A stretch of 64,000 nucleotides of DNA, taken from the NCBI GenBank assembly GCA_944326425.1, contig CALVDX010000002.1, positions 72,902-136,901 on the forward strand, written 5' to 3'. The notes below the pieces were generated by a model that was given only the letters and a program-made list of their open reading frames with translations, had not been told where the DNA came from and did not search any database. The translations under genes were made by a program, and so were the position numbers. This DNA is from Candidatus Gastranaerophilales bacterium (GTDB lineage: Bacteria; Cyanobacteriota; Vampirovibrionia; Gastranaerophilales; Gastranaerophilaceae). Positions 1 to 64,000 of this stretch are shown here, in pieces (positions within the stretch are counted from its first letter, which is position 1; each line of letters begins with the position of its first letter).

Positions 1-318
1 ATGACCGCAAATACAGTTCTCGGGTTTTATAACGCTGATAACCTCAAAAATTGCCCTGTCCTGAGCGGCAAAGGTGAAACACAATCTCTATACAACATAA
101 AACCAAACGGCGTATTTATTATCGGTTCAAAGGATTCAGTAACGGGCGACAGCCCCAAAGGGTTTATGGAAACACTGAACTCATGGACAAGAGACCCGAA
201 ACACAATACTGTAATAGAAGTACCAGATGCATCGCATATTTTCTTTGGAAAACACGATATATACGCCCAAACAGTCCTTGATTGTATAACAAACCACAGA
301 TGCTGCGCGGCCGCATAA
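1..318 (+). CDS. C-terminal fragment of an alpha/beta-hydrolase-like protein (5' end outside window)
   Basis: The frame is open from the window edge to a stop at 316-318. The segment VPDASHIFFGKHD resembles the catalytic-His end of dienelactone-hydrolase-type folds. This is a weak call from memory. Confidence 0.3.
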   Translation: MTANTVLGFYNADNLKNCPVLSGKGETQSLYNIKPNGVFIIGSKDSVTGDSPKGFMETLNSWTRDPKHNTVIEVPDASHIFFGKHDIYAQTVLDCITNHRCCAAA

Positions 319-380
319 TTTAGTTTTAAAATCATTTTATAATTTACCAATGCAAAAGCTTTTATTCCTTAAAATTGAAA

Positions 381-411
381 ATATATAAAAGAGAGGGGTT
401 GTAATACCCCT
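381..411 (-). terminator. Intrinsic terminator for the minus-strand 1489->494 gene pair
   Basis: On the minus strand, the hairpin gaggggt-attaca-acccctc (393-411) is followed by a T-rich run (390..381). Confidence 0.5.
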
Positions 412-427
412 CGCCATGGGTTATAAT
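399..427 (+). promoter_or_regulatory. Sigma70-type promoter of sRNA candidate copy 1
   Basis: TTGTAA (399-404), a 17-nt spacer and TATAAT (422-427). The same geometry is conserved at 6834-6862. Confidence 0.5.
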
Positions 428-433
428 AATAGT

Positions 434-492
434 ATAAGCTTGCTTGATGCTCCGGGAGAGAACCGGATGACAACCAAGGAGCCATCTTTTTA
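434..492 (+). ncRNA. Candidate ~60-nt sRNA, copy 1 (hairpin plus U-tail), convergent and antisense to the 3' end of the 494..763 transcript
   Basis: A stem (438-446 pairing with 475-482, one bulge, one G-U) encloses the conserved core ttgatgctccgggagagaaccggatg (444-469) and is followed by a T-run (487-491). A second copy lies at 6869-6931 with an unrelated stem sequence. Confidence 0.5.
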
Positions 493-493
493 T

Positions 494-763
494 TTATTTT
501 ATTAATTTTTCATAAGGTTTTATGTTATAAAAATCTTTAGTTTGCGTATATGCATTATCCCTAATTTGATACACATAATCCTGCCCGTTCCATTTTACTT
601 TTAAATTATCAAAACTTAATGAATCATCACGAATTTTATTATTAGGCAGGTTTATATTTTCAACTGCCCTTTTGATATTTTGTTTTAAAACAGGATACTG
701 TTCTATATATCTGTAACTAAGCTTAATTTTAATAATACTCATATTATACATATTTTTCCTCAT
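494..763 (-). CDS. Hypothetical 89-aa protein, candidate partner or immunity protein of the upstream gene
   Basis: An intact ORF whose ATG overlaps the end of the upstream gene in its shifted frame. A 5'-truncated homolog is present at 6918-7122. Confidence 0.55.
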   Translation of the reverse strand: MRKNMYNMSIIKIKLSYRYIEQYPVLKQNIKRAVENINLPNNKIRDDSLSFDNLKVKWNGQDYVYQIRDNAYTQTKDFYNIKPYEKLIK

Positions 764-1489
764 CTAACCAAAAATCTAAAGCATGCCCCAATTCGGGTTC
801 TTGCATATCTGTTAATCGTTTATTCGGATCAAAATCTCCTGGATAACTTCTCCAATGAGCCTTGACAACTGTACCATCACTGCGTTTATATTCTCTGACA
901 TATACTTCACCTCCATTATCGGGACGATACCCCCCCCAAACAGTTCGTTATTATAACGACTATAACCCGCCAGATTATTTGGCATACTAGATTGCGATAC
1001 ATTATTTTTGTCAGTATTTAATTTAATACCTTCGCGTTCGCCTGTTTTTTCATTAAATCTTCTTTTATCATTTGGAGTTGTAATTAATTCACCTCTTCGC
1101 ATTTTTTTGTATATAATCCTTGATATTATATCATTGATTTCTTCTTTGTTTTTCTTTGTATAATAAAAAAACGGCTTCATTTCACGAGCAATTTCTCTGT
1201 CAATAGAATTATTCCATAAATCCATATTACGTTCACCTTGTGGAGCATTGGGGGTTTCATTTTCATGCATATCTCCCAAAATTTTAGCAACTTTTTCCCC
1301 ATAATTGTGCGCTAAATACCATTGCATATATACATGCTTAAATGCGTCTGCTTCGTTATTCCATGTAGAATGTTTACCAGTGCCTATTTCAAAACCATAT
1401 TTTCGTTGCGCTTTATATGTCGCATCTAAAACTTCTTTATTGAAATTTTCTCTCTGATAACTTATAAATTCATTAATTTTATTTTTCAT
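744..1489 (-). pseudogene. DAF-H / HE / MDLxNN-motif protein (DUF6973-like, from memory), frame-interrupted at a G8 tract; possibly phase-variable or a sequencing error
   Basis: The N-terminal frame (1489->) reads ...WNNEADAFKHVYMQWY...GDMHENE...RNMDLWNNS.... After the G8 tract the annotated frame ends at 812. The other frame reads GGEVYVREYKRSDGTVVKAHWRSYPG... to a stop at 744-746. That frame carries a motif shared with the proteins at 42765..43847 and 60736..62190. Confidence 0.55.
930..937 (-). repeat. Homopolymer G8 (C8 on the plus strand) inside a coding region
   Basis: Read directly from the sequence. A tract of 9 or 6 G would fuse the two conserved reading frames. Confidence 0.9.
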
Positions 1490-1519
1490 ATTTTATCCTT
1501 TCTATGTTATACTACAATT

Positions 1520-1918
1520 ATGAAACTACCAATATTTCACAGTTACTATACTGTTAATCTGTTAATTTATTTACTAATATTTAATTTTGTTCTTGTTCTC
1601 TGTACGCCTTTTGCAGTTTTATCTTTTCTTTTATTTAGAGTCCCAATATACGAACAGGGAATATTTACAATTTTAATTTTTTTACTTAATGTTTATATTA
1701 TTCCCATATTTATACTTATTGCTCTCTTTGAGACAATTTTACGAACTACCGGATTACTGAAAAACAAAGCGCAAACCAATCTGAATTTTATAAAACCGTT
1801 TATCCTCTGGATTATTATAATCATCGGATTTATAGTTTTTGGATTTATGAATACAATCTGCAGACATTCACAAATACCTTATACACAACAGGAACTTGAA
1901 GAATTACGTTTCGATTAA
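1520..1918 (+). CDS. Small polytopic membrane protein (about 4 TM) with an acidic C-terminal tail
   Basis: The ORF has four long hydrophobic segments. It is divergent from the 1489 gene with only 30 nt between the two start codons. Confidence 0.5.
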   Translation: MKLPIFHSYYTVNLLIYLLIFNFVLVLCTPFAVLSFLLFRVPIYEQGIFTILIFLLNVYIIPIFILIALFETILRTTGLLKNKAQTNLNFIKPFILWIIIIIGFIVFGFMNTICRHSQIPYTQQELEELRFD

Positions 1919-2012
1919 TCAAATTCATATTACTTACATTTGCCCATAATTGTGCTCCTTTCTTTTATAGCTACCTCAATTGATACTATCAATCAGTATT
2001 GATAGCAGTTCT

Positions 2013-2353
2013 ACGGGGTTGTTTAATATTTAATCTACAAATCAAGTATACAAATTTTTACAGAAAAACCCCGTCTTACTCGGCGGCATTAAACGGCGTT
2101 ACGTAACGAAAACTCAACGTTTCCGTTACTTCAGCCTGTCTTACCCGCTTTGCGATAAACGGGTACGCTTACGCTTTCACCCTCTGCAAAGCGGTCGCTC
2201 TGCCGCCTCGCGCAAGAAATATTACGAAAACTTTTCTTGCTCACTCGCGTTGAACGGGTCTGCTGGCAAAAACTCCCGTTTTGCCTTCCGCCCCTCGCTC
2301 GTTCGCGCTACATCTTATCTAGGACCCTTTCAGAGAGGGGATTTGACGTCCTA
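2013..2353. ncRNA. GC-rich ORF-free block, candidate structured RNA (class and strand unknown)
   Basis: By hand count, 2101-2340 has 126 G+C in 240 nt, against 13 of 60 in 2401-2460. It contains a series of 6-8 bp hairpins: 2013-2074, 2142-2165, 2172-2193, 2213-2239, 2253-2280 and 2320-2353. No ORF with a start codon is present. Confidence 0.35.
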
Positions 2354-2542
2354 AAAATTGCCTATATTCAAGATATATTCCGCTCAAATTCAATTCAAAT
2401 CGCCGTAGTTATTTAATAGCAGATGTTTTAAACCATAATTTTTAAAATTTAAGTATAAAAACTTCTGATTTAATATATTAAAATACAATATTAATATACT
2501 CAATTTTGTCAATCATGCGGATAAGAAAACAGGATAAACGGA

Positions 2543-2662
2543 TTGCGCCAAGCTTGCAGTCACTATTTCAACGCGGCAAATTTATTTATCCCTTTACCCC
2601 GCCTGCGCCATGCTTGTAGTCATTATTCCAACATGGCAGATACATTTCCCCCCCTGTCGCTT
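2543..2662 (+). repeat. Two tandem ~60-nt direct repeats upstream of the nucleotidyltransferase gene
   Basis: Units 2543-2602 and 2603-2662 agree at about three quarters of the first 50 positions. They are followed by a T7 run at 2663-2669. Confidence 0.7.
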
Positions 2663-2691
2663 TTTTTGTAAAAACCATATACAATAGAATT

Positions 2692-3771
2692 ATGAAACTA
2701 AACGACAACACAGGCAAACTTTACTATGTAGGCGGATGCGTGCGTGATGAAATTCTTGGCAAACAATCCGTTGATATCGACCTGTGTTATGAAGGCGATG
2801 CCATTGACTACGTTACCGCTCAGGGATATAAAATCATTAAAACCCAGAAAAACATAAGAACAGCGCGTGCTCTTATTGAGGGAGAAGAAATCGATTTTGC
2901 CTCAACAAGAAAAGAAATCTACCCCGAAGCCGGACACCTGCCTGTTACAACAGAGACCGGCTGCCCGCTTGAGGATGACCTTACAAGAAGAGATTTTACG
3001 GTAAACTCTATAGCGAAATCGGTAAAAACCGGTGATATTATTGACCCGACAGGCGGTGCGGAAGATATTAAAAGACAACTTCTGCGGGTGCATCATGATA
3101 AAAGCTTTATTGACGACCCGACAAGGATTATTCGCGGTCTAAAATTTTCTCTGCGATTCGGGTTTGAGTTTGATGAACATACTGAAAACCTGAAAGCGGA
3201 TTATTTAAACAATGTAAATTACGATATGAGTTATTCAAGGCTAAAAAAAGAACTTGTCGACTGCTTTAACCTCAATAGCGATGAAGGATTAAACAGGTTT
3301 ATTGAGGAAGGAATGTATAAACTTCTTACCCAAAATAAACCGCAAAAGCCGCTCGCATCAATCGAAGAACTTGTAAAAGAATTTGGTATACAAACCCCGT
3401 GGCTTATATACCTTGGCAGTACAAACCTTAGCCGGCTTGCCTTAGCCAAAACAGAAACTAAAATCATTGAAGGTTTTAATGCAATAAAAGAAAGCGGCGC
3501 GCCATACAAAATTTGCAGCAAATCAGATATTCAATCCGTCATCCTATGGACTGTATTTGTTAATCCGGATAAAGGGCTGCACTATCTTAAAAACCTCCGC
3601 GAAGTCAAACCCTCAGTCACCGGCGAAGAACTGTTAATCATGGGGTGTAAAGGGAAGCAAATCGGAAATATTCTGGATAAAGTACAAGAAGAAAAATTTA
3701 AAACCCCTGACATGTCACATGCTGATGAGTTAAGTATTGTAAAGAGCATACTAAATAAAAATAAACTATAA
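2692..3771 (+). CDS. cca: tRNA nucleotidyltransferase / poly(A) polymerase family protein (CCA-adding-enzyme-like, short form)
   Basis: Carries the motifs GGCVRDEILG...DIDL, RRDFTVNS and DDPTRIIRGLKF, which are typical of class II nucleotidyltransferases. Confidence 0.75.
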   Translation: MKLNDNTGKLYYVGGCVRDEILGKQSVDIDLCYEGDAIDYVTAQGYKIIKTQKNIRTARALIEGEEIDFASTRKEIYPEAGHLPVTTETGCPLEDDLTRRDFTVNSIAKSVKTGDIIDPTGGAEDIKRQLLRVHHDKSFIDDPTRIIRGLKFSLRFGFEFDEHTENLKADYLNNVNYDMSYSRLKKELVDCFNLNSDEGLNRFIEEGMYKLLTQNKPQKPLASIEELVKEFGIQTPWLIYLGSTNLSRLALAKTETKIIEGFNAIKESGAPYKICSKSDIQSVILWTVFVNPDKGLHYLKNLREVKPSVTGEELLIMGCKGKQIGNILDKVQEEKFKTPDMSHADELSIVKSILNKNKL

Positions 3772-3832
3772 TCATTATAAATACTGATTTTAATACTATT
3801 TTTAGTAAAAATTATTAACTTTAGTTAAATTC

Positions 3833-3861
3833 TTGTCAACACAATGATTTTAGTGTATAAT
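3833..3861 (+). promoter_or_regulatory. Sigma70-type promoter upstream of pflB
   Basis: TTGTCA (3833-3838), a 17-nt spacer and a TG-extended TATAAT (3854-3861). Confidence 0.55.
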
Positions 3862-3964
3862 ACGAATTAACGGCGAAATAAATTTGCCTGCGACATATCT
3901 TTTTATAAATCCGAGATATTTCACAAAATATAAATTGGAGATAGACAAAATAAAGGAGGTTAAC

Positions 3965-6169
3965 ATGGTTACCCAGATTGTGGATAATACCGCCATTGAT
4001 GTGGCATCGTTTATTAAGAATAACTATACACCTTACTATGGTGATGACAGTTTCTTAAGCGGCCCCACACAAAGAACAATGTACGTGTGGAGCAAAGTAA
4101 GTGAATTAATGAAGGAGGAGCACAAAAAAGGTGTTCTTGATGCTGATACTTCAACTCCTTCATCAATTACATCACACGGCGCGGGCTACATAGATAAGGA
4201 TAATGAACTTATCGTAGGCTTGCAGACAGACGCCCCGTTAAAACGTGCAATTATGCCAAACGGAGGCTACAGAATGGTTGAAGCTTCTTGTAAAGCGTAC
4301 GGTCTGCCTGTAGATGAAGAACTTAAGACTATTTACACAAAATACAGAAAAACTCACAATGACGGTGTATTTGATGTTTATACCGAAGCTATCAAAAAAT
4401 GCAGACACTCTGCAATTATTACAGGCCTGCCGGATGCTTACGGAAGGGGCAGAATTATCGGTGACTACAGACGTGTTGCACTTTACGGTATCGACAGACT
4501 TATTGAAGAAAAACAGAAAGACAAACTTTCAACCGAAAATATCCCGATGACTGAGGATAATATCAGGCTGAGAGAAGAATTGAGCGAACAAATCCGCGCG
4601 CTTAAAGATATGAAAGAAATGGCGCTCTCATACGGTATTGACATAAGCAAGCCGGCTGAAAGCTTCCGGGAGGCTGTTCAGTTTACATACTTCGGCTACC
4701 TTGCTGCAATCAAAGACCAGAATGGCGCGGCAATGTCACTGGGCAGAGTTTCTACATTCCTTGATATTTATTCGGAAAGAGATCTCAAATCAGGCAAAAT
4801 AACCGAAGAACAAGCGCAGGAAATAATGGACGATTTCATTATTAAATTGAGAATGGTACGTTTCTTAAGAACACCTGAATACAATGACCTGTTCAGCGGC
4901 GACCCGGTCTGGACAACTGAAAGCATCGGCGGCATGACAATGGACGGCAGACCGCTTGTTACAAAAAACTCTTTCAGAATGCTCCAAACACTAATAAACC
5001 TTGGCCCTGCTCCGGAACCGAATATGACAGTTCTCTGGAGTAAAGACCTGCCAAAAGGTTTCAAAGATTACTGTGCAAGAGTAAGTATTGAAACAAGCGC
5101 AATACAGTACGAAAACGACGACCTGATGCGTGAATCTTTCGGCGATGATTACGCAATTGCCTGCTGTGTTTCTCCGCTAATCATCGGTAAAGAAATGCAA
5201 TTCTTCGGCGCACGCGCAAACCTTGCCAAGGCACTTCTTTACACAATTAACGGCGGGGTTGATGAAAGAACCGGCGAAAAAGTTGCAGACTTTGAACCGA
5301 TTACAGACGAATACCTCGACTACGACACAGTAATGTCAAAGTTTGATAAGGTTATGGACTGGCTCGCGTACACTTATGTAAGCGCATTGAATATTATTCA
5401 CTATATGCACGACAAATATAACTACGAAAAAGCACAGCTTGCACTTATGGATTCAAATGCCGTACGCAAACTCGGATGCGGAATTGCCGGTTTCAGTGTT
5501 GTAACCGACTCACTCTCTGCAATTAAATATGCAAAAGTTAAAGTTATAAGAGAAAACGGAATTGCAAAACACTTTGAAATAGAAGGCGACTACCCGAAAT
5601 ACGGAAATAACGATGACAGAGCAGATTCTATCGGGGTTGATTTAGTTAACCGCTTTATGTCAAAGATTGAAAAAATCCAGACATACAGAGGCGCAATCCC
5701 GACACAATCAATCCTTACAATTACAAGTAACGTTGTGTACGGAAAGAAAACCGGTGACACACCGGACGGCAGAGTTGCGGGCGTTCCGTTCTCACCGGGA
5801 GCTAACCCGTTCAACGGCAGAGACTGCAAAGGCGCACTTGCATCACTTTGTTCTGTTGCAAAACTTCCGTTTAAGAATGCTAAAGACGGAATCTCAAACA
5901 CTTTCAGCATTCTGCCGGAAACATTGGGAAAATCAAGAGATGAACAAATCGGCAACCTGACCGGTATGATGGACGGATATTTTGAAAAAGGTGCACAGCA
6001 TTTGAATGTTAACGTTCTTAACCGCGAAACATTGCAGGATGCTATGGAACACCCTGAAAACTACCCGCAGTTGACAATCCGTGTGAGCGGATACGCTGTT
6101 AACTTCATTAAACTCACAAGAGAACAACAGCTTGATGTTATTAACAGAACCTTCCACTCTTCAATATAG
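3965..6169 (+). CDS. pflB: Pyruvate formate-lyase (glycyl radical enzyme)
   Basis: The active-site segment IACCVSP and the glycyl-radical motif RVSGYAVNF are present. The start is placed at ATG 3965, preceded by AAGGAGG (3953-3959). The tracked start at 3884 looks like an upstream over-extension. Confidence 0.95.
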
Positions 6170-6193
6170 CGGGTAATACCGAAATAAGTTAAA

Positions 6194-6230
6194 AATACCG
6201 CGCCGTGTAAATACCTGCGCGGTATTTTGA
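6194..6230 (+). terminator. Intrinsic terminator after pflB
   Basis: Hairpin aataccgcgc...gcgcggtatt followed by tttt. Confidence 0.6.
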
Positions 6231-6241
6231 TCCGTTAATAA

Positions 6242-6523
6242 TTAAGCATTTCTGTCCCAGAACCCCGGAGCATCAATATTGCTGCCAATATCGTTTTTCA
6301 ACCCGTCGCTAAAACTCGGGGCATTAATATTTGCGTCAACCTTTTCTTTAGCCCCATCGTTCATCCTATCGGTGAAACTCGGAGCATTAATATTGTTATT
6401 AACAGCGTTTTTAGCAGCCTGTTCTCCTGTTTTTACGACATCTTCAAGCGAACCCGGTTTCTGACCGTTCTGCCTCATGGCAGCCATACCCATTCTAAAG
6501 AAGGGATTAAAATTAATTGGCAT
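6242..6523 (-). CDS. Small repeat protein with three N-I-[ND]-A-P-[SG]-F-x-D repeats
   Basis: ATG 6523 (MPINFNPFF...) is preceded by AAAGGAAA. An alternative ATG lies at 6541. The repeats read NINAPSFTD, NINAPSFSD and NIDAPGFWD. Confidence 0.55.
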   Translation of the reverse strand: MPINFNPFFRMGMAAMRQNGQKPGSLEDVVKTGEQAAKNAVNNNINAPSFTDRMNDGAKEKVDANINAPSFSDGLKNDIGSNIDAPGFWDRNA

Positions 6524-6623
6524 AATAGTGTTTCCTTTCATTGTTTGTATTTGCTATTGCAAATTATGCTGACAAAATACATAACGGCACATTTTTTAGA
6601 AACTTTAGCCCACCCCACCACAT

Positions 6624-6648
6624 CATATCATATCATATCATATCATAT
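6624..6648. repeat. Pentanucleotide repeat (CATAT)5, which is (ATATG)5 on the transcribed minus strand
   Basis: Five perfect units plus a partial unit, lying between the -10 box and the G-rich tract of the 6242 gene leader. The homologous leader at 32019-32028 has two units. Confidence 0.9.
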
Positions 6649-6653
6649 AGGGG

Positions 6654-6682
6654 ATTATATCAAGGCTTCAGCCCCATGTAAA
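6654..6682 (-). promoter_or_regulatory. Sigma70-type promoter of the 6242..6523 gene
   Basis: On the minus strand: TTTACA (6682..6677), a 17-nt spacer and a TG-extended TATAAT (6659..6654). Confidence 0.55.
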
Positions 6683-6688
6683 CTTATA

Positions 6689-6706
6689 TTTACATTTTGT
6701 TACATT
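6689..6706 (+). promoter_or_regulatory. HLR1-like direct repeat TTTACATT-TT-GTTACATT
   Basis: A perfect match to (G/T)TTACA(T/A)(T/A)-N2-(G/T)TTACA(T/A)(T/A), located just upstream of the -35 of the minus-strand promoter. Confidence 0.5.
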
Positions 6707-6833
6707 GTAATATTCATTAAAATATTGCTTAATATTTCTTAATAATAGCACGTCTTTGGGGGATAATTTTTGAAAGGAAGAAAAAGCATTCAAAAGGAAA
6801 TAATAAAATTGGAAAATATATAAAAGCGAGGGG

Positions 6834-6862
6834 TTGAAATCACCCTCGCGATAGGTTATAAT
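6834..6862 (+). promoter_or_regulatory. Sigma70-type promoter of sRNA candidate copy 2
   Basis: TTGAAA (6834-6839), a 17-nt spacer and TATAAT (6857-6862). Confidence 0.5.
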
Positions 6863-6868
6863 GTTATT

Positions 6869-6931
6869 GATAGTTCTTTTGATGCTCCGGGAGAGAACCG
6901 GATGTCTCTCAAAAGAACTATCGCCTTTTTA
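6869..6931 (+). ncRNA. Candidate ~60-nt sRNA, copy 2
   Basis: A perfect 14-bp stem (6869-6882 pairing with 6909-6922) encloses the same core (6879-6904) as copy 1 and is followed by a T5 run (6926-6930). Confidence 0.5.
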
Positions 6932-7122
6932 ATTGCTCAATCAAAGTACTATAGGGTTTAATATTATAAAAATCTTTGGTTTTATGTTGATGATTATTTC
7001 TAATCTGGTAAACATATTCCTGCCCATTCCAATTCACTTTTAGGTTATCAAAATTTACTGCATCAATTCTACTTTTATTAAGCAGCAAGTTTATATTTTT
7101 AACTGCCTTTTTGATATTTTAT
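6918..7122 (-). pseudogene. 5'-truncated orphan homolog of the 89-aa protein at 494..763
   Basis: The minus frame reads NIKKAVKNINLLLNKSRIDAVNFDNLKVNWNGQEYVYQIRNN...KDFYNIKPY..., collinear with residues ~29-89 of the 494..763 protein. An in-frame TAA lies immediately upstream and no start codon is present. Confidence 0.6.
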
Positions 7123-7257
7123 ATAAACAAAGGTGTATCACGAGCAAGAAACTCAGTGCAGGGGCACGGGGACACATAGCCCCGAATAAATATTATAGTG
7201 GCAGTAGCCAACTACAAGAATATCCGATAAATATTTTTATTATATAATTAATCTGTT

Positions 7258-7980
7258 ATGGAGATTTGCAATTATCACTCAATACAGACAATGGGGACAC
7301 TGGACGGCCCGGGTATCAGGTATGTACTATTTTTGCAGGGGTGTTGTTTCAGGTGTCTTTTCTGCCATAATCCTGATACATGGTTTGGAAAAGCAAACTC
7401 GATGACTACAGATGAATTCGTGCAGGATGTCTTGAAATACAAAGTATTCTATGACTCATCAGGAGGCGGTGTAACTGTTTCCGGCGGTGAACCATTATTA
7501 CAAATACCTTTTTTGATTGAAGCTTTTAGAAAACTTAAAGAATACAGTATCCACACAGCCATAGACACTTGCGGATATATTGATATTACTGATGAATTAA
7601 AAGAACTTATGAAGTATACAAACCTCGTTATGCTTGATATTAAACATCTTGATAATAATATACACAAAGAACTTACCGGCAAGCCGAATGATAAAGTCCT
7701 TCAATTCCTTGATTTTTTAAAAGAAAATGAGGTGCAAACAAGAATACGCCAGGTCTTAACCCCCGGATACACAATGGAGGATGAGTACATTACAAGCCTG
7801 ATAAAACTGCTGAAAAATTACAAATTGGAAAAAGTAGAACTCCTGCCCTATCATGACATGGCGCAGGATAAATACAAAAAACTCGGACTGGAATACAAGT
7901 TAAATGCCCGCATGCCTTCAAAGGAGGAAGTTGCATTAATTAAAGAAAAATTTATACAGGAAGGTTTTAATACAATATAA
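7258..7980 (+). CDS. pflA: Pyruvate formate-lyase activating enzyme (radical SAM)
   Basis: CX3CX2C cluster (GCCFRCLFCHNPDTW) and typical PflA length and motifs (GGVTVSGGEPLLQ). Confidence 0.9.
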   Translation: MEICNYHSIQTMGTLDGPGIRYVLFLQGCCFRCLFCHNPDTWFGKANSMTTDEFVQDVLKYKVFYDSSGGGVTVSGGEPLLQIPFLIEAFRKLKEYSIHTAIDTCGYIDITDELKELMKYTNLVMLDIKHLDNNIHKELTGKPNDKVLQFLDFLKENEVQTRIRQVLTPGYTMEDEYITSLIKLLKNYKLEKVELLPYHDMAQDKYKKLGLEYKLNARMPSKEEVALIKEKFIQEGFNTI

Positions 7981-8008
7981 AAGGCTCTAAAAATATTTTC
8001 AGAGCCTT
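7981..8008. terminator. Hairpin between convergent pflA and the GH108 gene
   Basis: An 8-bp stem, aaggctct...agagcctt. Confidence 0.4.
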
Positions 8009-8015
8009 TATCATA

Positions 8016-8801
8016 TTATGCCAAGTATTCTTTTTGTCCTCCAAAATTATCAATTCTGGATTCAATCTTATCAATTCTTGCAGTCCATCCTCTGCCAAAA
8101 GTACTCCAGTTTTTCCGTCCCTGCAAAAATGCCAGCCTATTTTCAAGCATTTTTTCAGCATCACCACCGGACTTTGCAAGAAGTTTTTTTGCCCTTGCTA
8201 CACCGCTATGAATTGCTGTATCAAAAACAACATAGGCCAATTCAGCATTCCCGTTTTCGGCTATTTCTTTAGCGCCTGATTTTTCCCAGAACAACTGATG
8301 ATAAACCTGTTTAGCTTCCTCTTTTGTCAAATCCTTGACATTCTTTGATGAAATTTTATTTAATTCACAGTACCAGTCATAAGTTCTCTGCGTAACACCC
8401 ATATTAGTTGCACCGCCCGGATCTTTAGGGTGGTTTACATACCCGCCTTCATCCTTAAAAACATATTCCATTATCGCATCAAATGCCTGCCCTGCATCAA
8501 TATTTGTTGTCCTATCCTGCTTAACAGTACCGGTTCCGGGGATATTGAGAGGGGCCAGCTGTGTTTGCGGAGGCATTAAAACATACCGCATACTATCTAG
8601 CTGCTTTTTGAGGTTAGCAACAATATTATTAAACATATCCATCGAAGTAGTTTGCGGTTGAACAATCGTCTGGTTAATTTCAGTCCCAAAATTCAACAAC
8701 GGCAATTGAGTTTGCAGCATCGGATTATTTATCGCCATACTATCAACTACATAAGCTGTATCCATCGGTTTTATTGCAACATTATAATCATTGCCTGCCA
8801 T
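8016..8801 (-). CDS. GH108-type lysozyme-like protein (COG3926-like) with a ~110-aa N-terminal extension
   Basis: The segment FKDEGGYVNHPKDPGGATNMGVTQRTY matches the GH108 N-terminal signature as I remember it. No signal peptide is visible. Confidence 0.65.
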   Translation of the reverse strand: MAGNDYNVAIKPMDTAYVVDSMAINNPMLQTQLPLLNFGTEINQTIVQPQTTSMDMFNNIVANLKKQLDSMRYVLMPPQTQLAPLNIPGTGTVKQDRTTNIDAGQAFDAIMEYVFKDEGGYVNHPKDPGGATNMGVTQRTYDWYCELNKISSKNVKDLTKEEAKQVYHQLFWEKSGAKEIAENGNAELAYVVFDTAIHSGVARAKKLLAKSGGDAEKMLENRLAFLQGRKNWSTFGRGWTARIDKIESRIDNFGGQKEYLA

Positions 8802-8913
8802 AGTATTCTCCTTGTGTTATTTATATAAAGCATTTTTTTTACAAAAAATTGCTTTTTTGTTACATTTCTTTATATTCAGTCAATTTTTTTCCTGTAAAAT
8901 TTTTTATATAAAT

Positions 8914-10833
8914 ATGGAAGGTATTAGTGTCAGACAGTACGCTTTAAACAAGCGAAACAATATCAATATGAAAAGCGCCGCAGAGAGTAGTACAAGCGGC
9001 ATTGAAACTGTTGCTTCAGGCATTAATACCCAAACGCCTGTAACCGATACTATAACCCTTGAAAACAACGGCGAAACCAATAATAAAAAGAAACTAAAAA
9101 ATATCTTGATTGGCAGCGGTATTGCACTCGTTGCAGGCAGTTATGCGGCAGTATTCTACAGAAAAAATATCATGGAGTTTGTATCAAACTTCATTAAAAA
9201 AGGATATTTAAAGGCTGACACTATTAAGAACAGAACTCACCAAACAGGAACCTTCTTAGAGGCCACATACATTAAAGCTGCACGTTTTCTGGACAAAACA
9301 CTAATGCAATCCCAAATATTTGTAAATTTTTCCGCAATGAAGGACAGCTTTGTAAATAAAGTTGCTCGCACCTTAAAACTCGGTAAACTCTGCGATAAAA
9401 TGACACAAACCTGGGACAGGCTTGCTACTAATGCTGTTATTTCAAATTACAGAAAATGTAATAAATCATTTGATAAAACAAGTACAACTATTTTCAACAA
9501 ACTGGAGGAGCTTAGAAATACTGAAGATTTATCAAGAATTGTAGTCGTTGATGGTAAAAATTACACAGTCGGGGAAGTTCTGAATACAATACGCAAAAAT
9601 ATATCAGAAGCACACAGAATGTACGGGCAGAACTTCTCTGAAGAAGCCTTCTATTCAAGAAAACAAATACTTGCAGACAGGCTGAAAGGTGTAAATGAAA
9701 AGTTCTACGATGCCTACACATCAAGAGAATATTACAAGAAAGGCGAGTTTACACGCTTCACCGTTGAAGAATGGCTTGCCCCGATTAAAGCAGCCTATCA
9801 GGATTACTTACTAAAAAACAAATCAGCTATTTCTAATAATATTGATGATAAATTCTTTGCAACATATAAACTTGTTAAAAACTTTGATAAAATAATTGCA
9901 CCGCAGGATACAAAATCCCGCGCAATACTGAAAAATATATTTAAAGAATTAAAAGAATACAGAAATCTCTCAGGGATAGATGAGAGTATAGCAAGAGAAA
10001 AACTTACCAAAGGTATTGAATTAAAAATTCAAGCCATTATCTCACAAATGAAAGACAACCCGATTTACAAGGAAAAAGCATTTAATGAGATATCCGGCCT
10101 TGCAGAAAACATTAAAAATACAATCAATGCCGGTCAAAAAGGCAAATTACAGGAAACACTGACATACTTAAAAGCCGTACTTCCGCGGAATGAATATTTA
10201 GAAATAAGAAGGCAGGTTTACAAAACATCTGATAAATTAAACAAAATAACAACTGCAGAAGGTGATTTATATTTTGATAAATTAAGAGATATAACCCTGG
10301 GCTCTGCATTAACTGATATAACCTTTGGTATTATTTCACCATTGGCGATGATGGGAGTTGCAATTGCCGCAGATGATACTACCGATGAAAGAATTTCAAC
10401 GACCTTAAAACTCGGCATTCCCCTTCTTGGTGGTGTTGCGACATCAACGGCTCTCCTGTTCATGCTGGTAGCAGGCGGTAAAGCAATGGCACTTGCAGCC
10501 CTCTCTTCATTAATACTTAACAGGATAGGTACTGCCGCTGATAACGTACTTAAGACTCATCAGGAAGAAAAAAATCCAAAACTCAATTCACTGGTAAACA
10601 ATATCAATACTTCGTCAACTTTTCTTGCTTCCGGCGGAACATCATATTTCATAAACCAGGCGGCGGATAAAAGCCTTAGAACGGCAGAACATTATGCAAA
10701 CGATAAAATAATAAAGAAACTGCCTATCTATAAAAACCAGAATACAGCAAATACACCACAGCCTGAGCAAACATCCGCAAATCTCATCAACGCAAATGCC
10801 GCTGCGGGTGATACAACTAATCAAAAGACTTAA
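8914..10833 (+). CDS. Large hypothetical membrane protein (one N-proximal TM, a long helical middle, C-terminal TMs)
   Basis: A long ORF. The start is uncertain: ATG 8914 or 8968, neither with a clear SD. The tracked start at 8791 overlaps the divergent gene. Confidence 0.5.
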   Translation: MEGISVRQYALNKRNNINMKSAAESSTSGIETVASGINTQTPVTDTITLENNGETNNKKKLKNILIGSGIALVAGSYAAVFYRKNIMEFVSNFIKKGYLKADTIKNRTHQTGTFLEATYIKAARFLDKTLMQSQIFVNFSAMKDSFVNKVARTLKLGKLCDKMTQTWDRLATNAVISNYRKCNKSFDKTSTTIFNKLEELRNTEDLSRIVVVDGKNYTVGEVLNTIRKNISEAHRMYGQNFSEEAFYSRKQILADRLKGVNEKFYDAYTSREYYKKGEFTRFTVEEWLAPIKAAYQDYLLKNKSAISNNIDDKFFATYKLVKNFDKIIAPQDTKSRAILKNIFKELKEYRNLSGIDESIAREKLTKGIELKIQAIISQMKDNPIYKEKAFNEISGLAENIKNTINAGQKGKLQETLTYLKAVLPRNEYLEIRRQVYKTSDKLNKITTAEGDLYFDKLRDITLGSALTDITFGIISPLAMMGVAIAADDTTDERISTTLKLGIPLLGGVATSTALLFMLVAGGKAMALAALSSLILNRIGTAADNVLKTHQEEKNPKLNSLVNNINTSSTFLASGGTSYFINQAADKSLRTAEHYANDKIIKKLPIYKNQNTANTPQPEQTSANLINANAAAGDTTNQKT

Positions 10834-10844
10834 AAATATCTCTG

Positions 10845-11282
10845 CTACTTATTTTGCCCGCTGCGCTCGTTCAAATAAGTATCAAGGACACCCTTAAAGA
10901 GGTTTTCAGAGGACAGATAATAAGGATGGACAGGATGCACAACTTTATCCCGCGGCTCATAAATAAAAACTGCAGGAATGGTCTGTATCCTGAATTTGCT
11001 GCATAGTTTTTCATTTTTGGGAGAATCTACATCAAATTTTACAAAATGATATTGAGCTTTATATTGTTCAGAGATTTTATCGAATTTAGGCATAAACTCT
11101 ATACAGTATTTACAATCGTCACTGTAAAAATATAATACGGAAGGCTCTTTCAGATTATATACATCTTGAAAACCGTAGTTTACTGCACGCGGAGAAACTT
11201 TTTGCGCAAAAACCATATACGACGAACAGGTTATTATAAAAATTCCTAAAACCGCAATTATAATTGTTTTCAATTTTTTCAT
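10845..11282 (-). CDS. Secreted thioredoxin-fold protein
   Basis: N-terminal signal-like TM and a CKYC (CxxC) motif in a thioredoxin-like context. Confidence 0.6.
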   Translation of the reverse strand: MKKLKTIIIAVLGIFIITCSSYMVFAQKVSPRAVNYGFQDVYNLKEPSVLYFYSDDCKYCIEFMPKFDKISEQYKAQYHFVKFDVDSPKNEKLCSKFRIQTIPAVFIYEPRDKVVHPVHPYYLSSENLFKGVLDTYLNERSGQNK

Positions 11283-12514
11283 AAAATAGCACCTTTCGGG
11301 ACAACAGTTACTCCGCCCGGAGAAACATAAAATCCTCTTTTTTCATCTTCTTCCTTATTAAAACCGATTTTTGTATATGGCGGAATTGAAACGTTCTTAT
11401 CAATAATAGCTCTTCTTATTTCGGAATATCTTCCGACATTAACATCCTCCATAAGAATACTTTCCGTAACTTGGGAATAGCTGTTGATTCTCACCTTGGG
11501 AGAGAGTATGCACTTGGAAATTATACCGCCGGAAACAATACACCCTTCTGACACCATAGAATTTGTCGCCATACCAACCCTATCCCCCTCCTGCCAGATA
11601 AATTTTGCCGGAGGGTAATTGTAATTAAAAGTCCGTAACGGCCACTTATCAGAATATAAGTTCAATTCCGGATTAGCAACCAATAAATCCATATTTGCCT
11701 GCCAGTACGCATCAACACAGCCTACATCGCGCCAATAACCACGCTCACCTTCAGTCATGCCGGCAAATTTGTTTAAATGAAAATTATAAATATATATATT
11801 TTTACCTTGATTTAATAACATCGGAATAACATTTTTTCCGAAATCATGATTGGATGTTTCTATTTTAGAATCCTCAACAAGTGCATTAAGAAGAATATCT
11901 TTTTTAAAAATATAATTTCCCATAGAAGCAAGACACATATCAGGATTATCCGGCATAGGCTTTGGTGAATACTGCGGTTTCTCAACAAAATTTGTGAGCC
12001 GCCAGTTGTCATCGACTTCAATAATCCCGAATTCGGAAGCTTCGGAGATAGGAATAGGAATGGCCGAAATTGTTAAATCGGCATTATTTTTTTTATGAAA
12101 ATGCAGCATTTGCGATACATCCATTTTGTAAATATGATCACCGCCAAATACACACACATATTTAGGATCTTCATCATTGATATGAAACATATTCTGATAA
12201 ACTGCATCAGCAGTTCCCTGATACCAGGCTCCTCCCGTTCTCATCTGCGCCGGGACTAAATCCACATACTGGTTAATATGCGGCGAAAGCGGCCAGCCGC
12301 GGGAAATATGTTTGTTTAAAGAATCCGACTTATACTGTGTCAAAACTTTTATTTTATAAAAACCGGAATTTATAAAATTATTGAGCACAAAATCAATAAT
12401 CCTGTACCTTCCACCAAATGGCACCGCCGGTTTTGCCCTGTCTTTGGTTAACGGATAAAGCCTTTTCCCCTCACCGCCTGCAAGTATCATAACCAAAGCA
12501 TTATCTTGTGTCAT
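11279..12514 (-). CDS. glgC: Glucose-1-phosphate adenylyltransferase
   Basis: ILAGGEGKRLYPLTKDRAKPAVPFGGRYRIIDFVLNN... together with a C-terminal left-handed beta-helix region. Confidence 0.9.
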   Translation of the reverse strand: MTQDNALVMILAGGEGKRLYPLTKDRAKPAVPFGGRYRIIDFVLNNFINSGFYKIKVLTQYKSDSLNKHISRGWPLSPHINQYVDLVPAQMRTGGAWYQGTADAVYQNMFHINDEDPKYVCVFGGDHIYKMDVSQMLHFHKKNNADLTISAIPIPISEASEFGIIEVDDNWRLTNFVEKPQYSPKPMPDNPDMCLASMGNYIFKKDILLNALVEDSKIETSNHDFGKNVIPMLLNQGKNIYIYNFHLNKFAGMTEGERGYWRDVGCVDAYWQANMDLLVANPELNLYSDKWPLRTFNYNYPPAKFIWQEGDRVGMATNSMVSEGCIVSGGIISKCILSPKVRINSYSQVTESILMEDVNVGRYSEIRRAIIDKNVSIPPYTKIGFNKEEDEKRGFYVSPGGVTVVPKGAIL

Positions 12515-12609
12515 AAATTTTCCCGTCCCAGTTTATTCTCTCTTTATTTATAGTTTAACAAATAAGACATATTTTTTCACTAAATAATTAAAAAATATAA
12601 CATCATTTT

Positions 12610-13953
12610 TTAACCATCCGTTTTATGAGCGGATTTATGAAGCCGCTGAATTTTCAGTTTTACAATTCTTGAAGAATCCGTTTTGGTCACACAATACTTA
12701 AAATAATCATCTGTAATTTCGTCTTTCTCTTTGGCTATTCTTCCGAATTTTTTTATAAAATACCCGCCAATTGTGTTAATATCTTCATCGTCATCAAGCT
12801 GCACATTAAACATATCGCAAAATTCATCAGTCCGCATTTTACCGCATATTTCGTAAACATCCTCTGATATTTTTCTAACTTCTACTTCTTCATCATCAAA
12901 CTCATCCTGAACTTCGCCAAATATTTCCTCAAGAACATCTTCGTGAGTTATTAACCCGCTTGTACCGCCAAATTCATCTACAACAATAGCCATCTGGACG
13001 TGACGCTGCTGGAATTCTATTGCAAGTTTTTCAACAGCCATTGTTTCAGGAACATAGTAAACCTCTCTCAATAAAGGTTTAATATCTATTTCCTGACCGG
13101 TAATAATATGAGGATAAAGGTCTTTAATATGCAAAATACCTGCAATATGATCAAGATCACTATCATAAACAGGATATCTGGTATATTTATTTTCCACAAT
13201 AATTTTATGAACCTCTTGGGTTGAAGCATTCAGCGGTATACAAACCATATCCGGACGCGGCAGCATAATCTGGTTTACAGAGAGTTCCGAGAATTTAAAA
13301 ACATTTTGAAGCATTTCAGCTTCTTTAGCATTCAAAGCCCCGCCCTTATAACTTGCATCTATAAGCATGTTCAGTTCTTCTGCAGAGTGTGCCGCAGAAT
13401 GCTGCTGTGCAGGCTCTATACCGCACAGCCTTAAAAGCAATGCACCCAATCCGTTTAAAAGGTACACGAATGGAGAAAATAATCTTGTTATAACATACAT
13501 AGGCTTTGCAACCCATAGTGTTGTTTTTATAGGAAACTGCAGCGCAATTGATTTTGGCATAAGTTCACCAATAACAACGTGCATAACTGTAATTACGGCA
13601 AATGCTATTGCCGCAGATATAGTATGGGCAGCGATAGAATCATAATTAGCCGGCAAGAATTTAAATAACGGAATAATCAAACGAGCCAAAGCAGATTCCC
13701 CGACCCACCCGATACCAAGACTGGCAACCGTAATTCCCAACTGAATGGCGGCAATATATTTATCCAAATTCTTTACTGCATCCAAAGCAAGCTTTGCATC
13801 AAAATTCCCTTCGTTTGAAAGCTGCTTTATTCTAGTTTTTCTTACCCCCACCAATGCAAATTCTGCCGCAACAAAAAAACCGTTTAAAAATAATAAAAAG
13901 ATTATCACTACTAAATCAAATAAGAGTTTTATATCCAAAAGCATGTCTCTCAA
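12610..13953 (-). CDS. HlyC/CorC (CNNM) family transporter: DUF21 TM domain, CBS pair and CorC_HlyC domain
   Basis: Typical architecture and motifs (VGELMPK...; CBS region; C-terminal transporter-associated domain). Confidence 0.8.
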   Translation of the reverse strand: MRDMLLDIKLLFDLVVIIFLLFLNGFFVAAEFALVGVRKTRIKQLSNEGNFDAKLALDAVKNLDKYIAAIQLGITVASLGIGWVGESALARLIIPLFKFLPANYDSIAAHTISAAIAFAVITVMHVVIGELMPKSIALQFPIKTTLWVAKPMYVITRLFSPFVYLLNGLGALLLRLCGIEPAQQHSAAHSAEELNMLIDASYKGGALNAKEAEMLQNVFKFSELSVNQIMLPRPDMVCIPLNASTQEVHKIIVENKYTRYPVYDSDLDHIAGILHIKDLYPHIITGQEIDIKPLLREVYYVPETMAVEKLAIEFQQRHVQMAIVVDEFGGTSGLITHEDVLEEIFGEVQDEFDDEEVEVRKISEDVYEICGKMRTDEFCDMFNVQLDDDEDINTIGGYFIKKFGRIAKEKDEITDDYFKYCVTKTDSSRIVKLKIQRLHKSAHKTDG

Positions 13954-14010
13954 TTACGTATTCCGGTTATTACAGAATACTATAAATTATAAAAGTTTTC
14001 AATAATAATA

Positions 14011-14910
14011 TTAATTTGACGCTTTGAGTTCCTTATCAAGATATTTTTGGAGAAGTTCGATTAAGCCGCCGTATTCTTCTTTTGAGAGCTTTTCAATTTC
14101 TTTATAATTATTAGCATATTTGTCTTGTACGGCTAGACTGCCGTTTTTATCCAGAGTAAAATCAAAACTTATATTATTCATCCGTACTCCCGGAGTATAG
14201 AAGGCAGCATATTTTAAACGTCCATCTTTATCCGCCTGAACATATAAATGTGCTTCTGTCTGAGAGTATGGGCCGTCTGATTTTTTAACAATATGCAAAG
14301 CAGAAGGTTGAACAGGCGAATATGTATAAGATTTTTCAATGACCATAGACTTTTCATCCGGATTTGAAAGCAATTCCTGCCAGTATTTTACACCGGCCTT
14401 ACCATGTTCAATTTTAAGTTGTTCCGGAATTTTCTTTATTAAACTCAGACGGTAAAGCTGGCGTTGGCCATACGTCGCAGCCGGATCCTGCAATTCAATA
14501 ATCTCTTTTATTTTAGAAGCTGATTCTGCAGCCATTTCCGCTCCGCTTTTTTCAACAACCCGGGGCGTTGTGACTTTTCCCGGACCACCTTCAAACCAAT
14601 CACCAACATAACATGGCTTACTCCTCACCGGCAAGTCTTCCGGAAGGTAAATGACGTCATGCTCTTTTATATCATTTATAGACTCAAGTGAATCCTTATT
14701 ATTGAGTTTAGCAATTTTATACATCATTTCTTGTACTTCTGCATTGGAAGCATCCTTATTTTTCAAGTGATCTTTGGCAATATTCCATAAACTTTCCCCT
14801 TTTCTAACAATATGACTTGATCTGCCAACATTAGAGACATCAACTGAAGCGTATTTTGTATCATAATACCAGCTGTTTTCTTTTGTAGAGACCTCGGACA
14901 TAAATGACAT
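14011..14910 (-). CDS. LysM-like domain protein, otherwise unknown
   Basis: HIVRKGESLWNIAKDHL...DVIYLP resembles a LysM fold with an insertion. No signal peptide is visible. Confidence 0.5.
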   Translation of the reverse strand: MSFMSEVSTKENSWYYDTKYASVDVSNVGRSSHIVRKGESLWNIAKDHLKNKDASNAEVQEMMYKIAKLNNKDSLESINDIKEHDVIYLPEDLPVRSKPCYVGDWFEGGPGKVTTPRVVEKSGAEMAAESASKIKEIIELQDPAATYGQRQLYRLSLIKKIPEQLKIEHGKAGVKYWQELLSNPDEKSMVIEKSYTYSPVQPSALHIVKKSDGPYSQTEAHLYVQADKDGRLKYAAFYTPGVRMNNISFDFTLDKNGSLAVQDKYANNYKEIEKLSKEEYGGLIELLQKYLDKELKASN

Positions 14911-15061
14911 ATAATTCCCCCTTATTTCCTTATATTTTTATAAAGAACTTTGGGAAGAAAAAATTGCCTTTTTGTAAACATTCTTTACAGAATCAAGTAT
15001 TTATTTTCTAAAATACCACACATTAAACTAATATAACTATAAAAATTGCCGCAGCAGAAAA

Positions 15062-16414
15062 TCATTTACCAATACAAAAATTATCAAAAATATTATTCAA
15101 AATATTATCGGTAATAACCTCGCCGCTAAGTTCATCAAGTGCAATAACAGCAGATTTAACATCTATTGATATCAGGTCTTGTAATTCTCTGTATTCAGCA
15201 GCCAAAAGAGCTCTGGACAGAGCCTCGCGTGCACGCTGCAAACAATGCTGCTGCCTTATATTTGTAACGTAATCAATGTCCTCGCAATTTATATTACAAA
15301 CCTTTGATTTAATAAGGCTTTTAAGTTCATCAAGTCCTTTCCCTGTTTTTGCAGAAACATTTATTACACCAGTTTCACTCTCAGCGCAGGATGCTATATC
15401 GGACTTATTAGCACATATTATACATTTATCCGGCGATATCATATCTAAAATCTGTTTATCCTCTTCCATAACCCCCTGAGATGCATCATAAACAAAAATT
15501 ACACATTCCGACTCATCAAGTGTTTGTTTTGAGTATTCAATTCCGATTTGTTCAACCTTATCAATTTCGTTATCAGAACGAATTCCTGCAGTATCAACAA
15601 GCGTAACGGGAATACCTAAATCAAGTGTTTCCTTTATAACATCCCGCGTTGTTCCGGCAATTTCCGTAACAATTGCACGGTCAAGATTTAAAAGAGCATT
15701 AAACAATGAAGATTTACCGACATTGGGTTTGCCGGCAACAGACACCGTTATTCCCTGACGCATTATATTTGAGTTTTTCGCACCTTCAAGAATTTTATCA
15801 ATTTCATTTATATACTTCTTAAATTCATCCGCCAGATAATCATATTCCGGCTCTTTAACATCCTCAGGGAAATCAATTCCTGCAATAATTTTTGACAGAA
15901 CATCAACAATACCTTGTTTTATCTCTGCAATTTTAATTGACAATGCTCCTTTAAGGTTTTTAGAGGAAGGAATAACAAAGTCTTTTGTTTTTGAATGAAT
16001 TAAATCCGCTACAGCCTCTGCCTGAGCAAGATCAAGTTTCTTATTCAAAAATGCACGCTTTGTAAACTCACCTCTTTCAGCAAGTCTTGCACCGTTCTTA
16101 AGAATAATATCAAGGATAGAATCCACTACATTAATCCCGCCATGGCACTGAACTTCAAAAACATTTTCGCCGGTATAGCTATTGGGTTCAAAAAACGGAA
16201 GAACAATAACCTCATCAAGAATATTTTTACCGTCATTAATAACACCGTGATAAAAATGAGACGGCTTGAAGTTTTTTACATCTGTTTTCCCTTTAAAAAT
16301 CTTCCTAAGAATATCAAATGCCCTGCTGCCCGATACCCGAATTACACCTACACCGCCTGTACCAAACGGGGTAGAAACGGCAGCAATTGTATCAAACTCA
16401 TCAAGAATATTCAT
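15062..16414 (-). CDS. mnmE: tRNA modification GTPase MnmE
   Basis: G domain (GKPNVGKSSL, DTAG) and the C-terminal CIGK motif. Confidence 0.95.
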   Translation of the reverse strand: MNILDEFDTIAAVSTPFGTGGVGVIRVSGSRAFDILRKIFKGKTDVKNFKPSHFYHGVINDGKNILDEVIVLPFFEPNSYTGENVFEVQCHGGINVVDSILDIILKNGARLAERGEFTKRAFLNKKLDLAQAEAVADLIHSKTKDFVIPSSKNLKGALSIKIAEIKQGIVDVLSKIIAGIDFPEDVKEPEYDYLADEFKKYINEIDKILEGAKNSNIMRQGITVSVAGKPNVGKSSLFNALLNLDRAIVTEIAGTTRDVIKETLDLGIPVTLVDTAGIRSDNEIDKVEQIGIEYSKQTLDESECVIFVYDASQGVMEEDKQILDMISPDKCIICANKSDIASCAESETGVINVSAKTGKGLDELKSLIKSKVCNINCEDIDYVTNIRQQHCLQRAREALSRALLAAEYRELQDLISIDVKSAVIALDELSGEVITDNILNNIFDNFCIGK

Positions 16415-16417
16415 TTT

Positions 16418-17326
16418 CTAGTACCCCATCAGTTTATTATAGTTATCGAGGTACGTTTGTGCAAGCTTTGGCTTATTCATTAATTTATATACATAAGCAA
16501 GGTTATAATGAAAATCCGCAACATCTTTTTTATACTCTAATGCGTTCAAAAATGCAGATTTTGCTTTTTTTAAATTGCCGGTCTTAACATAAGCAATACC
16601 AAGGTTATAATAAGCATACGGAAATGACATATTAGCCTTTATAGCATCTTTATAACAATCTATAGCCGTATAAAAAATATCATCTTCTAAATACATATTT
16701 CCCAGATTGTAATGCGCCTTATAATTGTCATTATCAACCGAAATTGCACGCCTGTACATAAAAATTGCTTCGTCTTTTTTTCCCATATCAGCCAGAATAT
16801 TACCCATCAATGTCCAGGCCGTTGTTGTTCTTGCATATTCAGGAATTTGTTTAAAAGTTTCAAGCGCCGCATCAGTGGAATTGTCGCTATATAAAGCAAG
16901 TGCCTGTGCATAAAGCTGTTTCGTAGTTTGCGCCGATTGAGTATCTGCAGCAGGTTTTAAACCGGAAGTCTTGTTTACAACAGTATCTGATGCATTTACC
17001 GGTTTTCCGGAAACAGATTTATCAGAACTTTCAAGAGATATTAATAAATCTAAATTCCTGCCATAATGGGACACGTTAGCATCCTTCCCTTCATCTTTTT
17101 GAATTTCAGATTCTTCTTCATTATCATTCGGGAGGCAAAACTGTCCAACACCGCGGGTTCTGATAAGTGTATCACAGTCATCCTGCATCTGTCCTTCATC
17201 TTCTGGTGCAGGCATTATATATATATCTCTACGTTCAAATATTTTTTGAGTATCATCATTACCCCCTGCCGCAAAAGCAGGACTAAAAAATAATAATAAC
17301 GCAAATCCAAGGATAATCCGTTTCAT
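16418..17326 (-). CDS. Secreted TPR-repeat protein
   Basis: The likely start is MKRIILGFALLLFFSPAFA (signal peptide). The C-terminal half has TPR-like repeats (AHYNLGNMY, AYYNLGIAY, FHYNLAYVY). Confidence 0.7.
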   Translation of the reverse strand: MKRIILGFALLLFFSPAFAAGGNDDTQKIFERRDIYIMPAPEDEGQMQDDCDTLIRTRGVGQFCLPNDNEEESEIQKDEGKDANVSHYGRNLDLLISLESSDKSVSGKPVNASDTVVNKTSGLKPAADTQSAQTTKQLYAQALALYSDNSTDAALETFKQIPEYARTTTAWTLMGNILADMGKKDEAIFMYRRAISVDNDNYKAHYNLGNMYLEDDIFYTAIDCYKDAIKANMSFPYAYYNLGIAYVKTGNLKKAKSAFLNALEYKKDVADFHYNLAYVYKLMNKPKLAQTYLDNYNKLMGY

Positions 17327-17360
17327 ACCAGAATTATAAAATAAAAAAATCAATTTATCA

Positions 17361-17395
17361 AAAATAAAAACCGGTTTATCTAAACATAAACCGGT
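17361..17395 (-). terminator. Intrinsic terminator downstream of the RHH gene
   Basis: On the minus strand: accggttt...aaaccggt followed by ttttatttttg. Confidence 0.55.
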
Positions 17396-17493
17396 CAACT
17401 TTGTTTGTAATTTCTCGTGTTTTTCTAGTTTTCCTCGTGTTCTCTTTTATTGATTAGTTATCTCACAATTACGGTTATACAATTACCCCGTAA

Positions 17494-17682
17494 CTAATCA
17501 AGCAGCGCCTCTAAGATTTGTGCATTTTTAGATGCATACGCTGTATTTCTAACTTTGCTTCTGTGAATATAGCTTCTAAGTGCCTCTCTAATCAGTTCGG
17601 AACGTGAACGATTTTCGTTGCCTGCTACTTCATCAATCTTGTCTAAAAATCCTTCGGGCATTGAAATTAAAACTCTAGCCAT
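17494..17682 (-). CDS. Ribbon-helix-helix (CopG/NikR-like) DNA-binding protein
   Basis: The N-terminal beta strand and helices (VLISMPEGFLDKIDEV...RSRSELIREALRSY) are typical of RHH regulators and antitoxins. No adjacent toxin gene is present. Confidence 0.65.
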   Translation of the reverse strand: MARVLISMPEGFLDKIDEVAGNENRSRSELIREALRSYIHRSKVRNTAYASKNAQILEALLD

Positions 17683-17935
17683 AATTTATTCTCCTTATCT
17701 AATATCCTGTTTTTCGTTCCTGTATATATATAAAGTATTTCTCTAAAAAATAATTGCCAAATATTTTGTAATTATTAAGTTTTGTAAAGAAAACTTTATG
17801 ATTTAGAACCGCGTTAATACAAGGATATTAGCGAAATTCATAGTATTGATACGATACACTTTCAGTATAGAAATATTATACCATATATTTCTACACTGGT
17901 AAACATTTGTTACATAAGATTGTTATAAAAGTTAA

Positions 17936-18745
17936 TTATAATATACTCTTAATAGCTTGCGGGATATATTTTAACAAATCAGATGCAAGCACACTATACT
18001 CAGTCAAATCATCAGAAGCCAGCTCTCCGGTAATTCCATGCAGATAAACACCCGTTTTCGCAGCCGAGAATGGTTCCATTCCCTGAGCAAGTAAAGCAGT
18101 AATCATACCGCAGAGAACATCCCCGCTGCCGGCTTTTGCAAGCGCACTGTTTCCCGTTTCATTTGTATAAACTTCACCATCTATAGAACAAACCCTTGTT
18201 TTGTGGCCTTTTAACACTGCCGTGCATCCGAATGTTCCGGCAAGTTTTTTAACATAGAAATCCGGCTTGGAAGTAATTTTAGCTGTTTCAACCTTTAAGA
18301 GTCTTGCGGCCTCCGCGGGATGCGGGGTAATAATCAAACTTGCAGGAAGTTTTGGGCTCTTCATTTTTGATAATAATGTTAATCCGCCGGCATCAATAAC
18401 AACAGAAATATTCATCGTTGATAGTTCTGCCAGAACAGATTTGAACATTACTGCCGTTGCTGTTTCTACCGCTAAACCGCATCCTATTGAGATTACATTG
18501 TAGTTTTTTAAATTATTTTTAACCCCGTTAACGGGCAAATATACAATATCCGGAGTTAAAGCCGAAACAGAAGCTGTAACTTTCGGGGAAGAAGCCAGCG
18601 TAACATACCCGCAGCCGGTTCTAAGCGCCGCAATAGAAGATAGATAAGCAGCGCCTGTGTAATTTTCGGAACCCGCAATATTTAAAACTTTACCGAATGT
18701 TCCTTTATGCGAATCTTCTTTTCTTTTAGGAAGCTTAAATTCCAT
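17936..18745 (-). CDS. nnrD: ADP-dependent NAD(P)H-hydrate dehydratase (YjeF C-terminal domain family)
   Basis: SHKGTFGKVLNIAGS..., VLKGHKT and GSGDVLCG motifs. Confidence 0.8.
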   Translation of the reverse strand: MEFKLPKRKEDSHKGTFGKVLNIAGSENYTGAAYLSSIAALRTGCGYVTLASSPKVTASVSALTPDIVYLPVNGVKNNLKNYNVISIGCGLAVETATAVMFKSVLAELSTMNISVVIDAGGLTLLSKMKSPKLPASLIITPHPAEAARLLKVETAKITSKPDFYVKKLAGTFGCTAVLKGHKTRVCSIDGEVYTNETGNSALAKAGSGDVLCGMITALLAQGMEPFSAAKTGVYLHGITGELASDDLTEYSVLASDLLKYIPQAIKSIL

Positions 18746-19181
18746 TTTGTCTTATTGCCTCATATACCGTAATTGCAACCGAATTTGAGAGATTCAGACT
18801 CCGCTGTCCTTCTTTCATCGGTATAGTCACCGCTGTGTCTTTTCGTACATACTCATCAGGCAGCCCGCGGGTTTCGGGACCAAACACCAAAAAGTCTCCG
18901 TCCTTGTATTTTATATCAGTATAGAGTTTTTTTGATTTAGTTGTCAAATAGTAGAATGTACTATTTTGAAATTCACTATATAAGTCCTGCATACTATCAA
19001 ACTTATGCAAATCAACACTATCCCAGTAATCAAGCCCGGCGCGTTTAGTATATTTGCTTGCCAGAGAAAAGCCCAGTTTCCCGACAAGGTACAGAGATGC
19101 ACCGCAGCATGCACACAAGCGTGCTATATTACCGGTATTTTGCGGAATTTCGGGTTCGTATAAAACTACATTAATTTTGCT
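18735..19181 (-). CDS. trmL: SpoU-family tRNA 2'-O-methyltransferase (TrmL-like)
   Basis: INVVLYEPEIPQNTGNIARLCA... is typical of TrmL. The start is taken at MSKINV. Confidence 0.75.
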   Translation of the reverse strand, partial: SKINVVLYEPEIPQNTGNIARLCACCGASLYLVGKLGFSLASKYTKRAGLDYWDSVDLHKFDSMQDLYSEFQNSTFYYLTTKSKKLYTDIKYKDGDFLVFGPETRGLPDEYVRKDTAVTIPMKEGQRSLNLSNSVAITVYEAIRQNGI

Positions 19182-19776
19182 CATTTTTCTCAAAAAGATA
19201 CTTAGATTCAATAACAACCGGCAATCCGCGGACTACGCAGAACACAATTGCAATAACTGCGAGCCAGTAACCTACCGTAAATACGACATCAGGCACCGGA
19301 CAACCCGGGACTTTTGATGCAACAATTACGACAAAAGCCGCGACTTTAGCAACCGCATAACTTATTCTCATAAACTTGGAAGAAGTTATAAAAATGCAAA
19401 CCGGATTTTTCTGCATTGTAGTAGCACCAAACGCGGTATAACCTTTTTCCATTGCGGCACTTCTGATTGTATCGGTGATAAACCCTCTTGTTATAGCAAT
19501 AAGCGGAAAAAGTATTGATAACCACCCCATAACTGCAAACAAAATCCAAAAAGTATTTTCAACAATTCTGTCGCTCATAATATCAAGAAGCGCGCCGAGT
19601 TTTGAAGATTCGTTAAATTTTCTGGCAACGTAACCGTCAAGACCATCCATAGCAAATGCAAGAATTGTAAGAATAAGCGCCCAAATCCCGGCCGCCTGAT
19701 TATCAAGATGCGCGTATATCAGATATACACCGATAAACATTAAAATTACTCTGAAAATTGTTATAAAATTTGCCAT
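19171..19776 (-). CDS. CDP-alcohol phosphatidyltransferase family protein
   Basis: DGLDGYVARKFNESSKLGALLDIMSD matches the D-G-x2-A-R...D-x3-D signature. The protein is multi-TM. Confidence 0.8.
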   Translation of the reverse strand: MANFITIFRVILMFIGVYLIYAHLDNQAAGIWALILTILAFAMDGLDGYVARKFNESSKLGALLDIMSDRIVENTFWILFAVMGWLSILFPLIAITRGFITDTIRSAAMEKGYTAFGATTMQKNPVCIFITSSKFMRISYAVAKVAAFVVIVASKVPGCPVPDVVFTVGYWLAVIAIVFCVVRGLPVVIESKYLFEKNEQN

Positions 19777-19857
19777 ACATGCCTCTTTTACTATACATCT
19801 GGTAGGTATATTTCTGCCCGTTTTTCTTATAATTCGTATACTCTCACCTTATATGTC

Positions 19858-20862
19858 TTACTGTTTCATACGTGAAACCGCAAAATTCTTTTCTTTCTCA
19901 TCAAGAATTTTTACTCTTGAACCAAGCATAATTTTTTCAGCCTCTTCAAGAATACTTACAACTACGTATCCGTTTTGACCGTCTGAACGCGGCTCCTGAC
20001 CGGTTGCACAGCAGTTTAAAAAGTGCTGGCACTCAAGTTTAAGCGGTTCTATTTCCAGATAATCCAGCGCAATAACTTCTGTTTTGTTTGCCACAAAATT
20101 ATCGTAAAGCTTGAGTTTATTTTCAGGGAGTGTGTCATCGAATATTGCTGTTTTCTTTGTACCCCTTACCAACAGATTAACGTGTTTTTGCGGGGTAATC
20201 CAGCTGTCTGATATATGCCCCAGCATCCCGCCTTCAAACTCAATACTTATGTGGGTTATGTCCATAATTTCATTTCTGTCGGAGGAACATCCGATTGCAG
20301 ACACAACACGGAGCGGAGTTTTACCGGTAACATAAGCCATCATTGAAACATCGTGCGGCGCCAAATCCCACATTACGCTTCTGTCATTTTTAAAATAATT
20401 GACATTTAATCTGTCGCTTTGCGCGTAAACCAAATCACCCAAAACCCCTTCTTCAATAAGCATTTTGAGCCTGTTAACCGCAGGATGATAAAGAAGAAGA
20501 TGACCGACCATAAGTATCAAACCTTTTTCTTCCGCCAGTTCAGTTAATTCTTTCGCCTCTCTGGCAACAGTTGAAATCGGTTTTTCAACATAAACATGTT
20601 TCCCTGCATTAAGCAGCGCCTTAACAATTTTAAAGTGCGTATGACTCGGGGTTACAACAACAACACCGGTAATTTCCGGATCATTTAAAATATCATTCAT
20701 ATCCTTTGTCACTTTTATTGAAGGATACAATTCTTTAACCTTTTTTAAAGTTTCTTCATCCAAATCACAAACGGTTGAAAGGGTATTAAGGTTATAAAAA
20801 TTTCTTACAATATTTTTACCCCACAAACCGTAGCCAATGACTGCAATTTTTTGTTCTTTCAT
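19858..20862 (-). CDS. Gfo/Idh/MocA family NAD(P)-dependent oxidoreductase
   Basis: N-terminal Rossmann motif IAVIGYGLWGKN and EKP motif (YVEKPIS). The start is taken at MKEQKIAV. Confidence 0.8.
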   Translation of the reverse strand: MKEQKIAVIGYGLWGKNIVRNFYNLNTLSTVCDLDEETLKKVKELYPSIKVTKDMNDILNDPEITGVVVVTPSHTHFKIVKALLNAGKHVYVEKPISTVAREAKELTELAEEKGLILMVGHLLLYHPAVNRLKMLIEEGVLGDLVYAQSDRLNVNYFKNDRSVMWDLAPHDVSMMAYVTGKTPLRVVSAIGCSSDRNEIMDITHISIEFEGGMLGHISDSWITPQKHVNLLVRGTKKTAIFDDTLPENKLKLYDNFVANKTEVIALDYLEIEPLKLECQHFLNCCATGQEPRSDGQNGYVVVSILEEAEKIMLGSRVKILDEKEKNFAVSRMKQ

Positions 20863-21009
20863 ACTTTCTTCACCCTTTATTAAGAAAATTATATAACAAC
20901 AGCATTTTGTACACAAGTTGCAGAAATCAAATCTGAAAAACTATTTTAACTTTATCTCATTTGACATCCTTGATAATCTGCTTGTGATGAAAGCATATTT
21001 TCAGAACAC

Positions 21010-21038
21010 TTGCAAGGGTTCAAAAAAACTGCTACAAT
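21010..21038 (+). promoter_or_regulatory. Sigma70-type promoter
   Basis: TTGCAA (21010-21015), a 17-nt spacer and TACAAT (21033-21038). Confidence 0.5.
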
Positions 21039-21059
21039 TTCGGTAAAAGGATAAATACG

Positions 21060-21419
21060 ATGAAAAAACTATTTATTATACTTACAGTCTTATGCACACT
21101 TGTATTGACAGGTACCGCTGTTCTTGCTAAAAAATCAAGCGCATCAAATGTTCATTATGCATCTTTCTCAGAAGTGCAGGCAGATATAAACAAGTATAAT
21201 GCACGAAGCAGCCGCAAACAGAACACCAGATACAGTGTCAAGTGCCCGAAATGTAAAGTTAAGAGTTATTATAAACCCAAAAGCCTCCGTAACGGAAAAA
21301 AGATTTACTGCAACAATTGCGGGTATAGTTTCAGACCCGGTATAATCTCAAACCGCGGACAGAGAGTAAAACCGCTAAAAAAATCAAACTTCGGCGGAGC
21401 GTATTATAACAAAAAATAA
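21060..21419 (+). CDS. Small secreted basic protein with a CxxC...CxxC zinc-ribbon-like motif
   Basis: Signal peptide MKKLFIILTVLCTLVLTGTAVLA, plus CPKC and CNNC motifs. Confidence 0.55.
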   Translation: MKKLFIILTVLCTLVLTGTAVLAKKSSASNVHYASFSEVQADINKYNARSSRKQNTRYSVKCPKCKVKSYYKPKSLRNGKKIYCNNCGYSFRPGIISNRGQRVKPLKKSNFGGAYYNKK

Positions 21420-21566
21420 TTGTTTATTGTTTTAAACAGTAGCTTCACCTTTCCAAAGCAAGCGTAAAATTGCTGACCATCCCGGGTGATTATCTTTGTC
21501 ATTTAATACAGAATACCTTAATAATAACCGCAAACAATTGTAAAGATTGTTGCTAATATCTGATAT

Positions 21567-22520
21567 TTGTTGTATCTTGTTTTTGTGAATGAGAATTGTG
21601 GAATAGATTTGAATTCTATAGCTCTCCAGTGTGGTCTTGACAAGGATGTTGACCACAATGAGGTTCTGCACAATATATCCGGACTTGAAGAATTCTACGA
21701 ACGCGATGATTTAATTGAAATATATAATTACCTTCTGGGAACAATTTCGGAACCCGAATACTTAATTCAGATTGTAAAATGTTCCGACAACTATCGGGAC
21801 AGCTCATCACTCACACCTATCGTTAAACTTCTTATTAAAAAGCCTGACGAAGATAATGATGAAAGCATCAACCTCAGAGTAATCTGCGCGAAAGCAATTG
21901 CAAACCACAAAGATACTGCATACGTTACAGTACTGCTTGATTGCATGAATAATAAGAACGAACATTATAAAGTCCGGCTGGCCTGCGCTGATGCACTGGG
22001 CAAAATCGGCGACAGATTTGCAGTCACACCGCTTATCAATCTGGTATCCGACGAAAACGAAAAGTCAATTTATTTAAAAGAATCCGCAACCAATGCACTC
22101 GGAGTTATAGGTGACATTAGAGCCGTTGATCCGCTCATATCAATATTGGACAGCAAACACGGAGTCTTTAGCAAGTTTTCATTCCTCAAAGAAAAAATTA
22201 TCGAAGCACTGGGTAAACTAAACGTACGAAATGAAAAGATATTCAGAGCACTAAAAAAATCACTTCTTGATGAATCTCCCATGGTTAGAATAAATGCAAT
22301 AGAAGCACTTATGAACAGCGACGACCCGAGGGCGGAAGAATGTATAAGAGAATGTTTAACCGACCCTGATGATGAAGTTAAAAAGAATGCCCTCATTGCA
22401 TTATACAACATGTCCGACAGAAAAATTCTTGATGAGGTTATTGCGGGCAGAGAATACTCAGATTCTCTTAAAACAGAGGCTCACTCACTAATAGATGAAT
22501 ATGAGGATGAGGAGGATTAA
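21567..22520 (+). CDS. HEAT-repeat protein (PBS-lyase HEAT-like repeats)
   Basis: Repeated units of the form VR..A..ALG.IGD..AV.PLI..L. The start codon is uncertain. Confidence 0.65.
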   Translation: MLYLVFVNENCGIDLNSIALQCGLDKDVDHNEVLHNISGLEEFYERDDLIEIYNYLLGTISEPEYLIQIVKCSDNYRDSSSLTPIVKLLIKKPDEDNDESINLRVICAKAIANHKDTAYVTVLLDCMNNKNEHYKVRLACADALGKIGDRFAVTPLINLVSDENEKSIYLKESATNALGVIGDIRAVDPLISILDSKHGVFSKFSFLKEKIIEALGKLNVRNEKIFRALKKSLLDESPMVRINAIEALMNSDDPRAEECIRECLTDPDDEVKKNALIALYNMSDRKILDEVIAGREYSDSLKTEAHSLIDEYEDEED

Positions 22521-23192
22521 ATGAATAAGTCGGTAATTTTGCTCTCCGGCGGACTTGATTCTGTTGTTACTCTGGGAATTTCAAGAGATGAATATAACGT
22601 TACTCTGGCATTAACTTTTGACTACGGACAAAAGTCTGCAAAGGAAGAAATAAACGCGGCAGAGAATGTTTGCCGTTACTACAGTGTAGAACACAGAGTA
22701 ATAAAACTTGACTGGCTCAAAGAGATTACAAAAACTTCTCTTGTATCTGATAAATCTATCCCTGATACAAACCTCGGCACGGACAAGAGTATGAAATCTG
22801 TCTGGGTGCCAAACCGTAACGGACTATTTTTAAATATTGCAGCAGCATTTGCAGATACGTATAATTTTACCCGTATATTATTTGGCGCAAACGCACAGGA
22901 AGGTAAAACTTTTCCTGATAACACAGAAGAATTCAGAGAAAAAATAAATTCTGCATTTGAGTTTTCCACCCTTACAAAACCTAAAGTTTATGCCCCCTTG
23001 ATAAATTACACCAAGGATGATATAGTTAAAGTTGCTTTGGATAAGGGGATTCCGTTAGAGCTTGTAAGAAGCTGTTACAATAAGGCAAATAAAAATTGCG
23101 GGAAATGTGAATCGTGCAGAAACCTTAAACAGGCACTTATAAATAATAATTGCAAGGAATTAGTAAAACAATTATTTGATGATGGAAACTAA
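22521..23192 (+). CDS. queC: 7-cyano-7-deazaguanine synthase
   Basis: SGGLDS PP-loop and the C-terminal CGKCESC zinc motif. Confidence 0.9.
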   Translation: MNKSVILLSGGLDSVVTLGISRDEYNVTLALTFDYGQKSAKEEINAAENVCRYYSVEHRVIKLDWLKEITKTSLVSDKSIPDTNLGTDKSMKSVWVPNRNGLFLNIAAAFADTYNFTRILFGANAQEGKTFPDNTEEFREKINSAFEFSTLTKPKVYAPLINYTKDDIVKVALDKGIPLELVRSCYNKANKNCGKCESCRNLKQALINNNCKELVKQLFDDGN

Positions 23193-23736
23193 ATATATAG
23201 ACGAAGAAGTTAAATATATAGGCTCGCAGCTATGCCCTCACTGGATATATAAAAACTACAAGCTTCGCGGAGATGCTATAGTAGCCTTCTGCGGGGAGTG
23301 CGAAGTTAAACTTACAGAAATGGTCGACATAGAGGATGTCATTAATAATGAGCCGATTTATAGTAAGTCAATGCTGAGTTTTATATCGGAACAATTCAGT
23401 GTAAACCTGTCTGAAGGAGTATTCAGACAAAGATTATTAATCTGTATTATAAAAGAACTTCTTGAAGAATACGGATTCAAAATCAAACGCAGCGGTGATG
23501 ATTTATTTTATGAGGACAAAAAATTAACCGTGTCTATTGCAACAAAATCCATAACTTCGACTTTAATCCATACAGGTGTTAATATTTTATCAGAGGGCGC
23601 CCCGGTAAAAGCTTCCGGATTAAAGAGCGAACTTGGAATTGATAATATAAAAGAATTTGCAATAGAAGTTATGAAACGTTACAGCGAAGAGATTGACGAT
23701 ATAATTCTCGCTGGTACTAAAGTCCGCGGAGTGTAA
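23176..23736 (+). CDS. Hypothetical protein (possibly DUF366-like), overlapping the queC stop
   Basis: Intact ORF translationally coupled to queC. The family assignment is from memory only. Confidence 0.4.
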   Translation: MMMETKYIDEEVKYIGSQLCPHWIYKNYKLRGDAIVAFCGECEVKLTEMVDIEDVINNEPIYSKSMLSFISEQFSVNLSEGVFRQRLLICIIKELLEEYGFKIKRSGDDLFYEDKKLTVSIATKSITSTLIHTGVNILSEGAPVKASGLKSELGIDNIKEFAIEVMKRYSEEIDDIILAGTKVRGV

Positions 23737-23741
23737 ATAAG

Positions 23742-24416
23742 ATGAGTAGTAAAAAATTCGGATATAAAAAATACTTAAAACCAAAAGAAAAAAAAGATAT
23801 AAGTATACTAAAACTGTTTTGCTGCACGTTTGTACTTATGCTTGTTGTATTTACTATAATTGTAAACTGCTTTACTCCGGATGTTGATGTTTCAATAGGC
23901 GACACAACAAATGAAATGAGTGAGGCTGAAAACGATATTTACCTTAAAAAGTTTGTAGATAACAGACTTCTTGAAATCCAACAGGAGGATCAAACTCCGG
24001 CTATTACTGTAAACGAGGACAAATCTCCGGAAACAATAACGGACGAAAAAGCAAAAAATATTGTAGAGGCAGCGGGAAACAATGAAGAAACAGTATTAAA
24101 ACCGGTAGAACTTAATGTAACTGTTCCGGAAATAAAAATCATTACTCCGGAAGAAGCAGTACAGACAACTGTTCCTGTTACTCATGAACTTAACCTTACA
24201 TACAGGGTTTATATCGGTCATTACAATACATACGATCAGGTTAAGATTGCAAAAGATATTGTAAATGAGACAGACCCGTCACTGCAGCCGGTCATAAAAG
24301 AAGTAAGCGGAGGATATACTCTTCAGGCAGGAGTTTTCAAGAACAAAGAAGCAGCAAAAGCACTGACTACAAATTTATTAAACGAACACCTCCCTGCAAG
24401 AATGGTATCGGAATAA
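23742..24416 (+). CDS. SPOR-domain membrane protein
   Basis: An N-terminal TM, a low-complexity linker and a C-terminal segment YRVYIGHY...GGYTLQAGVFKNKEAAKAL that is typical of SPOR domains. Confidence 0.7.
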   Translation: MSSKKFGYKKYLKPKEKKDISILKLFCCTFVLMLVVFTIIVNCFTPDVDVSIGDTTNEMSEAENDIYLKKFVDNRLLEIQQEDQTPAITVNEDKSPETITDEKAKNIVEAAGNNEETVLKPVELNVTVPEIKIITPEEAVQTTVPVTHELNLTYRVYIGHYNTYDQVKIAKDIVNETDPSLQPVIKEVSGGYTLQAGVFKNKEAAKALTTNLLNEHLPARMVSE

Positions 24417-24417
24417 T

Positions 24418-25272
24418 CTAAACAGATTTATGTTTTTGCTTCAACTTATTAATTTCCCGCTGAACATTTTCACTCAATTCAAATCCGTTTGTTTTTACAT
24501 ATTCTTCCACAACGGGAATATCTTTGAGATTAATCCCGCGATTGCCAACACTCTGAACTTCGTCTATCACATCTTCAAAAAAACGTAAAGCAACACGCGG
24601 CTCGCCTTTTTCTAACAGAATATGAATATCGCCGTACATAAGATGCATCCTTGCTGTTGATGTCTTGGTACACCACGAACGATGCGAAAGAAGCTGCAAA
24701 CGGGTAATATTATCTTCATAATTTCTGGGGTCATGCGGAATCGAATTTATAACCACCCAGTTTTCATTATCTTTATTCCTTGTCTGGGGTAAAAGTGATA
24801 AAAGATGTTTTTTGTAAATGTTGCGGAAACTTATTGAGGCATCTTTATTCTGTCCTATCTTACCGGAAATTTCTTCCATTGTTCTAGTTAATGCATTATC
24901 ATTATAAACAACCGGTAAATCATCATTATCCGGTTTTAACGCATGTACGATGTTTTGTAATGCGACAAGCGCAAAAGCATAGGTATATTTTCTTGTGTTT
25001 GTAAGCATCCCCTGAAGCCATTGATTCATTATGTCCTTACGTTCAACTTTTGTATTTTTGCCTCTGCCGCCGTATTCCGCTTCCAGAAATTTATTTTTAA
25101 GCTTTTCTAAAGCCCAGCGCTGAAAATCATTACGGGTGTTAAATTTTTCAATCGGGGCTTTAAGCTTACGCATGCAAAAATAATCTATCCCGCTGAAGGC
25201 AGAAGCCTTCATTGCAGAAAACACCGGATTATATGAATTATTTTGTACTATTCCGTTTATCTTCATATTCAT
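24418..25272 (-). CDS. Hypothetical protein carrying the N-terminal I-x...N-P-x-F motif
   Basis: Long ORF. The start is taken at MNMKINGIVQNNSYNPVFSA; the tracked extension to 25350 is hydrophobic and lacks an SD. Confidence 0.5.
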   Translation of the reverse strand: MNMKINGIVQNNSYNPVFSAMKASAFSGIDYFCMRKLKAPIEKFNTRNDFQRWALEKLKNKFLEAEYGGRGKNTKVERKDIMNQWLQGMLTNTRKYTYAFALVALQNIVHALKPDNDDLPVVYNDNALTRTMEEISGKIGQNKDASISFRNIYKKHLLSLLPQTRNKDNENWVVINSIPHDPRNYEDNITRLQLLSHRSWCTKTSTARMHLMYGDIHILLEKGEPRVALRFFEDVIDEVQSVGNRGINLKDIPVVEEYVKTNGFELSENVQREINKLKQKHKSV

Positions 25273-25500
25273 ATAAAACCCGAACATAAAAAAATTTGCT
25301 ATTGAAAATACAAAAACTGTACGCCGGCAAAAACTATTTAATAATCCCAAACCTGTATACTACTATTTTATGCTATGATGAAGAGTATCGGAACATTGAA
25401 ACACTAAAACCACAGGATAAAAGATAACTCTTTTTGAAAGGGGCTGCCGCCAATTTTAGTTTAGTCTTCGGGTAGCGCCCGACTAGAAAGGAGGGCAAGT

Positions 25501-25581
25501 ATGGATAACTTCAATCTGAGTTTAGTTTTAATCTTTTTGATTTTATACATAGTAAAAAACGACCCTTATCTAAAGAGATAA
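25501..25581 (+). CDS. 26-aa hydrophobic peptide, candidate type I toxin
   Basis: The peptide MDNFNLSLVLIFLILYIVKNDPYLKR is preceded by the strong SD GAAAGGAGGG (25486-25495) 5 nt from the ATG, and by a structured 5' region. Confidence 0.4.
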   Translation: MDNFNLSLVLIFLILYIVKNDPYLKR

Positions 25582-25635
25582 GAGCCATTTAGCCTTCTAC
25601 AGAGCTATCGGCATTTGTCCAAGCTGCCACCCTGT
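25553..25635 (-). ncRNA. Candidate ~80-nt antisense sRNA convergent with the 26-aa ORF
   Basis: A strong promoter lies at 25642-25670. The terminator (arms ctcttatct/agataaggg, 9 bp including one G-U, valid only on the minus strand, with a T6 run at 25559..25554) overlaps the last ~9 codons of the ORF. Confidence 0.45.
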
Positions 25636-25641
25636 GTTTAT

Positions 25642-25670
25642 ATTATACCGTGTTTCGCGCGATTTTTCAA
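25642..25670 (-). promoter_or_regulatory. Near-consensus sigma70-type promoter of the antisense sRNA
   Basis: On the minus strand: TTGAAA (25670..25665), a 17-nt spacer and TATAAT (25647..25642). Confidence 0.6.
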
Positions 25671-25883
25671 GCCTCCCCCTTATTCGGGGTGCTATTGCCG
25701 TATAATACAGACTGTTTAATATTAGATTTCTATTTAAGATTCTCCATAATAAGCACACCGGCAGGCTGTGTTTAATCATTTTACCGTAGTAAGCCTTTTG
25801 CACAATACAAAGGATAAAAAATAATGCCGGAGCGGAATAAAACTTTTGGAAAAGAATTTATACTTAATGTAAAGGAGAAAATT

Positions 25884-26417
25884 ATGTTAGAGAGAAGATT
25901 TTTAAACTTTGTCGGCATGGACGGGATTTTTATGCTCATACTCGGGGTCGTCATGCTTGTATTGCCTAAAATCACAAGCATGGCGATTGCGGCAGTTCTG
26001 GCCATAATCCTTGCAGCCTTCGGAATATACAGAATAGTTAATTCTATTTTGGAGAGAAAATACATAAGACATGTATTTTTAAATATTGCAATAGGACTTT
26101 TATTACTACTCTCGGGTATTTTCCTGTTTTTTTATCCGGTGTTTAATCTTTTAATTATAACATCAGCCATAGGTGTTTATTTTATACTGGAGAGCCTTGC
26201 CTCAATTGCGTTTGCATTTGAGACAAGGGGACTGGTTAATATGTGGTGGATGAATTTAATATCAGGACTGCTCCAGTTCTTTTTAGGCTTCGTTATAATA
26301 ATCGGGCTTCCGCAAACAGCACTCTGGACTGCGGGTATGCTCCTCGGGGTCAGTCTGCTTGTAACCGGAATGTCTATGCTCACAGTTTTTATGGCAACAA
26401 AGTTTGCAAGAATATAG
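25884..26417 (+). CDS. HdeD/DUF308-like membrane protein
   Basis: Six hydrophobic helices. The start at ATG 25884 is preceded by AAGGAG. Confidence 0.55.
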   Translation: MLERRFLNFVGMDGIFMLILGVVMLVLPKITSMAIAAVLAIILAAFGIYRIVNSILERKYIRHVFLNIAIGLLLLLSGIFLFFYPVFNLLIITSAIGVYFILESLASIAFAFETRGLVNMWWMNLISGLLQFFLGFVIIIGLPQTALWTAGMLLGVSLLVTGMSMLTVFMATKFARI

Positions 26418-26428
26418 GAGGTTAATAA

Positions 26429-26818
26429 ATGGAAAACAAATGCAAAGAATACAGAAACAATACGGAAAAAGCACTTAAGTACTTTTCAAAAATGCTTGCA
26501 TACACAGTAAGCCCGTATAATTTAAAAGAAACAATGGAAACAACCGGCGCAAGACTGGTTGATGTAAGGAAAAAAGAAGATTATGAAAAAGGGCATATTC
26601 CCGGTTCAATATCAATACCTTATGAAGAAATAGATTCAAAATTGGACTCGCTTGACCGTGATATACCAACCATCGTAAGCTGCTATAATGCAACATGCCT
26701 TTTAGGCGCAAAGGCTGCCGTTAAATTTGCAGAACATAATTTCCCTGTTATGGCGCTGCTTGGCGGATACAAAACCTGGACGGAGGATCTGCACTACGCG
26801 GTTACACAGGAAGAATAA
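26429..26818 (+). CDS. Rhodanese-like domain protein
   Basis: DVRKKEDYEKGHIPGSISIP and a Cys-containing active-loop region. Confidence 0.7.
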   Translation: MENKCKEYRNNTEKALKYFSKMLAYTVSPYNLKETMETTGARLVDVRKKEDYEKGHIPGSISIPYEEIDSKLDSLDRDIPTIVSCYNATCLLGAKAAVKFAEHNFPVMALLGGYKTWTEDLHYAVTQEE

Positions 26819-26825
26819 AAGTAAA

Positions 26826-26850
26826 GCACCCGCAGCGGGTGCTTTTTTAA
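26826..26850 (+). terminator. Intrinsic terminator
   Basis: gcacccgc-agc-gggtgc followed by tttttt. Confidence 0.8.
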
Positions 26851-27153
26851 AAACAAAAGAAAAGCTATGTACTTATATTGTCCATAGCTGTTGATTAGGG
26901 ATATGTGTATCGTCGTTTTTTTTTAAGGAGTATAGTTATATACTATCAATATATGTCCGATATAAAATCATACGTTTTTACGATTTTTCTAAAAAGTTAC
27001 ATGATTTTAAAACGAAAAATAGAAATAAAAAGAAATAATTCACCTTAAACATCTATACATATAAAAGAAGCCATCCCTCCAAAGGCATGCCGGTTGGGTT
27101 GCAAGAACATGAAAAACACAATATAATTAAATTTGCAGCAGGAAGGAATAGTA

Positions 27154-27501
27154 ATGAAAAAATGCAAAATAACGGTATTAAGAAAAACATTTGTAGAGGA
27201 TTTAGCCAGGGAATACGGCGTTGAAGGATTAACGGCATGCCCGATGTTAAGGGAAGGGCAGGTATTTTACGCTGATTATGCAAAGCCGGAGGGATTTTGT
27301 GATGAAGCATGGAAAGCTATTTATCAGTATGTTTTTGCGCTCTCGCATGGTGCAGGTAACGACGTATTTTACTACGGAGATTGGATTAAAACCCCGGGAG
27401 TTGCAATTTGTTCATGTAACGACGGACTTAGGCCGGTCATTTTTAAAATAGAAACAACCGGCGAAGAATCTAAAATCGATTATACTCCTGTTAATGAATA
27501 A
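27154..27501 (+). CDS. TIGR04076-family protein
   Basis: MKKCKITVLRKTF...CPMLREGQVF...KPEGFCDEAW...NDGLRPVIFKIE matches my memory of this family. The start follows GGAAGGA. Confidence 0.6.
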   Translation: MKKCKITVLRKTFVEDLAREYGVEGLTACPMLREGQVFYADYAKPEGFCDEAWKAIYQYVFALSHGAGNDVFYYGDWIKTPGVAICSCNDGLRPVIFKIETTGEESKIDYTPVNE

Positions 27502-29857
27502 TCATGCTCCCTATAATATAAACAATATATGCAACAAACCATGCCGCGGCACATTGGAAGAGGACAACGCCAATAGCGTATTTTCTGCCAAGTTCCCTTC
27601 TTACTGTTGCAATAGCCGCAACGCATGGAGTATAGAGAAGGGAGAATACAAGAAATACAAAGGCCGTTAGTTGGGTAAAGAGTTCCGGCAAACGGTTAAC
27701 CTCTCCGCCAAGCAGTACTGTTAATGTACTTACTACACTTTCTTTCGCCGTGAAGCCTGTAATAAATGCGGTAGAAACTCTCCAATCCGATATCCCAAGC
27801 GGCCGGAATACCGGAACAAGAAGATTCCCCAGCCATGCCAGCAGACTATCCGCGGAGTTTGCAACAAGGTTTAAGCGGGCGTCAAAGGTTTGCAAGAACC
27901 AGATTATTATAGTTGCAGCAAATATAATAGTAAACGCTCTTGTTACAAAGTCTTTAGCCTTTACATAAATCAGTCTGAAAATATTTTGCGGACTCGGGAT
28001 TCTGTAGTTTGGAAGTTCCATAACAAAAGGAACGGGCTGCCCTTTGAATACAAATATTTTAAGTATAAATGCAAAAATAATCCCTACAACCATACCTAAA
28101 ATGTAAAGACTTATAATAACAAGCGCCTGATTTTCCGTAAAAAACGCAGCAGTAAATAGCGCATAAATAGGAAGTTTTGCAGAGCAGCTCATAAACGGTG
28201 TTAAAAGTATTGTAAGCTTCCTGTCGCGCTCGGACGGGAGCGTCCTTGTTGCCATAATTGCAGGCACCGAACACCCGAAGCCTATTAACATCGGAACAAA
28301 GCTTCTGCCGGACAGTCCTATTTTTCTTAGGAGTTTATCCATAATAAACGCAACACGCGCCATATAACCGGTATCTTCAAGTATCGAGAGGAAAAAGAAC
28401 AATACAATAATTACCGGTAAAAAACTCAAAACACTGCCGACTCCGGCAAATATACCATCAATAATAAGTGATTTAAATACCGGATTAAGCCCGTATGATG
28501 TCAGAAAAGCGTCTGTTATATCTGTTACATATCTTATACCATAGTCCATAACATCAGAAAGAAAAATTCCGAAGTGTCCGAACGTAAAATAGAATATGAA
28601 CGCCATAATTAGTAAAAATGCCGGTATAGCCGTGTATTTGCCGGTTAGAACCCTGTCAGCATTAAAAGTAATTTTTTCGCCGAGTGTTTCATGAGGCTTT
28701 TGAATATACTCATCACACAGGCGCTCAATAAACGAAAACCGCATATCAGCAAGCGCCGCTTCTCTGTCTAATCCGCGCTCCTGCTCCATTTCCGAGATAA
28801 TCTGTTCACATATTTTATAATCACTCTCGTCAATATATAACGCTTCTTTTATAAGCTTATCCCCTTCTGTCAGTTTGGTAGCGGCAAACCTTACGGGAAT
28901 ACCTGCCGCCTGTGCATGGTCCTCAATAAGATGTGCGATTGAATGAATACAGCGGTGCACCGCACCCTCATTTTCTTCATCACAGAAATCAAGTTTAAGC
29001 GGATGTTCGCTGTATTTTGCCACATTTACCGCGTGTTCCGCAAGTTCTTCAATACCTTCATTTTTTAAGGCCGAAATTGGAATAACAGGAACTCCAAGAG
29101 CCGCTTCAAGACCGTTTACGTCCACAAAACCGCCATTTGCTTCAACTTCATCCATCATGTTTAACGCAATTACCATAGGAACATTTAATTCAATTAACTG
29201 CATTGTAAGATACAAATTACGTTCAATATTTGCTGCATCAATGATATTAATAATTCCGTCCGGTTTATCATAGAGAATAAAATTTCTTGTTACAATTTCT
29301 TCATTGCTGTAAGGTGACAAAGAATAAATCCCCGGGAGGTCTGTTACTGTTATATCCGGATTATTGCGCAAATTACCTTCCGTCTTATCGACCGTAACCC
29401 CCGGGAAATTCCCGACCCGCTGGCTTGAACCGGTAAGTTGGTTAAAGAGTGTAGTTTTTCCGCTGTTCGGGTTCCCTGCAAGCGCAAATTTTATTTTTGT
29501 CTTTACAGGTATATTACTATGTCCGGCCGGTTTCTGCGGGAGTATTTCACCGCGGCGGGAGTGTTCAATATCCTTAAACTCTTTTTTTCTCTTTGGGCAA
29601 TCGTGCGCATCATGGATATCTTTAATCCGTATTCTTGCAGCATCTTCTTTTCTCAGAGTAAGCGTATACCCTCTGAGTCTGAACTCCATAGGATTGCCGA
29701 GCGGAGCAGTCTTAATTAATGTAACTTCAACGCCGGGAGTCAGCCCCATATCAAGTATGTGCTGCCTGAGCGCTTTATCTTCACACTCAATAGAATCTAT
29801 TACAGCATCTTTACCTATTCCAAGCTTATCTAAAAAGATTGTAGCACTTTCACCCAT
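27491..29857 (-). CDS. feoB: Ferrous iron transporter, FeoA-FeoB fusion
   Basis: An N-terminal FeoA-like SH3 domain, a G domain (GNPNSGKTTLFN) and a polytopic C-terminal permease. Confidence 0.9.
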   Translation of the reverse strand: MGESATIFLDKLGIGKDAVIDSIECEDKALRQHILDMGLTPGVEVTLIKTAPLGNPMEFRLRGYTLTLRKEDAARIRIKDIHDAHDCPKRKKEFKDIEHSRRGEILPQKPAGHSNIPVKTKIKFALAGNPNSGKTTLFNQLTGSSQRVGNFPGVTVDKTEGNLRNNPDITVTDLPGIYSLSPYSNEEIVTRNFILYDKPDGIINIIDAANIERNLYLTMQLIELNVPMVIALNMMDEVEANGGFVDVNGLEAALGVPVIPISALKNEGIEELAEHAVNVAKYSEHPLKLDFCDEENEGAVHRCIHSIAHLIEDHAQAAGIPVRFAATKLTEGDKLIKEALYIDESDYKICEQIISEMEQERGLDREAALADMRFSFIERLCDEYIQKPHETLGEKITFNADRVLTGKYTAIPAFLLIMAFIFYFTFGHFGIFLSDVMDYGIRYVTDITDAFLTSYGLNPVFKSLIIDGIFAGVGSVLSFLPVIIVLFFFLSILEDTGYMARVAFIMDKLLRKIGLSGRSFVPMLIGFGCSVPAIMATRTLPSERDRKLTILLTPFMSCSAKLPIYALFTAAFFTENQALVIISLYILGMVVGIIFAFILKIFVFKGQPVPFVMELPNYRIPSPQNIFRLIYVKAKDFVTRAFTIIFAATIIIWFLQTFDARLNLVANSADSLLAWLGNLLVPVFRPLGISDWRVSTAFITGFTAKESVVSTLTVLLGGEVNRLPELFTQLTAFVFLVFSLLYTPCVAAIATVRRELGRKYAIGVVLFQCAAAWFVAYIVYIIGSMIIH

Positions 29858-29922
29858 AAATAAACCTTCTCTGCATTCCCAATCACATTTTACTACAAAC
29901 CGGAGAAGGTTTATTATTTTAC

Positions 29923-30456
29923 TTATTTTATATATAAAGCCTTTTTGGACATTTCATTTTCTCTAAGAAAATAGGACAAATATTTGTTTAATTTTTCATA
30001 GATTTCTTGTGTAAGTTCTTCATTTTCTCCGTTTTTTACATCATATTTTCCGGTAACAGCACTGCCGTAAGCTGTCTTTTTGGAGCGTTCATATATGATT
30101 TTATCCGTAAGTTCCTTATCTACAAAAATTCTTTCGACTGAAGCCTGTTTATCTAATTCAAGCATAAATCCGTTAGTACGGCTGTTGGGTATAGGTCTCA
30201 GCGTAATTCTTCCATCCTTTGCAGATTGTAATGAAAACCGTGGTTCTACCATGTATAACCCTTTCTGCCTCAAGTTCCTGCGGGACTCGTTTATCATATC
30301 ACCTGTTTTGGATATTAATTTTTCAACCCGTTTTTCTATATTAACCGGCGACTGCAAGCTTTTACGAAGTTCAGCTACAGTCACATTACGACTCTTAAAA
30401 GACGGGTTTTGTGAATATTGTTTAGACTGATAACCATTAGGGGCAATTCTTAGCAT
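29923..30456 (-). CDS. Hypothetical protein carrying the N-terminal motif (MLRIAPNGYQSKQYSQNPSFKS)
   Basis: Intact ORF with AAGGAG upstream. No recognisable domain. Confidence 0.5.
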   Translation of the reverse strand: MLRIAPNGYQSKQYSQNPSFKSRNVTVAELRKSLQSPVNIEKRVEKLISKTGDMINESRRNLRQKGLYMVEPRFSLQSAKDGRITLRPIPNSRTNGFMLELDKQASVERIFVDKELTDKIIYERSKKTAYGSAVTGKYDVKNGENEELTQEIYEKLNKYLSYFLRENEMSKKALYIK

Positions 30457-30593
30457 AACATTTCTCCTTTTGGTATGAATAAACCCGCTGAATGTTATTT
30501 TTTGCCATGTTTTTTACAAAAGTTAACAAACCGGCAGCAAAAGGAGTGCCGCTAAGCCCCATAGAAATCTTTATGATTTAACGTAAAAGCGGA

Positions 30594-31931
30594 TTATTCC
30601 GCTTTTACGTTTTTACCGAATATTTTTTCTGCTATTGCTTTTAATTTCTCAAAATCATATCCGGAGGTAATAGAACCTTCAAAATAACTATTATTCTTAT
30701 CCGTATCATACCAAGCTTTACCGTTTTTATCATATACAATCTCTTCACCGTCAAACTTTGTTCCATCCTTCTTGGTATCTTGAGTCGTATCATAAGATAT
30801 ACGAATACTTGTTATTTCGCCATTTTCATCATAATATGCTTTTATCCAACGCCCATCCGGAAGTTTTGCCCCCTTATAGTTAACTTTATTATTATCACTA
30901 ATACCTACTATGATTTTAGGTTTCGGTTCCATATTAGCAACATCAGCAAGTAATTTATTGGCATTATCAAACGCCTGCTGCGCCTTTGTTAACTCAGCGT
31001 TTTCTTTGTTCACCTGTTCAAGTTCTGATGCATAGTTAAGCTTTGAAAGTTCATCTGTACGACAATCATTTGCAAATTTTTCTATTTTCTGTTTTATGTC
31101 TTCCAGTGACCACTCCGGAGCATTTTGTTCATAATATTTACTAAGCGGTATCCTGTCTTCTCCTTCACCAACCCCCCAGCCGTATTCATCACCTTTTTGC
31201 CCGAGAGGAATAAAAACATATTTTATAACATCATCTTTATCCAGCCCATTTCCTAATGCATCAACATCATCTATCATCTCTGCAAGATTCGGTATTTTTT
31301 CAAGGACATATAAAACATTGTCTCTTGTAATAAGACTGAGCGCATCCTTCATATCTTGTACGGAATTATAGTCTGCTAAAAAACCTATTTTATCATTTAG
31401 CGCAAGGATTTTCTCAGCTACTTCATACCCTTCCTGCTGATTTTTCTTAATAGCCTCAATCTCCTCCTGGCTTTCGGGTTTGGCCGCAGTAACTTCCTTC
31501 ATCGGAACCGTTACTTTTATACTATCGTAATCTTTTTTAGCCTGCTCCGTATTTACACCCTTTAACCCTGTATCCGCAGGAGGTGTGGTGCCGCCACCAG
31601 CAGGATCTGTTCCTCCGCCCGCCGCACCGGCTTTCCTAAACCCCATCGCAGTATATATCTTATCAATCTGTGCTCTGGTAAGATTTATTACATCACCTAT
31701 TTTTACAATATAACTTGTTTTCCAGCCGGCACATGTTTTATCATTCCCGCCGGAGTATAGTTGTTCCCCCTCGGCTTTTTCTTCTGCCTGTACTTCATCA
31801 AAAACACTCAGCACTCTCTGCCAGTTTATCTTGCTTGCGTCGCCTTCATAGCCCGCCTCTTTAGCTTTTTTAAGAAATATTTGCGATAAACCCCTGTCTC
31901 CGTCTCTTACAGTATAAGTAAAATCTGCCAT
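30594..31931 (-). CDS. Hypothetical protein with an N-terminal LysM-like segment and a Gly/Pro-rich linker
   Basis: Contains YTVRDGDRGLSQIF...IVKIGDVINL. No signal peptide is visible. The start is taken at ATG 31931 (MADFTY). Confidence 0.5.
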   Translation of the reverse strand: MADFTYTVRDGDRGLSQIFLKKAKEAGYEGDASKINWQRVLSVFDEVQAEEKAEGEQLYSGGNDKTCAGWKTSYIVKIGDVINLTRAQIDKIYTAMGFRKAGAAGGGTDPAGGGTTPPADTGLKGVNTEQAKKDYDSIKVTVPMKEVTAAKPESQEEIEAIKKNQQEGYEVAEKILALNDKIGFLADYNSVQDMKDALSLITRDNVLYVLEKIPNLAEMIDDVDALGNGLDKDDVIKYVFIPLGQKGDEYGWGVGEGEDRIPLSKYYEQNAPEWSLEDIKQKIEKFANDCRTDELSKLNYASELEQVNKENAELTKAQQAFDNANKLLADVANMEPKPKIIVGISDNNKVNYKGAKLPDGRWIKAYYDENGEITSIRISYDTTQDTKKDGTKFDGEEIVYDKNGKAWYDTDKNNSYFEGSITSGYDFEKLKAIAEKIFGKNVKAE

Positions 31932-32018
31932 TTCGCACACCGCCTTTCGCTGTTTTTAGTACTGCTTTTATATTTCTTACGGCAGATTTCTTCAAAACTT
32001 TAGACCGCCCCGCCCCAT

Positions 32019-32028
32019 CATATCATAT
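32019..32028. repeat. (CATAT)2, the short allele of the leader repeat seen at 6624-6648
   Basis: Sits in the same flanking context: ggggattatatcaagg on one side and a G/C-rich tract on the other. Confidence 0.8.
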
Positions 32029-32033
32029 CGGGG

Positions 32034-32086
32034 ATTATATCAAGGTTTCAGCCATTTTAAAATTCATCTTTACATTTCGTTACATT
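32034..32086 (-). promoter_or_regulatory. Promoter plus HLR1-like box of the 30594..31931 gene, homologous to 6654-6706
   Basis: TG-extended TATAAT (32039..32034) on the minus strand. On the plus strand, TTTACATT-TC-GTTACATT at 32069-32086. Confidence 0.5.
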
Positions 32087-32224
32087 GAAGAATTTGTTAA
32101 GTTTTCGTTACAAACAAATCAGGTTATGCCGTAAAAAAAGTATAAATTTTCAACACCCTGCACTTTCTACGGCACATGTTGGCTTAAAACATAAAAAATA
32201 GTATAATTGAGCAGGTAAAAATTT

Positions 32225-34048
32225 ATGTATATCAAAAATGTTAATTCTAAAACTTCTTTAAAGAAAATAGTTGAGAATAGTGTCTATATTTTAGTTATAT
32301 TTATTGCTCTCATTGTACTTTACCTCGGACACGATACAACTCCTTCATTAGAAGGTGCAATAAATGCCGCAGGCGACGGGTTAAAAAACCTTCTTTACGA
32401 AGGCAGCAAACGCGGCGCCGCAGGGATTATTATTTTTCTCTTATTACCCGTATGGCTTATTATTTTAAATATAATAAAACTTGTTACAAGAAGTAAGGCG
32501 CTTAGAGAACTAAAACAACCGTTCAACCTTAAAGCCGTAAATCTTTTAGAAAACAGCATTAGTTTTAACTTCTTTAACCCTCAATATAACTTTACCTGCG
32601 GATACAATGATATTCAAAAACTGCAAGTCCTAATCGTTACAGGCTATGATAATTATTACAGATTAAAAAAACTCTGCATTAAAGAAATAGTTTTAAATTT
32701 CACAACACTCAACGGTAAAGAATTCAGCATAGCTAATACAGGTGGAATTTTTCCATTACAGTACTTGAAGAGGATTATTGAATGTACAAAGCAAATCAGT
32801 GATTTTTCATACACTTATGCGGGCAATTGCTTCAGCCCAAATACAGATAAAAAAATAAAAACTCATATATCAGCCATACGTCAGGGACAATATACTGCTG
32901 AAAACCTGTTTACTTTAACAACTGTATCAATAATATGTTTCTTACTTAGTATTTTTGTAATTCTTCTTTTCCGAAATAATACTATTGAAGAATTAAAAAA
33001 CAATCAATACTTCCTTCTGGCAATAATATCAATTATTGCCCTCTTGCCGTTCATTACAGATATTATTATTTTTAACAGGTCAAACCCAAAGCAGAGAAAA
33101 GAAGCCTGCACCGTAACAGTATCTAAAATCATTATTCTTCTTATCTGTTTCTGGCCGATAATCAGTATTAATTACGACAGAGATATTATTAACTATGTTG
33201 TAAATATAAAAAGCCATTTAAGAGAAGGAAAAAGTATTTGCGGTAATCTTGTGCGCAATTATAACGGAATGACAAAAGAAGAAATATACAAAAGCAGAAA
33301 AGCACAGATGAAACGCTCTATATTTAATCCGCCGCTATACACACCCAAAGAAGAAGTTTTTGGACAGATTAAATCGGAAAAGCCATGGTGGGGCCTAAAC
33401 CAGCGTGCTTGTTCGGAGTTTGGCAATCCGAATTTTGACAGAACAGCCGGATACTCGGCTTTAAGCAAATACATAAACAACCCTAATGCCCTCATAGTCG
33501 TAGATTATCCGTTCAGCCTTAACTCAAAACAAGACAACATAGGCTTCTGCAGCACCCCTTTCTCCAGACTTATGCCGTCAGGCTTTACGTATTATAAGAA
33601 TAAAAAACTCATTGTTGCAAAGTATAAGATATACAATAAAACACTTAGCGCAAAAATAAACTGGCAGGGAAAAGATATTCCGTACTTTCTGACGCTGAAC
33701 GGACTTAATGCAAGAGATCTGGGGTACGATTATGTCTACGCAATAGATGCCCGAAATGTTAAAATGATGCAAAAACACAATGTTTCAAATACTGTTTATA
33801 AATTCAAAGATTTTATTCACGTCGGTTCAAGCTGCGGCGTCCCCGGGGGGTGTAACAATATCTCACCGCATCAAAGAGAACTGGACTTCTACATAACCGG
33901 ATTTCCCGCCCGGATAACCTTCAAACTCTGGAAAGAAAAACCCTCCAAAAGAACTAAAAAAGCAGATTTTTACTACACAATAATATTTGAAAGCAGCTCA
34001 GATCCGCAAGATATAACAAAAAGGAAACGCACGGTTAGAAAAAGATAA
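32225..34048 (+). CDS. Large polytopic membrane protein with a ~270-aa C-terminal soluble domain of unknown function
   Basis: Long ORF with several TM segments in the N-terminal two thirds. No recognisable motif. Confidence 0.5.
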   Translation: MYIKNVNSKTSLKKIVENSVYILVIFIALIVLYLGHDTTPSLEGAINAAGDGLKNLLYEGSKRGAAGIIIFLLLPVWLIILNIIKLVTRSKALRELKQPFNLKAVNLLENSISFNFFNPQYNFTCGYNDIQKLQVLIVTGYDNYYRLKKLCIKEIVLNFTTLNGKEFSIANTGGIFPLQYLKRIIECTKQISDFSYTYAGNCFSPNTDKKIKTHISAIRQGQYTAENLFTLTTVSIICFLLSIFVILLFRNNTIEELKNNQYFLLAIISIIALLPFITDIIIFNRSNPKQRKEACTVTVSKIIILLICFWPIISINYDRDIINYVVNIKSHLREGKSICGNLVRNYNGMTKEEIYKSRKAQMKRSIFNPPLYTPKEEVFGQIKSEKPWWGLNQRACSEFGNPNFDRTAGYSALSKYINNPNALIVVDYPFSLNSKQDNIGFCSTPFSRLMPSGFTYYKNKKLIVAKYKIYNKTLSAKINWQGKDIPYFLTLNGLNARDLGYDYVYAIDARNVKMMQKHNVSNTVYKFKDFIHVGSSCGVPGGCNNISPHQRELDFYITGFPARITFKLWKEKPSKRTKKADFYYTIIFESSSDPQDITKRKRTVRKR

Positions 34049-34165
34049 TTTTAAAAAATGTAAATATTTTATTTAAAGTATTTACTTTTTTATCCTTGTG
34101 TTATGATGATAACAGAAAATAGTTTTTTATATTTACTTCAATGACTAAAGGATGCTTGGAATAAG

Positions 34166-34621
34166 ATGCCGCAAAACTTTTTGAAAAATAAAGTTTTATT
34201 TGCACTGGGTGTAACTGCGCTGCTCTCTAAGATTGCACAGCTGCAAATGTTTGCCGCAAACAAGTTTCCGATAACGCCGGAACAGCACTATATTCTTTCT
34301 GTCCTTTCAGAAAACGGCGAACTCTACCAGAGACAGATTTGCGAAATCGCCTACAAAGACCGCCCGAATATAACAAGACTAATAAATATACTTGAAAAAA
34401 AAGGACTTGTAAAAAGGGTTCCGGATATAAACAAAAGAAAAGTTTATAAAATAATCATTACAGAAGAAGGAAGAAAACTTCACAGCGAAATTAAAGAGTA
34501 CATGATTAGGCTAAGAGATGAAGTAGTTAAAGATATCAAAACAGAAGATATGGAAAATTGTTTAAATGTAATGCTACAAATGATAGACAATTTAGAGCCG
34601 ATAGCGAAAATACAAATTTAA
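34166..34621 (+). CDS. MarR-family transcriptional regulator
   Basis: Winged-helix region (LSENGELYQRQICEIAY...ITRLINILEKKGLVKR), located upstream of an efflux pair. Confidence 0.8.
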   Translation: MPQNFLKNKVLFALGVTALLSKIAQLQMFAANKFPITPEQHYILSVLSENGELYQRQICEIAYKDRPNITRLINILEKKGLVKRVPDINKRKVYKIIITEEGRKLHSEIKEYMIRLRDEVVKDIKTEDMENCLNVMLQMIDNLEPIAKIQI

Positions 34622-34639
34622 AGAGGAGGAAATACAATA

Positions 34640-35749
34640 ATGAGTACCCCGAATAATAATGAAAACAACAACAATAAGGATATAAAACCGCAGCAAACAA
34701 CAGGACAAACCGCACCTCAGGAAGATACGAGACCGAGTTATAAGAAAAAACGGGTAATCGTTCCTGCAATAACTGCCGTAATCTTTTTGATTGCCGGAAT
34801 TTATTTTACAATTCACTCATTTTTCTATCAGGGAACAGATGACGCGTTTGTTGAAGGACATATAGTTTCGATTGCACCGCGGGTTTCAGGGCCGGTAAAA
34901 CAACTCTTGATTGATGATAACCAGCCGGTGAAAAAAGATCAATTACTTCTGGTTATTGACCCTAATGACTACGAAACTGCACTTAAACAAAAAGAAGCAC
35001 AGCTTGCAGAAGCCAAAGCAAGTCTTAATATTGCAGAACAACAGATTACTCATTCTGAAGCCCAGTTAAAACAGTCGACTCAGGATATTACATCTGCAGA
35101 ATCGAAACTTGACTTTGCCCAAAAGGACTTTGACAGATATTCAAATATGTTCAAAGCAGGAATTGCTTCAAAACAAGAGTTTGACCACAGTAAAACCGCG
35201 CTAACTGTTGCAAAATCAGAACACAAATCAGCACTTGAACAGGAAAAGGCTTCTCAGGCAATGCTGCAATCTTCGCAAGCAAAACACGAAGCAACTTTAG
35301 CCGATATACAAAGACTTGAAGCCGAAGTAGAACAGGCAAGACTCAATCTTTCATATACAAAAATCTATGCCCCGCAAGATGGTTTAATCACCCACAGAAC
35401 AGTTGAACAGGGTAACTACGTTCAGGTAGCACAATCAATGTTTGCAATCGTTCCGGAAAAAACCTGGATTGTTGCAAACTTCAAAGAAACACAGCTTACC
35501 CACATGAAACCCGAACAACCGGTGAAAATAAAAATAGATACCTATCCCGGAAAAAAATTTAATGGCAAAGTTGACAGTATACAACGCTCAACAGGTGCAA
35601 AAGCAAGCCTTTTCCCGCCGGAAAACGCAGTCGGAAGCTATGTTAAAATTGTACAGCGTGTTCCTGTAAAAATCGTATTTACGGAAGATGTATCAAACTA
35701 TAATATAGTCCCCGGAATGTCCGTAGTACCGGAAGTAAAGGTAAGATAA
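34640..35749 (+). CDS. HlyD/EmrA-family membrane fusion protein
   Basis: An N-terminal TM, a long coiled coil and a beta-barrel C-terminus (YTKIYAPQDGLI...). Confidence 0.8.
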   Translation: MSTPNNNENNNNKDIKPQQTTGQTAPQEDTRPSYKKKRVIVPAITAVIFLIAGIYFTIHSFFYQGTDDAFVEGHIVSIAPRVSGPVKQLLIDDNQPVKKDQLLLVIDPNDYETALKQKEAQLAEAKASLNIAEQQITHSEAQLKQSTQDITSAESKLDFAQKDFDRYSNMFKAGIASKQEFDHSKTALTVAKSEHKSALEQEKASQAMLQSSQAKHEATLADIQRLEAEVEQARLNLSYTKIYAPQDGLITHRTVEQGNYVQVAQSMFAIVPEKTWIVANFKETQLTHMKPEQPVKIKIDTYPGKKFNGKVDSIQRSTGAKASLFPPENAVGSYVKIVQRVPVKIVFTEDVSNYNIVPGMSVVPEVKVR

Positions 35750-35750
35750 A

Positions 35751-37343
35751 ATGAGCACTATAGCTGAAGCACAAGCGCACAATCAGATGTCCTCACCTGC
35801 TTATAGAAAACAGGAGGCACCTTTGTGGCTTGTCGCATTTACAATCCTCCTGCCTACATCTTTTGCAATGCTTGCGACCTCCGCAACGAACGTTGCAATG
35901 CCGCACATTGCCGGTTTCTTCGGTTCAACTCTGGATGAAGCAAACTGGGTTATCACAAGTTATATGATTGCAAACGCCATTTTAATCCCGCTCACCGGAT
36001 GGCTTGAAAACCTTATGGGGCGGGTAATGTTCCTAAAAGTATTCCTGACTATTTTTACAATAGGTTCGGTTATATGTGCATTTGCAAGCAACCTTAACAT
36101 TCTTGTACTCGGCCGTATTGTACAAGGTATAGGCGGCGGTCCCATGATGCCTATATCACAGGCAATTCTGCTTGCAGCTTTTCCGTTTGAAAAGCGCGGA
36201 CAGGCAATGGCTCTCTTCGGGTTTTCAGTAATGGTTTTCTCAATTCTCGGCCCGACATTCGGCGGGTTTATTGTTGATAATTCAAGCTGGCAGTGGATTT
36301 ATCTGGTTAATATTCCTGTCGGGATATTCTCTGTTATCCTTGTTCACTGCAACGTTGCAGAACTTGAAAATCGTAAAATCCCCGAAAAAGTTGATTTTGT
36401 AGGTCTTATATCCCTTGTACTCTGGCTTTTAACAATGCAAATCGTTCTTGATAAAGGTGAACAGTTCGGCTGGTTTGATTGCACCTGGATAACAGTACTT
36501 GCAAGCATTTCATTATTCTCCTTCGTGTTTTTTATTGTGTGGGAACTTGAAAACAAAAACGCTATTGTTAATTTAAGAGTTTTCAAAGATAAAAACTTCT
36601 TTATAGGAACGGTTCTTGGCGCCTCGGTAAACATGATTATTTATGTAACAATTGTATTACTGCCAAAGTTCTTGCAAAGCCTTATGGGGTATACGGCAAT
36701 GCTAAGCGGTATGTCGCTTGCTCCAAGGGTTCTGTCTTGTATTGTAATGCTGTTTATTATAGGTAAAATGGTTGAAAAAATTGATAACAGAATACTTGTT
36801 TCAGTTGGATTTGTATTCCTCGGAATTTCAACCTTTATGTATTCAAATCTAAACCTGCAAATCTCTTTCAGCTATGTTGTAATACCTAATATCCTTATGG
36901 GGATTGGAGTAATACTGGTATTTATCCCGATATCGGCGCTGTGTCTTGGAACACTTCCAAAATCAGAACTATCTAACGGTGCAGGTTTACACAGTTTGTC
37001 AAAATGTGTTATGACCGCATTTGTAATCTCAATGTCCTCAACTCTTGTTACAAGACTATCACAACTCCACCAGACATATCTGGTTAAAAATCTTTCAAAT
37101 TTCAATACAATATACCAAACACACTTAAGCGCAACCGCGCATAAACTTATGGCAACCCTGTCCGCACCTGATGCAGCAGCAAGAGCAGGCGGGTATTTTT
37201 ATACACAACTGCAGCATCAGGCAAGACTAATGTCATTTGTTGATGTATTTGAAGCGTTTGCCCTTATAGCCTTCTGTCTTGTTCCGCTTGCTTTTTTCCT
37301 GAACGTTAATTTTAAACCCAAAACTGAAAATAAAATAGATTAA
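35751..37343 (+). CDS. DHA2-family MFS efflux transporter (EmrB/QacA-like, 14 TM)
   Basis: Length, TM pattern and motifs (GRIVQGIGGGPMMP). Confidence 0.85.
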   Translation: MSTIAEAQAHNQMSSPAYRKQEAPLWLVAFTILLPTSFAMLATSATNVAMPHIAGFFGSTLDEANWVITSYMIANAILIPLTGWLENLMGRVMFLKVFLTIFTIGSVICAFASNLNILVLGRIVQGIGGGPMMPISQAILLAAFPFEKRGQAMALFGFSVMVFSILGPTFGGFIVDNSSWQWIYLVNIPVGIFSVILVHCNVAELENRKIPEKVDFVGLISLVLWLLTMQIVLDKGEQFGWFDCTWITVLASISLFSFVFFIVWELENKNAIVNLRVFKDKNFFIGTVLGASVNMIIYVTIVLLPKFLQSLMGYTAMLSGMSLAPRVLSCIVMLFIIGKMVEKIDNRILVSVGFVFLGISTFMYSNLNLQISFSYVVIPNILMGIGVILVFIPISALCLGTLPKSELSNGAGLHSLSKCVMTAFVISMSSTLVTRLSQLHQTYLVKNLSNFNTIYQTHLSATAHKLMATLSAPDAAARAGGYFYTQLQHQARLMSFVDVFEAFALIAFCLVPLAFFLNVNFKPKTENKID

Positions 37344-37349
37344 ATATAA

Positions 37350-37377
37350 GGCGGGCGCTGTTAAGACAGCGCCCGCC
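37350..37377. terminator. GC-rich hairpin between convergent genes
   Basis: ggcgggcgctg...cagcgcccgcc. Confidence 0.6.
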
Positions 37378-37387
37378 ATTTTAAGAT

Positions 37388-37858
37388 TTATGAATATTTT
37401 TTTTCCAGCTCTAACAGGAGTTTTTTAACGGCAAGCCCGCCGGCATAACCTGTTAAATCACCATTTTTACCAACTACCCTGTGACAGGGAATAATAATCA
37501 TTAGTCTATTACGGTTATTTGCCTGTCCTACAGCCCTGCAAGCTTTTGACGATCCGCAGCGTTCGGCAAGCTCGCTATAAGAGATTGTTTCTCCGTACGG
37601 AATCTGTTTAAGTTCTTCCCACACACGCTTTTGGAACTCTGTTCCGCTTGTAACAACAGGGAAGTCAAAAACTTGACGCTGTCCGGTAAAATATTCATCC
37701 AACTGCTCTTTTACTGTCTTTATAAGTTCGGTCTCAGTATAATTTTCTTCTTTTACAACCTCATCACCGGCGGCATAAATACCGGAAACAGCATCTCCAT
37801 CCTGCACGATTATTAATTCAATATCTTTAAATTTGTATAACCCGAAATACCTATTCAT
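37388..37858 (-). CDS. ogt: Methylated-DNA--protein-cysteine methyltransferase
   Basis: Active-site motif IPCHRVV. Confidence 0.9.
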   Translation of the reverse strand: MNRYFGLYKFKDIELIIVQDGDAVSGIYAAGDEVVKEENYTETELIKTVKEQLDEYFTGQRQVFDFPVVTSGTEFQKRVWEELKQIPYGETISYSELAERCGSSKACRAVGQANNRNRLMIIIPCHRVVGKNGDLTGYAGGLAVKKLLLELEKKYS

Positions 37859-38852
37859 AGAAACTATTATACCCGATTTGAATCTCTTTGTCTAAGAATT
37901 CTTTTACTTTTTCAAGGCGTAATTTTTTATCAGGATATGCTTTGCGTAACTCCTGCAAGCCGGATATAATATCCCTGTAATAAAAATCATCACCGCAAAC
38001 ATAATTCCATGTTCTAAGATCCTCCTCTCCGCGCATATATGGCAGCTCATACTTTTCTCCCGCAAGTATAATTTTTTTCATTAATAAATGCCTTAAACCA
38101 ACATTATCAAGTCCCATAGGCGCTTTATAATCCAAATCAATTTTTTCAAGAAAAACCCTTAATAGACCGGCTTCTGTATTCGACTCGGGCATAAAAACAG
38201 TATCTATGTCATCTACTATCCTTAACGATTTACCGGCCAATACAAAATTATTAGGATTTTTGGTATCAAAAGCGTAGAACTTTCCGCCGGTTTTGATTTT
38301 ATTAAGCACAGCAAAATCTCTTGCCAGAGCATCAAAACATTTTTGCGGAAGATTTGCAAACTTCGGAAGATATTCATTATTCCAGATAACACCTTTATCC
38401 TGTAAGGTTGAATAGGCCTCCTTGGAATCCGGCACACCTGCCTGAATATGCTTTCCATAGGATGTTACGTTTTTTAACACCTTAACCCACATATTAAAAT
38501 CAACTACCGAACTGCCATAGTATGATTTAAGCTCCCCAAAAATATTCTTATCCGGCAATTGAGGATAAACATCCACGTTTTTTATATGTTTATTAACTTT
38601 AAGGACATATTTGTCATCTATTTTATAAACAATTCCGCGAAACCCTTCACCAAGCTTGGAAGGCAATCCCAGATGCTTAAGAAAAAGGCTGAGCCGCGTA
38701 TTCAATTGTTTACAAGCACTCTCGGAATTATACCCTTCCTTTATAAATTCATCAATTGCCCGCCCGAAGTTTGTACGTGTATATCCCTCAAACGCAGGCG
38801 AGTGTTCATATTGTTCATTTTTAATAATTTTGGGCAAAAACTGTATATTCAT
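37851..38852 (-). CDS. Hypothetical protein with a protein-kinase-like N-lobe signature and the N-terminal motif; probably leaderless
   Basis: LGEGFRGIVYKIDDKYVLKV resembles a Gly-rich loop plus VxK. The N-terminus reads MNIQFLPKIIKNEQYEHSPAFEG. A TACCAT -10 box ends 6 nt before the ATG and there is no SD. Confidence 0.45.
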   Translation of the reverse strand: MNIQFLPKIIKNEQYEHSPAFEGYTRTNFGRAIDEFIKEGYNSESACKQLNTRLSLFLKHLGLPSKLGEGFRGIVYKIDDKYVLKVNKHIKNVDVYPQLPDKNIFGELKSYYGSSVVDFNMWVKVLKNVTSYGKHIQAGVPDSKEAYSTLQDKGVIWNNEYLPKFANLPQKCFDALARDFAVLNKIKTGGKFYAFDTKNPNNFVLAGKSLRIVDDIDTVFMPESNTEAGLLRVFLEKIDLDYKAPMGLDNVGLRHLLMKKIILAGEKYELPYMRGEEDLRTWNYVCGDDFYYRDIISGLQELRKAYPDKKLRLEKVKEFLDKEIQIGYNSFYE

Positions 38853-38858
38853 AGCAGC

Positions 38859-38925
38859 ATGGTAAACAGAACTGAATACCCAGAATTGCCATATAACAGG
38901 AAGTTTATTTACAAATATTTACAAA
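38859..38925 (-). promoter_or_regulatory. Promoter region: HLR1-like box, GGCAAT element and -10 box
   Basis: On the plus strand, TTTACAAA-TA-TTTACAAA at 38908-38925. On the minus strand, GGCAAT at 38890..38885 and TACCAT at 38864..38859. Confidence 0.45.
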
Positions 38926-39333
38926 AGTCTTTATAACACTAAAAAAAAGACCTTGCAAAAACAACAAAGTCTTACCTTAAAAAGTTTAAACAACAATTCA
39001 CAATCTCAATTCAATTTTATGCAGAATCGGGTATACATGCCAACTTTTTTACAAAACTTAATAATTAAAAAAGACATGGTAACATGCACCACAACATGGT
39101 TAGACATGTTTGAAAACGCTCAAAGTTTCAAGGCATCCATGATAGCATGCTGTTAAAAAGCGGAAAAAGCCTTTATTAGCGGGGCATAGGGGTTTCAAAA
39201 AAACGTAACAAAACGTAATAAAAGGGTTGTAAATACACCCTTAATCCTTATAATTAAAATTAAGGTTATAAAAGAACTTCGGTTAACATTTGACAGGGAA
39301 GTCGGTATAAGTAAAGAGTTTTGGGGAGGAATT

Positions 39334-39552
39334 GTGCTAAGAAGTCGTGATATGGGAAGGGCTATAGCTGTTAGAAGATGGACACCTACTGCTATAGAAT
39401 GTTATAAACGCGGTTGTAATTGTGAAGGTTGTTTTTATAAAGATTTTTTCAGCGGATCATCACAAAAATGCCAGATGAAAGCATCCGTTTTGGAACTTGT
39501 TAGGGTCATTGGTACACCAAATGTCGAAGTTCCGCAAATAATTTCAGATTAA
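39334..39552 (+). CDS. Small Cys-rich hypothetical protein
   Basis: ORF with a GTG start (or ATG at MGRAIAV) and a CYKRGCNCEGC motif. Family unknown. Confidence 0.35.
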   Translation: MLRSRDMGRAIAVRRWTPTAIECYKRGCNCEGCFYKDFFSGSSQKCQMKASVLELVRVIGTPNVEVPQIISD

Positions 39553-39617
39553 GGGCTTTAAATTTTACGCAAAATATTGTATACTTAAAAAGTATCACAC
39601 ATCTCGGAGGTTTTTTA

Positions 39618-39974
39618 ATGCGTATTTATGTGAACGGAAAAAACATCGAAATTACCGATGCAATCAAAGCTTATGTCAAAGAAAAGCTGGGCAAAGTAGC
39701 CAACCACTATGACCAAATTACAGGTATTGACGTTATCTTGTCGGTTGTGAAAAACCCTGCAGCTTCTGATAAGCACATTGCAGAAGTTTCTTGTAAACTT
39801 AATTCCGGTGTTATCCATCTTGAAGAAGCAGGCGAATCTATGTATGCTAGTATTGATTTACTTGCCGACAAACTCGACAGACAGGTTAAAAAGTACAAAG
39901 CAAAAGCTCTTTATTCAGACAAAACAACAATCAGAAACGTTGAGTTAGAGGAAGAACCGGTTACTGAAGGATAA
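39618..39974 (+). CDS. hpf: Ribosome hibernation factor (short HPF/RaiA)
   Basis: MRIYVNGKNIEITDAIKAYVKEKLGK... and the C-terminal DKLDRQVKKYK are typical of this family. GGAGG precedes the ATG. Confidence 0.85.
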   Translation: MRIYVNGKNIEITDAIKAYVKEKLGKVANHYDQITGIDVILSVVKNPAASDKHIAEVSCKLNSGVIHLEEAGESMYASIDLLADKLDRQVKKYKAKALYSDKTTIRNVELEEEPVTEG

Positions 39975-39975
39975 T

Positions 39976-40767
39976 ATGATTAATAATAAAAAAGTCGTTG
40001 TTATTATGCCGGCATACAATGCCGAAAAAACTTTAGAACAAACTTACAACGACATTTCTCAGGATTTCGTCGACGAGATTATACTCGTCGACGATTTTTC
40101 AAGTGACGGAACAAAAGAAATAGCAAAAAAGCTTAATATAACAACAATAGTACACGACCGGAACCGTGGATACGGCGGAAACCAAAAGTCCTGCTATAAA
40201 GCAGCACTAAAAGCAGGAGCAGATATCGTAATTATGGTACACCCGGACTATCAATATACCCCAAAACTCATCCCAGCTATGGCTGCTATGATGGCCTTTG
40301 AAGGATATAATGCCGTCATTGCTTCAAGAATGCTTGGCAACGGAGCCTTGAGAGGCGGAATGCCTTTATACAAATTTGTGGCAAACAAATTTCTTACAGC
40401 GTTTGAAAACCTGTTTCTCGGAGAAAATCTTACCGAATACCATACGGGATTTAGAGGATTCACAAAAGAAATCCTTGAAACATTACCGCTTGAAAGCTGC
40501 AGCGATGATTTTTGTTTTGATAATGAAATGCTTGCACTCATTTTCTGGAATAATTACAAAATTGGTGAAATATCCTGCCCTACAAAGTATTTTAAAGAAG
40601 CTTCATCAATAAATTTTGTACGTTCATTAAAGTACGGATTTGAAGTGCTATACATAAGCATGATTTACAGAGTTGGGAAAATGGGAATAAAAACAGGTGT
40701 ATTCAAGCAAGGCTTAAAAAAATTGGACTTAAAGACAGACATTGAATATTACCATAAGAGGATTTAA
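39976..40767 (+). CDS. Family 2 glycosyltransferase (polyprenol-phosphate sugar synthase-like)
   Basis: VVIMPAYNAEKTL...VDDFSSDGT... motifs. Confidence 0.75.
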   Translation: MINNKKVVVIMPAYNAEKTLEQTYNDISQDFVDEIILVDDFSSDGTKEIAKKLNITTIVHDRNRGYGGNQKSCYKAALKAGADIVIMVHPDYQYTPKLIPAMAAMMAFEGYNAVIASRMLGNGALRGGMPLYKFVANKFLTAFENLFLGENLTEYHTGFRGFTKEILETLPLESCSDDFCFDNEMLALIFWNNYKIGEISCPTKYFKEASSINFVRSLKYGFEVLYISMIYRVGKMGIKTGVFKQGLKKLDLKTDIEYYHKRI

Positions 40768-40768
40768 A

Positions 40769-41236
40769 ATGGCGGAAATAAAATTAATTGGAACAGATGT
40801 TGATGGAACACTTACAGATGCGGGAATGTATTATTCCGCCGATGGCGACGTGATGAAAAAATTCAATACTCATGACGGAATGGGCCTGAAACTCTGCCAG
40901 CAGGCTGGAATTAAAACCGCAATCCTAACCTCGGAAAATACCCCGATTGTTGCTAAACGTGCTGAAAAACTCAAAATCGATTATCTGTTTCAGGGTATGA
41001 AAAGCAAGCTGGAAGTTATAACTAACCTGTGCAAAGAACTTGGCATAGGGTTGGAAAATGTTGCATACATCGGCGATGATATTAATGATTTTGAAATCCT
41101 TTCTGCTGTAGGATTAAAAGCGTGTCCGGCGGATAGTATAAAAAAAATCAAAGAAATCCCCGGCATTAAAATAATGTCCTTAAAAGGCGGCGAAGGCGCT
41201 GTAAGAGAGTTTATTGATGACTATATTTTGAAATAG
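40769..41236 (+). CDS. HAD-IIIA phosphatase (KdsC/YrbI-like)
   Basis: TDVDGTLTD, GDDINDF and typical length. The start is taken at MAEIKLIG. Confidence 0.7.
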   Translation: MAEIKLIGTDVDGTLTDAGMYYSADGDVMKKFNTHDGMGLKLCQQAGIKTAILTSENTPIVAKRAEKLKIDYLFQGMKSKLEVITNLCKELGIGLENVAYIGDDINDFEILSAVGLKACPADSIKKIKEIPGIKIMSLKGGEGAVREFIDDYILK

Positions 41237-41289
41237 TTTCTCATATATATTTATAAACGGATACCCGCCCTAAAATAAAAAGGAGTCTG

Positions 41290-41745
41290 TTAATTATTAT
41301 TTCTATTTGCACACACCTGCTCTATCTCTCTGCGCAGTTCTAAATTCTTTGCTTTCAGTTTTAATATTGGCGTTGAAAAAATTATAGTCATACAGAATAA
41401 AATAAACAGGTAAATAAAGTAAAAAGTTATCCAATCATTTTTCATATAAAACACTACTAAATAACATAATATCACAGCAACAATAAGAACATACAATATT
41501 CTATATTTTATCCAGTCAATTGCAAAACATAATTCTTTTGATACCAACATTGGAGCCGTTAGAAATATAATACCTATATTCAAAATACCTAAATCGGTAA
41601 ATGCAATTTTTACATCAGGAAATACGACAAATATATCACCCATGAATCCTAATGTTAATAAAATCACAACTATTTTAGCTATAATATTTACCCATTGACT
41701 AATCCGTTTAGAGAATTTCTCTTTTAAAACAATGTATTTGTACAA
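41290..41745 (-). CDS. Cassette A, small polytopic membrane protein (4 TM) with the conserved tail PILKLKAKNLELRRE
   Basis: Homologous to the C-terminal half of the 58833..59693 protein. A 33-nt stretch is identical at 41339-41371. Confidence 0.6.
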   Translation of the reverse strand: MYKYIVLKEKFSKRISQWVNIIAKIVVILLTLGFMGDIFVVFPDVKIAFTDLGILNIGIIFLTAPMLVSKELCFAIDWIKYRILYVLIVAVILCYLVVFYMKNDWITFYFIYLFILFCMTIIFSTPILKLKAKNLELRREIEQVCANRNNN

Positions 41746-42701
41746 GAGCCATAAAGGGAATAACTCTTTGTATAATCTTCTTCTGCTTCCTTATACAACT
41801 GCTTGCTCCGCTGATGCAGTTTGTATAACGGCAAACGAAAAATCATTACCAGTGCGATTATTATCATGGCAAATTTTACAACATACGTCATCGGGGCGGG
41901 AGTATCGTTTGTTGAAGTTATGGATACCACAACAGAACGATTAACATAATAAATCCCCGCGCCAAAGGCTATTAGAACGTAAACTATATGACGGTATAAA
42001 TAACGAATCAAATCGTTCAATTTTTGTGCGTTTGAAAGAGAAATATAGAATATTAAAAATATTATAACCGGCATTAAGTAATAAAAATCGGTTTCTAGCA
42101 ATAAATCATACCGGACACGGCAAAGATAATAAATAAATATCGGCAAAATAACCGGTAATATTTGGATAAATAAATTGTTGAAGTATTTGTTATTAATCAT
42201 AACTAATTTATTCATTTTGATACAATTTTCAGCCCGCCACAGGAAATATACAACTAAAAAAGCAACGTAATATATCCACATTGCCACAGCCGCAGCCATA
42301 AGCCAGAAGAGCAGCATTACATTTGAAAATAATGTATAAAATGCGTACGCAAAAATGAGCAGAATTAAAGGAAATAAAATAAAAAAAATACTTAATATTG
42401 TTTGTTTTTTTACAGAATATTTTATTTTAAAAAGACAGACTATTAATCTTCTATTAATAGTCAATTTTTTAATCAAAATACCTAATATTATAACAACAAA
42501 CGGAGATGCGAAAAACAACGGATAATGCAAAAAGAGTTTTACGAAATCAAAAATTGCGTTAACAATTCCCGCATTATCCGGAGCATCATAAAAAACAAAA
42601 AACATAGTTGCAAATGCGCCGGAAATAACTGATAATATAAACAGTAATATAGTTTCAAAATTTAAATATTCTTTTATTTTTATCATAATAAATTTAACCA
42701 A
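41724..42701 (-). CDS. Cassette A, polytopic membrane protein (~9 TM)
   Basis: Long hydrophobic ORF directly downstream of 42765..43847. The C-terminal tail PLYKLHQRSKQLYKEAEE is related to the tails of the other three cassette membrane proteins. Confidence 0.6.
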   Translation of the reverse strand: MVKFIMIKIKEYLNFETILLFILSVISGAFATMFFVFYDAPDNAGIVNAIFDFVKLFLHYPLFFASPFVVIILGILIKKLTINRRLIVCLFKIKYSVKKQTILSIFFILFPLILLIFAYAFYTLFSNVMLLFWLMAAAVAMWIYYVAFLVVYFLWRAENCIKMNKLVMINNKYFNNLFIQILPVILPIFIYYLCRVRYDLLLETDFYYLMPVIIFLIFYISLSNAQKLNDLIRYLYRHIVYVLIAFGAGIYYVNRSVVVSITSTNDTPAPMTYVVKFAMIIIALVMIFRLPLYKLHQRSKQLYKEAEEDYTKSYSLYGSCTNTLF

Positions 42702-42764
42702 TTAAAGACATATAGTATAATACTATATGTCTTTAATTTTTGCAATATATTTAATACATTTACA

Positions 42765-43847
42765 CTATTTCCAACCGGGAATTTTTGTCAACTCTTCTTT
42801 AGTATACTTTACATTAATTAAAAGAACATAATTAGTTAACATGCCTTTTTCCTGCTGAATATAGGCATTATTGTTAAAAACTGTCAACAGGTCATCACCC
42901 GTTCTATATTCAAAATCATAAAAGTCCGGAATTTGAAAATACAAATCACCATTAGTATCAATATATGGGCTAAAAATATGGGCTTCCCCAATAAGCGCAC
43001 CCAAATCAGGATCAGAATTATAAAACTTCAAACCGGGTATTGTTTTCCCTATTAACATACCATTTTTTATTTGTTCTTTATTTTCAACCAATAACCTGAT
43101 TAAAGCGTGATTTTGTTTTACACTTTTCACCAAAGAAGATTCTCTATCCGGTGATATGATTATACAATCATCGGTTATTTTATTATTTATTTGTTTTATA
43201 TGCTGCTTAATATTTTGATTTTTTATATCATTAACCCTAGCCACCGTAGTACCTTCATCAACATTTCGGCAACCTTGCAATGCATATTTGTAATAACGCA
43301 CTGCTGTAGGATATTTTTGAGCATAGCTGCCGGCACCGATACCTGTTTTAGCAGCTATAGCTTGAAACTTATACCCATCCGGACTTCTCAGTACATCCTC
43401 CTTAATATTACCCCCATTCTTTTCTTTAGATTCATTCTTAACAAGTTTTTCCGTTTTCAAATTTGCATCTGCTGCAAATCCTGTCGGCATCCCGTAACGT
43501 TTCTGTACATCTCTGTCCATATAATCATTTATCTCTTTCTCAAGTTCTGATTTGTATTCTTGGGGTGACTTCATTACAGGTTTATTTGGATTCCCGTGTC
43601 CCGCTTTTGAACGGTAATGCGCCCGTACTACTGTGCCATCCTGTCTTGTATATTCTTGAACAAAGACGACATCATCCGAGCTTGCAAGTTCCGAATTTCT
43701 TGGGAAACCGATTTTTCCGTACTGGTAGTCCAATGCCTTCTGGTAATATTTGCCCTCTTCATTATCCATCGCTATTACATCTTCGTGACTAAATATCCGG
43801 TTATCGTTCATAACCTCATTGATGTAATCTCTCAAACTATTTTGCAT
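42765..43847 (-). CDS. Cassette A, soluble protein with conserved N- and C-terminal modules and a variable core
   Basis: The N-terminal ~110 aa and C-terminal ~110 aa are collinear with the 60736..62190 protein. Carries VVFVQEYTRQDGTVVRAHYRS. SD GGGAGG. No signal peptide. Confidence 0.65.
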   Translation of the reverse strand: MQNSLRDYINEVMNDNRIFSHEDVIAMDNEEGKYYQKALDYQYGKIGFPRNSELASSDDVVFVQEYTRQDGTVVRAHYRSKAGHGNPNKPVMKSPQEYKSELEKEINDYMDRDVQKRYGMPTGFAADANLKTEKLVKNESKEKNGGNIKEDVLRSPDGYKFQAIAAKTGIGAGSYAQKYPTAVRYYKYALQGCRNVDEGTTVARVNDIKNQNIKQHIKQINNKITDDCIIISPDRESSLVKSVKQNHALIRLLVENKEQIKNGMLIGKTIPGLKFYNSDPDLGALIGEAHIFSPYIDTNGDLYFQIPDFYDFEYRTGDDLLTVFNNNAYIQQEKGMLTNYVLLINVKYTKEELTKIPGWK

Positions 43848-44087
43848 TTCAACACCTCCCTTTTACAAAATAATATAAATACGTATTACGTATTGTAAAT
43901 TATTTTTATTATTTATCAATACTATATCTTATAAGTACAGATATTAATACCATAGTTCAATACCAAATTACCATTTAGGATAAAAATAATTAACGACAAG
44001 GCAATTCATATCAATACAAATTATACAATACCTGTACAGGGTAAATATCCGGATAAATTATCCGGTTAATACAACAAACAGTTTCAA

Positions 44088-45143
44088 TTAAACATTTTTG
44101 AGTTTTTTAAATAAATAATTCAGCTTTTTATAATCCGTTCCCAACCCGGTTAGCAGAAGAACAGATTTATCATTAGCGCGCTCATCTTCTATCTTGTTTT
44201 TATACAAAAAACCGGAGAGTTCAAACCCTGTCATACCCTGCTTTTTTATAACAATCTTTGTTATATCGCCGTCAAAAAACTCCACACCGGTACAATTCTC
44301 CTTTAATTCACAAATTTGTGTTATTAAAGTATCGATTTTTGCCCTGCCTTTTTTAGAATTAAGATAATGAATAGTTGCTTCAATGACCGCCAGCAGCGGA
44401 TATGACGGAGATGTTGTACTAAAAAGCGATAATGCCCTGTCTACATCAAGGTTTGTATTGGTATGAAGAAGAGCAGCAGGGTTAAGTCCGCCTGCAGTTT
44501 TATGAAGTGACTGAACAGTAAAATCCGCAAATTTAACCGCACTTTCAGGAAGTTTGTCAGAAAATGGGTAAAGAGCCCCATGAGCCTCATCAACAATCAA
44601 ATAAGCCCCGTATTTATGACAAACCTCCGCAAGAAGCGGAATATTTGAAACAACCCCCTCATAATGCGGAGAAGTAGCAATAACAGCCTTTATATCACCT
44701 GATTTTAAATACGGTTCAAGAATATCAACAGTTATAGCCTGCGGAATTCCCCACTCTTCTATTAACGGGATTGAATACTCTTCCATCTCGGCTCCGGCAA
44801 GAATACAGGCATTTTTGTGACAGGGATGTGCGTTATCCCAGATTAAAACCTTATCACCTCGGCGGACACAAGCCAAAACAGCAGCAATAATACCGCTTGT
44901 TGACCCGTTTATTAAATATCTGGTTTTAACCGTACCATAAATACCGGCTGCCCTCTTTTCAGAACACACCAGTGCCTCTTCCGGATTATAAACATCCGTT
45001 TCCGATATATCATTCTTATAAAACTGATAAAATTTGTGCTTAATAAAAAACTTCCCGCCATGGCTCGGGGTTGTAAAACATTTTACATTTGTTTTTTTAC
45101 TCAAAATACTATTCAGGTTTTTGTTCATTTTCTTCTGTCTCAT
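44088..45143 (-). CDS. PLP-dependent Orn/Lys/Arg decarboxylase-family protein (short form)
   Basis: SLHKTAGGL (PLP lysine) within a fold-type I context. Confidence 0.65.
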   Translation of the reverse strand: MRQKKMNKNLNSILSKKTNVKCFTTPSHGGKFFIKHKFYQFYKNDISETDVYNPEEALVCSEKRAAGIYGTVKTRYLINGSTSGIIAAVLACVRRGDKVLIWDNAHPCHKNACILAGAEMEEYSIPLIEEWGIPQAITVDILEPYLKSGDIKAVIATSPHYEGVVSNIPLLAEVCHKYGAYLIVDEAHGALYPFSDKLPESAVKFADFTVQSLHKTAGGLNPAALLHTNTNLDVDRALSLFSTTSPSYPLLAVIEATIHYLNSKKGRAKIDTLITQICELKENCTGVEFFDGDITKIVIKKQGMTGFELSGFLYKNKIEDERANDKSVLLLTGLGTDYKKLNYLFKKLKNV

Positions 45144-45477
45144 TTTCAGGAGTTTGGATCTTCACTTCTTCCGGAACTTCTACTTCAGGAGAAAGTTTTT
45201 TACTCAACTCGGACATTGTCATATTTCTATCCATTTTCTTAAGTGCCTGTAGTACATCTGTCTGGTAATCCGAATCAGCAAGATTTTTAGGTTTATCAAG
45301 AATCGCCCCCATCATTCTGCCCAAAATCCCCATAACAACAGTTGCCGGAACAATACGATACATCATTGACATCACTGAATTCATGTCGATGTAGTCATAA
45401 TTAAACAGACATATCCCTGACAGTACAAGGAAAGTAATAACCGCAAACGATGTACAAAGGGTACTTTTTAAATCCAT
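45109..45477 (-). CDS. Small 2-TM protein with an acidic tail
   Basis: ORF lying between the PilZ gene and the decarboxylase gene. Confidence 0.4.
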   Translation of the reverse strand: MDLKSTLCTSFAVITFLVLSGICLFNYDYIDMNSVMSMMYRIVPATVVMGILGRMMGAILDKPKNLADSDYQTDVLQALKKMDRNMTMSELSKKLSPEVEVPEEVKIQTPENETEENEQKPE

Positions 45478-45478
45478 A

Positions 45479-46069
45479 TTACTTGTTTATATTCTCCATA
45501 TTCTTTTTCATACAGAACTGAACAAGAGTCATCTTGTCAATATTGCTCAAGCACGTAAACCTGCCGGATATAGTATAAACACCGGCATCATTTTTTTCAA
45601 CTCTTATAAGTTTGTATTTACAGCTGACGCTCAAATCTTTTTCAAGCTGCAATGTAACATCATATTCATCTTCAATATTAATATTTTCTTTTGTAGAAAG
45701 TTTCATCCCGCCGGCAGAAATATCCAGAGTTCTTGCCTTATGAATAGTATTACCTGATTTAAGTTCAATATCGGAAAGGAACGTTATCCGGGTAAATTTA
45801 CGGCGCTGTAGAAATCTGTGCTTAATAGGATTTGCAATAGAAATTATATTATTATTCAATTCTTTAATATAAGATTCAAAGTATAAATATCCATTATCCG
45901 TAAGAGAATAAAAATCACAAATGTGATTTTGGATGAGTCCTTTAGGAGTATATTTCAACTGCATAGTAAACCCTTCCATATCGACATTCAGGACTTTACC
46001 CTTATTTGAATTCTTAAAATCCTGCGGAACAATATCAACAATCTGATCTTTTTTTATAAGTTCTCTCAT
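45479..46069 (-). CDS. PilZ-domain protein (YcgR-like architecture)
   Basis: RRKFTR...DISAGG motifs in the C-terminal half. Located immediately downstream of flhA. Confidence 0.7.
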   Translation of the reverse strand: MRELIKKDQIVDIVPQDFKNSNKGKVLNVDMEGFTMQLKYTPKGLIQNHICDFYSLTDNGYLYFESYIKELNNNIISIANPIKHRFLQRRKFTRITFLSDIELKSGNTIHKARTLDISAGGMKLSTKENINIEDEYDVTLQLEKDLSVSCKYKLIRVEKNDAGVYTISGRFTCLSNIDKMTLVQFCMKKNMENINK

Positions 46070-46090
46070 AACTATCCTTTCTGTTTTGGA

Positions 46091-48178
46091 TTAAAGTTTT
46101 ACAAGCCCGACAGACTTTGCTTTAACGTTTTGTGTAATTTCATTATATGACATAATAGAAATTTGCGGGTAGGTTCTTTCAATGAGTCTTCTGAATGCAA
46201 GCCTGATTGGAGAAGAACAGAGTACAATCGGCTGGTTACCGGTTTGCGTAATAGCTTTTTCAAGTTCAACATTAAGCCTGTCAAGCAGCTTCCTTGTAAA
46301 ATCAGGGTCAAGCGTGAGACTCTGTCCGTCAGGACTGACACCTTTTGCAATCGTACTTTCAATATCCGGTGCAAGTGTGATTGCCAGTAATTCACCCGTA
46401 TCTGAAAGATTCTGACTGCAAATATTTCTTGCAAGCGCCTGCCGGACGTGTTCTGTAAGGAAATCAAGATTTTTACTTGTCTTAGAGTACAAACTCATCG
46501 TTTCTAAAATAGTTTTCATATCACGAACTGCAACTCCTTCTTTAAGAAGATTTTGCATAACCATTTGCACCTCTGCGACAGAAATATCTTTCATAACATC
46601 CGTTACATACTCCTCAGAAACCTCTTTCTTAAGATTTTCAAGCAGTTGTTGAACATCAGCCCGTGACAAGATTTCCGCAGCATTACGCTTGATAACTTCG
46701 GTTAAATGGGTTGAAATAACTGCAGAAGCACTTACAACCGTATAGCCTGCAAGCTCTGCCATATCTTTATCTTTTTCTTCAATCCAGAGAGCAGGAAGCC
46801 CGAATGCCGGTTCTATAGCATGAATACCGTTCAATACGAGGGTCTCGCGGGTTTCGCCGGCCGACATTGCAAGATATCTGTCTGAATATACTTCTCCCGT
46901 CTCTAAAGGTACACCTTTTAGTTTTATTTGATATGTATTTGGCGCAAGCTGCAAATTATCTCTTACCCTGATTGAAGGAAGTACAATACCCAAATCTAAC
47001 GCAGTCTGACGCCTGATTTGCGCAATACGTTCAAGCAAATCACCACCAAGCTCAATATTTAATAATGGCACAATTCGGTATCCGACTTCAATTTCAATAG
47101 TATCAACAGTAAGAAGTTCCATAATACTTTCTTTTGTGGCCTTTTTATCGCGTTTGCCAAGCTTTTTACGCGCATCCTCTTCTTTTTGAGCAGCTTCCTG
47201 AATTTCTTTTGATTGTTTTGTATCTTTTGACTTTTTGTATGCAAAATACCCTGTCAAAAATCCTATACCAAGGAATGGTACCGTAGGCATTCCGGGTACA
47301 AGCCCCATAAATCCTAAAAGTCCCGCGACAACACCAAGAATTTTAGGATCAGAAAACATCTCTGTCTTAATGTCCTCAGAGAGCGGTTCATCTTTACCGG
47401 TTGCTCTTGATACAATAAGACCCGTTGCCGTAGAAATTAAAAGCGCAGGGACTTGCGACACAAGCCCGTCGCCAACCGTCAATATTGTAAAAGTGTTAAG
47501 AGCCGTCTGGAACGGCATTTTTAACTGTATCATACCAATAATCAGGCCGCCAACAATATTTACAATCGTAATAATAATACCGGCAGTAGCATCACCTTTT
47601 ACAAACTTGGAAGCACCATCCATTGTCCCGTAGAAATCTGTTTCCCGTTCCAATTTACGCCGTCTTTCCTTGGCCTGATCCTCATTAATCAGTCCGGCAT
47701 TCAAGTCCGCATCAATACTTAACTGTTTACCGGGCATTTTGTCCAATGTAAACCTTGCAGATACTTCCGCAACTCTTGTTGCACCTCCGGTAATAACCAT
47801 AAAATTAATTAATACCAAAATGACGAAAATAACAAAACCAACAACATAATTCCCGCCGACAACAAATTCTCCAAACGACTGAATTACATTTCCGGCCTCG
47901 CCATGCAGGAGAATCAGCCTTGTAGAACTAACGTTCAAACCAAGCCTGAACAGCGTTGCAATAAGAAGCACCGTAGGGAATGATGAATAATCAAGCGGTT
48001 CTTTTGTATACAAACACACAAGAAGGATAACCACTGCAAGTGATATGTTAATTGTTAACAATATATCTAAAAGCGGAGCAGGAAGAGGTATAACCATCAT
48101 GCACACAATAACAACCAGACCTATTGCAAGGACTATGTCATTATTAGCAAGCAATGATGACAGCTTTTTCATATCCAT
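46091..48178 (-). CDS. flhA: Flagellar biosynthesis protein FlhA
   Basis: Typical N-terminal TM domain, FHIPEP region and C-terminal cytoplasmic domain. Confidence 0.95.
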   Translation of the reverse strand: MDMKKLSSLLANNDIVLAIGLVVIVCMMVIPLPAPLLDILLTINISLAVVILLVCLYTKEPLDYSSFPTVLLIATLFRLGLNVSSTRLILLHGEAGNVIQSFGEFVVGGNYVVGFVIFVILVLINFMVITGGATRVAEVSARFTLDKMPGKQLSIDADLNAGLINEDQAKERRRKLERETDFYGTMDGASKFVKGDATAGIIITIVNIVGGLIIGMIQLKMPFQTALNTFTILTVGDGLVSQVPALLISTATGLIVSRATGKDEPLSEDIKTEMFSDPKILGVVAGLLGFMGLVPGMPTVPFLGIGFLTGYFAYKKSKDTKQSKEIQEAAQKEEDARKKLGKRDKKATKESIMELLTVDTIEIEVGYRIVPLLNIELGGDLLERIAQIRRQTALDLGIVLPSIRVRDNLQLAPNTYQIKLKGVPLETGEVYSDRYLAMSAGETRETLVLNGIHAIEPAFGLPALWIEEKDKDMAELAGYTVVSASAVISTHLTEVIKRNAAEILSRADVQQLLENLKKEVSEEYVTDVMKDISVAEVQMVMQNLLKEGVAVRDMKTILETMSLYSKTSKNLDFLTEHVRQALARNICSQNLSDTGELLAITLAPDIESTIAKGVSPDGQSLTLDPDFTRKLLDRLNVELEKAITQTGNQPIVLCSSPIRLAFRRLIERTYPQISIMSYNEITQNVKAKSVGLVKL

Positions 48179-49260
48179 TAGTTTTTCTTCCTCCTGCTGT
48201 ATACGTAAGCAAGAATTTCCGCAACAGCAACATACAAGTCTGATGGTATTATACCATCAATTGGCACAGAATTGTAGAGGGCGCGTGCAACCGGACGGTT
48301 TTCAACTATAGGAACATTATGCTGTTTTGCTATCTCACGTATCTGAAACGCAACATAATCAACACCTTTAGCCACCACCATAGGAGCCGGAGCCCGTGTT
48401 TTATCATACACAATTGCAACCGCATAATGTGTAGGATTTGTTACAACTACATCGGCATTAGGAACCTGCGCCATCATACGACGTTTTGCCATCTGCATCT
48501 GGGTAGAACGAATACGGGATTTGATTTTAGGATCCCCTTCCGTATCTTTCAACTCGTCCTTTACCTCCTGTTTTGTCATTTTTATTGATTTTTCATACTC
48601 ATAATCCTGATATTTTTTATCAAGGAAACCTAATATAATCATTGCAATGCACATATTAATAAGCATCTTAAACATTATTGCGCCAATAACATCAAACGAG
48701 GCAGCAAGCGGCTGGCCAATCATTCCATAGATCTTATCAATATCATTCATCAGGGTTACAAGTCCGCATACTGTTACTATTACGAGCTTTAAAATAGATT
48801 TTGCAAACTCAACCATGGTTCTTGGTTCAAATGGGTTAAAAAGTCGCTTGGCATTATTTATAATCCTTCTGGGGGATAAATTTTCCGGATCAAATTTTGC
48901 TCTGCCGGGTGCGAAAACATGACCAACTTCCATTCTTATAATGACAACAGCAGCAACCATAAGCAATACTAAAAGCGGAATAATAATCGATCCAGCCGTC
49001 TGGGCATAGGGCAAAAGCATTGCGAGTAAGTCATCCGTATTCATTTCGTCAGGATGAATATGTGTCAGGGCAAGCCTTATCATTTCTTCAACGCTGGTAA
49101 GAATTGGATTTGCAAAAACACTTAACAAAACAACTGCAATAGTAACAACAAAGGCAGAAGCCATATCCCTGCTTTTGGATACGTTACCTTTTTCCCGTTC
49201 TTTATTTCGCCGCCGCGGGGTGGCGGATTCTGTTCTTTCTGCTGCCTGTTCGTTTGCCAT
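48178..49260 (-). CDS. flhB: Flagellar biosynthesis protein FlhB
   Basis: NPTH autocleavage motif (VVVTNPTHYAVA). Confidence 0.95.
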   Translation of the reverse strand: MANEQAAERTESATPRRRNKEREKGNVSKSRDMASAFVVTIAVVLLSVFANPILTSVEEMIRLALTHIHPDEMNTDDLLAMLLPYAQTAGSIIIPLLVLLMVAAVVIIRMEVGHVFAPGRAKFDPENLSPRRIINNAKRLFNPFEPRTMVEFAKSILKLVIVTVCGLVTLMNDIDKIYGMIGQPLAASFDVIGAIMFKMLINMCIAMIILGFLDKKYQDYEYEKSIKMTKQEVKDELKDTEGDPKIKSRIRSTQMQMAKRRMMAQVPNADVVVTNPTHYAVAIVYDKTRAPAPMVVAKGVDYVAFQIREIAKQHNVPIVENRPVARALYNSVPIDGIIPSDLYVAVAEILAYVYSRRKKN

Positions 49261-49263
49261 ACC

Positions 49264-50043
49264 CTAAAATACCGCCATTACCTGTGACAAAATACGTTCT
49301 GTAATCACTTCTATATGTTCCGAAATTGCACGTACAAACATCAATGATAAAAGCATTCCTAAATAAAGTTTAAGCGGAAGAGAGACCATAAAAATGTTCA
49401 ACTGCGGCATCATTTTTGAAGTGAAGCCAAGCAGCACATCCGTCATAAACAGAATTGCAAAAATCGGAATTATAAGCTCCATACCAACAGAAAATATCTG
49501 GGAGGAAATAACAATTATTTGCTCTACCATTTGCGGGGAAAAATCGAACGTAAACCCGACCGGCAAAGAAATAAAACTGTGATAAAGTGCCGAAAATAGT
49601 AAATGATGCCCGTTAACACACAAAAAAATCATGCCGGCAAGCAACACAAATGATTGTGTCAACACCGGTGAAGCACTGCCGGATAGCGGATCTAGCGCAC
49701 TGCTTACAGAGAGCCCCATTTGAGTTGAGAACATATTTGCACCCATTTCAACACCTACAAGAATTACATTTGCACAATATCCGATTGCAAACCCTATTAG
49801 GAATTCTTTTATCAGAATAAGTGTAAGCTCCGGAACTGCAGTAGGAATAACAAACCCGCTTGCGGCTTTAACCATCGGAAATAAAACAAAAGCCACAGCT
49901 GCAGCAAACCAGACCTTAACCTGTGCAGGAATAGGATAAGTTGAAAAAAACGGCGCAGAAGACAAAAGTCCTGACAGGCGCGTTAATATTGCCATAAACA
50001 GAATTAAATTTGTCGGTGTTAGTATTGTTCCTAAATTATACAT
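49264..50043 (-). CDS. fliR: Flagellar biosynthesis protein FliR
   Basis: Position and polytopic profile within fliPQR-flhBA. Confidence 0.85.
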   Translation of the reverse strand: MYNLGTILTPTNLILFMAILTRLSGLLSSAPFFSTYPIPAQVKVWFAAAVAFVLFPMVKAASGFVIPTAVPELTLILIKEFLIGFAIGYCANVILVGVEMGANMFSTQMGLSVSSALDPLSGSASPVLTQSFVLLAGMIFLCVNGHHLLFSALYHSFISLPVGFTFDFSPQMVEQIIVISSQIFSVGMELIIPIFAILFMTDVLLGFTSKMMPQLNIFMVSLPLKLYLGMLLSLMFVRAISEHIEVITERILSQVMAVF

Positions 50044-50321
50044 TAAACTCCGCCTGCCGTTAGTTGTGGAATTACATCCATAAATTCATTCACATAAGAT
50101 ATAAAAAGATTAACCATCCATGGCATAAGAACTATTAAAATAGCTATACCGCCGATTATTTTAGGAACAAACGTTAAGGTTGATTCCTGAATTTGTGTTA
50201 CTGTTTGAAAAACACTTATCGCAAGCCCTATTACAACCCCCGATAAAAGAATCGGAACTGAAATTTCTAAGGTTAGAACAAACATCTTCTGCATTAAAGT
50301 AATAATAACTTCCTGTTCCAT
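50043..50321 (-). CDS. fliQ: Flagellar biosynthesis protein FliQ
   Basis: An ~90-aa two-TM protein at the typical position. Confidence 0.85.
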   Translation of the reverse strand: MEQEVIITLMQKMFVLTLEISVPILLSGVVIGLAISVFQTVTQIQESTLTFVPKIIGGIAILIVLMPWMVNLFISYVNEFMDVIPQLTAGGV

Positions 50322-50323
50322 AT

Positions 50324-51082
50324 CTACCTCGCAAACCCTTCAACCAACGACTTAACAAGCAGATACCACCCGTCTACCATAACAAACATAATCAGTTTAA
50401 AAGGAAGAGCAATCATTGTTGGCGGCAGGAACATCATACCCATTGCAACCAGAATACTTGATACAACTATATCAATAACCAAAAACGGAAGATAAATAAC
50501 AAATCCGATAGTAAAAGCTATTTTTAATTCACTTAAAATGAATGCCGGAATAAGTACATAAGTCGGAATATCGTTTGTATCCTTAGGTTTTTCAAGCTTT
50601 GCCATCCTGACAAACAGGGCAAGCTCTTTATCGCTGGTCTGTTTAAACATAAAATCACGAACAGGCTGAATTCCCCTGTCAAGCGCCGCCTGCTGCGTAA
50701 TCTGGTTTTGCATATACGGTTGAAGTGCTTCATTATTAATCTTAGTAAAAACCGGCGACATTATGAAAAAAGTTAAAATTATCGCAAGGCTTGTCAAAAC
50801 CTGGTTAGGCGGAAGCGTTGTTACCCCGAGCGCCTGCCTTAAAAGGGAAAGAACTATTACAATCCGTACAAAAGATGTCGTCATAATAAGAATACTCGGC
50901 GCAAGCGATAATATTGTCAACCAGATAAGGATTTGCATCCCGTTTGTAAAATCCTGCGGAGTATTTGCCGGCTGCATACCGATATTTATATTCGGGAACG
51001 ACATTGCGCAAAACGACGGCAAAGCGCCAAGCGCAATAATCCCGATAGCCAGCATTATCTTTTTCAATATACCAAACTTCAT
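50324..51082 (-). CDS. fliP: Flagellar biosynthesis protein FliP
   Basis: SFVRIVIVLSLLRQALG and the following conserved regions. Confidence 0.9.
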   Translation of the reverse strand: MKFGILKKIMLAIGIIALGALPSFCAMSFPNINIGMQPANTPQDFTNGMQILIWLTILSLAPSILIMTTSFVRIVIVLSLLRQALGVTTLPPNQVLTSLAIILTFFIMSPVFTKINNEALQPYMQNQITQQAALDRGIQPVRDFMFKQTSDKELALFVRMAKLEKPKDTNDIPTYVLIPAFILSELKIAFTIGFVIYLPFLVIDIVVSSILVAMGMMFLPPTMIALPFKLIMFVMVDGWYLLVKSLVEGFAR

Positions 51083-51255
51083 TTTATCTCCTCAAAAAAG
51101 GGCACATATTCCCACTGTTATTTTAACTTAAGGGGAAAAAAATTGCCAATTCTTTAAGAAAGTTTATATAGGGGTAAATAAGAGGGAGTATACAAACAAA
51201 TGCCGAAGTTTACAAAAATCACCAGAAACCCAATACAATATTTGAGCCTGCAAAT

Positions 51256-51684
51256 TTACCTCTTTAGCCCTTTATTCATTTTTCCCTGATTTGCCCTGTC
51301 ATTTTTGAGCCAATTTACAGTATATGCACATAGAACAGAAAAAATTGCAACACCTGCAGCCGGAAGAGAGTATTTTTTCAAACCGCCCAAAAAGTTTTTG
51401 GAATTACCGGCAAGCGTTTCGGCACCTGCAGCGGCACCAAGCCCTAACACAGACAAAATACCGATATTTTCGCCCCTGTCATTGAATGTAAGATTGTTTT
51501 TAGGTTCTTTTACAAAAACATCATCTATACCTGAGGCATGCAACACCACACTCATAGCGCCCAAGCTAACTGCAAAAGGCAGCGCTTTCTTTGCTATAGC
51601 GCTTTTTCCAAGCCCTTTATTTTCCGCTTTGATTGAAGAATATCCGAGAGGATAAAGCGCCCCGCCGATTATTTCGCCCGACAA
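51256..51684 (-). CDS. Gly/Ala-rich small membrane protein
   Basis: ORF with a TTG start and glycine-zipper-like segments. Confidence 0.35.
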   Translation of the reverse strand: MSGEIIGGALYPLGYSSIKAENKGLGKSAIAKKALPFAVSLGAMSVVLHASGIDDVFVKEPKNNLTFNDRGENIGILSVLGLGAAAGAETLAGNSKNFLGGLKKYSLPAAGVAIFSVLCAYTVNWLKNDRANQGKMNKGLKR

Positions 51685-51786
51685 AACAGAACTTGCAAAA
51701 CCCCTTAATTGGGTATTGTTATTTTTATTATCTGATTGAAATGTTTTGTTTATACCTATTTACCAAATATTCATAATACCATATTT

Positions 51787-52173
51787 TTAAGCAATTATTT
51801 TTGTTTCCGTACTCTGATTTTTATTCTTTTTGTCTTTTATCGCGCCGATTGCGGATTTAATTATTTCAATCGCACCAACAGTACCCAGCGCCCAACCCCC
51901 GCTTTTTGTTATAACATTCTTTAAATCTTTTCCTTTATTTATGGCAGCGCCGCCACCCGTCGAAACAAGAAATACTATCGAACCAAAGATTAACGACGCA
52001 AAACCGTTGGTTTGTTTGTCACCCTCCGGTTTATTTAATGATTTAACCTCCTGTTTTTCTTCCGATGATTTGTATTTATCATAAATAGGGGCATTCCAGT
52101 CATTCAGCCAGTAATGCAGCAGACCTACACTTGTACCTGCAATCAATGCCTCTTTTGTTGACCGCCCAGACAT
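51787..52173 (-). CDS. Gly-rich small membrane protein
   Basis: ORF with a start region similar to its neighbour (xSG...). Confidence 0.35.
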   Translation of the reverse strand: MSGRSTKEALIAGTSVGLLHYWLNDWNAPIYDKYKSSEEKQEVKSLNKPEGDKQTNGFASLIFGSIVFLVSTGGGAAINKGKDLKNVITKSGGWALGTVGAIEIIKSAIGAIKDKKNKNQSTETKIIA

Positions 52174-52312
52174 GCAAACAAACCGAGCCCCGCTCCCATG
52201 CCCGCGCTTTCTATTATTTTTCGTCTTTACAGCTCAGACCGTCCTGAAGGGGTATCATTTTGTGCCATAAATGTTTTATTGTTTATAGATGAGATTTTAT
52301 TTAATATTATAC

Positions 52313-52678
52313 TTAACCTTTATTATAGATTTCATGTAAGCGTTTAGCATTGGTAGCATAAATTGATGCTATGAAATCATTCTCATTCTTTGCGTGAGTC
52401 TTAAGCCAGATAGTATTTACAGGGCGTTTACCGGAAATAATGTTTTTGATAATAATAAACGGATTAACAGGCCTGATATTTTCCAACTTCAACGCCATAC
52501 GCGGCTTACCTGTGCTGGTGCTCAAAATTGAACCTTGCGAAACCTCTGCATTGAAATCTCTGCCAAATCTTTTTAAAACATCTGACTTAGAAACGGCATC
52601 GTACACTTCTTTTGATATTGAACCTTTTACAGGTTTTATTGCACCAAAATTATCGTTACTTAAGGGTTGTACTTTCAT
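52313..52678 (-). CDS. Small hypothetical protein, paralog of the proteins at 57711 and 58212 (N-terminal motif family)
   Basis: The start MKVQPLSNDNFGAIK is preceded by GGAAGGAAG. It shares MALKLEN with YMLRLEN and IGFNLKN in the paralogs. Confidence 0.5.
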   Translation of the reverse strand: MKVQPLSNDNFGAIKPVKGSISKEVYDAVSKSDVLKRFGRDFNAEVSQGSILSTSTGKPRMALKLENIRPVNPFIIIKNIISGKRPVNTIWLKTHAKNENDFIASIYATNAKRLHEIYNKG

Positions 52679-52783
52679 ATTTGCTTCCTTCCATATCGGG
52701 ATAAACTGTTTACATGGTAGAACAAAAAACTTTAGAAACAACCCCATGTAAAGAAATGATACAGGACAAATACCATACTATAA

Positions 52784-53830
52784 TTATTCGCCCCGGTTAT
52801 TATACCTAAAACCCTTTGACACTATTATCTCACGCCCGATTTTAGCAAGCGAATTTTTCAGCGCCGCAAGACTCTCTTCCAGCCCTTCATTTACCCCCGC
52901 TTTATCCGGATAAATACTGTAATCTTTTTTTTGTTCAGAATTTTCGACCGCATTAAGCATAACAACATTTGCCCCTGCAGAGAGTACCAGAAGCCTGCCG
53001 TTTGGTCTGAGTGTTTCCATCGCTGTAGTTGCAGGAATATTTATATCCGGCAGAAGCAGTCTGGTTACAGCAACCGCATTAAGTGCAAGGTCAAAATTTC
53101 CTGCAGCAGTGCAGCCCAACGGTGTATCCGGGTGGGGAATAAAAACACCCAGCCCTATCATATCAGCATCAATCTTTTTAAAAAATAAAATATCTTCTGC
53201 AATCATTTCTGCTGTTTGTCCTTCAAGCCCGATAAGAGAACCTGTACCGACTTCATACCCGAGTGTCCGCAAATCTTCAAGACAGCGCAATCTGTTTTCA
53301 AAACTCATTTTGGGATGATATTTTTGATACAATTCTTTGTTTGTAGTTTCAATTCTTAATAAATACCTGTCCGCTCCCGCTGATTTAAGGCTTTTGTATT
53401 CTTTATAAGTTTTCTCTCCGATACTTAATGTTACTGCTGCGTCTTTTTTCTTAATACGTTCAACAATCCTGCAAAGTTCATCCATTACAAAAGCACAGTC
53501 CTCACCGGATTGTAATACTATTGTTCTTAACCCTTTGTCAATTGCCGCATAAGCAGTATTAACTATCTCGTCAGGGCTCATTCTATACCGCTGCACATTA
53601 TTATTTTCAGCCCTCAAACCGCAGTAGTAACATGTTCTTGTACAATAATTTGAAAACTCAATCAGGGCACGAATATAAATCCCGTCACCTGCATACTTTT
53701 TTCTGACTCCATCTGCTGCCCTGATAAGTTCATCACCGCCGGATTGAAGAAGTGTAATTATTTCTTCTTTATCAAGCGAATGCTTTTCTTCTGCCTTATT
53801 TAAGATATCTTTTACGGAATTTTCTTTCAT
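52784..53830 (-). CDS. hydE: Radical SAM enzyme, HydE-like ([FeFe]-hydrogenase maturase / BioB family)
   Basis: IEFSNYCTRTCYYCGLRAEN (CX3CX2C) and a length of ~348 aa. Confidence 0.65.
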   Translation of the reverse strand: MKENSVKDILNKAEEKHSLDKEEIITLLQSGGDELIRAADGVRKKYAGDGIYIRALIEFSNYCTRTCYYCGLRAENNNVQRYRMSPDEIVNTAYAAIDKGLRTIVLQSGEDCAFVMDELCRIVERIKKKDAAVTLSIGEKTYKEYKSLKSAGADRYLLRIETTNKELYQKYHPKMSFENRLRCLEDLRTLGYEVGTGSLIGLEGQTAEMIAEDILFFKKIDADMIGLGVFIPHPDTPLGCTAAGNFDLALNAVAVTRLLLPDINIPATTAMETLRPNGRLLVLSAGANVVMLNAVENSEQKKDYSIYPDKAGVNEGLEESLAALKNSLAKIGREIIVSKGFRYNNRGE

Positions 53831-53898
53831 TTATTAGCCTTATTATTATTTTTATAGTATAACAGAAATTGGTACTAAACCATACGAGGTAGCATAAA

Positions 53899-54816
53899 AT
53901 GGTTGCACAAGCCGAACTTATAAAACAAATAAAAGACTTGAAACAAAAAAAGAATGCAGTAATTCTTGCACACTGCTATCAAAACGTAGAGATTGACGAA
54001 GTTGCAGACTTTGTAGGCGACTCTCTGTATCTATCGCGCCAGGCAGCCAATACCAACGCCGATATAATTGTATTTGCAGGCGTTTATTTTATGGCAGAAA
54101 CCGCCAAAATTCTCTCACCGGATAAAAAAGTTCTGCTCCCGCGAAAAGAATCCGGCTGTCTTATGGCCAATATGATTAACCTGAAACAGATTAGAGAATT
54201 TAAATCTCAAAATCCGGATATACCTGTAGTCTGTTACGTAAATTCAACCGCAGAAGTAAAATCAGAGTGCGATATTTGCTGTACAAGTGCAAATGCTGTT
54301 GATATAGTACGTTCACTTAACAGTAAAAAAGTTTTATTTGTTCCGGATATGCATCTCGGGGAATATGTTGGCTCGAAACTTCCTGATATAGAAGTTATTA
54401 CTTACCCCGGTTATTGCCCGACACACGTTCGGATTTTACCCGAAGATGTACTGAAACAAAAAGAACTGTATCCGGAGGCAAAAATTTTATGCCATCCGGA
54501 ATGCAGTAAAGAAGTTGTTGAACTTGCAGATGTTGTAGGCTCAACAACAGCCATTATGAAATATGCTAAAGAAAGTAAAGACACGGACTTTATTATTGTT
54601 ACCGAACTCGGAGTTGTGGATCGGTTAAAACGTGACTATCCGGACAAAAACTTTATCCATGTCTCTTTTAAGGCAGTATGTCCTAATATGAAATGGAACC
54701 ACCTTGAAGATATTTATAATGTGCTGTTAAATGAGAATAATGAAATTGACGTTAATCCGGAATACGCCCAAAAATCTCTTGCAATGATAGAGCGTATGCT
54801 TACGGTTAAAGTTTAA
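53899..54816 (+). CDS. nadA: Quinolinate synthase
   Basis: ILAHCYQ..., DFVGDSL and FMAETAKIL motifs. Confidence 0.9.
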   Translation: MVAQAELIKQIKDLKQKKNAVILAHCYQNVEIDEVADFVGDSLYLSRQAANTNADIIVFAGVYFMAETAKILSPDKKVLLPRKESGCLMANMINLKQIREFKSQNPDIPVVCYVNSTAEVKSECDICCTSANAVDIVRSLNSKKVLFVPDMHLGEYVGSKLPDIEVITYPGYCPTHVRILPEDVLKQKELYPEAKILCHPECSKEVVELADVVGSTTAIMKYAKESKDTDFIIVTELGVVDRLKRDYPDKNFIHVSFKAVCPNMKWNHLEDIYNVLLNENNEIDVNPEYAQKSLAMIERMLTVKV

Positions 54817-55094
54817 TTTTCATCATCAGATTGATAAGTAAAAACAGAGAGCAGATAATCATTAAATCCGCAGACTTTTTGATATCCACCGCTTGCAAGT
54901 TCATAAATAACATTGCATCTTGCTGTTAGCTCAGAACAGGTATCATCGGAATAAACACTGTTTTTTAAAGATAATATCTCTTCCTTTAATGATAAAGCAT
55001 TCTGCTCAATCAATTCATAATTAGTATTGAGAGCCAGTGAGCCGTCATCCATACCATTCCAAATTTCATAAGGTACATTAATTAAATTTTTCAT
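54813..55094 (-). CDS. Hypothetical 93-aa protein
   Basis: ORF only. Confidence 0.35.
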   Translation of the reverse strand: MKNLINVPYEIWNGMDDGSLALNTNYELIEQNALSLKEEILSLKNSVYSDDTCSELTARCNVIYELASGGYQKVCGFNDYLLSVFTYQSDDEN

Positions 55095-55223
55095 ATATAT
55101 TCCATCCTTTCAGGATTTATTATATACTAATTCAATTATTTTGTAAATATATTAAATTATTCAAATACAAAATTAACAGGCACATCTGCCGGCCCCATAA
55201 AATATACAGTTATTTAGGCAGGA

Positions 55224-56282
55224 TTATACGCTTTCGAGCAACTTTACAAATCTATCTACAAAATTTTCCTGAAACAAATTATTAACAGAAATTACCGAAT
55301 TCTCACACATTTTTAAATAATCTAAATACACTGTATCAAGAATATTAAACATGGCATCTGCCAGTTTCTGCGGGGAATTTCCTTTATAAATATAACCGTT
55401 ATACCCTTGTTTTATACAATCGGCAGCACCGCAATGCTCTGCGGTTATAACAGGACATCCCGTACCAAGCGCTTCCCCCGCAACCATGCCAAAGGGTTCA
55501 ATAATTGACGGCATTATTAACGCATCAATTGAATTATAAAACTTTCCCATATCCGCCTGAGCCGGAATAAATTCACAATAGTCCTCTATTCTATAGAGCT
55601 TAACCAGAAGTTTAACCGCCAAATTCACAGAAGAATAAATAAATTTTACTTTAAATTTTACGTTTTTCTTTTTCAACGCATTTATGGCTCCCAGTGCAAT
55701 ATACCCGCCTTTTCTGGCAAACCCGGGTGCAGATATTCCAAAAGTGAAAACCCTGTTTTTATATCTTTTAACCTGATATTTTTCAACCGGCGGCGGAATT
55801 ATAATCACCCGTTCCTTATCTACACTGTAATTCTCAACTATATCCTGCTCCAAAATTTTAGAAGAAACCACTACCTTTTTACACTTACAAATATTCTCTT
55901 TTACTTTAATAAATTCAATATACCGTTTTTTATGATGGGATATACAAAAGATTTTATACAGGAAAAACCTAAACGGAGTAAACATCATTTTTGCACGATA
56001 AGGGTAGCTATGATCATGAATATATGTTACATCTGATGGGACACAAGCCTTGTCTGATAAAACAAAATCATAGTTCTGTTTAAATTTTTCAAATTCATCA
56101 AAGGAAAAAACCTGATTAAATATTTGCGGATGAAGCATAGATATATTATCTGCAAACAAATCAATTTTATACCCGTGTTCCTGCAGCCCTTTACATAAAA
56201 TATAATTAAGCTTAACTCCGCCCGATACAAAATTATTATCCCTATAGATATTTGTAACAAATGCAAGCCGCTTCTTAGTCAT
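55224..56282 (-). CDS. GT4-family glycosyltransferase
   Basis: PSIIEPFGMVAGEALGTGCPVI (E-x7-E region). Confidence 0.8.
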   Translation of the reverse strand: MTKKRLAFVTNIYRDNNFVSGGVKLNYILCKGLQEHGYKIDLFADNISMLHPQIFNQVFSFDEFEKFKQNYDFVLSDKACVPSDVTYIHDHSYPYRAKMMFTPFRFFLYKIFCISHHKKRYIEFIKVKENICKCKKVVVSSKILEQDIVENYSVDKERVIIIPPPVEKYQVKRYKNRVFTFGISAPGFARKGGYIALGAINALKKKNVKFKVKFIYSSVNLAVKLLVKLYRIEDYCEFIPAQADMGKFYNSIDALIMPSIIEPFGMVAGEALGTGCPVITAEHCGAADCIKQGYNGYIYKGNSPQKLADAMFNILDTVYLDYLKMCENSVISVNNLFQENFVDRFVKLLESV

Positions 56283-56371
56283 TATACCCCCTTAATAATT
56301 TATAAGTTATATTTTACAACTTATAACATGGTTATATTTATAAATCAATGTTTATAAACTTATTAATTATG

Positions 56372-56593
56372 GACAAGAAAACTCTTTTAAAAAGATTTGG
56401 GAAAAATGTCAAAATAGAACGCATTAAACAAGATTTAACCCAGGAAAAACTGGCAGAGATAATGAACGTTTCACAAAATTACGTTGCCAACATTGAAGGC
56501 GGCAAAGCTAATATGTCGCTCGGTAAGGTTTTGGAACTGGCAAATTACTTAAACATTGATATAAGCGTACTGCTTAATTTTAATCAGCCATAA
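56372..56593 (+). CDS. XRE-family helix-turn-helix regulator
   Basis: LTQEKLAEIMNVSQNYVANIEGG. Confidence 0.75.
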   Translation, partial: DKKTLLKRFGKNVKIERIKQDLTQEKLAEIMNVSQNYVANIEGGKANMSLGKVLELANYLNIDISVLLNFNQP

Positions 56594-57524
56594 ACGCAAT
56601 CAAATAGCGGTATATCAGGTACTTTTTCAACCCGCTGCCAGAAATATGTATTAAATCTCTGTTGTACAAATCCTTCAATTCGTTGGCAAATATTCTATAC
56701 ATTTCTTTTTGAATATCTTTGTCTGCGTCCCTGCAAAAACCAAGCTGCGGCTTTAATAAATCAGGAATAACCTTTCTTCTAATATATTTTTTCAACTGAT
56801 TATCGTCAACCATTCCATATACATAGCATATATGATTAATACCCGCATAATAATCAAATAACTTTTTGGGAACAGGTTTTGAGTGTGACACTGAGCCGGT
56901 AAGCACAGTATAAAAAGAAAGTTTTTCTTTTATTATAACCGTTTTCGGATTTAACGAACAAACTTCACATGTATGGGAAAAATCTTCAAAACCGGCTTTA
57001 ATAAACTTTATATCTTTAAGAAACTCTTTCCTATAAAACTTCACCCCCGGATTATAGTAAACCCGGTATTTCCGTTTAACGACACAATAATATAAAGGGT
57101 TATATGTTAACAAGAATTCTATTTTTTCCGGAGAATAATTTTCTTTGGAATATTTTTCCGGTTCACTTTCCATCCCGCAGCAAACCATATCAGCACCATA
57201 TGTTGATGCGAAATAATACATAACCTCCAGAAACTGAGGATGGATTGCATCATCAGAATCAAGAAAGTATATATAATCACCTTTAGCCAATTCATAGCCG
57301 TTATTACGCGAATATCCGCACCCCTGATTTTCCTGATTAACAACCCTGACCCTCGCATCTTTACGGCTGTATTCATTCAAAATATCCAATGTCCGGTCTT
57401 TTGATCCGTCATTTACACAGATTATTTCAAAGTCCGAAAAAGTTTGCTTTAAAACACTATCAAGACAGTATGCTATATACCTTTCTGCATTATAAGCAGG
57501 AATAATTACAGATATTTTAGGCAT
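56580..57524 (-). CDS. Family 2 glycosyltransferase
   Basis: ISVIIPAYNAERYI...CVNDGSKD...DSDD. Confidence 0.85.
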   Translation of the reverse strand: MPKISVIIPAYNAERYIAYCLDSVLKQTFSDFEIICVNDGSKDRTLDILNEYSRKDARVRVVNQENQGCGYSRNNGYELAKGDYIYFLDSDDAIHPQFLEVMYYFASTYGADMVCCGMESEPEKYSKENYSPEKIEFLLTYNPLYYCVVKRKYRVYYNPGVKFYRKEFLKDIKFIKAGFEDFSHTCEVCSLNPKTVIIKEKLSFYTVLTGSVSHSKPVPKKLFDYYAGINHICYVYGMVDDNQLKKYIRRKVIPDLLKPQLGFCRDADKDIQKEMYRIFANELKDLYNRDLIHISGSGLKKYLIYRYLIAFMAD

Positions 57525-57710
57525 TCCACTCTCCTATTCCAATTACAAATAATACTACAACATAAACAGGAATTATACAATATAAATAATGTAAAAATAG
57601 GCATGTATTCCTATAAATAAAATGTTAAAAATTATTAAGTTATCTTAAAAAACGCGCAATTATTTTTTTTAGGAGTTTTAATAGAAGCATAAGAAATAGA
57701 AGGACTTATT

Positions 57711-58181
57711 ATGCATATTACACCGGTTAATACAAATACAAAAAAAGACAATCCGGCTTTTGGCGCAAAAATAGGAAGCCGTCTGAAGATATATGCACAG
57801 AAAGACCCCAGATTTGAAAATTTTATGAAAGAATTTTCTAAATGGGGCGACTCTAATACTGTAGTCGATATCTATAACACCCAGGTAAACGGCAAAACAA
57901 AGTACATGCTGAGACTGGAAAATCAGGTTCTTGATCGTACAAACGTCAAAATAACAAAAGATGATGCTGTTTTTATGCCGGCAAAATTAATAGATACGTT
58001 TTTCAACCTTACAGAAAAATCAATCCTATGGGCTGAGGACAGACTGTTTATAGAAGTAAAAAAATTCCTGAGTAACTCCCCTGCACGTTATAGAGAATGG
58101 TACGCTAATATATTAAGACAACAGGAACAAAAAGGAAAAACATTTGACCATGACACAGCAAAACGTTTCCAAAGGTTATAA
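57711..58181 (+). CDS. Small hypothetical protein, N-terminal motif family
   Basis: MHITPVNTNTKKDNPAFGAK. A paralog of the proteins at 58212 and 52313. Confidence 0.5.
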   Translation: MHITPVNTNTKKDNPAFGAKIGSRLKIYAQKDPRFENFMKEFSKWGDSNTVVDIYNTQVNGKTKYMLRLENQVLDRTNVKITKDDAVFMPAKLIDTFFNLTEKSILWAEDRLFIEVKKFLSNSPARYREWYANILRQQEQKGKTFDHDTAKRFQRL

Positions 58182-58211
58182 ATAGTTACCCCAAAAATAA
58201 AGGAGCAAAAA

Positions 58212-58721
58212 ATGAAAATCAATACTATCAGCACAAATTACAATACCCCGGGATTCGGCGCAAAATTAAACGGAAAGTTAACCTTTGACCTATCTACAGA
58301 ATTATTTGCACACAAGCTTGGGAAATACGGTCAAGCCTATGATGCACACTGCAAAAAACTTGCCTCTGCAGGCTCGGAAACATCAGAATTGTATCTTTCA
58401 AAAAACGGAGGCGGAACAATAGGGTTTAATCTTAAAAACCCATCAATCACAACCGCATACGAAATTCCGATGGGGGAAGCAGAACCGGGACACCTGCTGG
58501 AAACCTTCTTCAAAATTAAACCGGAAGATATTATTAAGGCAGAAGAAAAAATGAAATCATTAATCAATGAAAAAATCAGCGGACTTATAAAAGCGGCTCA
58601 GTCAGATAAAAATGTTTATAATACCGTTACAAAAGCAGGCAAAGACAGCAATGTTGAAAAAGCCGTCAAAAACCTTGATGACAATACAATCATAGACCTG
58701 TATTATTCAACAAAGAAATAA
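58212..58721 (+). CDS. Small hypothetical protein, N-terminal motif family
   Basis: MKINTISTNYNTPGFGAK, with AAGGAG upstream. Confidence 0.5.
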   Translation: MKINTISTNYNTPGFGAKLNGKLTFDLSTELFAHKLGKYGQAYDAHCKKLASAGSETSELYLSKNGGGTIGFNLKNPSITTAYEIPMGEAEPGHLLETFFKIKPEDIIKAEEKMKSLINEKISGLIKAAQSDKNVYNTVTKAGKDSNVEKAVKNLDDNTIIDLYYSTKK

Positions 58722-58832
58722 TCTTTTATAATACACATCTAAAGCCCGCATTTTACATAAACTTCCGGCAAACAGCCGACTCGGTTTCAACCTCACGGTA
58801 CAGCTGTTTGTTATTTTGTAGGTGCATAGTAG

Positions 58833-59693
58833 TTATGTGTTTTTATTTTGATACATTTCTTCAACTTCCCTGCGTAACTCTAAATTCTTTGCTTTCAGTT
58901 TTAATATTGGCTCAAACAGAATCAATGTTACTCCTAATAGCACTGATATATATATCACATAAAACATTACCCAATCATTTTTACAGCCGTATATTAACAA
59001 GCAAAGCAATATTATCCAAACTAATAATACATATAATATCTTCTGCTTTAATTTCGCAACTATAGGCACAGCCTTAGGAACAATCAACAGAGGAAAAGTC
59101 ATTAATATTATTATAAAGTTAAAAACCATATTAAATAATAAATATTTTCTATCAAGCATTTCAAACATTAAACCGCACAGAATAAAAGAAAAGAACAATA
59201 CAATACATATAAACACAAAATTTAAAAAATTTATTCCCTTATAACAATGCTTTTTTACACTGCTTTCATATTGCCAATAAGCAAATAGTGATATTATCTG
59301 TATTACAAACGGTATATTAAATAAAAGCATCACAATTATTCCGCTTAAACTACCACACCCTAAAAATAAAAAGGGTAATAAGATTAAAAGTACTATATAA
59401 AATTTATATCTCGCCTTTTTATTATTTTTTAGATAATAAATTTTACTAAGAAAACCGTGATTTAAACTAAAATTAAATATATTTATATACATTGAATACA
59501 AACAAATAAATAACGAAAGCCAGACAAATACAAAAATTGAAACAGAAGCCCAAACAGACTCTTGTTTATCACAACTGTCAACTCCGAATGCAAACAATAA
59601 CAATTCTAGCATGCCGCTCCATAGCACTATTGCATTTAATAAGATTAATAATAGTATTTCTATTATTGGTACTTTTTTTAAGATATTAAGCAT
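58833..59693 (-). CDS. Cassette B, polytopic membrane protein (~8 TM) with the tail PILKLKAKNLELRRE
   Basis: Its C-terminal half is homologous to 41290..41745. A 33-nt stretch is identical at 58879-58911. Confidence 0.6.
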   Translation of the reverse strand: MLNILKKVPIIEILLLILLNAIVLWSGMLELLLFAFGVDSCDKQESVWASVSIFVFVWLSLFICLYSMYINIFNFSLNHGFLSKIYYLKNNKKARYKFYIVLLILLPFLFLGCGSLSGIIVMLLFNIPFVIQIISLFAYWQYESSVKKHCYKGINFLNFVFICIVLFFSFILCGLMFEMLDRKYLLFNMVFNFIIILMTFPLLIVPKAVPIVAKLKQKILYVLLVWIILLCLLIYGCKNDWVMFYVIYISVLLGVTLILFEPILKLKAKNLELRREVEEMYQNKNT

Positions 59694-59752
59694 ACAATTG
59701 CTCCGGTTGGTAGTATATTAACATATACCATCAACTTTTTACTAATCTATCA

Positions 59753-60682
59753 TTACCACAAATAGCCCTGCTTTAACTCCTCTCTTGCATATTCATTTTT
59801 AAAACGCAGCTTTCGCATCGGTTCATAAAGTATAAGCAATACAATATACATCAAGACAAATGCGTAGCAGGTCAAATAAAATATCGTTTTACCTTGAAAT
59901 CCATAGCCTGCAAAAACTAATCCAATCAACAATATTAACGGTATAATAAAATATTTTTTCGATAGACTAACAATTTTAGTCATTCCGGAGGATACAGATA
60001 ATGGCACCAGAAAAAGTATTGTAACAAAGTATAACACCCAAACAAAAACTAACCCTTCATTCTCAATTTCCATATTATGCACCAAGTAAACAGGCAGCAT
60101 TGATACCCCTATTAAAAGCAGCACCTGAATTATGATATTATTTAATACAGTCCAAAGTACCAGTTTGATTTTTTGAGACAAATGTCCTTTTATCCCCCAA
60201 ACCTCATAAATTAACATTATCGGAAATGCAGGTGTATAAAAGTATGACATTATAGCGACAACAATCGCATATAATTGTTTTACCAACACAGTTTTTGCAA
60301 TAAATACATTATCATTACCGGAAACTATTGCAGAATATACAAGAAAAACCTGCAAAAATGACATTAAAAAGTATAACAACCACCTTATTTTAGATTGTTT
60401 TTTCAATTTATAGGCAAAACCTAAAAGCTTTTTATCAGAAGTTAATAAAAAAACACACAAATACGCAGCCGCAACAAAAAATCCCAAATTAGGAAATGTC
60501 ATTAAAGCTGCCAAATCGTCCGGTCGTTTTAAAGAATCTTCTGCATAAGCTACCCACATGTAAAAATATAACATGTACACCAATAACATAAACAAACTAA
60601 TTAAAACCAACAAAACATACTCGATTATTGATCTATTTTTAATAGTTGCTAACATTTGTTCTTTTAATTTAATAAAAGGCAT
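59753..60682 (-). CDS. Cassette B, polytopic membrane protein (~9 TM)
   Basis: Occupies the same position as 41724..42701. Tail: EPMRKLRFKNEYAREE. Confidence 0.6.
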   Translation of the reverse strand: MPFIKLKEQMLATIKNRSIIEYVLLVLISLFMLLVYMLYFYMWVAYAEDSLKRPDDLAALMTFPNLGFFVAAAYLCVFLLTSDKKLLGFAYKLKKQSKIRWLLYFLMSFLQVFLVYSAIVSGNDNVFIAKTVLVKQLYAIVVAIMSYFYTPAFPIMLIYEVWGIKGHLSQKIKLVLWTVLNNIIIQVLLLIGVSMLPVYLVHNMEIENEGLVFVWVLYFVTILFLVPLSVSSGMTKIVSLSKKYFIIPLILLIGLVFAGYGFQGKTIFYLTCYAFVLMYIVLLILYEPMRKLRFKNEYAREELKQGYLW

Positions 60683-60735
60683 ACGATTATTTTATCATAC
60701 GCCTTTTAATATTTCAACAGTTTTAATATAATTTC

Positions 60736-62190
60736 TTATTTCCAGCCGGGCAAGTTCGAGAGTTCTTCTTTTGTATATGTAATATTCAATAGCAATACAT
60801 AATTTGTCAATCTGCCAATTAATTGTTGTATATTCGCAGAATTATTCATTATAGAAAATAAAACAGCATCTTTACTCCATTTTCTTCTTTCAAAATCATA
60901 GTAATCAGGTATTTGCAGATGTAAATTACCACTGTTATCAATATAAGCATTATACACATGTGTCTCCCCAAGCAGAGTATCTAAGTCTCTGTCATTATAG
61001 AAACTAATATCGTTAACTATCTTACCTTTGAAATTTCCACTTTTTATCGCATTTTGATTTTGAATGATAAACTCTTTTAGACGATTACTGTTTTTCACCT
61101 CTTTTATAAGAGGCGATTGTGGTCTGGGCATAACTACAAGCGTATTTTCATTTATTGTATTGTTCATTTTAAATAAATGCCTTTTTAATATAGGATTACT
61201 AACGGACATCATATAAGTATATTCATTATCCAAATCTTTTTTAATATATTCTTCCGGTTCAAGAGATAGTCTATAATAATTTGCTGATAATGGGCGATTA
61301 CGATTAATCAGTTTAAAACTACTTAAAGTTTTATTTTTTGCAATAGCTGCTTGTATAGGACTCAATAAAATTTCAGGATACAATGTCACAATATTTTTAA
61401 CTTTATCTTTAAACCCTAAATCATTTTTATACAAAAATAATTTATCCATTATTATAGACTTAACATCTTCTGCTGTTATTTGCTTATTTGGCAGTACAGC
61501 TTTTATGTTTCTATACTTATGATCCCTACTATATTCTCCGGCCAAATCATCCAAGACTCCTAAATACCTTCGCTCCGGCAATTCAATATTTTTTATCTCC
61601 ATCTCCCTGCCGGTATAGGGTTTGGAAATTGGTTTAGGTTGGGGCGATGGTTTTATATTTGGTTGTATATTCACTGCAGGTATTTCATTACTTACATCGT
61701 GCGACATTTCTATCTGACCTGTCAGCATTCCGTTTGATGGGTATAACGGGGCTTGATCAGGCTCTATATCACCAGTATCCGGAGCCACATACTCTAATTC
61801 CGTTTCAGGAAGTATATCTATAAGCTCCTGCAGGTAGTCTATATCTTCATCCGCTCTATTTACCCCTGCCCCGTAACGCTCCTGGACATCTCTATCCATA
61901 TAATCATTTATCTCTTTTTCAAGTTCTGATTTGTATTCTTGAGGTGACTTCATTACAGGTTTATCAGGGGCTGCATGTCCCGCCTTTGAGCGGTAATGCG
62001 CCCTTACTACCGTTCCGTCCTGTCTTGTATATTCTTGAACAAAAACAACATCTGATGAGTTTGCACGTTCAGCATTCATTGGAAATCCTATCTTTCCATA
62101 CTGATAATCAAGAGCTTTTTGATAGTACTTTCCTTCTTCATTATCCATCGCTAGTACATCTTCATAGCTGAATATTCTGTTGTCATTCAT
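60736..62190 (-). CDS. Cassette B, soluble protein with conserved N- and C-terminal modules and a longer variable core
   Basis: Collinear with the 42765..43847 protein at both ends. An SD-preceded 11-codon ORF (62225..62190) ends in TAATG, overlapping this ATG. Confidence 0.65.
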   Translation of the reverse strand: MNDNRIFSYEDVLAMDNEEGKYYQKALDYQYGKIGFPMNAERANSSDVVFVQEYTRQDGTVVRAHYRSKAGHAAPDKPVMKSPQEYKSELEKEINDYMDRDVQERYGAGVNRADEDIDYLQELIDILPETELEYVAPDTGDIEPDQAPLYPSNGMLTGQIEMSHDVSNEIPAVNIQPNIKPSPQPKPISKPYTGREMEIKNIELPERRYLGVLDDLAGEYSRDHKYRNIKAVLPNKQITAEDVKSIIMDKLFLYKNDLGFKDKVKNIVTLYPEILLSPIQAAIAKNKTLSSFKLINRNRPLSANYYRLSLEPEEYIKKDLDNEYTYMMSVSNPILKRHLFKMNNTINENTLVVMPRPQSPLIKEVKNSNRLKEFIIQNQNAIKSGNFKGKIVNDISFYNDRDLDTLLGETHVYNAYIDNSGNLHLQIPDYYDFERRKWSKDAVLFSIMNNSANIQQLIGRLTNYVLLLNITYTKEELSNLPGWK

Positions 62191-62291
62191 TACGTCGTTG
62201 CGTAATCCCTTAAACTTTTTGTCATTTTAAAATCTCCTTAAATAATATTTTGTACGACTTTTGTATTACTAATTTTTACATAATAATAGCA

Positions 62292-62320
62292 GTGTACATT
62301 ATTTATTAGATTTTGTCAAG
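62292..62320 (-). promoter_or_regulatory. Sigma70-type promoter of cassette B
   Basis: On the minus strand: TTGACA (62320..62315), a 17-nt spacer and TACACT (62297..62292). Confidence 0.5.
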
Positions 62321-62370
62321 TGTTTTTGTGTATTTATAAATTTCACTATGACATTCACCAATTAGCAAAC

Positions 62371-62405
62371 AAAAAAAGAACCCGAAGAAATTCGGGTTCT
62401 TTTCC
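62371..62405 (-). terminator. Intrinsic terminator after the oxidoreductase gene
   Basis: agaacccgaa-gaaa-ttcgggttct, with a T-run on the minus strand. Confidence 0.75.
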
Positions 62406-62424
62406 GTTTATGAATTAACAAAAA

Positions 62425-64000
62425 CTACTTCATCAATTCACCGACTGCTTTGTAAACAGCCATTCTTTGTGCTGCATCCTTTTCTGCTTGAGCGTACAAA
62501 TCTTCAGCAGCCTCCGGATTAGTCTTTAACAATGATTTGTAACGACCTTCGGATCTGATGAATTCCTGATAGCTGCCCTTAGGATCTTTAGCATCCCAGG
62601 TGAACGGTACTTCGTTATCCGGATTATACCTGTATAACGGGAAGTAACCGGCTTCAACAGCACGTTTTTGTTCTGTTTGTGTCTTGCTCATATCAATACC
62701 GTGAGCGATACAAGGAGCATAAGCAAAAATGATTGAAGGCCCGTTATACGCTTCAGCCTCCTGGAATGCTTTAAGAGTTTGCGCTCTGTCAGCACCTAGA
62801 GCAACTGATGCAACATATACATAACCGTATGACATACTCATCAAGCCCATGTTTTTCTTGTAAGTTTTCTTACCGCCAGTTGCAAACTTCGCTACAGCGC
62901 CGGTCGGAGTTGATTTAGAAGCCTGACCGCCGGTGTTAGAGTAAACCTCGGTATCAAGAACAAGGATATTAACGTTTTGGTTTTGAGCCAATACGTGGTC
63001 AATACCGCCGTAGCCGATATCGTTAGCCCATCCGTCACCGCCGATAATCCAGACTGATTTATCTGTGAAGTAGTCTTGAAGTTCTCTTACCTTTGCTAAA
63101 TCAGGACATTGAGCATCTGCATATTTTGCAAGAACCTTCTTAGCGTTTTCTTGCGCCGCAACCGCTTCTTCTGTCTTAGAGTTATCAAAGTGTGACATTG
63201 CCTCTTCCAGTGCAGATTTCAAATCAGCCGGAGTTTTTTCGTTTTCAAGAACTTTTTCAACATAAGTTTTCAAAGTATCTCTGTTTTGGTCAACTGCAAG
63301 TCTCATACCAAAACCGAATTCAGCGTTGTCCTCAAACAGTGAGTTAGCCCATGCCGGCCCTCTGCCATCCTTATTCTTGGTGTAAGGAATAGTCGGGAAA
63401 GTACCGGAATAGATTGAAGAACAGCCGGTTGCGTTAGCAATAATTGCATTTTCGCCGAACAGTTGTGAAACAAGTTTAACGTAAGGTGTTTCACCGCAGC
63501 CTGCGCAGGCGCCTGAAAATTCAAACAACGGTTTTCTGAGCATTGCACCCTTGATAGTCTTGGTTGTGTTTTTGCCCATTACGTTATCAGGAAGTGCATC
63601 AAAGAATTCTTCGTTAGCCATTTCACCTGCAGCTTCTTCTTTTTCAATAGATGACCATACAAGTGCCTGTTTATCAGGATTCTTTGACATCGGACACTGG
63701 TCGATACAAACACCGCAGCCTGTACAATCCTTGCAGTAAACCTGAACTTTGAATTTTTCACCGTGATCGTTCGGTTTTGCATCAATTGTATCGAATGATG
63801 CAGGTGCATCTTTGAGGTTTTCAGGTTCCATTAACTTGGTTCTGATTGCAGCATGCGGACACGCAGATGCGCAGATACCGCACTGGATACAGTTTTCAGC
63901 ATTCCAGTGAGGAACTCTCGGTGCAATTGCACGTTTTTCAAGACATGCTGTACCTGTAGGTATAACACCGTCATTTGACATTGCAGAAACAGGGATGTCA
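62425..64000 (-). CDS. nifJ: Pyruvate:ferredoxin (flavodoxin) oxidoreductase, C-terminal part (5' end outside window)
   Basis: Two 4Fe-4S motifs (CIQCGICASACP, CTGCGVCIDQCP) and a TPP-binding region (GGDGWANDIGYGG). The frame stays open to the window edge. Confidence 0.9.
   Translation of the reverse strand, partial: DIPVSAMSNDGVIPTGTACLEKRAIAPRVPHWNAENCIQCGICASACPHAAIRTKLMEPENLKDAPASFDTIDAKPNDHGEKFKVQVYCKDCTGCGVCIDQCPMSKNPDKQALVWSSIEKEEAAGEMANEEFFDALPDNVMGKNTTKTIKGAMLRKPLFEFSGACAGCGETPYVKLVSQLFGENAIIANATGCSSIYSGTFPTIPYTKNKDGRGPAWANSLFEDNAEFGFGMRLAVDQNRDTLKTYVEKVLENEKTPADLKSALEEAMSHFDNSKTEEAVAAQENAKKVLAKYADAQCPDLAKVRELQDYFTDKSVWIIGGDGWANDIGYGGIDHVLAQNQNVNILVLDTEVYSNTGGQASKSTPTGAVAKFATGGKKTYKKNMGLMSMSYGYVYVASVALGADRAQTLKAFQEAEAYNGPSIIFAYAPCIAHGIDMSKTQTEQKRAVEAGYFPLYRYNPDNEVPFTWDAKDPKGSYQEFIRSEGRYKSLLKTNPEAAEDLYAQAEKDAAQRMAVYKAVGELMK

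What the first reader, a model, noticed from the sequence alone, without database searches (positions are those of the whole stretch)
371..700. Two-copy ~60-nt sRNA candidate with a conserved promoter, invariant loop, covarying stem and terminator, convergent with the 89-aa gene
Blocks at about 371-700 and about 6808-7125 are homologous. On the plus strand each has a near-consensus promoter: TTGTAA-17-TATAAT at 399-427 and TTGAAA-17-TATAAT at 6834-6862. Each also has a hairpin whose loop is identical (ttgatgctccgggagagaaccggatg, with an inner tccgg/ccgga stem), but the closing stems are completely different in sequence. Copy 1 has 8 bp with a bulge (438-446 with 475-482). Copy 2 has 14 perfect bp (6869-6882 with 6909-6922). 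Each hairpin is followed by a T-run. The single G-U pair in copy 1 works only for the plus-strand RNA. The RNA would be fully antisense to the 3' end or 3' UTR of the minus-strand gene pair, and in copy 2 the ORF stop codon lies inside the stem. This is good comparative evidence for a real RNA gene, possibly a cis-antisense regulator of the toxin-like/partner operon.
Basis: seen in the sequence. Interest (0 to 1): 0.65.

Follow-up and report, generated by a model that had tools for sequence, protein, structure and literature searches.

The report
Convergent hairpin sRNA beside effector gene remnants
The two repeats look like compact genes for a ~55-60-nt hairpin RNA that reads against the 3' end of a swappable effector (toxin-like) gene module, much like an RNA antitoxin, but no one has yet seen the transcript.

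Summary
Windows 371-700 and 6806-7133 are homologous. Each carries an A/T box, a sigma-70-type promoter (TTGTAA or TTGAAA, 17 nt, TATAAT), a hairpin with an identical 25-nt apical part, and a T-run on the plus strand.

Relatives from chicken-gut metagenomes add six more distinct type I units. In two units the surrounding sequence has diverged, yet the -35/-10 hexamers and their spacing persist or improve (TTGACA). Five outer-stem pairs show compensatory changes.

The "89-aa gene" is not a free-standing gene. It is an orphan 3' fragment of the C-terminal module of a ~400-aa polymorphic effector family (LPD3-like or PBECR1 RNase C-termini). Copy 2 is what a deletion left of such a gene between pflB and pflA.

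A second C-terminal type carries its own convergent promoter-hairpin-terminator unit (type II). Single loci suggest further types (III, IV), and a 33%-identical homologue in other contigs has a covarying type V. These structures fold 7-13 kcal/mol better in the antisense-to-gene sense.

No conserved immunity ORF follows. Best reading: a cis-antisense, type-I-antitoxin-like sRNA. Expression and function are untested, because no usable RNA-seq exists. Rfam has no match.

The parts
379..390 (+). A/T box AAATATATAAAA, 8 nt upstream of the -35. It sits in the UP-element position for the plus-strand promoter. On the minus strand it is the U-tract of terminator hairpin A.
   Evidence: Present in all 18 units found by the script, with two or fewer mismatches in two of them, including units where hairpin A is destroyed (L005, L015).
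393..412 (-). Hairpin A (GAGGGGT-6-ACCCCTC) followed on the minus strand by TCTTTTATAT. It is the intrinsic terminator of the minus-strand effector operon, and its loop holds the -35 of the sRNA promoter.
   Evidence: Terminator scan. In L001a the stem keeps a G-U pair only in the minus sense (sequence, fold).
399..427 (+). Predicted sigma-70-type promoter TTGTAA-17-TATAAT of sRNA copy 1.
   Evidence: The hexamers and the 16-17-nt spacing are kept across five different spacer sequences in relatives.
434..491 (+). Predicted sRNA copy 1, about 57 nt. The start is inferred 7-8 nt after the -10. The hairpin is 438-482 with a conserved apical part at 445-469, and the U-tract is 487-491. This is a weakened version of the L005 hairpin.
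   Evidence: Fold -15.5 kcal/mol. Covariance model R1 scores it 56.5 bits, E 9e-13. The L005 variant has 13 bp plus a bulge, -29.5 kcal/mol.
494..751 (-). 85-aa ORF (89 aa if counted from the ATG at 763). It is an orphan 3' fragment of the 'CT-I' C-terminal module of the ~400-aa polymorphic effector family.
   Evidence: 76% identical to residues 318-393 of P0003. Only 2 protein clusters match in 5.8 billion proteins. Full-length homologues are L001 2685-3881, P0003 and P0004.
812..1489 (-). DUF6973 gene, upstream in the same operon. It is frameshifted at an 8-C run (930-937) where relatives have 6 bases. Its intact C-terminus carries the shared YVREYKRSDGTVVKAHWRS module.
   Evidence: Pfam PF22322, E 7e-15. 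Frame comparison.
6814..6862 (+). Upstream half of copy 2: A/T box 6814-6825, hairpin A 6826-6849, and promoter TTGAAA-17-TATAAT at 6834-6862.
6869..6930 (+). Predicted sRNA copy 2, about 62 nt. It has a perfect 14-bp outer stem (6869-6882 with 6909-6922), an apical part identical to copy 1, and a U-tract at 6926-6930.
   Evidence: Fold -28.4 kcal/mol, z -6.0. R1 scores it 82.3 bits, E 9e-20. The hairpin and the adjoining transcribed sequence are identical to L010, which lies behind an intact 398-aa gene.
6918..7125 (-). Remnant (last ~60 codons, ORF 6918-7088) of a CT-I effector gene. The rest was deleted between pflB (3884-6169) and pflA (7258-7980).
   Evidence: tblastn shows homology with in-frame stops. 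L008 and L009 have an intact 397-aa gene at the same syntenic site.

Best explanation
Each block is the 3' end of a cassette that consists of the last part of an effector (toxin-like) gene plus a compact convergent sRNA gene.

The sRNA gene has an A/T box, a sigma-70-type promoter and a start at the first base of a 46-54-nt hairpin. That hairpin, followed by a U-tract, is also its own terminator, so the RNA is about 55-60 nt long.

The effector mRNA, on the minus strand, reads through the complementary hairpin and stops at hairpin A. The sRNA is therefore fully complementary to the effector mRNA's 3' UTR. In one stem class it also covers the last codons.

Inferred mechanism:
- The complementary 7-nt loops (GAGAGAA and UUCUCUC, closed by a G+C-rich 5-bp stem) nucleate pairing.
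- A duplex of about 50 bp forms and is cut by a double-strand RNase such as RNase III.
- The protective terminator hairpin A is lost, and the effector mRNA decays.
- This is a type-I-antitoxin-like cis-antisense control. Convergent transcription into the sRNA promoter may add transcriptional interference.

In this window both copies sit next to decayed effector remnants. They are orphan or relic units: copy 2 is intact and copy 1 has a weakened stem.

Shown here: the architecture, promoter conservation, stem covariation, the strand bias of the structures, and the linkage to C-terminal module type.

Inferred: transcription, pairing in vivo, RNase cleavage, and toxicity of the effector.
For: (1) Promoter. 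All 18 units have TTGNNA, a 16-17-nt spacer and TATAAT, then 6 nt before the hairpin.
- In L005 and L015 the sequence around the hexamers has diverged and hairpin A is gone, yet the -35 becomes TTGACA. L005 also gains a TG-extended -10.
- The second unit of L008 and the L013 unit use still other spacers.

(2) Structure. The type I alignment of 6 distinct sequences is 93.5% paired.
- Five pairs changed on both sides, including C-G to G-C between L005 and L008.
- 0 of 500 shuffles reach the covariation score, and slid controls give 29-43% paired.
- L005 differs from copy 1 by six 5'-arm changes, all of which create pairs with the unchanged 3' arm.

(3) Strand. 13 of 15 units fold better in the sRNA sense.
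- The advantage is 7-10 kcal/mol for three of the four type II units, and 7, 13 and 11 kcal/mol for types III, IV and V.
- The type II outer helix is 100% paired only because of U-G pairs. These would be A-C mismatches in the mRNA sense.

(4) Terminator. A U-tract follows the hairpin on the plus sense in nearly all units. On the minus sense the hairpin is followed by no U-tract, and hairpin A terminates there instead.

(5) Linkage.
- CT-I genes carry type I units (window, L001b, L005, L008, L010).
- CT-II genes carry type II units (L011, L015).
- The PBECR1 genes of L013 and L012 carry other convergent promoter-hairpin candidates.
- 33%-identical homologues on other contigs (L017, L019, L020) carry a convergent ~125-nt RNA with compensatory changes.

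(6) No conserved ORF follows genes with the same C-terminal type.

(7) Units next to intact genes all have strong hairpins (-26 to -30 kcal/mol). Five of eight orphan units are weaker than -21 kcal/mol.

(8) Precedent. par Fst/RNA II uses convergent promoters with a shared terminator stem-loop as the kissing site (PMC7472228). RatA/txpA and SR4/bsrG pair at the toxin mRNA's 3' end and give an RNase III substrate (PMC8167048).
Against: - There is no expression evidence. No RNA run holds the stretch, and the one metatranscriptome containing this organism covers only pflB thinly.
- Type I by itself barely discriminates the strands (about 2 kcal/mol). Copy 1 and L013 slightly favour the mRNA sense, and the L013 inner-stem change G to A is a wobble only in the mRNA sense.
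- Covariation rests on few sequences in two stem classes, so on few independent events.
- A perfectly complementary cis pair does not by itself explain the near-invariant 21-nt apical core.
- Toxicity of the LPD3-like CT-I module is unproven. Only the PBECR1 versions have a predicted RNase (PMC5512222).
- Orphan units persist without a cis target.
- The effector is not the small hydrophobic peptide typical of type I systems.
- P0013 and P0020 homologues lack such a unit.
Confidence: 0.5

Rival explanations
1. The RNA is real and made from the plus strand, but it does not act mainly as a cis-antisense regulator. It binds a protein or a trans target through the conserved apical core. For example it might directly inhibit, or act as a decoy for, the cognate effector C-terminal domain. 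That would make it a type-III-like 'RNA immunity' that takes the place of an immunity gene.
For: - The 21-nt apical core is nearly invariant in 8 distinct type I units while the basal stem changes freely. Cis complementarity alone would not require that.
- The hairpin class tracks the C-terminal module class, and no conserved immunity ORF is present.
- Orphan units persist after loss of the adjacent gene, as orphan immunity genes do.
- The PBECR1 C-termini are predicted RNases, that is, RNA-binding domains (PMC5512222).
Against: - No trans complementarity above shuffled controls was found in the effector or DUF6973 mRNAs.
- Core invariance could also reflect gene conversion between copies or kissing-loop requirements.
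- Physical adjacency alone explains the link between hairpin class and module class.
- Several orphan units are decaying.
- Known type III antitoxins are tandem repeats upstream of the toxin on the same strand, which is not the case here.
Confidence: 0.17
2. It is only transcription punctuation. Hairpin B and hairpin A form a bidirectional terminator or insulator at the end of the effector cassette. The promoter-like hexamers are either non-functional A/T-rich sequence or give a by-product transcript with no regulatory role.
For: - Both hairpins look like terminators.
- Promoter-like sites are common in this A/T-rich DNA, with 37 found against 29.5 expected.
- The P0020 homologue simply shares a bidirectional terminator with a convergent enolase gene.
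Against: - Hexamers and spacing are kept, or improved to consensus, in units whose surrounding sequence has diverged.
- The apical core is conserved far beyond what a terminator needs.
- On the minus sense hairpin B has no U-tract.
- There is no plus-strand gene upstream that would need terminating at copy 2, and the units stay intact as tandem arrays (L008, L015).
Confidence: 0.15
3. The functional structure is in the effector mRNA (minus sense). It would be a 3'-UTR stem-loop with a UUCUCUC loop that stabilises the mRNA or pairs with its own Shine-Dalgarno region. The plus-strand promoter would be incidental.
For: - The minus-sense fold of copy 1 is as good as the plus-sense fold (-16.0 against -15.5), and L013 favours the minus sense.
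- The L013 inner-stem change is a U-G wobble only in the minus sense.
- The CU-rich loop is anti-Shine-Dalgarno-like (inference).
Against: - Types II-V fold 7-13 kcal/mol worse in the mRNA sense and would carry A-C mismatches.
- This reading does not explain the conserved promoter or the U-tract that is specific to the plus sense.
Confidence: 0.1
4. It is a DNA-level element: a conserved recombination boundary used to swap C-terminal cassettes. The hairpins would be cruciform or site features rather than RNA.
For: - The conserved promoter block forms the constant downstream border of otherwise unrelated cassettes.
- The loci are highly plastic, with deletions, orphans and tandem units.
Against: - No recombinase gene is linked.
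- G-U asymmetry indicates RNA-level selection.
- Plain homologous recombination needs no hairpin.
Confidence: 0.05

Closest known systems
par (Fst / RNA II) type I toxin-antitoxin locus of Enterococcus faecalis pAD1
   Same: Both have convergent promoters and a very short antitoxin-type RNA (about 40 nt there, about 55-60 nt here). In both, the terminator stem-loop is shared and complementary between the two transcripts, and its loop is the proposed first contact (PMC7472228).
   Different: Fst is a 33-aa membrane peptide, whereas here the gene is a ~400-aa polymorphic effector or its remnant. par also has 5' direct repeats that let RNA II mask the ribosome-binding site, and no second complementarity was found here. 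The loops here have no YUNR U-turn motif. There is no sequence or Rfam similarity.
txpA/RatA and bsrG/SR4 type I systems of Bacillus subtilis
   Same: [quoted passage not shown] The duplex is an RNase III substrate and the mRNA is degraded (PMC8167048). This is the mechanism proposed here.
   Different: RatA and SR4 are longer (roughly 180-220 nt, from my own knowledge) and overlap 75-120 nt including coding sequence. Their toxins are small hydrophobic peptides. Here the overlap is essentially the 3' UTR and a single hairpin.
Polymorphic toxin / polyvalent protein systems with C-terminal cassettes and cognate immunity genes (Zhang et al. 2012, PMC3482391; Iyer et al. 2017, PMC5512222)
   Same: A conserved N-terminal and glycine-rich region carries interchangeable C-terminal modules (LPD3-like CT-I and CT-II, PBECR1 RNase). 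Orphan C-terminal fragments and strain-to-strain cassette turnover are also seen.
   Different: The slot directly after the C-terminal module, where an immunity ORF is expected, holds a convergent sRNA unit of a matching class and no conserved ORF. The trafficking route of these proteins is unknown, and the N-terminal module has no Pfam family.
Type I systems with non-peptide nuclease toxins (SymE/SymR, RalR/RalA of E. coli)
   Same: They show that RNA antitoxins can control soluble, nucleic-acid-targeting toxins rather than membrane peptides. RalR/RalA is mentioned in PMC8167048; the SymE details are from my own knowledge.
   Different: SymR overlaps the 5' end and ribosome-binding site. RalA acts in trans with Hfq. 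Neither is linked to swappable C-terminal modules.

Membership tests
Type I toxin-antitoxin system, 3'-overlap / convergent class | Antitoxin RNA gene with its own promoter, convergent to the toxin gene and complementary to the 3' end of its mRNA | tested here: met
   Met at sequence level only. A conserved promoter-hairpin-U-tract unit lies antisense to the 3' UTR and last codons. The minus-strand terminator lies beyond it.
Type I toxin-antitoxin system, 3'-overlap / convergent class | Both RNAs are actually transcribed | tested here: inconclusive
   No RNA run holds the stretch. Metatranscriptome X21 gives only thin pflB coverage and zero depth at the element.
Type I toxin-antitoxin system, 3'-overlap / convergent class | Toxin is a small (usually under 60 aa) hydrophobic peptide | tested here: not met
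   The adjacent ORF is a hydrophilic 85-aa fragment of a ~400-aa protein family.
Type I toxin-antitoxin system, 3'-overlap / convergent class | The protein is toxic and the RNA neutralises it | not testable with these tools
   This needs expression experiments. Only the PBECR1 versions have a predicted RNase domain (PMC5512222).
par / Fst-RNA II family | Second complementarity (direct repeats DRa/DRb) that masks the toxin's translation start | tested here: not met
   No duplex above shuffled controls between the sRNAs and the effector mRNA 5' regions. The sRNA is a single hairpin with no extra sequence.
Type III toxin-antitoxin (ToxIN-like) | Tandem array of ~34-36-nt RNA repeats upstream of, and co-directional with, an endoRNase toxin gene | tested here: not met
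   Only single units, or two tandem full promoter-containing units, are found. They lie downstream on the opposite strand.
Any curated Rfam family | Match at the family's gathering score | tested here: not met
   No matches in the whole window at gathering thresholds. Only chance-level hits (E 0.04 or higher) with the permissive search on type I, II and V units.
Intrinsic (bidirectional) terminator | G+C-containing hairpin followed by a U-tract on the strand terminated | tested here: met
   Hairpin B plus a U-tract on the plus strand, and hairpin A plus a U-tract on the minus strand. Hairpin B has no U-tract on the minus strand, so it is not itself bidirectional.
Polymorphic toxin / polyvalent effector cassette | Conserved N-terminal part with interchangeable C-terminal modules and orphan C-terminal fragments | tested here: met
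   P0003-P0010 share 64-100% coverage with different C-termini. Three aligned members hit LPD3 and four hit PBECR1. The window's 85-aa ORF and the 6918-7125 remnant are orphans.
Polymorphic toxin / polyvalent effector cassette | Cognate immunity protein gene directly downstream of the C-terminal module | tested here: not met
   No conserved ORF lies downstream in L001, L008, L010, L011, L012, L013 or L015. Only short non-conserved ORFs are present. P0013 (L016) does have a 243-aa downstream ORF.

The most novel reading that the evidence does not exclude
In this effector family the immunity slot of a polymorphic-toxin-type cassette is filled by RNA. Each C-terminal module class travels with its own ~55-nt (up to ~125-nt) convergent hairpin sRNA that neutralises the cognate effector. 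Neutralisation would work by destroying its mRNA or by binding the protein. Orphan sRNA units would then be retained like orphan immunity genes. This would be a new hybrid between polymorphic toxin systems and RNA-antitoxin (type I or III) systems.
Probability: 0.3. Interest if true: 0.85.

Novelty: new variant of a known kind. Interest (0 to 1): 0.6.

Why it matters
If the RNA is real and controls the adjacent gene, it extends RNA-antitoxin logic in two ways. It moves from small membrane peptides to large, modular effectors with swappable C-termini (LPD3-like, PBECR1 RNase). It also gives a first functional handle on LPD3-type domains, whose role is unknown.

It would add a compact, easily recognised sRNA gene architecture: an A/T box, a consensus promoter, and a transcript that is little more than its own terminator hairpin. 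That pattern could be searched for in metagenomes.

It offers a simple test system. The sRNA promoter lies outside the ORF and can be mutated without touching the protein. Two hairpin classes allow specificity swaps.

Tried and rejected
- **Rfam.** The gathering scan of the whole window and permissive scans of type I, II and V units found nothing.
- **Exact-pattern collection scans.**
  - Genome contigs gave one related MAG contig (L001).
  - Metagenome contigs gave three hits (L002-L004). These are unrelated terminator-like hairpins in a phage-like contig and are chance matches.
  - Three viral-contig scans gave nothing.
- **Expression.** No RNA run holds the element. A metatranscriptome (X21) found through pflB has only thin pflB coverage.
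- **More variants from DNA runs.** Laying diverged runs on copy 1 showed only variants already seen, plus a probable assembly artefact at the hairpin in X15.
- **Trans targets.** RNAduplex of the sRNAs against effector and DUF6973 mRNAs gave mostly z-scores within ±1 and no consistent site.
- **Structure of the 85-aa ORF.** AlphaFold2 with 3 sequences gave pLDDT 46. This is too poor for a fold search, which was not run.
- **Protein family searches.** Pfam and PHROGs on the 85-aa ORF and on the 398-aa protein gave no significant family. PDB sequence search gave nothing.
- **Coding potential of the sRNA.** The 7-codon ATG..TGA frame in copy 1 is lost in L005 and L008 (ATG becomes GGG or GAG), so a coding role is rejected.
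- **Taxonomy.** Cluster look-ups returned no names. The organism is an uncultured, low-G+C, flagellated (FlhA) chicken-gut bacterium.
- **More type I copies in the window.** The covariance model with filters off found only the two known copies.
Full report
**1. The observation**

The two blocks are real. Direct repeats join 371-469 to 6806-6904 (82% identity), 486-543 to 6925-6982, and 554-694 to 6993-7133. The 25-mer TGATGCTCCGGGAGAGAACCGGATG occurs exactly twice in the window, with none expected by chance.

The promoter scan lists TTGTAA-17-TATAAT at 399-427 and TTGAAA-17-TATAAT at 6834-6862. Such sites are common in this A/T-rich DNA (37 found against 29.5 expected in 8 kb), so a single site proves nothing.

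- Copy 1 folds as 8 outer pairs with a bulged G442 around an inner UCCGG/CCGGA stem and a GAGAGAA loop (-15.5 kcal/mol, z -1.6).
- Copy 2 has 14 perfect outer pairs (-28.4 kcal/mol, z -6.0).
- T-runs follow at 487-491 and 6926-6930.

On the minus strand this hairpin is followed by TCTTTTATAT, so it is an intrinsic terminator for the minus-strand operon. The minus-strand mRNA should therefore read through the complement of the conserved hairpin before it stops.

**2. What the neighbouring 'gene' is**

The 85/89-aa ORF (494-751/763) has only two protein clusters as relatives among 5.8 billion proteins.

In a related MAG contig (L001) the same sequence is the C-terminal ~80 residues of an intact 398-aa protein. 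A search with that protein found a polymorphic family:
- P0003 and P0004 have the same C-terminus (called CT-I here).
- P0005 and P0006 have a different last ~70 residues (CT-II).
- P0007 to P0010 carry PBECR1, a predicted BECR-fold RNase of phage and conjugative-element polyvalent proteins (PMC5512222).
- Three aligned members hit LPD3, so CT-I and CT-II are probably divergent LPD3-like modules.

The shared N-terminal module (…DVVYVRAYTRDDGTPVRAHYRSK) has no Pfam family. It also ends the intact DUF6973 protein.

In the window:
- The DUF6973 gene (812-1489) is frameshifted by an 8-C run where relatives have six bases.
- The 85-aa ORF is an orphan 3' fragment of a CT-I module.
- Copy 2 lies between pflB and pflA, exactly where L008 and L009 carry an intact 397-aa gene. 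It is what a deletion left behind.

**3. More copies of the RNA unit**

A script over all fetched DNA found 18 units with the same layout: AAATATATAAAA, about 8 nt, TTGNNA, 16-17 nt, TATAAT, 6 nt, hairpin, T-run. Eight type I hairpins are distinct in sequence.

Two observations argue that the promoter itself is under selection:
- In L005 (a variant of copy 1) and in L015 the sequence around the hexamers has diverged and hairpin A is destroyed. Even so the -35 becomes TTGACA, and L005 gains a TG-extended -10.
- The type I unit of L008 and a further unit in L013 have yet other spacers with the same hexamers and spacing.

The A/T box is kept even where hairpin A is gone, which fits an UP-element role. 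The hairpin begins 6 nt after the -10. The transcript would therefore start at the first base of the stem (G or A) and be little more than its own terminator.

**4. Structure and strand**

On a structural alignment of six distinct type I sequences:
- 93.5% of cells pair.
- Five outer-stem pairs changed on both sides. Four separate the two stem classes, and one (C-G to G-C) separates L005 from L008.
- No shuffle out of 500 reaches the covariation score.
- Sliding the partner by 1-3 columns drops pairing to 29-43%.

L005 differs from window copy 1 by six changes in the 5' arm, each creating a pair with the unchanged 3' arm. Copy 1 is thus a weakened version (-15.5 against -29.5 kcal/mol). The sample is small and falls into two clades, so these are few independent events.

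Type I alone hardly tells the strands apart (about 2 kcal/mol). Copy 1 and L013 lean the other way, and the L013 inner-stem change is a wobble only in the mRNA sense.

The other classes decide the strand:
- Type II (GAGCCACCTTACGTGAGGGGTTTGGTCCCTCAACCGGAGGTGGCTC and variants) is 100% paired only through U-G pairs.
- Three of the four type II units fold 7-10 kcal/mol better in the sRNA sense (2.5 kcal/mol for L015).
- The candidate units next to PBECR1 genes (types III and IV) fold 7 and 13 kcal/mol better, and type V 11 kcal/mol better.

The covariance model R1 finds only the two known copies in the window (82 and 56 bits). It recovers the untrained L001a and L012a units at 47-49 bits.

**5. 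Linkage to the effector module**

- Type I units follow CT-I sequences (window copies, L001b, L005, L008, L010).
- Type II units follow CT-II genes (L011, and two in tandem in L015).
- The PBECR1 genes of L013 and L012 are each followed by a different convergent promoter-plus-hairpin candidate.
- Orphan units with no adjacent module also occur (L001a, L012a, type I in L013, type II in L008 and L012).
- Homologues only 33% identical, on other contigs (L017, L019, L020), have a convergent TTGACT or TTGATA-17-TATAAT promoter. It drives a ~125-nt three-hairpin RNA with its own terminator just 3' of the stop codon. Between the two versions there are U-A to A-U, U-G to G-U and A-U to G-C changes.
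- No ORF is conserved downstream of genes with the same C-terminus.
- Two homologues lack such a unit: P0013 has a 243-aa downstream ORF, and P0020 shares a terminator with enolase.
- Units beside intact genes all have strong hairpins (-26 to -30 kcal/mol). Five of eight orphan units are weaker than -21 kcal/mol. This trend fits selection tied to a cis target.

**6. Mechanism**

The best-supported reading is a cis-antisense sRNA that pairs with the 3' UTR of the effector mRNA. In the stem class of copy 2 it also covers the last codons. The complementary 7-nt loops, closed by a G+C-rich stem, would nucleate pairing. The ~50-bp duplex would be a double-strand RNase substrate, and cleavage would remove terminator hairpin A and expose the mRNA to decay.

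This is the logic of RatA/txpA and SR4/bsrG (PMC8167048). Its geometry, with convergent promoters and a shared complementary terminator stem-loop, is that of par Fst/RNA II (PMC7472228).

Every step after the sequence architecture is inferred. The near-invariant 21-nt apical core is not required by perfect cis complementarity. That keeps open a protein-binding or trans role ('RNA immunity'), for which I found no trans target.

**7. What could not be done**

- No RNA-seq covers the element.
- Rfam has no related family.
- The structure model of the 85-aa fragment was too poor to use.
- The organism could not be named. It is an uncultured, low-G+C, flagellated chicken-gut bacterium.

**8. Verdict**

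There is good comparative evidence for a plus-strand sRNA gene family, in several sequence classes, attached to the 3' ends of a polymorphic effector family. In this window both copies flank decayed remnants.

It works like a 3'-overlap type I antitoxin but fails the membership feature of a small peptide toxin. It also occupies the place of an immunity gene in a polymorphic-toxin-type cassette. I rate it a new variant of a known kind, with interest 0.6.

Noticed in passing
window 930-937 (within 812-1489, minus strand): The DUF6973 gene is broken by a homopolymer run of 8 C (8 G on the coding strand), where L001 has CCCTCC and L005 has 6 C. The -2 frame continues into the conserved C-terminus …GGYRPDNGGEVYVREYKRSDGTVVKAHWRS…. 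This could be a pseudogene, a phase-variable tract or an assembly error. The same 225-aa call is present in contig L006.
   Followed up: partly
window 42765-43847 (-) and 60736-62190 (-): These are two further paralogues carrying the same N-terminal module (55-56% identity to P0003 residues 3-112; repeat 43491-43790 / 61870-62169). Each is followed by same-strand ORFs (41724-42701, 41290-41745; 59753-60682, 58833-59693) with no Pfam family. Those ORFs may be protein partners or immunity genes of other effector types.
   Followed up: partly
window 6584-6720 and 31979-32100: This is a second repeat family (81-84% identity) containing an (ATCAT)n microsatellite. It holds the best promoter-like site of the region on the minus strand (TTTACA-17-TATAAT with TG, 6682..6654), upstream of the 99-aa ORF 6242-6541.
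   Followed up: no
window 6242-6541 (-): This 99-aa ORF has NINAPSF(T/S)D-like repeats and a weak, sub-threshold PT-VENN hit. An 85-aa ORF occupies the corresponding position in L008 (4477-4734), next to the intact effector gene. Its function is unknown.
   Followed up: no
L008 4198-4411, L015 1320-1689, L011 1690-1786, L012 3660-3762: These loci hold a second hairpin class (type II) with the same promoter block. It lies next to CT-II effector genes, and occurs as orphan units in tandem with type I. L015 has two tandem type II units, with a run of N in the second one.
   Followed up: yes
L013 1800-1930; L012 3495-3625: Next to the PBECR1 effector genes there are different convergent candidates. 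L013 has TTGAAA-17-TGcTATAAT followed by a ~95-nt hairpin RNA that ends at the stop codon. L012 has a ~100-nt long hairpin (-38.7 kcal/mol in the antisense sense against -25.5) with a weaker promoter-like TTAAAT-17-TAATAT, which I read by eye.
   Followed up: partly
L017 2960-3130; L019 and L020 2930-3100: A ~125-nt three-hairpin convergent RNA candidate with its own consensus promoter and terminator lies behind a 475-aa homologue on other contigs. Several compensatory changes separate L017 from L019. There is no Rfam match.
   Followed up: partly
L001 3990-4140 and 5915-6070; L012 3780-3930: A ~150-nt flank upstream of the sRNA units is also repeated within and between these loci. This suggests segmental duplication of larger blocks in those genomes, which is not seen in the window.
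   Followed up: no
window 447-470: Copy 1 contains a 7-codon ATG…TGA frame (MLRERTG) inside the sRNA, which extends to 16 codons in copy 2. The ATG is lost in L005 and L008 and there is no Shine-Dalgarno sequence, so it is not a conserved coding feature.
   Followed up: yes
window 8016-8801 (-): A GH108 lysozyme-family gene lies next to pflA. It is conserved in synteny in L008 and L009. No other phage genes were noted nearby.
   Followed up: no

What the first reader, a model, noticed from the sequence alone, without database searches (positions are those of the whole stretch)
744..1489. A G8 homopolymer separates a DAF-H/HE/MDLxNN domain from a C-terminal module carrying the cassette motif EY-R-DGTVV-AH-RS
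Downstream of the G8 tract (930-937), the annotated frame of the 225-aa ORF runs through a non-conserved tail to 812. If the tract were 9 or 6 G, translation would instead give GGEVYVREYKRSDGTVVKAHWRSYPGDFDPNKRLTDMQEPELGHALDFWLDEEKYV, with the motif at 908..846 and the stop at 744-746. That reading matches VVFVQEYTRQDGTVVRAHYRS in both cassette proteins (about 43670..43608 and 62049..61987). It also ends overlapping the ATG of the 89-aa downstream ORF, which is a typical coupled pair. The motif therefore links three loci in this window. The tract makes this gene a candidate for slipped-strand phase variation, a recent pseudogene or a homopolymer sequencing error. The N-terminal domain resembles, from memory, the DUF6973-type domain found in polymorphic-toxin-like proteins.
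Basis: partly seen in the sequence, partly recalled or inferred. Interest (0 to 1): 0.65.

Follow-up and report, generated by a model that had tools for sequence, protein, structure and literature searches.

The report
Frameshifted BteO-like effector gene, Gastranaerophilales
In one clone of an uncultured chicken-gut Gastranaerophilales bacterium, two extra G in a short G run have broken a gene for a likely antibacterial weapon protein; the break is real and looks like an ordinary recent knockout, not an on/off switch.

Summary
A G8 run (930-937, minus strand) shifts the frame of a DUF6973 gene. Reading it as G6 or G9 restores a C-terminal module with the hairpin EVYVREYKRSDGTVVKAHWRS, and the stop then falls at 744-746.

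- **Ancestral allele:** it is G6. The exact 247-aa G6 protein is public, on conspecific contigs that match the window over 744-2137 apart from the run and 0-1 SNP. A sister lineage has GGAGGG.
- **G8 allele:** it recurs in at least 10 contigs from several samples and assemblers, always on one haplotype. No G7 or G9 was seen, so sequencing error is excluded. A clone-specific +2 slippage knockout is favoured, and phase variation is unsupported.
- **Domain identity:** DUF6973 is the domain of BteO, a Bacteroides fragilis T6SS effector that binds OmpA. The residues essential in BteO are conserved here.
- **Partner gene:** the conserved neighbour is the divergent 132-aa membrane ORF (1520-1918), not the 89-aa ORF. 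The 89-aa ORF is a fragment homologous to the C-terminus of a 398-aa cassette-type protein.
- **Hairpin module:** it sits at either end of many Gastranaerophilales effector-like proteins (lipase, PBECR1 nuclease, DUF6973). This family appears to be undescribed.

The parts
744..1489 (-). Whole effector gene as it reads in the intact (G6) allele. It has a DUF6973/BteO-like domain, a disordered linker and a C-terminal hairpin module, 247 aa in all. In this window it is broken by +2 G.
   Evidence: The exact 247-aa G6 product, P0122, is in public assemblies.
1025..1489 (-). DUF6973 (BteO-like) domain, residues 1-155. It is intact in the G8 allele.
   Evidence: Pfam PF22322, 54.6 bits against a cut-off of 27. 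The AF2 model has pLDDT 85.8 and pTM 0.83. BFVD top hits are DUF6973 proteins. The profile hits the BteO chain 9UU0_A at E 8.3e-5.
930..937 (-). G8 homopolymer (C8 on the + strand). It is G6 in conspecific strains and GGAGGG in the sister lineage.
812..929 (-). Out-of-frame tail of the G8 allele (IVPIMEVKYMSENINAVMVQLSRLIGEVIQEILIRIND*). It is not conserved in any homologue.
744..929 (-). C-terminal module in the displaced frame. It comprises a beta-hairpin (EVYVREYKRSDGTVVKAHWRS, 846-908) and an acidic helix (KRLTDMQEPELGHALDFWLDEEKYV).
   Evidence: AF2 strands E195-202 and E208-215. Profile search. tblastn of p398 residues 60-112 gives E 1.4e-4.
1520..1918 (+). Divergently transcribed 132-aa polytopic membrane ORF, the conserved neighbour of DUF6973 genes. 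It is the putative immunity protein (inferred).
   Evidence: A homologue lies directly upstream on the opposite strand in about 32 of 80 related genome loci, often in two copies. It is 100% identical between the G8 and G6 strains. Hydropathy is shown.
494..763 (-). 89-aa ORF (85 aa from the ATG at 751). It is a stand-alone copy of the last ~80 residues of a cassette-type protein, so probably an orphan C-terminal fragment and not an immunity gene.
   Evidence: 76% identical to p398 residues 318-397, E 3e-38. Absent from L001 and L012. Only 86% nt identity between haplotypes, against 100% for the flanking genes.
393..412 (-). Terminator-like hairpin followed by a T run, downstream of the small ORF. 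It lies within a ~150-nt element that is repeated at 6812-6906.
42765..43847 (-). Cassette protein 1 (360 aa), with the hairpin motif at 43608-43670 inside a conserved N-terminal ~107-aa domain.
60736..62190 (-). Cassette protein 2 (484 aa), with the hairpin motif at 61987-62049. Its N-terminal 107 aa are 90% identical to cassette protein 1.
6921..7133 (-). Second orphan fragment of the same C-terminal domain. It is 87% identical by tblastn to p398 residues 328-398, and the ORF 6918..7088 is 93% identical by BLASTP.

Best explanation
**What the gene is**
- It is a chromosomal gene of a chicken-gut Candidatus Gastranaerophilales (Melainabacteria) bacterium.
- In its normal form it encodes a 247-aa modular effector-like protein with three parts.
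  - An N-terminal DUF6973 domain of the BteO type.
  - A disordered linker.
  - A ~57-aa C-terminal module, made of a basic beta-hairpin and an acidic helix.

**What happened in this clone**
- The linker-module junction is normally TTT GGG GGG TAT.
- Slipped-strand mispairing has lengthened the G6 run to G8.
- Translation therefore leaves the frame after the Gly residues, adds 38 unrelated residues and stops at 812. The module is lost.
- This is a recent, heritable, clone-specific loss-of-function or truncation allele. It is not an artefact and not a demonstrable phase switch.

**Inferred function of the intact protein**
- The divergent 132-aa membrane protein protects the producer.
- The hairpin module serves delivery or targeting, because the same module is attached to unrelated toxic domains at either end.
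- On this reading, losing the module disarms the effector while the putative immunity gene stays intact.

**Shown versus inferred**
- Shown: the alleles, their distribution, the homologies and the gene neighbourhoods.
- Inferred: the toxicity, the target, the immunity role and the role of the module.
For: **The alleles**
- G8 and both frames are read directly from the sequence.
- Full-length homologues of 245-252 aa read through the site.
- The exact G6 product (P0122) is public. The G9, G7 and G10 products are not.
- G6 contigs L005-L011 carry GGGGGG. They match the window over 744-2137 apart from the 2-nt indel and 0-1 SNP.
- The 90%-identical orthologue has GGAGGG.
- The G8 product lies on at least 10 contigs. 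L002-L004 are 100% identical to the window, from ONAT22-1 and BRZ_DF assemblies. Logan contigs of runs X1-X3 also carry G8.
- Runs X4-X10 carry G6, and X5 is from the same study as X1-X3.
- G/C runs are a general indel hot spot between the two strains. Four of nine small indels in 12.3 kb lie in G/C runs, including C7 versus C8 at 2648.
- Such runs are not enriched in the window or in 560 kb of related loci.

**The BteO link**
- Pfam DUF6973 scores 54.6 bits on this protein.
- The family profile hits the BteO chain 9UU0_A at E 8.3e-5.
- The aligned BteO segment itself scores 48.1 bits on DUF6973, against a cut-off of 27.
- BteO residues R143, H144, H167, E168, D187 and D191 are needed for toxicity and OmpA binding (PMC12541434).
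- They align with the family's near-invariant K51/H52, H75/E76, E86 and D90.

**Partner gene and module**
- Membrane ORF homologues lie directly upstream in about 32 of 80 loci.
- The full module is found on lipase-class-3 proteins, on DUF6973 proteins and at the N-terminus of cassette proteins.
- The cassette N-terminal domain is fused to DUF6973, PBECR1 and other C-termini.
- The hairpin is nearly invariant in 81 family members.
Against: **Limits on the allele evidence**
- No raw reads could be examined, only assembled contigs, and these drop minority variants. Within-population length heterogeneity is therefore untested.
- A +2 step is less common than +1, and no G7 intermediate was seen.

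**Limits on the functional reading**
- Foldseek found no PDB match for either AF2 model, and did not retrieve 9UU0. The BteO link therefore rests on sequence only.
- No T6SS or other dedicated secretion genes were recognised in the window.
- The protein has no signal peptide or TM helix, so the export route is unknown.
- The neighbouring membrane ORF is unlike BtiO, the periplasmic OmpA mimic that neutralises BteO.
- The truncated product keeps the whole DUF6973 domain, so it may retain some activity.
Confidence: 0.7

Rival explanations
1. Phase-variable contingency locus. The G run slips at high frequency, so cells switch the module, and with it effector delivery, ON (6 or 9 G) and OFF (7 or 8 G).
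For: The run lies inside an ORF at a domain junction. Both an in-frame and an out-of-frame length exist in nature on near-identical sequence. G/C runs are indel hot spots in this species. A sister genome has another G8 that splits an ORF.
Against: Only lengths 6 and 8 were found, and they differ by 2. G7, G9 and G10 products are absent from 15 billion proteins. Each length is fixed on its own haplotype, with G8 on patch A and G6 on patch B. Single unbranched contigs at depth 10-29 carry G8. The run is not conserved, being GGAGGG in the orthologue. Such runs are not enriched. G6 is short for fast slippage.
Confidence: 0.15
2. The extra two G are a homopolymer sequencing or assembly error, and the real genome has an intact gene.
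For: Homopolymers are error-prone on some platforms. The window comes from a metagenome-derived assembly.
Against: The same G8 appears in at least 10 contigs from different samples. These were built by different assemblers: scaffolds, SPAdes NODE contigs and Logan contigs. Contigs with 100% identical flanks give G6 in other samples of the same studies. X5 contrasts with X1-X3, and BRZ_DP with BRZ_DF. A context-driven error would affect both alleles alike.
Confidence: 0.02
3. Recoding. A -1 ribosomal frameshift on G_GGG_GGT, or transcriptional slippage on the run, regularly restores the module in the G8 clone, so the gene is still functional.
For: A -1 shift on the run would give exactly the G9 product (read from the sequence). 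Long homopolymers can cause polymerase slippage (general knowledge).
Against: The in-frame G6 allele is ancestral and widespread, so the frameshift is not a conserved feature. The sequence read shows no obvious stimulatory structure downstream of the run. No RNA data were available.
Confidence: 0.03
4. The 89-aa ORF is the cognate immunity or antitoxin partner, translationally coupled to the repaired gene.
For: The stop and start overlap, and a GAGGA Shine-Dalgarno-like sequence lies before the ATG at 751. The same arrangement is seen in conspecific G6 strains.
Against: The ORF is homologous to the C-terminal 80 residues of a 398-aa cassette protein and lacks the first third of that domain. 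A second fragment lies at 6921-7133. The ORF is absent from the 90%-identical orthologous loci L001 and L012. It is also absent from the other 78 DUF6973 genome loci and is not found after lipase-module genes. It is hypervariable, at 86% nt identity, while the flanking genes are 100% identical.
Confidence: 0.1

Closest known systems
BteO, a GA3 type VI secretion effector of Bacteroides fragilis (PDB 9UU0; He et al., PNAS 2025, PMC12541434)
   Same: Both carry the same Pfam domain, DUF6973. The aligned BteO segment scores 48 bits and this protein 54.6 bits. The residues required for BteO toxicity and OmpA binding align with the family's near-invariant AFKH, MHE, E86 and NMD positions. The model is helical with two short strands, as the paper describes for BteO.
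   Different: This protein has no N-terminal TM helix. No T6SS locus was recognised in the window. It has an extra C-terminal hairpin module. Its neighbour is a polytopic membrane ORF, not a periplasmic OmpA-mimic like BtiO. The host is a Melainabacteria-group organism, not Bacteroides. No structural match could be obtained.
Polymorphic toxin systems (Rhs, CDI and LXG-type; general knowledge of the class)
   Same: A constant module is joined to interchangeable toxic domains: DUF6973, lipase class 3, PBECR1 nuclease, LPD3-like and unknown domains. Small adjacent genes are likely to protect the producer. Orphan C-terminal fragments lie near full genes.
   Different: The constant module is only about 60-110 aa. 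It can sit at the N- or the C-terminus. It matches no Pfam, NCBIfam or PHROG family. No associated secretion apparatus is known.
Homopolymeric-tract contingency (phase-variable) genes of Neisseria, Haemophilus, Campylobacter and Helicobacter (general knowledge)
   Same: There is a G run inside an ORF, and its length decides whether the C-terminal part is translated. The mechanism is slipped-strand mispairing.
   Different: The run is not conserved. Only two lengths are seen, 2 nt apart, each fixed on one haplotype. No intermediate lengths were found. The genome shows no enrichment of such runs.
Polyvalent proteins of phages and conjugative elements (LPD and PBECR domains; Pfam PF18798, PF18809)
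   Same: Relatives of the cassette proteins carry PBECR1 or LPD3 domains. The DUF6973 fold also occurs in large proteins of uncultured Caudovirales.
   Different: The window loci are chromosomal, among housekeeping and flagellar genes. tblastn with the cassette N-terminal domain finds nothing in 50,697 phage records.

Membership tests
DUF6973 / BteO-like effector domain | Match to Pfam PF22322 above the gathering score | tested here: met
   54.6 bits against a cut-off of 27, E 1e-14, residues 20-129.
DUF6973 / BteO-like effector domain | BteO itself belongs to the same sequence family | tested here: met
   The family profile hits 9UU0_A at E 8.3e-5. The aligned 65-aa BteO segment scores 48.1 bits on PF22322.
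DUF6973 / BteO-like effector domain | Conservation of the residues needed for BteO toxicity and OmpA binding (R143, H144, H167, E168, D187, D191) | tested here: met
   They align with K51/H52, H75/E76, E86 and D90, which are invariant or nearly so in 81 homologues. R to K and D to E are conservative changes.
DUF6973 / BteO-like effector domain | Same three-dimensional fold as BteO | tested here: inconclusive
   The AF2 domain model is confident (pLDDT 85.8) and matches predicted viral DUF6973 proteins at TM 0.60. Foldseek against the PDB returned nothing at E 0.001 or better and did not list 9UU0.
DUF6973 / BteO-like effector domain | Delivery by a type VI secretion system and location in a T6SS locus | tested here: not met
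   No T6SS family appeared among the genes of the window that were scanned or that have precomputed Pfam hits. The rest of the genome was not examined.
DUF6973 / BteO-like effector domain | Toxicity in the periplasm, binding of OmpA C-terminal domains and neutralisation by an adjacent immunity protein | not testable with these tools
   These need expression and binding assays. The adjacent conserved gene is a polytopic membrane ORF with no OmpA-like family match.
Phase-variable contingency locus | Repeat tract in the ORF whose length sets the reading frame | tested here: met
   G8 is out of frame; G6 and G9 are in frame.
Phase-variable contingency locus | Tract-length heterogeneity within a population, including +/-1 variants | not testable with these tools
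   All runs are held as contigs only. Contigs show one length per strain. G7, G9 and G10 products are absent from the protein collection.
Phase-variable contingency locus | ON and OFF lengths on the same genetic background | tested here: not met
   All retrieved G8 contigs carry the window's version of 376-650. All retrieved G6 contigs carry the other version. The sample is limited, at about 9 sequenced loci.
Phase-variable contingency locus | Tract conserved as a tract among relatives, and such tracts over-represented in the genome | tested here: not met
   The orthologue has GGAGGG. One run of 8 or more was seen against 0.17-0.40 expected in the window. Only 6 runs of 7 or more occur in 560 kb of related loci, and none lies in a DUF6973 gene.
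Polymorphic toxin system | Constant module joined to alternative toxic domains in different proteins | tested here: met
Polymorphic toxin system | Cognate immunity gene next to the toxin gene | tested here: inconclusive
   The divergent membrane ORF is a conserved neighbour in about 32 of 80 loci. Unrelated small membrane ORFs lie next to the reversed-architecture proteins. No functional test was possible.
Polymorphic toxin system | Recognised secretion or trafficking domain | tested here: not met
   No Pfam, NCBIfam or PHROG family matches the module or the cassette N-terminal domain.

The most novel reading that the evidence does not exclude
The ~60-110-aa unit of helix plus beta-hairpin ([FY][ST]xEDIxxM..E..ALDY... 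/ VxVxxYxRxDGTxVxAHxRS) may be an undescribed delivery or targeting tag. It would mark a whole arsenal of interbacterial effectors in Gastranaerophilales: BteO-like, lipase, RNase and unknown toxins. It works at either end of the protein. Its loss through the G8 frameshift would then disarm this effector in one successful clone. The tag could be used to list effectors and to find the still unknown export route in a phylum with no described antagonism system.
Probability: 0.3. Interest if true: 0.7.

Novelty: new variant of a known kind. Interest (0 to 1): 0.45.

Why it matters
**The frameshift itself is ordinary.** It is a slippage knockout of one accessory gene in one clone.

**The context is worth more.**
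The link made here to the experimentally characterised effector BteO gives the Pfam family a testable function.
- It suggests that uncultured gut Gastranaerophilales carry many BteO-like and other effector genes built around a shared, uncatalogued hairpin module.
- No paper on toxin or antagonism systems in this group turned up.

**Natural intact and broken alleles on otherwise identical sequence** offer a ready-made comparison of what the module does. They could also show whether losing a weapon while keeping the immunity gene is tolerated in the chicken gut.

Tried and rejected
- **Read laying, first attempts.** Laying contigs on a 1101-nt stretch at 90% likeness gave almost no coverage. A 451-nt stretch at the default setting worked.
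- **Read-level tract counts.** These were impossible because every run is held as contigs. No usable RNA run was found, and X21 and X11 do not span the run.
- **Homologue search with the 67-aa module alone.** It returned only two short ORFs. The exhaustive profile search was used instead.
- **Structure searches.** Foldseek against the PDB found no match with the full-length model or the domain-only model.
- **Family libraries.**
  - NCBIfam and PHROGs gave nothing for the effector, the small ORF, the membrane ORFs or the cassette proteins.
  - Rfam found nothing in 1-8000.
- **Phage link.** tblastn of two versions of the cassette N-terminal domain found nothing.
- **Gene conversion from the orphan copy at 6921-7133 as the source of the divergent patch 376-650.** Rejected, because both haplotypes are about equally distant from the orphan copy, at 76-78%.
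- **G/C runs as a selected class in these genomes.** Rejected. The G7 in L027 lies in a terminator, not in the gene.
- **The 95-aa membrane ORFs next to the reversed-architecture DUF6973 proteins.** They show no detectable homology to the 132-aa family.
- **LPD3 assignment of the small ORF's parent domain.** The evidence is weak. BLASTP gives E 1e-7, but only to the N-terminal part that the small ORF lacks. The relative P0233 has a Pfam E of 0.0057.
Full report
**1. The observation**

On the minus strand the sequence reads ...AAC GAA CTG TTT GGGGGGGG TAT CGT CCC..., so the run of eight G lies at 930-937.
- The ORF finder gives a 225-aa ORF at 812..1489. After ELFGGG it runs through IVPIMEVKYMSENINAVMVQLSRLIGEVIQEILIRIND*.
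- The frame displaced by one base reads YRPDNGGEVYVREYKRSDGTVVKAHWRSYPGDFDPNKRLTDMQEPELGHALDFWLDEEKYV*, with the stop at 746..744.
- A pattern for the hairpin core occurs at only three places in all six frames of the window: 849-890, 43611-43652 and 61990-62031.
- The module aligns with the 484-aa cassette protein at E 5e-10.
- The run alone is not improbable: 0.17-0.40 runs of 8 or more are expected per window.
- It matters because homologues read through it.

**2. Which allele is ancestral, and is G8 real?**

*Homologues and exact look-ups*
- A search with the repaired protein found full-length homologues of 245-252 aa. The closest is P0001, at 90% identity and 248 aa. All carry the module in frame.
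- The G6 product (247 aa...LFGGYRPDNGG...) is in the public collection as P0122. The G9, G7 and G10 products are not.

*Where each allele is found*
- DNA of six contigs encoding P0122, and of the GTDB species representative, shows CTGTTTGGGGGGTATCG. The representative is a Candidatus Gastranaerophilales MAG, BRZ_DP bin12.
- The 90%-identical orthologue (L001, and likewise L012) has GGAGGG, so no run at all.
- The frameshifted 225-aa product lies on at least 10 contigs. The three that were read are 100% identical to the window over up to 6.5 kb.
- Logan contigs of runs X1-X3 carry G8. Those of X4-X10 carry G6.
- X5 belongs to the same study as X1-X3. BRZ_DF (G8) and BRZ_DP (G6) belong to one project.

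*Sequence around the run*
- Between the window and the G6 contigs, 744-2137 is identical apart from the two G and 0-1 SNP. This stretch holds the module, the domain, the 30-nt intergenic region and the membrane ORF.
- By contrast, 376-743 is only 83-86% identical.
- All retrieved G8 contigs carry one version of that patch, and all retrieved G6 contigs carry the other.

*Conclusions*
- The difference is a true polymorphism. An error tied to sequence context would affect identical flanks alike.
- G6 is ancestral and G8 is a +2 insertion fixed in one clone.
- There is no sign of switching: no intermediate lengths, complete linkage to haplotype, a non-conserved run, and no enrichment of G/C runs.
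- G/C runs are nevertheless the commonest site of small indels between the two strains. Four of nine lie in such runs, including C7 versus C8 at 2648-2654. This fits ordinary slippage mutation.
- Read-level heterogeneity could not be examined, because only contigs are held and no usable RNA run was found.

**3. What the protein is**

*The DUF6973 domain*
- Pfam places residues 20-129 in DUF6973, at 54.6 bits against a cut-off of 27. No paper mentions that name.
- A profile of 81 homologues matched one solved structure, 9UU0_A, at E 8.3e-5. This is MBP fused to BteO residues 83 to the end.
- The aligned 65-aa BteO segment scores 48.1 bits on DUF6973. BteO is therefore a member of this family.

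*What is known about BteO* (PMC12541434)
- It is a Bacteroides fragilis GA3 T6SS effector.
- It is toxic only in the periplasm and is described as non-enzymatic.
- It is neutralised by BtiO, a periplasmic mimic of that domain.
- Toxicity and OmpA binding need R143, H144, H167, E168, D187 and D191.

*Conservation and structure*
- Using the offset of 296 between chain and protein numbering, which I derived from the alignment, those residues align with K51/H52 (AFKH), H75/E76 (MHE), E86 and D90 (NMD). All are invariant or nearly so in the family.
- AF2 models give a confident helical domain followed by two short strands. pLDDT is 85-97 for residues 1-155 in the full-length model, and pLDDT 85.8 with pTM 0.83 for the domain alone.
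- This matches the paper's description of helices plus two strands.
- Foldseek found no PDB match and did not list 9UU0, so the fold link is unconfirmed.
- Against predicted viral structures, the top hits are DUF6973 proteins of uncultured Caudovirales (TM 0.60). Two large proteins follow, of 900 and 1438 aa.

**4. The module**

*Structure and conservation*
- After a disordered linker (residues 161-191), the model shows a beta-hairpin at 195-202 and 208-215. This is the motif.
- The hairpin is nearly invariant in the 81 homologues, and most of them end right after it.

*Distribution* (profile of hairpin plus tail against 1.84 billion representatives)
- The complete module sits at the C-terminus of lipase-class-3/Mbeg1-like proteins.
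- It sits at the C-terminus of DUF6973 proteins.
- It sits near the N-terminus of cassette-type proteins.
- The hairpin alone is a widespread tandem repeat, VxVxxYxRxDGTxVxxHxRxxP. One protein has up to 15 copies. It occurs in proteins with kinase, peptidoglycan-binding, nuclease and other domains.
- No Pfam family covers it.

*Partner domains* (search with the 398-aa cassette-type protein of a sister genome, here called p398, L012 1698-2894)
- The cassette N-terminal domain (NDNRI[FY][ST]xEDIxxM...ALDYQ...hairpin) is joined to different C-termini.
- These are a C-terminal DUF6973 in P0278, P0284 and P0336, a PBECR1 nuclease in P0235-P0238, and several unknown domains.
- In P0248, which carries LPD3, the helix-plus-hairpin unit lies instead at the C-terminus.

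*Interpretation*
- The module accompanies unrelated toxic-looking domains and works at either end.
- This suggests delivery or targeting rather than catalysis. That is an inference.

**5. The neighbours**

*The 132-aa membrane ORF*
- The 132-aa polytopic membrane ORF (1520-1918, + strand) starts 30 nt from the effector's start and is transcribed divergently.
- Homologues sit in the same position in about 32 of 80 DUF6973 loci from named genomes. Nearly all of these are Gastranaerophilales or Melainabacteria, and the ORF is often present in two copies.
- It is the best candidate for an immunity protein, though it is unlike BtiO.

*The 89-aa ORF*
- It is 76% identical to residues 318-397 of p398.
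- It lacks the first third of that domain.
- A second fragment lies at 6921-7133.
- It is missing from the orthologous loci L001 and L012 and from all the other DUF6973 genome loci.
- It does not follow lipase-module genes.
- It lies in the hypervariable patch.
- tblastn with p398 maps residues 60-112 onto the displaced module (905..762) and residues 318-397 onto 724..485.
- So the 3' end of this locus resembles a cassette gene that has lost its middle.
- I read the small ORF as an orphan C-terminal fragment, as seen near other polymorphic toxin genes. It is not a coupled antitoxin.

*The wider window*
- The window is otherwise ordinary chromosome: pflB, pflA, PFOR, relA, feoB, mnmE, queC and the flagellar export genes fliPQR and flhBA.
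- No secretion system beyond the flagellar one was recognised.

**6. Verdict**

- The event is a recent, real +2 slippage in a G6 run. In one widespread clone it removes the conserved hairpin module from a BteO-like effector and leaves the putative immunity gene untouched.
- As a frameshift it is ordinary.
- The wider picture has not, as far as the searches here show, been described. It is a hairpin-tagged, modular effector family in Gastranaerophilales whose DUF6973 members are relatives of BteO.
- That picture is the part worth following up.

Noticed in passing
window 6921-7133 (-), ORF 6918..7088: An orphan fragment, 87-93% identical to the last ~71 residues of the 398-aa cassette-type protein of a sister genome (L012 1698-2894). 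It has no N-terminal part, and lies between pflB and pflA.
   Followed up: partly
window 6228-6700 and 6796-7005: Two stretches are absent from the G6 strain L005, so this is a variable islet. The first holds a 99-aa ORF (6242..6541, -) with NINAPSF[TS]D repeats and no family match.
   Followed up: partly
window 2648-2654: The window's only other G/C run of 7 or more is a C7, lying between genes upstream of the CCA-adding enzyme gene. It is C8 in strain L005. Four of nine small indels between the two strains over 12.3 kb lie in G/C runs.
   Followed up: partly
window 376-531 and 6812-6906; L012 2900-3001 and 4834-4930: A ~100-150-nt element is repeated downstream of the small ORF and of the orphan fragment. 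In the sister genome it follows both p398 and the DUF6973 gene. It includes the terminator-like hairpin at 412..393. No Rfam match.
   Followed up: partly
window 376-743 against L005-L011: A sharply bounded divergent patch, 83-86% identical, sits next to 1.4 kb of 100% identity. This indicates a recombination mosaic just 3' of the effector gene. Each version is linked to one run length.
   Followed up: partly
L012 690-697: In the sister genome another G8 run splits an ORF into 198-aa and 134-aa pieces that read on in another frame. This is a second apparent G-run frameshift in this group.
   Followed up: no
window 41724-42701 (-) and 59753-60682 (-): Each cassette protein gene is followed by a 309-325-aa polytopic membrane ORF with no family match, and then by another unknown ORF. 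The flagellar export genes fliPQR and flhBA lie between the two cassettes.
   Followed up: partly
P0278, P0284, P0336; L099 3001-3759; L101 3001-3756: These proteins have the reversed architecture, with the hairpin domain N-terminal and DUF6973 C-terminal. Each is followed, on the opposite strand, by a 95-aa three-TM ORF with no detectable homology to the 132-aa family.
   Followed up: partly
BFVD hits A0A6J7WY85, A0A6J5T7E5, A0A6J5KNR3, A0A5Q2W5P5: The DUF6973 fold also occurs in proteins of uncultured Caudovirales. These include a 900-aa PcfJ-like protein and a 1438-aa protein, which hints at use in phage polyvalent proteins.
   Followed up: no
P0130, P0131, P0137: Short ORFs of 70-104 aa consist of little more than the C-terminal module. 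They may be contig-end or frameshift remnants of lipase-type effector genes.
   Followed up: no

Follow-up and report, generated by a model that had tools for sequence, protein, structure and literature searches.

Colicin M (ColM) and its relatives (PF14859) are modular, lipid II-degrading bacteriocins of gamma- and beta-proteobacteria that lack a signal peptide and combine TonB-box translocation and receptor-binding domains with a C-terminal catalytic domain, the active site of which is marked by the motif DxYD(x5)HR. In ColM itself, D226, Y228, and D229 as well as both H235 and R236 are essential (PMC8469651), and inactivity is presumed for ColM-like domains in which the motif is altered. 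The cognate immunity proteins (Cmi, PmiA, BmiA, and PmiC) are integral to the cytoplasmic membrane with 3, 4, or 6 transmembrane helices (TMH) or held by a single anchor, and from one type to the next they have practically no sequence in common (PMC5821083).

MuF toxins of temperate phages are defined by an N-terminal MuF-superfamily domain (PF04233, PF06152, MuF3, or MuF4) and by a gene position after the portal or near the terminase gene, prophage remnants included, and join this conserved N-terminal region to toxin domains that vary at the C-terminus and are for the most part nucleases and similar enzymes acting in the cytosol, with a putative immunity ORF of under 150 aa behind the toxin gene (Jamet et al. 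2017, PMC5576092). CDI (CdiA-CT/CdiI), Rhs, and MafB systems form arrays of N-truncated orphan toxin modules that are each followed by an immunity gene, carry extra immunity genes, and exchange modules through a conserved upstream coding region. In the gut bacterium Bacteroides fragilis, BtpeA and BtpiA form an effector–immunity pair (BtpeA CTD-BtpiA, PDB 9jdi), and T6SS delivery of this effector involves PAAR and adaptor proteins (PMC13402684).

Here, we analyzed a stretch of 64,000 nucleotides (the window) from a Candidatus Gastranaerophilales bacterium, a non-photosynthetic relative of cyanobacteria from the gut. It holds two copies of a three-gene cassette, and we consider it likely that each is a polymorphic toxin–immunity module of an undescribed, phage-linked family with a MuF-like genomic position and a ColM-like toxin. 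Like the ColM bacteriocins, the putative toxin is modular with its predicted catalytic domain at the C-terminus, carries a D-x-Y-D-F motif about 45 to 50 residues before its end, with a helix and then a terminal strand behind it, finds its only coherent, though weak, fold matches in this family, lacks a signal peptide, and is accompanied by candidate immunity proteins of the cytoplasmic membrane. Unlike them, it has neither a Pfam match nor the essential His-Arg pair, bears a conserved N-terminal domain (N-domain) of 85 to 110 aa in place of the translocation and receptor-binding domains, is encoded next to far larger membrane proteins (about 300 aa, 7 to 9 TM), and occurs in Gastranaerophilales and other uncultured gut bacteria with homologs linked to phage genes.

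With MuF toxins, the cassettes share the conserved N-terminal region on variable toxin domains, the putative immunity gene behind the toxin gene and, for homologs though not for the window copies, the position beside portal or terminase genes. They differ in that most copies, both window ones included, are dispersed away from phage genes, in that any MuF-like segment comes after the N-domain in the proteins that have one, in toxin domains that seem directed at the envelope, and in their large polytopic membrane proteins. Arrays with orphan modules, extra candidate immunity genes, and what appears to be replacement through a conserved upstream coding region recall CDI, Rhs, and MafB, but the N-domains are unrelated and a T5SS, T6SS, or Maf context is missing. 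BtpeA likewise comes from a gut bacterium and is the best global match of the C-terminal domain (C-domain), though with 12% sequence identity and with a T6SS for its delivery.

Architecture of the two cassettes

Both cassettes lie on the minus strand, A at 41290-43847 and B at 58833-62190 according to their ORFs (Table 1). The preliminary description had reported this pair, each with a soluble-protein gene followed by two membrane-protein genes, and soluble proteins of 360 and 484 aa, which the ORF calls confirm. It had given cassette B the same lower boundary but extended it to 62225; the toxin ORF starts at 62190, and the first 12 codons expected upstream of it (to about 62226) are 1 nt out of frame relative to toxin A and homologs. 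Toxin A belongs to the 100%-type cluster P0012 and toxin B to the identical cluster P0001. As described before, an N-terminal hydrophobic signal is absent from both soluble proteins when these are read directly, and none of the six cassette proteins has a match in Pfam, NCBIfam, PHROGs, or PADLOC. No secretion domain or nearby secretion system was recognized for the toxins.

Homology between the C-terminal parts of the two toxins, previously noted over ~110 aa, spans about 220 to 225 aa (37% identity, E 8e-45), and the supposedly unrelated central regions differ only in the length of a linker between two homologous domains, which in toxin B is about 125 to 155 aa longer, Pro-rich, and probably disordered. 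The earlier argument from a hypervariable interior was thus wrong in detail, as the linker and the whole C-domain vary and not an interior core. Both cassettes sit between housekeeping genes, with a decarboxylase-like gene and PFOR upstream, and their GC content is 31% versus a window average of 36.7%. The hairpin after toxin A could be an attenuator or terminator that sets the toxin:immunity ratio.

Table 1. Features of the two cassettes and of a third toxin-related locus in the window.
Feature	Position	Strand	Description
Toxin gene, cassette A	42765..43847	-	360 aa; N-domain, short linker, ColM-like C-domain; from ORF, homology to B, AF2 model
N-domain of toxin A	43491..43847	-	aa 1-119; 90% identical to B
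Beta-hairpin motif VVFVQEYTRQDGTVVRAHYRS in N-domain of toxin A	43608-43670	-	
ColM-like C-domain of toxin A	42765..43412	-	aa about 146-360; AF2 pLDDT 97.4
Candidate catalytic motif D308-F-Y310-D311-F312, toxin A	42912-42926	-	
Perfect hairpin	42700..42738	-	18-bp stem; in 63-nt gap between toxin A and membrane gene
Membrane protein, cassette A	41724..42701	-	type III, 325 aa with about 7-9 TM; candidate for cognate immunity
Truncated 3' half of type I membrane gene, cassette A	41290..41745	-	151 aa; overlaps end of 325-aa gene
Toxin gene, cassette B	60736..62190	-	484 aa; N-domain, Pro-rich linker, ColM-like C-domain
N-domain of toxin B	61870-62190	-	
Pro-rich linker of toxin B	about 61405-61869	-	
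ColM-like C-domain of toxin B	60736-61404	-	DYYDF motif at 60892-60906
Out-of-frame remnant of toxin B's conserved first 12 codons (MTKSLRDY.NDV)	62191..62226	-	1-nt gap in DNA alignment with A
First membrane protein, cassette B	59753..60682	-	type II, 309 aa; candidate for cognate immunity
Second membrane protein, cassette B	58833..59693	-	type I, 286 aa; candidate for extra or orphan immunity
Third, degenerate or mosaic toxin-related locus	494..1489	-	three pieces: DUF6973 ORF, hairpin motif, P0045-like ORF
DUF6973 ORF of third locus	812-1489	-	
N-domain hairpin motif EVYVREYKRSDGTVVKAHWRSYP, third locus	747-947	-	other frame
ORF of third locus	494-763	-	matches C-terminus of N-domain protein P0045

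A conserved N-terminal domain on alternative toxin domains

The near-identity of the toxin N-termini had been noted before and amounts to 90% over 107 aa, with the underlying DNA forming a 300-nt direct repeat of 82% nucleotide identity. Recent gene conversion as the source of this likeness is ruled out, since synonymous sites are saturated (pS 0.69) at a dN of 0.059 (dN/dS about 0.03). An exhaustive profile search across 1.84 billion representatives expanded the family from 33 members to 761 proteins, in which the N-domain measures ~85 to 110 aa. Among the best 174 of these 761 proteins, 97 combine the N-domain with the ColM-like C-domain, while 39 have only the former and 38 only the latter. 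The N-only proteins carry a C-terminal PF15644 Gln_amidase/Tox-PL1 or Peptidase_M23 domain, and some N-domain proteins end in C-termini of no assigned family. The occurrence of one N-domain on alternative toxin or cell-wall-lytic domains constitutes the architecture of a polymorphic toxin (sensu Zhang/Aravind 2012; Jamet & Nassif 2015). No entry of Pfam, PDB, or PHROG matches the N-domain, and its AF2 model is of low confidence (pLDDT about 55). The domain defines the family, is under very strong purifying selection, and may serve as a handle for trafficking or loading.

A probable remote relative of colicin M

AF2 predicted the C-domain with high confidence (pLDDT >90 in the model of toxin A; see Table 1), and all 12 best fold matches among 350,542 PDB chains belong to the colicin M family. 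They include PaeM (prob 0.91), pectocin M1 and M2, syringacin M, ColM, and the BtpeA CTD, which gave the best global match (200 aligned columns, TMq 0.41). The full-length toxin model produced the same ColM-family pattern, and a viral structure library yielded only incoherent matches for the C-domain. The likeness to ColM-family folds is nevertheless weak, with E-values of 0.011 to 0.26, TM-scores of at most 0.41, and an rmsd of 8 to 10 Å.

Across 105 homologs, D308 of the D-x-Y-D-F motif is conserved in 100% and is the only invariant acidic residue of the C-domain, followed by Q332 (99%), Y310 (88%), D311 (87%, otherwise Asn), and F312 (87%). The hhalign comparison with a ColM alignment placed this motif in register with D226-K-Y-D-F of ColM and was colinear to both C-termini (Prob 2.4%, pairwise E 0.02). 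The window toxins had no match to the Pfam family PF14859 at E<=1, and a profile search of the C-domain against PDB sequences did not find ColM. The homolog alignments hold no conserved counterpart of ColM H235 and R236, as these positions vary (DD, SK, RT, GG, KD, and others). Judging from the modeled fold and the D-x-Y-D-F motif, the C-domain is probably related, if very remotely, to the catalytic domain of colicin M. By analogy with these toxins, we see about even chances that its target is lipid II, the undecaprenyl-pyrophosphate-linked precursor of peptidoglycan.

If the soluble protein instead acted in the cytoplasm and degraded lipid I or lipid II from within upon infection, with membrane proteins that sense or regulate, the cassette would be an abortive-infection or other anti-phage defense module. 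Such a role would suit the position of these multi-copy, hypervariable accessory genes among conserved housekeeping genes as well as the low GC content of the cassettes, and defense systems can likewise share one N-domain across different effector domains. However, none of the six cassette proteins matched any of the 5,027 models of PADLOC-DB v2 at E<=1, no sensor, NTPase, or nuclease component is present, and arrays of membrane genes without an effector fit orphan immunity better. Moreover, the substrates of M23- and ColM-type domains are periplasmic, and producers are not harmed by ColM in their cytoplasm (PMC8469651). We therefore regard a defense module as very unlikely.

Downstream membrane proteins

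The four membrane ORFs of the window are all polytopic and end in a charged helix of the form P-x-x-K-L-[KR]-x-[KR]-N...RRE, the K and L of which are invariant in 14 family members. While the preliminary description had rightly pointed to this shared tail, it took the proteins to be related there only; they are full-length paralogs of one family by alignment and BLASTP (between types, E is 1e-7 to 1e-5). From the toxin subtype, one can predict which type of membrane gene comes first. The type II gene follows B-type toxins in each of three genomes: in the window, in L001 (80% identity), and in L002 (41%). Orthologs of the 325-aa type III protein with 48% to 50% identity are found in L001 and L004 as orphans at array ends, and an 85%-identical ortholog of the 286-aa protein is encoded upstream of the toxin in L001. 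The 151-aa ORF of cassette A corresponds, at 91% identity, to residues 135-285 encoded by an intact 285-aa gene in the related genome L003, and is thus a truncated remnant of recombination or deletion. Homologs of the soluble protein without adjacent membrane genes, which would have spoken against the proposed coupling, were not found: the 22 genes for ColM-like toxins with enough flanking sequence, the window's two included, all have an adjacent multi-TM ORF (22/22), which co-varies with the toxin as a putative immunity gene and is hypervariable relative to the flanks. Distant relatives of the cassette encode 150-aa membrane proteins with 4 TM.

An endolysin-like soluble enzyme next to holin-like membrane proteins could also betray decayed phage lysis cassettes, in line with the phage genes adjoining some copies and with cell-wall-directed domains that, as in canonical endolysins, come without a signal peptide. 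Holins, however, are small proteins with 1 to 4 TM and under about 150 aa, encoded next to a muralytic enzyme in the late region of prophages, unlike the arrayed proteins of about 300 aa and 7 to 9 TM seen here. The N-domain has a dN/dS of about 0.03 across ancient paralogs and is thus under strong purifying selection, which is not decay, genomes hold at least four intact copies at non-prophage sites, and the C-domain has no coherent match among viral structures. Taken together, these points make decayed lysis genes highly improbable.

Hypervariability, orphans, and arrays at syntenic loci

At a locus between TerL and flgF, metagenome-assembled genomes (MAGs) share TerL at 88% and FlgF at 93% to 97% identity, but toxins at only 46% to 53% and membrane genes at 27% to 43%. 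Comparison of the window's two loci with related MAGs gave the same picture, with flanks 94% to 99%, toxin C-domains 33% to 64%, and membrane genes 41% to 50% identical, and one related MAG has a B-like cassette at the other of these two loci. The N-domain is constrained (dN/dS about 0.03), and C-domains and membrane genes are hypervariable in identity versus their flanks. Orphan toxin or immunity modules and arrays include an N-domain-less 341-aa toxin ORF between membrane genes (L004), four membrane genes in a row (L001), tandem cassettes (L013), a row of four 150-aa TM genes (L017), and a duplicated 3' fragment of a portal gene that precedes a second toxin (L027). Gene order and copy number differ between closely related genomes. 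We infer from these sequences that the cassettes diversify through divergence and through recombination that replaces the C-domain and its immunity gene jointly, with the N-domain kept constant.

Several cassette copies adjoin flagellar genes. Such neighbors, along with intact ORFs, might suggest housekeeping envelope proteins specific to this lineage with no role in conflict, a notion that we find hardly credible given the extreme divergence relative to flanks at syntenic loci, the variation in copy number and gene order between close relatives, the truncated and orphan copies, and the fusion of the N-domain to known toxin domains. The preliminary description had proposed a conflict system, and its toxin–immunity or bacteriocin–immunity variant is supported because of the N-domain fusions, the ColM-like fold, the hypervariability, the orphans and arrays, and the linkage of toxin and membrane genes, while abortive infection gained no specific support and had no PADLOC match.

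Linkage to phage genes

Homologs of the toxin genes directly follow an SU10-type portal gene in L027 and L025 and the gene for the terminase large subunit (TerL) in L003, L006, L010, and L013, i.e., they show the adjacency by which MuF toxins are recognized (PMC5576092). A subthreshold Phage_Mu_F match in the linker of the P0031-33 clade (24.6 bits versus a cut-off of 29.6) points the same way, and a Pfam search of the window toxins gave no MuF-superfamily match. TerL was not found in the window, neither window cassette adjoins a portal or terminase gene, and like most Gastranaerophilales copies they are multi-copy and located outside recognizable prophages.

The portal and terminase neighbors are also what one would expect of virion-associated ejection proteins for cell-wall penetration (like T7 gp16 or phi29 gp13), with an N-domain for loading into the head beside the portal, a C-domain that opens the envelope locally at injection, and chromosomal membrane proteins that neutralize incoming phage proteins for superinfection exclusion. 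M23 and papain-fold amidase domains are indeed typical of virion-associated lysins, and the ColM-like, M23, and papain-like domains all have the cell wall or a precursor of it as their substrate. Yet we think this improbable, as the window's copies and most others in Gastranaerophilales are multiplied outside recognizable prophages, as no match to the toxin family turned up in 50,697 phage genomes or IMG/VR, and as co-varying membrane genes, orphan modules without N-domain, and arrays fit toxin–immunity rather than phage structural genes.

In Gastranaerophilales, a lone TerL within a small phage-like gene set occupies one syntenic site directly upstream of a toxin–immunity array. It has been kept across species-level divergence with saturated synonymous sites, a dN of about 0.08, and omega <=0.04, a constraint comparable to that on the neighboring flagellar gene, and a more distant lineage has a lone SU10-type portal gene in the same position relative to the toxin. 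It is conceivable, if rather unlikely, that the N-domain directs loading into a phage-derived particle that the host has domesticated and that the dispersed cassettes, the window's two included, supply interchangeable envelope-attacking cargo packaged into and delivered by this head-containing particle. Such a particle would be a counterpart of gene transfer agents or tailocins that delivers toxins, by a route different from all numbered secretion systems.

Proposed mechanism and implications

As a polymorphic toxin–immunity module, each cassette would encode a soluble toxin composed of the N-domain handle, a disordered linker of variable length, and a ~210-aa ColM-like C-domain. The C-domain may attack lipid II in a metal-dependent manner on the outer side of the target's cytoplasmic membrane, and its key residue would be D308 in the invariant D-x-Y-D-F motif. 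The downstream polytopic proteins would confer cognate immunity in the producer's cytoplasmic membrane, by analogy with PmiA, BmiA, and PmiC of ColM-type bacteriocins, and additional membrane gene copies might be orphan immunities against the toxins of neighbors. Candidate export routes are N-domain loading into a phage-derived particle or release by lysis.

To our knowledge, Gastranaerophilales/Melainabacteria are uncultured bacteria of human and animal guts with an almost unknown ecology, and the cassettes would be their first toxin–immunity system for interbacterial competition. They would further define a new N-terminal polymorphic-toxin family of >700 proteins that is unnamed in databases and would add polytopic membrane proteins as a large new immunity family. 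The colicin M fold, possibly with lipid II cleavage, would extend far beyond Proteobacteria into a phage-linked context and without the His-Arg pair, and the co-varying toxin–immunity set would offer material on the mechanism of membrane immunity to ColM-type toxins. The recurrent adjacency to isolated terminase and portal genes under purifying selection would make the delivery of MuF-type toxins directly testable, and lipid II-targeting enzymes are of interest as antibacterial leads.

A third toxin-related locus

Near one end of the window, toxin-related pieces recur in a third locus that is degenerate or mosaic (Table 1). A divergent ORF with 4 TM lies nearby at 1520-1918 on the plus strand.

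Two paralogous three-gene cassettes

According to ORF maps, both copies of the three-gene cassette that the preliminary description had placed on the minus strand are present, each comprising a gene for a soluble protein (a candidate toxin with N-domain, linker and C-domain) and two membrane-protein genes. The soluble N-termini, described as near-identical, have 96 of 107 residues in common (90%). The C-terminal blocks are 37% identical over ~225 aa (E 8e-45), and given homology of this extent the supposedly unrelated hypervariable core is just a linker of variable length (alignment A1 of the soluble proteins) that is short in toxin A and ~125-155 aa longer and Pro-rich in toxin B. The only DNA repeat common to both cassettes is a 300-nt N-domain coding segment of 82% identity. 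Its synonymous sites are saturated (pS 0.69) while dN is as low as 0.059 (dN/dS ~0.03), so the toxin genes of A and B are paralogs of ancient origin in which very strong purifying selection acts on the N-domain, and the same saturation rules out recent gene conversion as the source of the N-domain identity. Divergence of the C-domain (dN 0.57) is ~10x faster than that of the N-domain, and the cassettes are AT-richer (31% GC) than the window (36.7%).

In toxin B, the conserved N-terminal extension MTKSLRDY.NDV lies 1 nt out of frame relative to toxin A and homologs; translation would start at an internal Met, unless the 1-nt frame shift is an assembly error. A near-perfect inverted repeat with 32-nt arms and an 18-bp perfect stem falls precisely between toxin A and its membrane gene; no counterpart was found in cassette B.

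Coordinates of features in the window and, where a locus is named, in related loci from MAGs and metagenome contigs
Feature	Position	Strand	Details
Cassette A	41290-43847	minus	
A soluble gene (toxin A)	42765-43847	minus	360 aa
A first membrane gene	41724-42701	minus	325 aa
A second membrane gene	41290-41745	minus	151 aa
A inverted repeat	42687-42751		perfect stem 42700-42738
Flagellar genes	45479-51082	minus	fliP, fliR, flhB, flhA + PilZ gene
Cassette B	58833-62190	minus	
B soluble gene (toxin B)	60736-62190	minus	484 aa
B first membrane gene	59753-60682	minus	309 aa
B second membrane gene	58833-59693	minus	286 aa
B out-of-frame extension	62191-62226		12 codons
Small soluble proteins in tandem	57711-58181; 58212-58721	+	156 aa; 169 aa
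Third locus, DUF6973 ORF	812-1489	minus	Pfam E 7e-15
Third locus, N-domain hairpin motif	747-947		EVYVREYKRSDGTVVKAHWRSYP; frame other than DUF6973 ORF
Third locus, 89-aa ORF	494-763		matches C-terminus of P0045
Third locus, divergent ORF	1520-1918	+	132 aa, 4 TM
433-aa TerL, one syntenic chromosomal site	L003 182-1483; L006 6674-7975; L010 2387-3688; L013 204-1505		
Insertions in L013	~1668-1822; ~5516-5670		identical, ~165 nt
L027 portal-end duplication	7433-7717		94-aa ORF

A conserved N-domain with alternative C-terminal domains

Scans of the six window proteins against Pfam, NCBIfam, PHROGs and PADLOC gave no significant match, none of the six matched a PDB sequence, and N-domain and C-domain profile searches against PDB sequences were likewise empty. 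Weak matches to Sigma_reg_N and the TonB Pro-rich region were dismissed as compositional, and a phmmer search of PDB sequences with toxin B returned designed beta-propeller proteins alone over 27 residues, which we judged spurious. A word-indexed search of 5.8 billion proteins recovered the toxin family as 33 clusters, with genome matches in one Candidatus Gastranaerophilales MAG (at least four copies) and one uncultured gut bacterium, and exhaustive profile searching raised the family to 761 proteins (373 with E<=1e-10) among 1.84 billion representatives.

We split the family profile into separate N-domain and C-domain HMMs and scored these on the top 174 proteins, 97 of which carry both domains, 39 the N-domain alone and 38 the C-domain alone. 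Domain swapping is evident in full-length N-only proteins, which have PF15644 (papain-fold toxin 1, glutamine deamidase) or Peptidase_M23 as other C-terminal domains. Polymorphic toxin families are defined by a single conserved N-terminal domain that is joined to different toxin domains (PMC5576092), and the soluble cassette proteins have, as judged from their sequences, this polymorphic-toxin architecture. The N-domain core of ~85 aa is a helix-helix-beta-hairpin with the motif VVYVxxYTRxDGTxVxAHYRSKP (alignment A6), for which the AF2 model is of low confidence (pLDDT ~55).

Resemblance of the C-domain to colicin M

The AF2 model of the C-domain, built from a diverse alignment of 36 sequences, reached a pLDDT of 97.4 and a pTM of 0.91, and its best 12 Foldseek matches among 350,542 PDB chains belong exclusively to the colicin M (ColM) family, with unrelated noise after. 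Matches include PaeM (4g76; E 0.011, prob 0.91), pectocin M2, pectocin M1, syringacin M, and colicin M and its mutants. Also among the 12 is the match that is best globally, to the C-terminal domain of BtpeA, a T6SS effector of B. fragilis (TMq 0.41 over 200 aligned columns); we found no enzymatic function for it in the literature on this protein. A full-length toxin model gave the same pattern, and a search of a viral structure library as specificity control returned heterogeneous noise and no coherent family.

Across 105 C-domain homologs, D308 (toxin A numbering) is the only fully invariant residue; the motif around it is D-x-Y-D-F (Y 88%, second D 87%, F 87%), and Q332 is conserved in 99%. 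In the ColM catalytic signature D226-K-Y-D-F-N-A-S-T-H-R, none of the residues D226 (the metal ligand), Y228, D229, H235 and R236 is dispensable (PMC8469651). A ColM query whose matches included PF14859 proteins of 99% identity supplied a ColM alignment for profile-profile comparison. This comparison placed D-x-Y-D-F and DKYDF in register at an hhalign probability of just 2.4%, and it stays colinear past the motif, across the next helix and the last strand, as far as both C-termini. Because of this low probability, the failure of Pfam ColM (PF14859) to match the window C-domains, the weak E-values and TM-scores of the fold matches and the lack of a conserved counterpart of the ColM His-Arg pair, we regard a remote ColM-like fold as no more than probable, see lipid II cleavage as evenly balanced and do not assign the C-domain to PF14859.

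Membrane proteins as candidate immunity proteins

All four window membrane ORFs are polytopic and end, as initially noticed, in a related charged helix (P-x-x-KL-K-x-KN...RRE, with K and L invariant). Their remaining sequence had been taken as strongly diverged, but type I (the second gene of B and the remnant in A), type II (the first gene of B) and type III (the first gene of A) are linked transitively by BLASTP into one family. A related genome has an intact 285-aa gene of which the second membrane ORF of A represents the 3' half (91% identity). A profile search with this family retrieved 10 close relatives alone, none of which has a Pfam domain.

It had been proposed to look for membrane genes beside homologs of the soluble protein, and all 22 ColM-like toxin genes with enough downstream sequence (20 in related loci and the window's two) adjoin a multi-TM ORF. 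The neighbor belongs to the 285-340-aa family in Gastranaerophilales-type loci, is a 240-aa protein of 3 TM in L008 and L014, and has 150-160 aa and 3-5 TM in distant relatives, with four such proteins in a row in L017. At L027, a 162-aa TM gene lies beside the toxin on the opposite strand, and the protein encoded after a Gln_amidase toxin is small and not polytopic. Across the compared genomes, the toxin subtype predicts which type of membrane gene comes first: type II after B-like toxins (3/3 genomes), type I after toxins ending in "PEEW" and type III after toxin A. ColM bacteriocins have integral-membrane immunity proteins with 3, 4 or 6 TMH and barely conserved sequence (PMC5821083), and we consider the cassette membrane proteins candidates for immunity.

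Hypervariable cassettes between conserved flanks

Between MAGs, identity at the syntenic locus DUF1353-TerL-toxin-TM-flgF is 88% for TerL and 93-97% for FlgF paralogs, compared to 46-53% (mostly N-domain) for the toxins and 27-43% for the membrane gene. At the window's two sites, the flanks (KdsC-like, GT2, HPF, PFOR) are 94-99% identical to a related Candidatus Gastranaerophilales MAG, whereas resident toxin C-domains reach 33-64% and membrane genes 41-50%; a B-like cassette (three genes, 81%, 80% and 85%) sits at the other site in the related MAG in a different gene order. Such flank identity against cassette divergence reads as a population signature of conflict. Related loci further contain a toxin ORF without N-domain between membrane genes (L004), four membrane genes in a row (L001) and two tandem cassettes (L013).

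Close to cassette B, two tandem paralogous small soluble proteins with N-termini M..N....PAFGAK(I/L) matched no database family. The pair also lies beside the cassette B site in L002, with 79-80% identity versus 98% for PFOR across the cassette.

Phage and flagellar genes beside the cassettes

In four MAGs, a toxin gene lies directly 3' of an intact 433-aa terminase large subunit (TerL; Terminase_3; PHROG terminase E 1e-40), upstream of which are phage-like genes, among them one that resembles a tail-assembly chaperone (DUF1353) and one for a tail-fibre-like protein of 904 aa. Synonymous divergence of this TerL is saturated with dN ~0.08 and omega <=0.04, similar to flgF and indicative of purifying selection, and the gene, immediately upstream of the toxin array and flagellar rod genes, is kept at one syntenic site in at least four MAGs with 88% protein identity. 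The conservation of this TerL suggests a domesticated phage-derived element and not a decaying prophage.

At the metagenome loci L027 and L025, an N-domain toxin lies directly 3' of an SU10-type portal gene (Pfam 47 bits, cut-off 30; phrog_332 E 4e-30). Just upstream of the second toxin gene of L027, a short ORF duplicates the portal 3' end (…FEQKGVDNPERFLG.GVN…), which indicates that recombination at the portal gene's end is the way in which cassettes are added. The clade of protein clusters P0031-33 carries CxxC...PHPNCKC in the linker and scores 24.6 bits to Phage_Mu_F, under the 29.6-bit cut-off. What defines MuF polymorphic toxins is a gene position directly after portal genes or close to terminase genes in prophage remnants (PMC5576092), a position that family homologs share at portal (L025, L027) and TerL genes (L003, L006, L010, L013). 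Unlike in this definition, the window cassettes adjoin no portal or terminase gene; TerL was not found anywhere in the 64-kb window, and toxin homologs were found neither in INPHARED nor in IMG/VR (IMG/VR pattern scan; tblastn against 50,697 phage genomes).

Flagellar genes adjoin about three of six distinct cassette insertion sites. In the window they share the strand of cassette A and sit just upstream of it; at the TerL site (L003, L006, L012 and L013), flgF, flgG, flgB and flgC lie just downstream of the cassette; and in L008 a P/L-ring and rod cluster is next to it, L014 being a further locus with flagellar genes beside the cassette. Chance, an insertion hotspot or a functional link may each account for this adjacency, and toxin export through the flagellar type III system is a lead from gene position at few sites.

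Proposed mechanism and rival explanations

The architecture, domain swapping, gene linkage, hypervariability and phage adjacency of homologs are seen in the sequences themselves; for toxicity, target, immunity and delivery, we infer the following scheme. The soluble protein would be a toxin of three functional parts, in which the N-domain would direct export or loading, with association with a phage-derived particle or colicin-like release through lysis as candidate routes, the linker serves as flexible spacer, and the C-domain would use D308 to attack lipid II, or an envelope precursor akin to it, on the periplasmic side. The downstream membrane proteins would shield the producer within the cytoplasmic membrane, and extra membrane paralogs may protect against the toxins of neighbours. 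That the cassettes encode virion-associated wall-penetration proteins with exclusion factors, or an abortive-infection defence, are less good explanations, and we rejected remnants of holin-endolysin lysis cassettes as well as a housekeeping envelope function: none of these four accounts as well as toxin-immunity does for membrane partners that co-vary, orphan modules, several copies dispersed over the chromosome and N-domain fusion to recognised toxin domains, all taken together.

While a polymorphic toxin-immunity module is a known kind of system, the N-domain family, the extreme ColM-like variant without His-Arg, the large polytopic candidate immunity family, the host lineage and the linkage to isolated, conserved genes for terminase or portal are new. 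No paper in the literature that was searchable ties Gastranaerophilales or Melainabacteria to colicin M or describes such a system.

An insertion in toxin genes and a third toxin-related locus

In the part that encodes the N-domain, after ...YYQKAL and before DEQYGKIGFP, both tandem toxin genes of L013 (ENA ERZ24773551 contig, TerL-flgF site) carry an identical insertion that leaves each of them as two ORFs, one of 44 aa and one of 516 or 483 aa. It is GC-richer than its surroundings and rich in hairpins, including AGTTTGCG...TGCAAACT and CAGGGCTGTGTGC-TATCCC-GCGCACAGCCCTG, and the proteins P0015 and P0029 have the same N-terminal scar. The insertion may represent a MITE or else an element of intron-like nature, targeting conserved N-domain DNA; an Rfam search with its 165 nt gave no credible family, and no insertion of this type is present in the window.

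The window itself contains a third toxin-related locus (494-1918) with a DUF6973 ORF, an N-domain hairpin motif, a divergent polytopic ORF and a match to P0045, an N-domain protein whose C-terminal domain belongs to no recognised family. From its reading frames, this locus looks frameshifted or mosaic.
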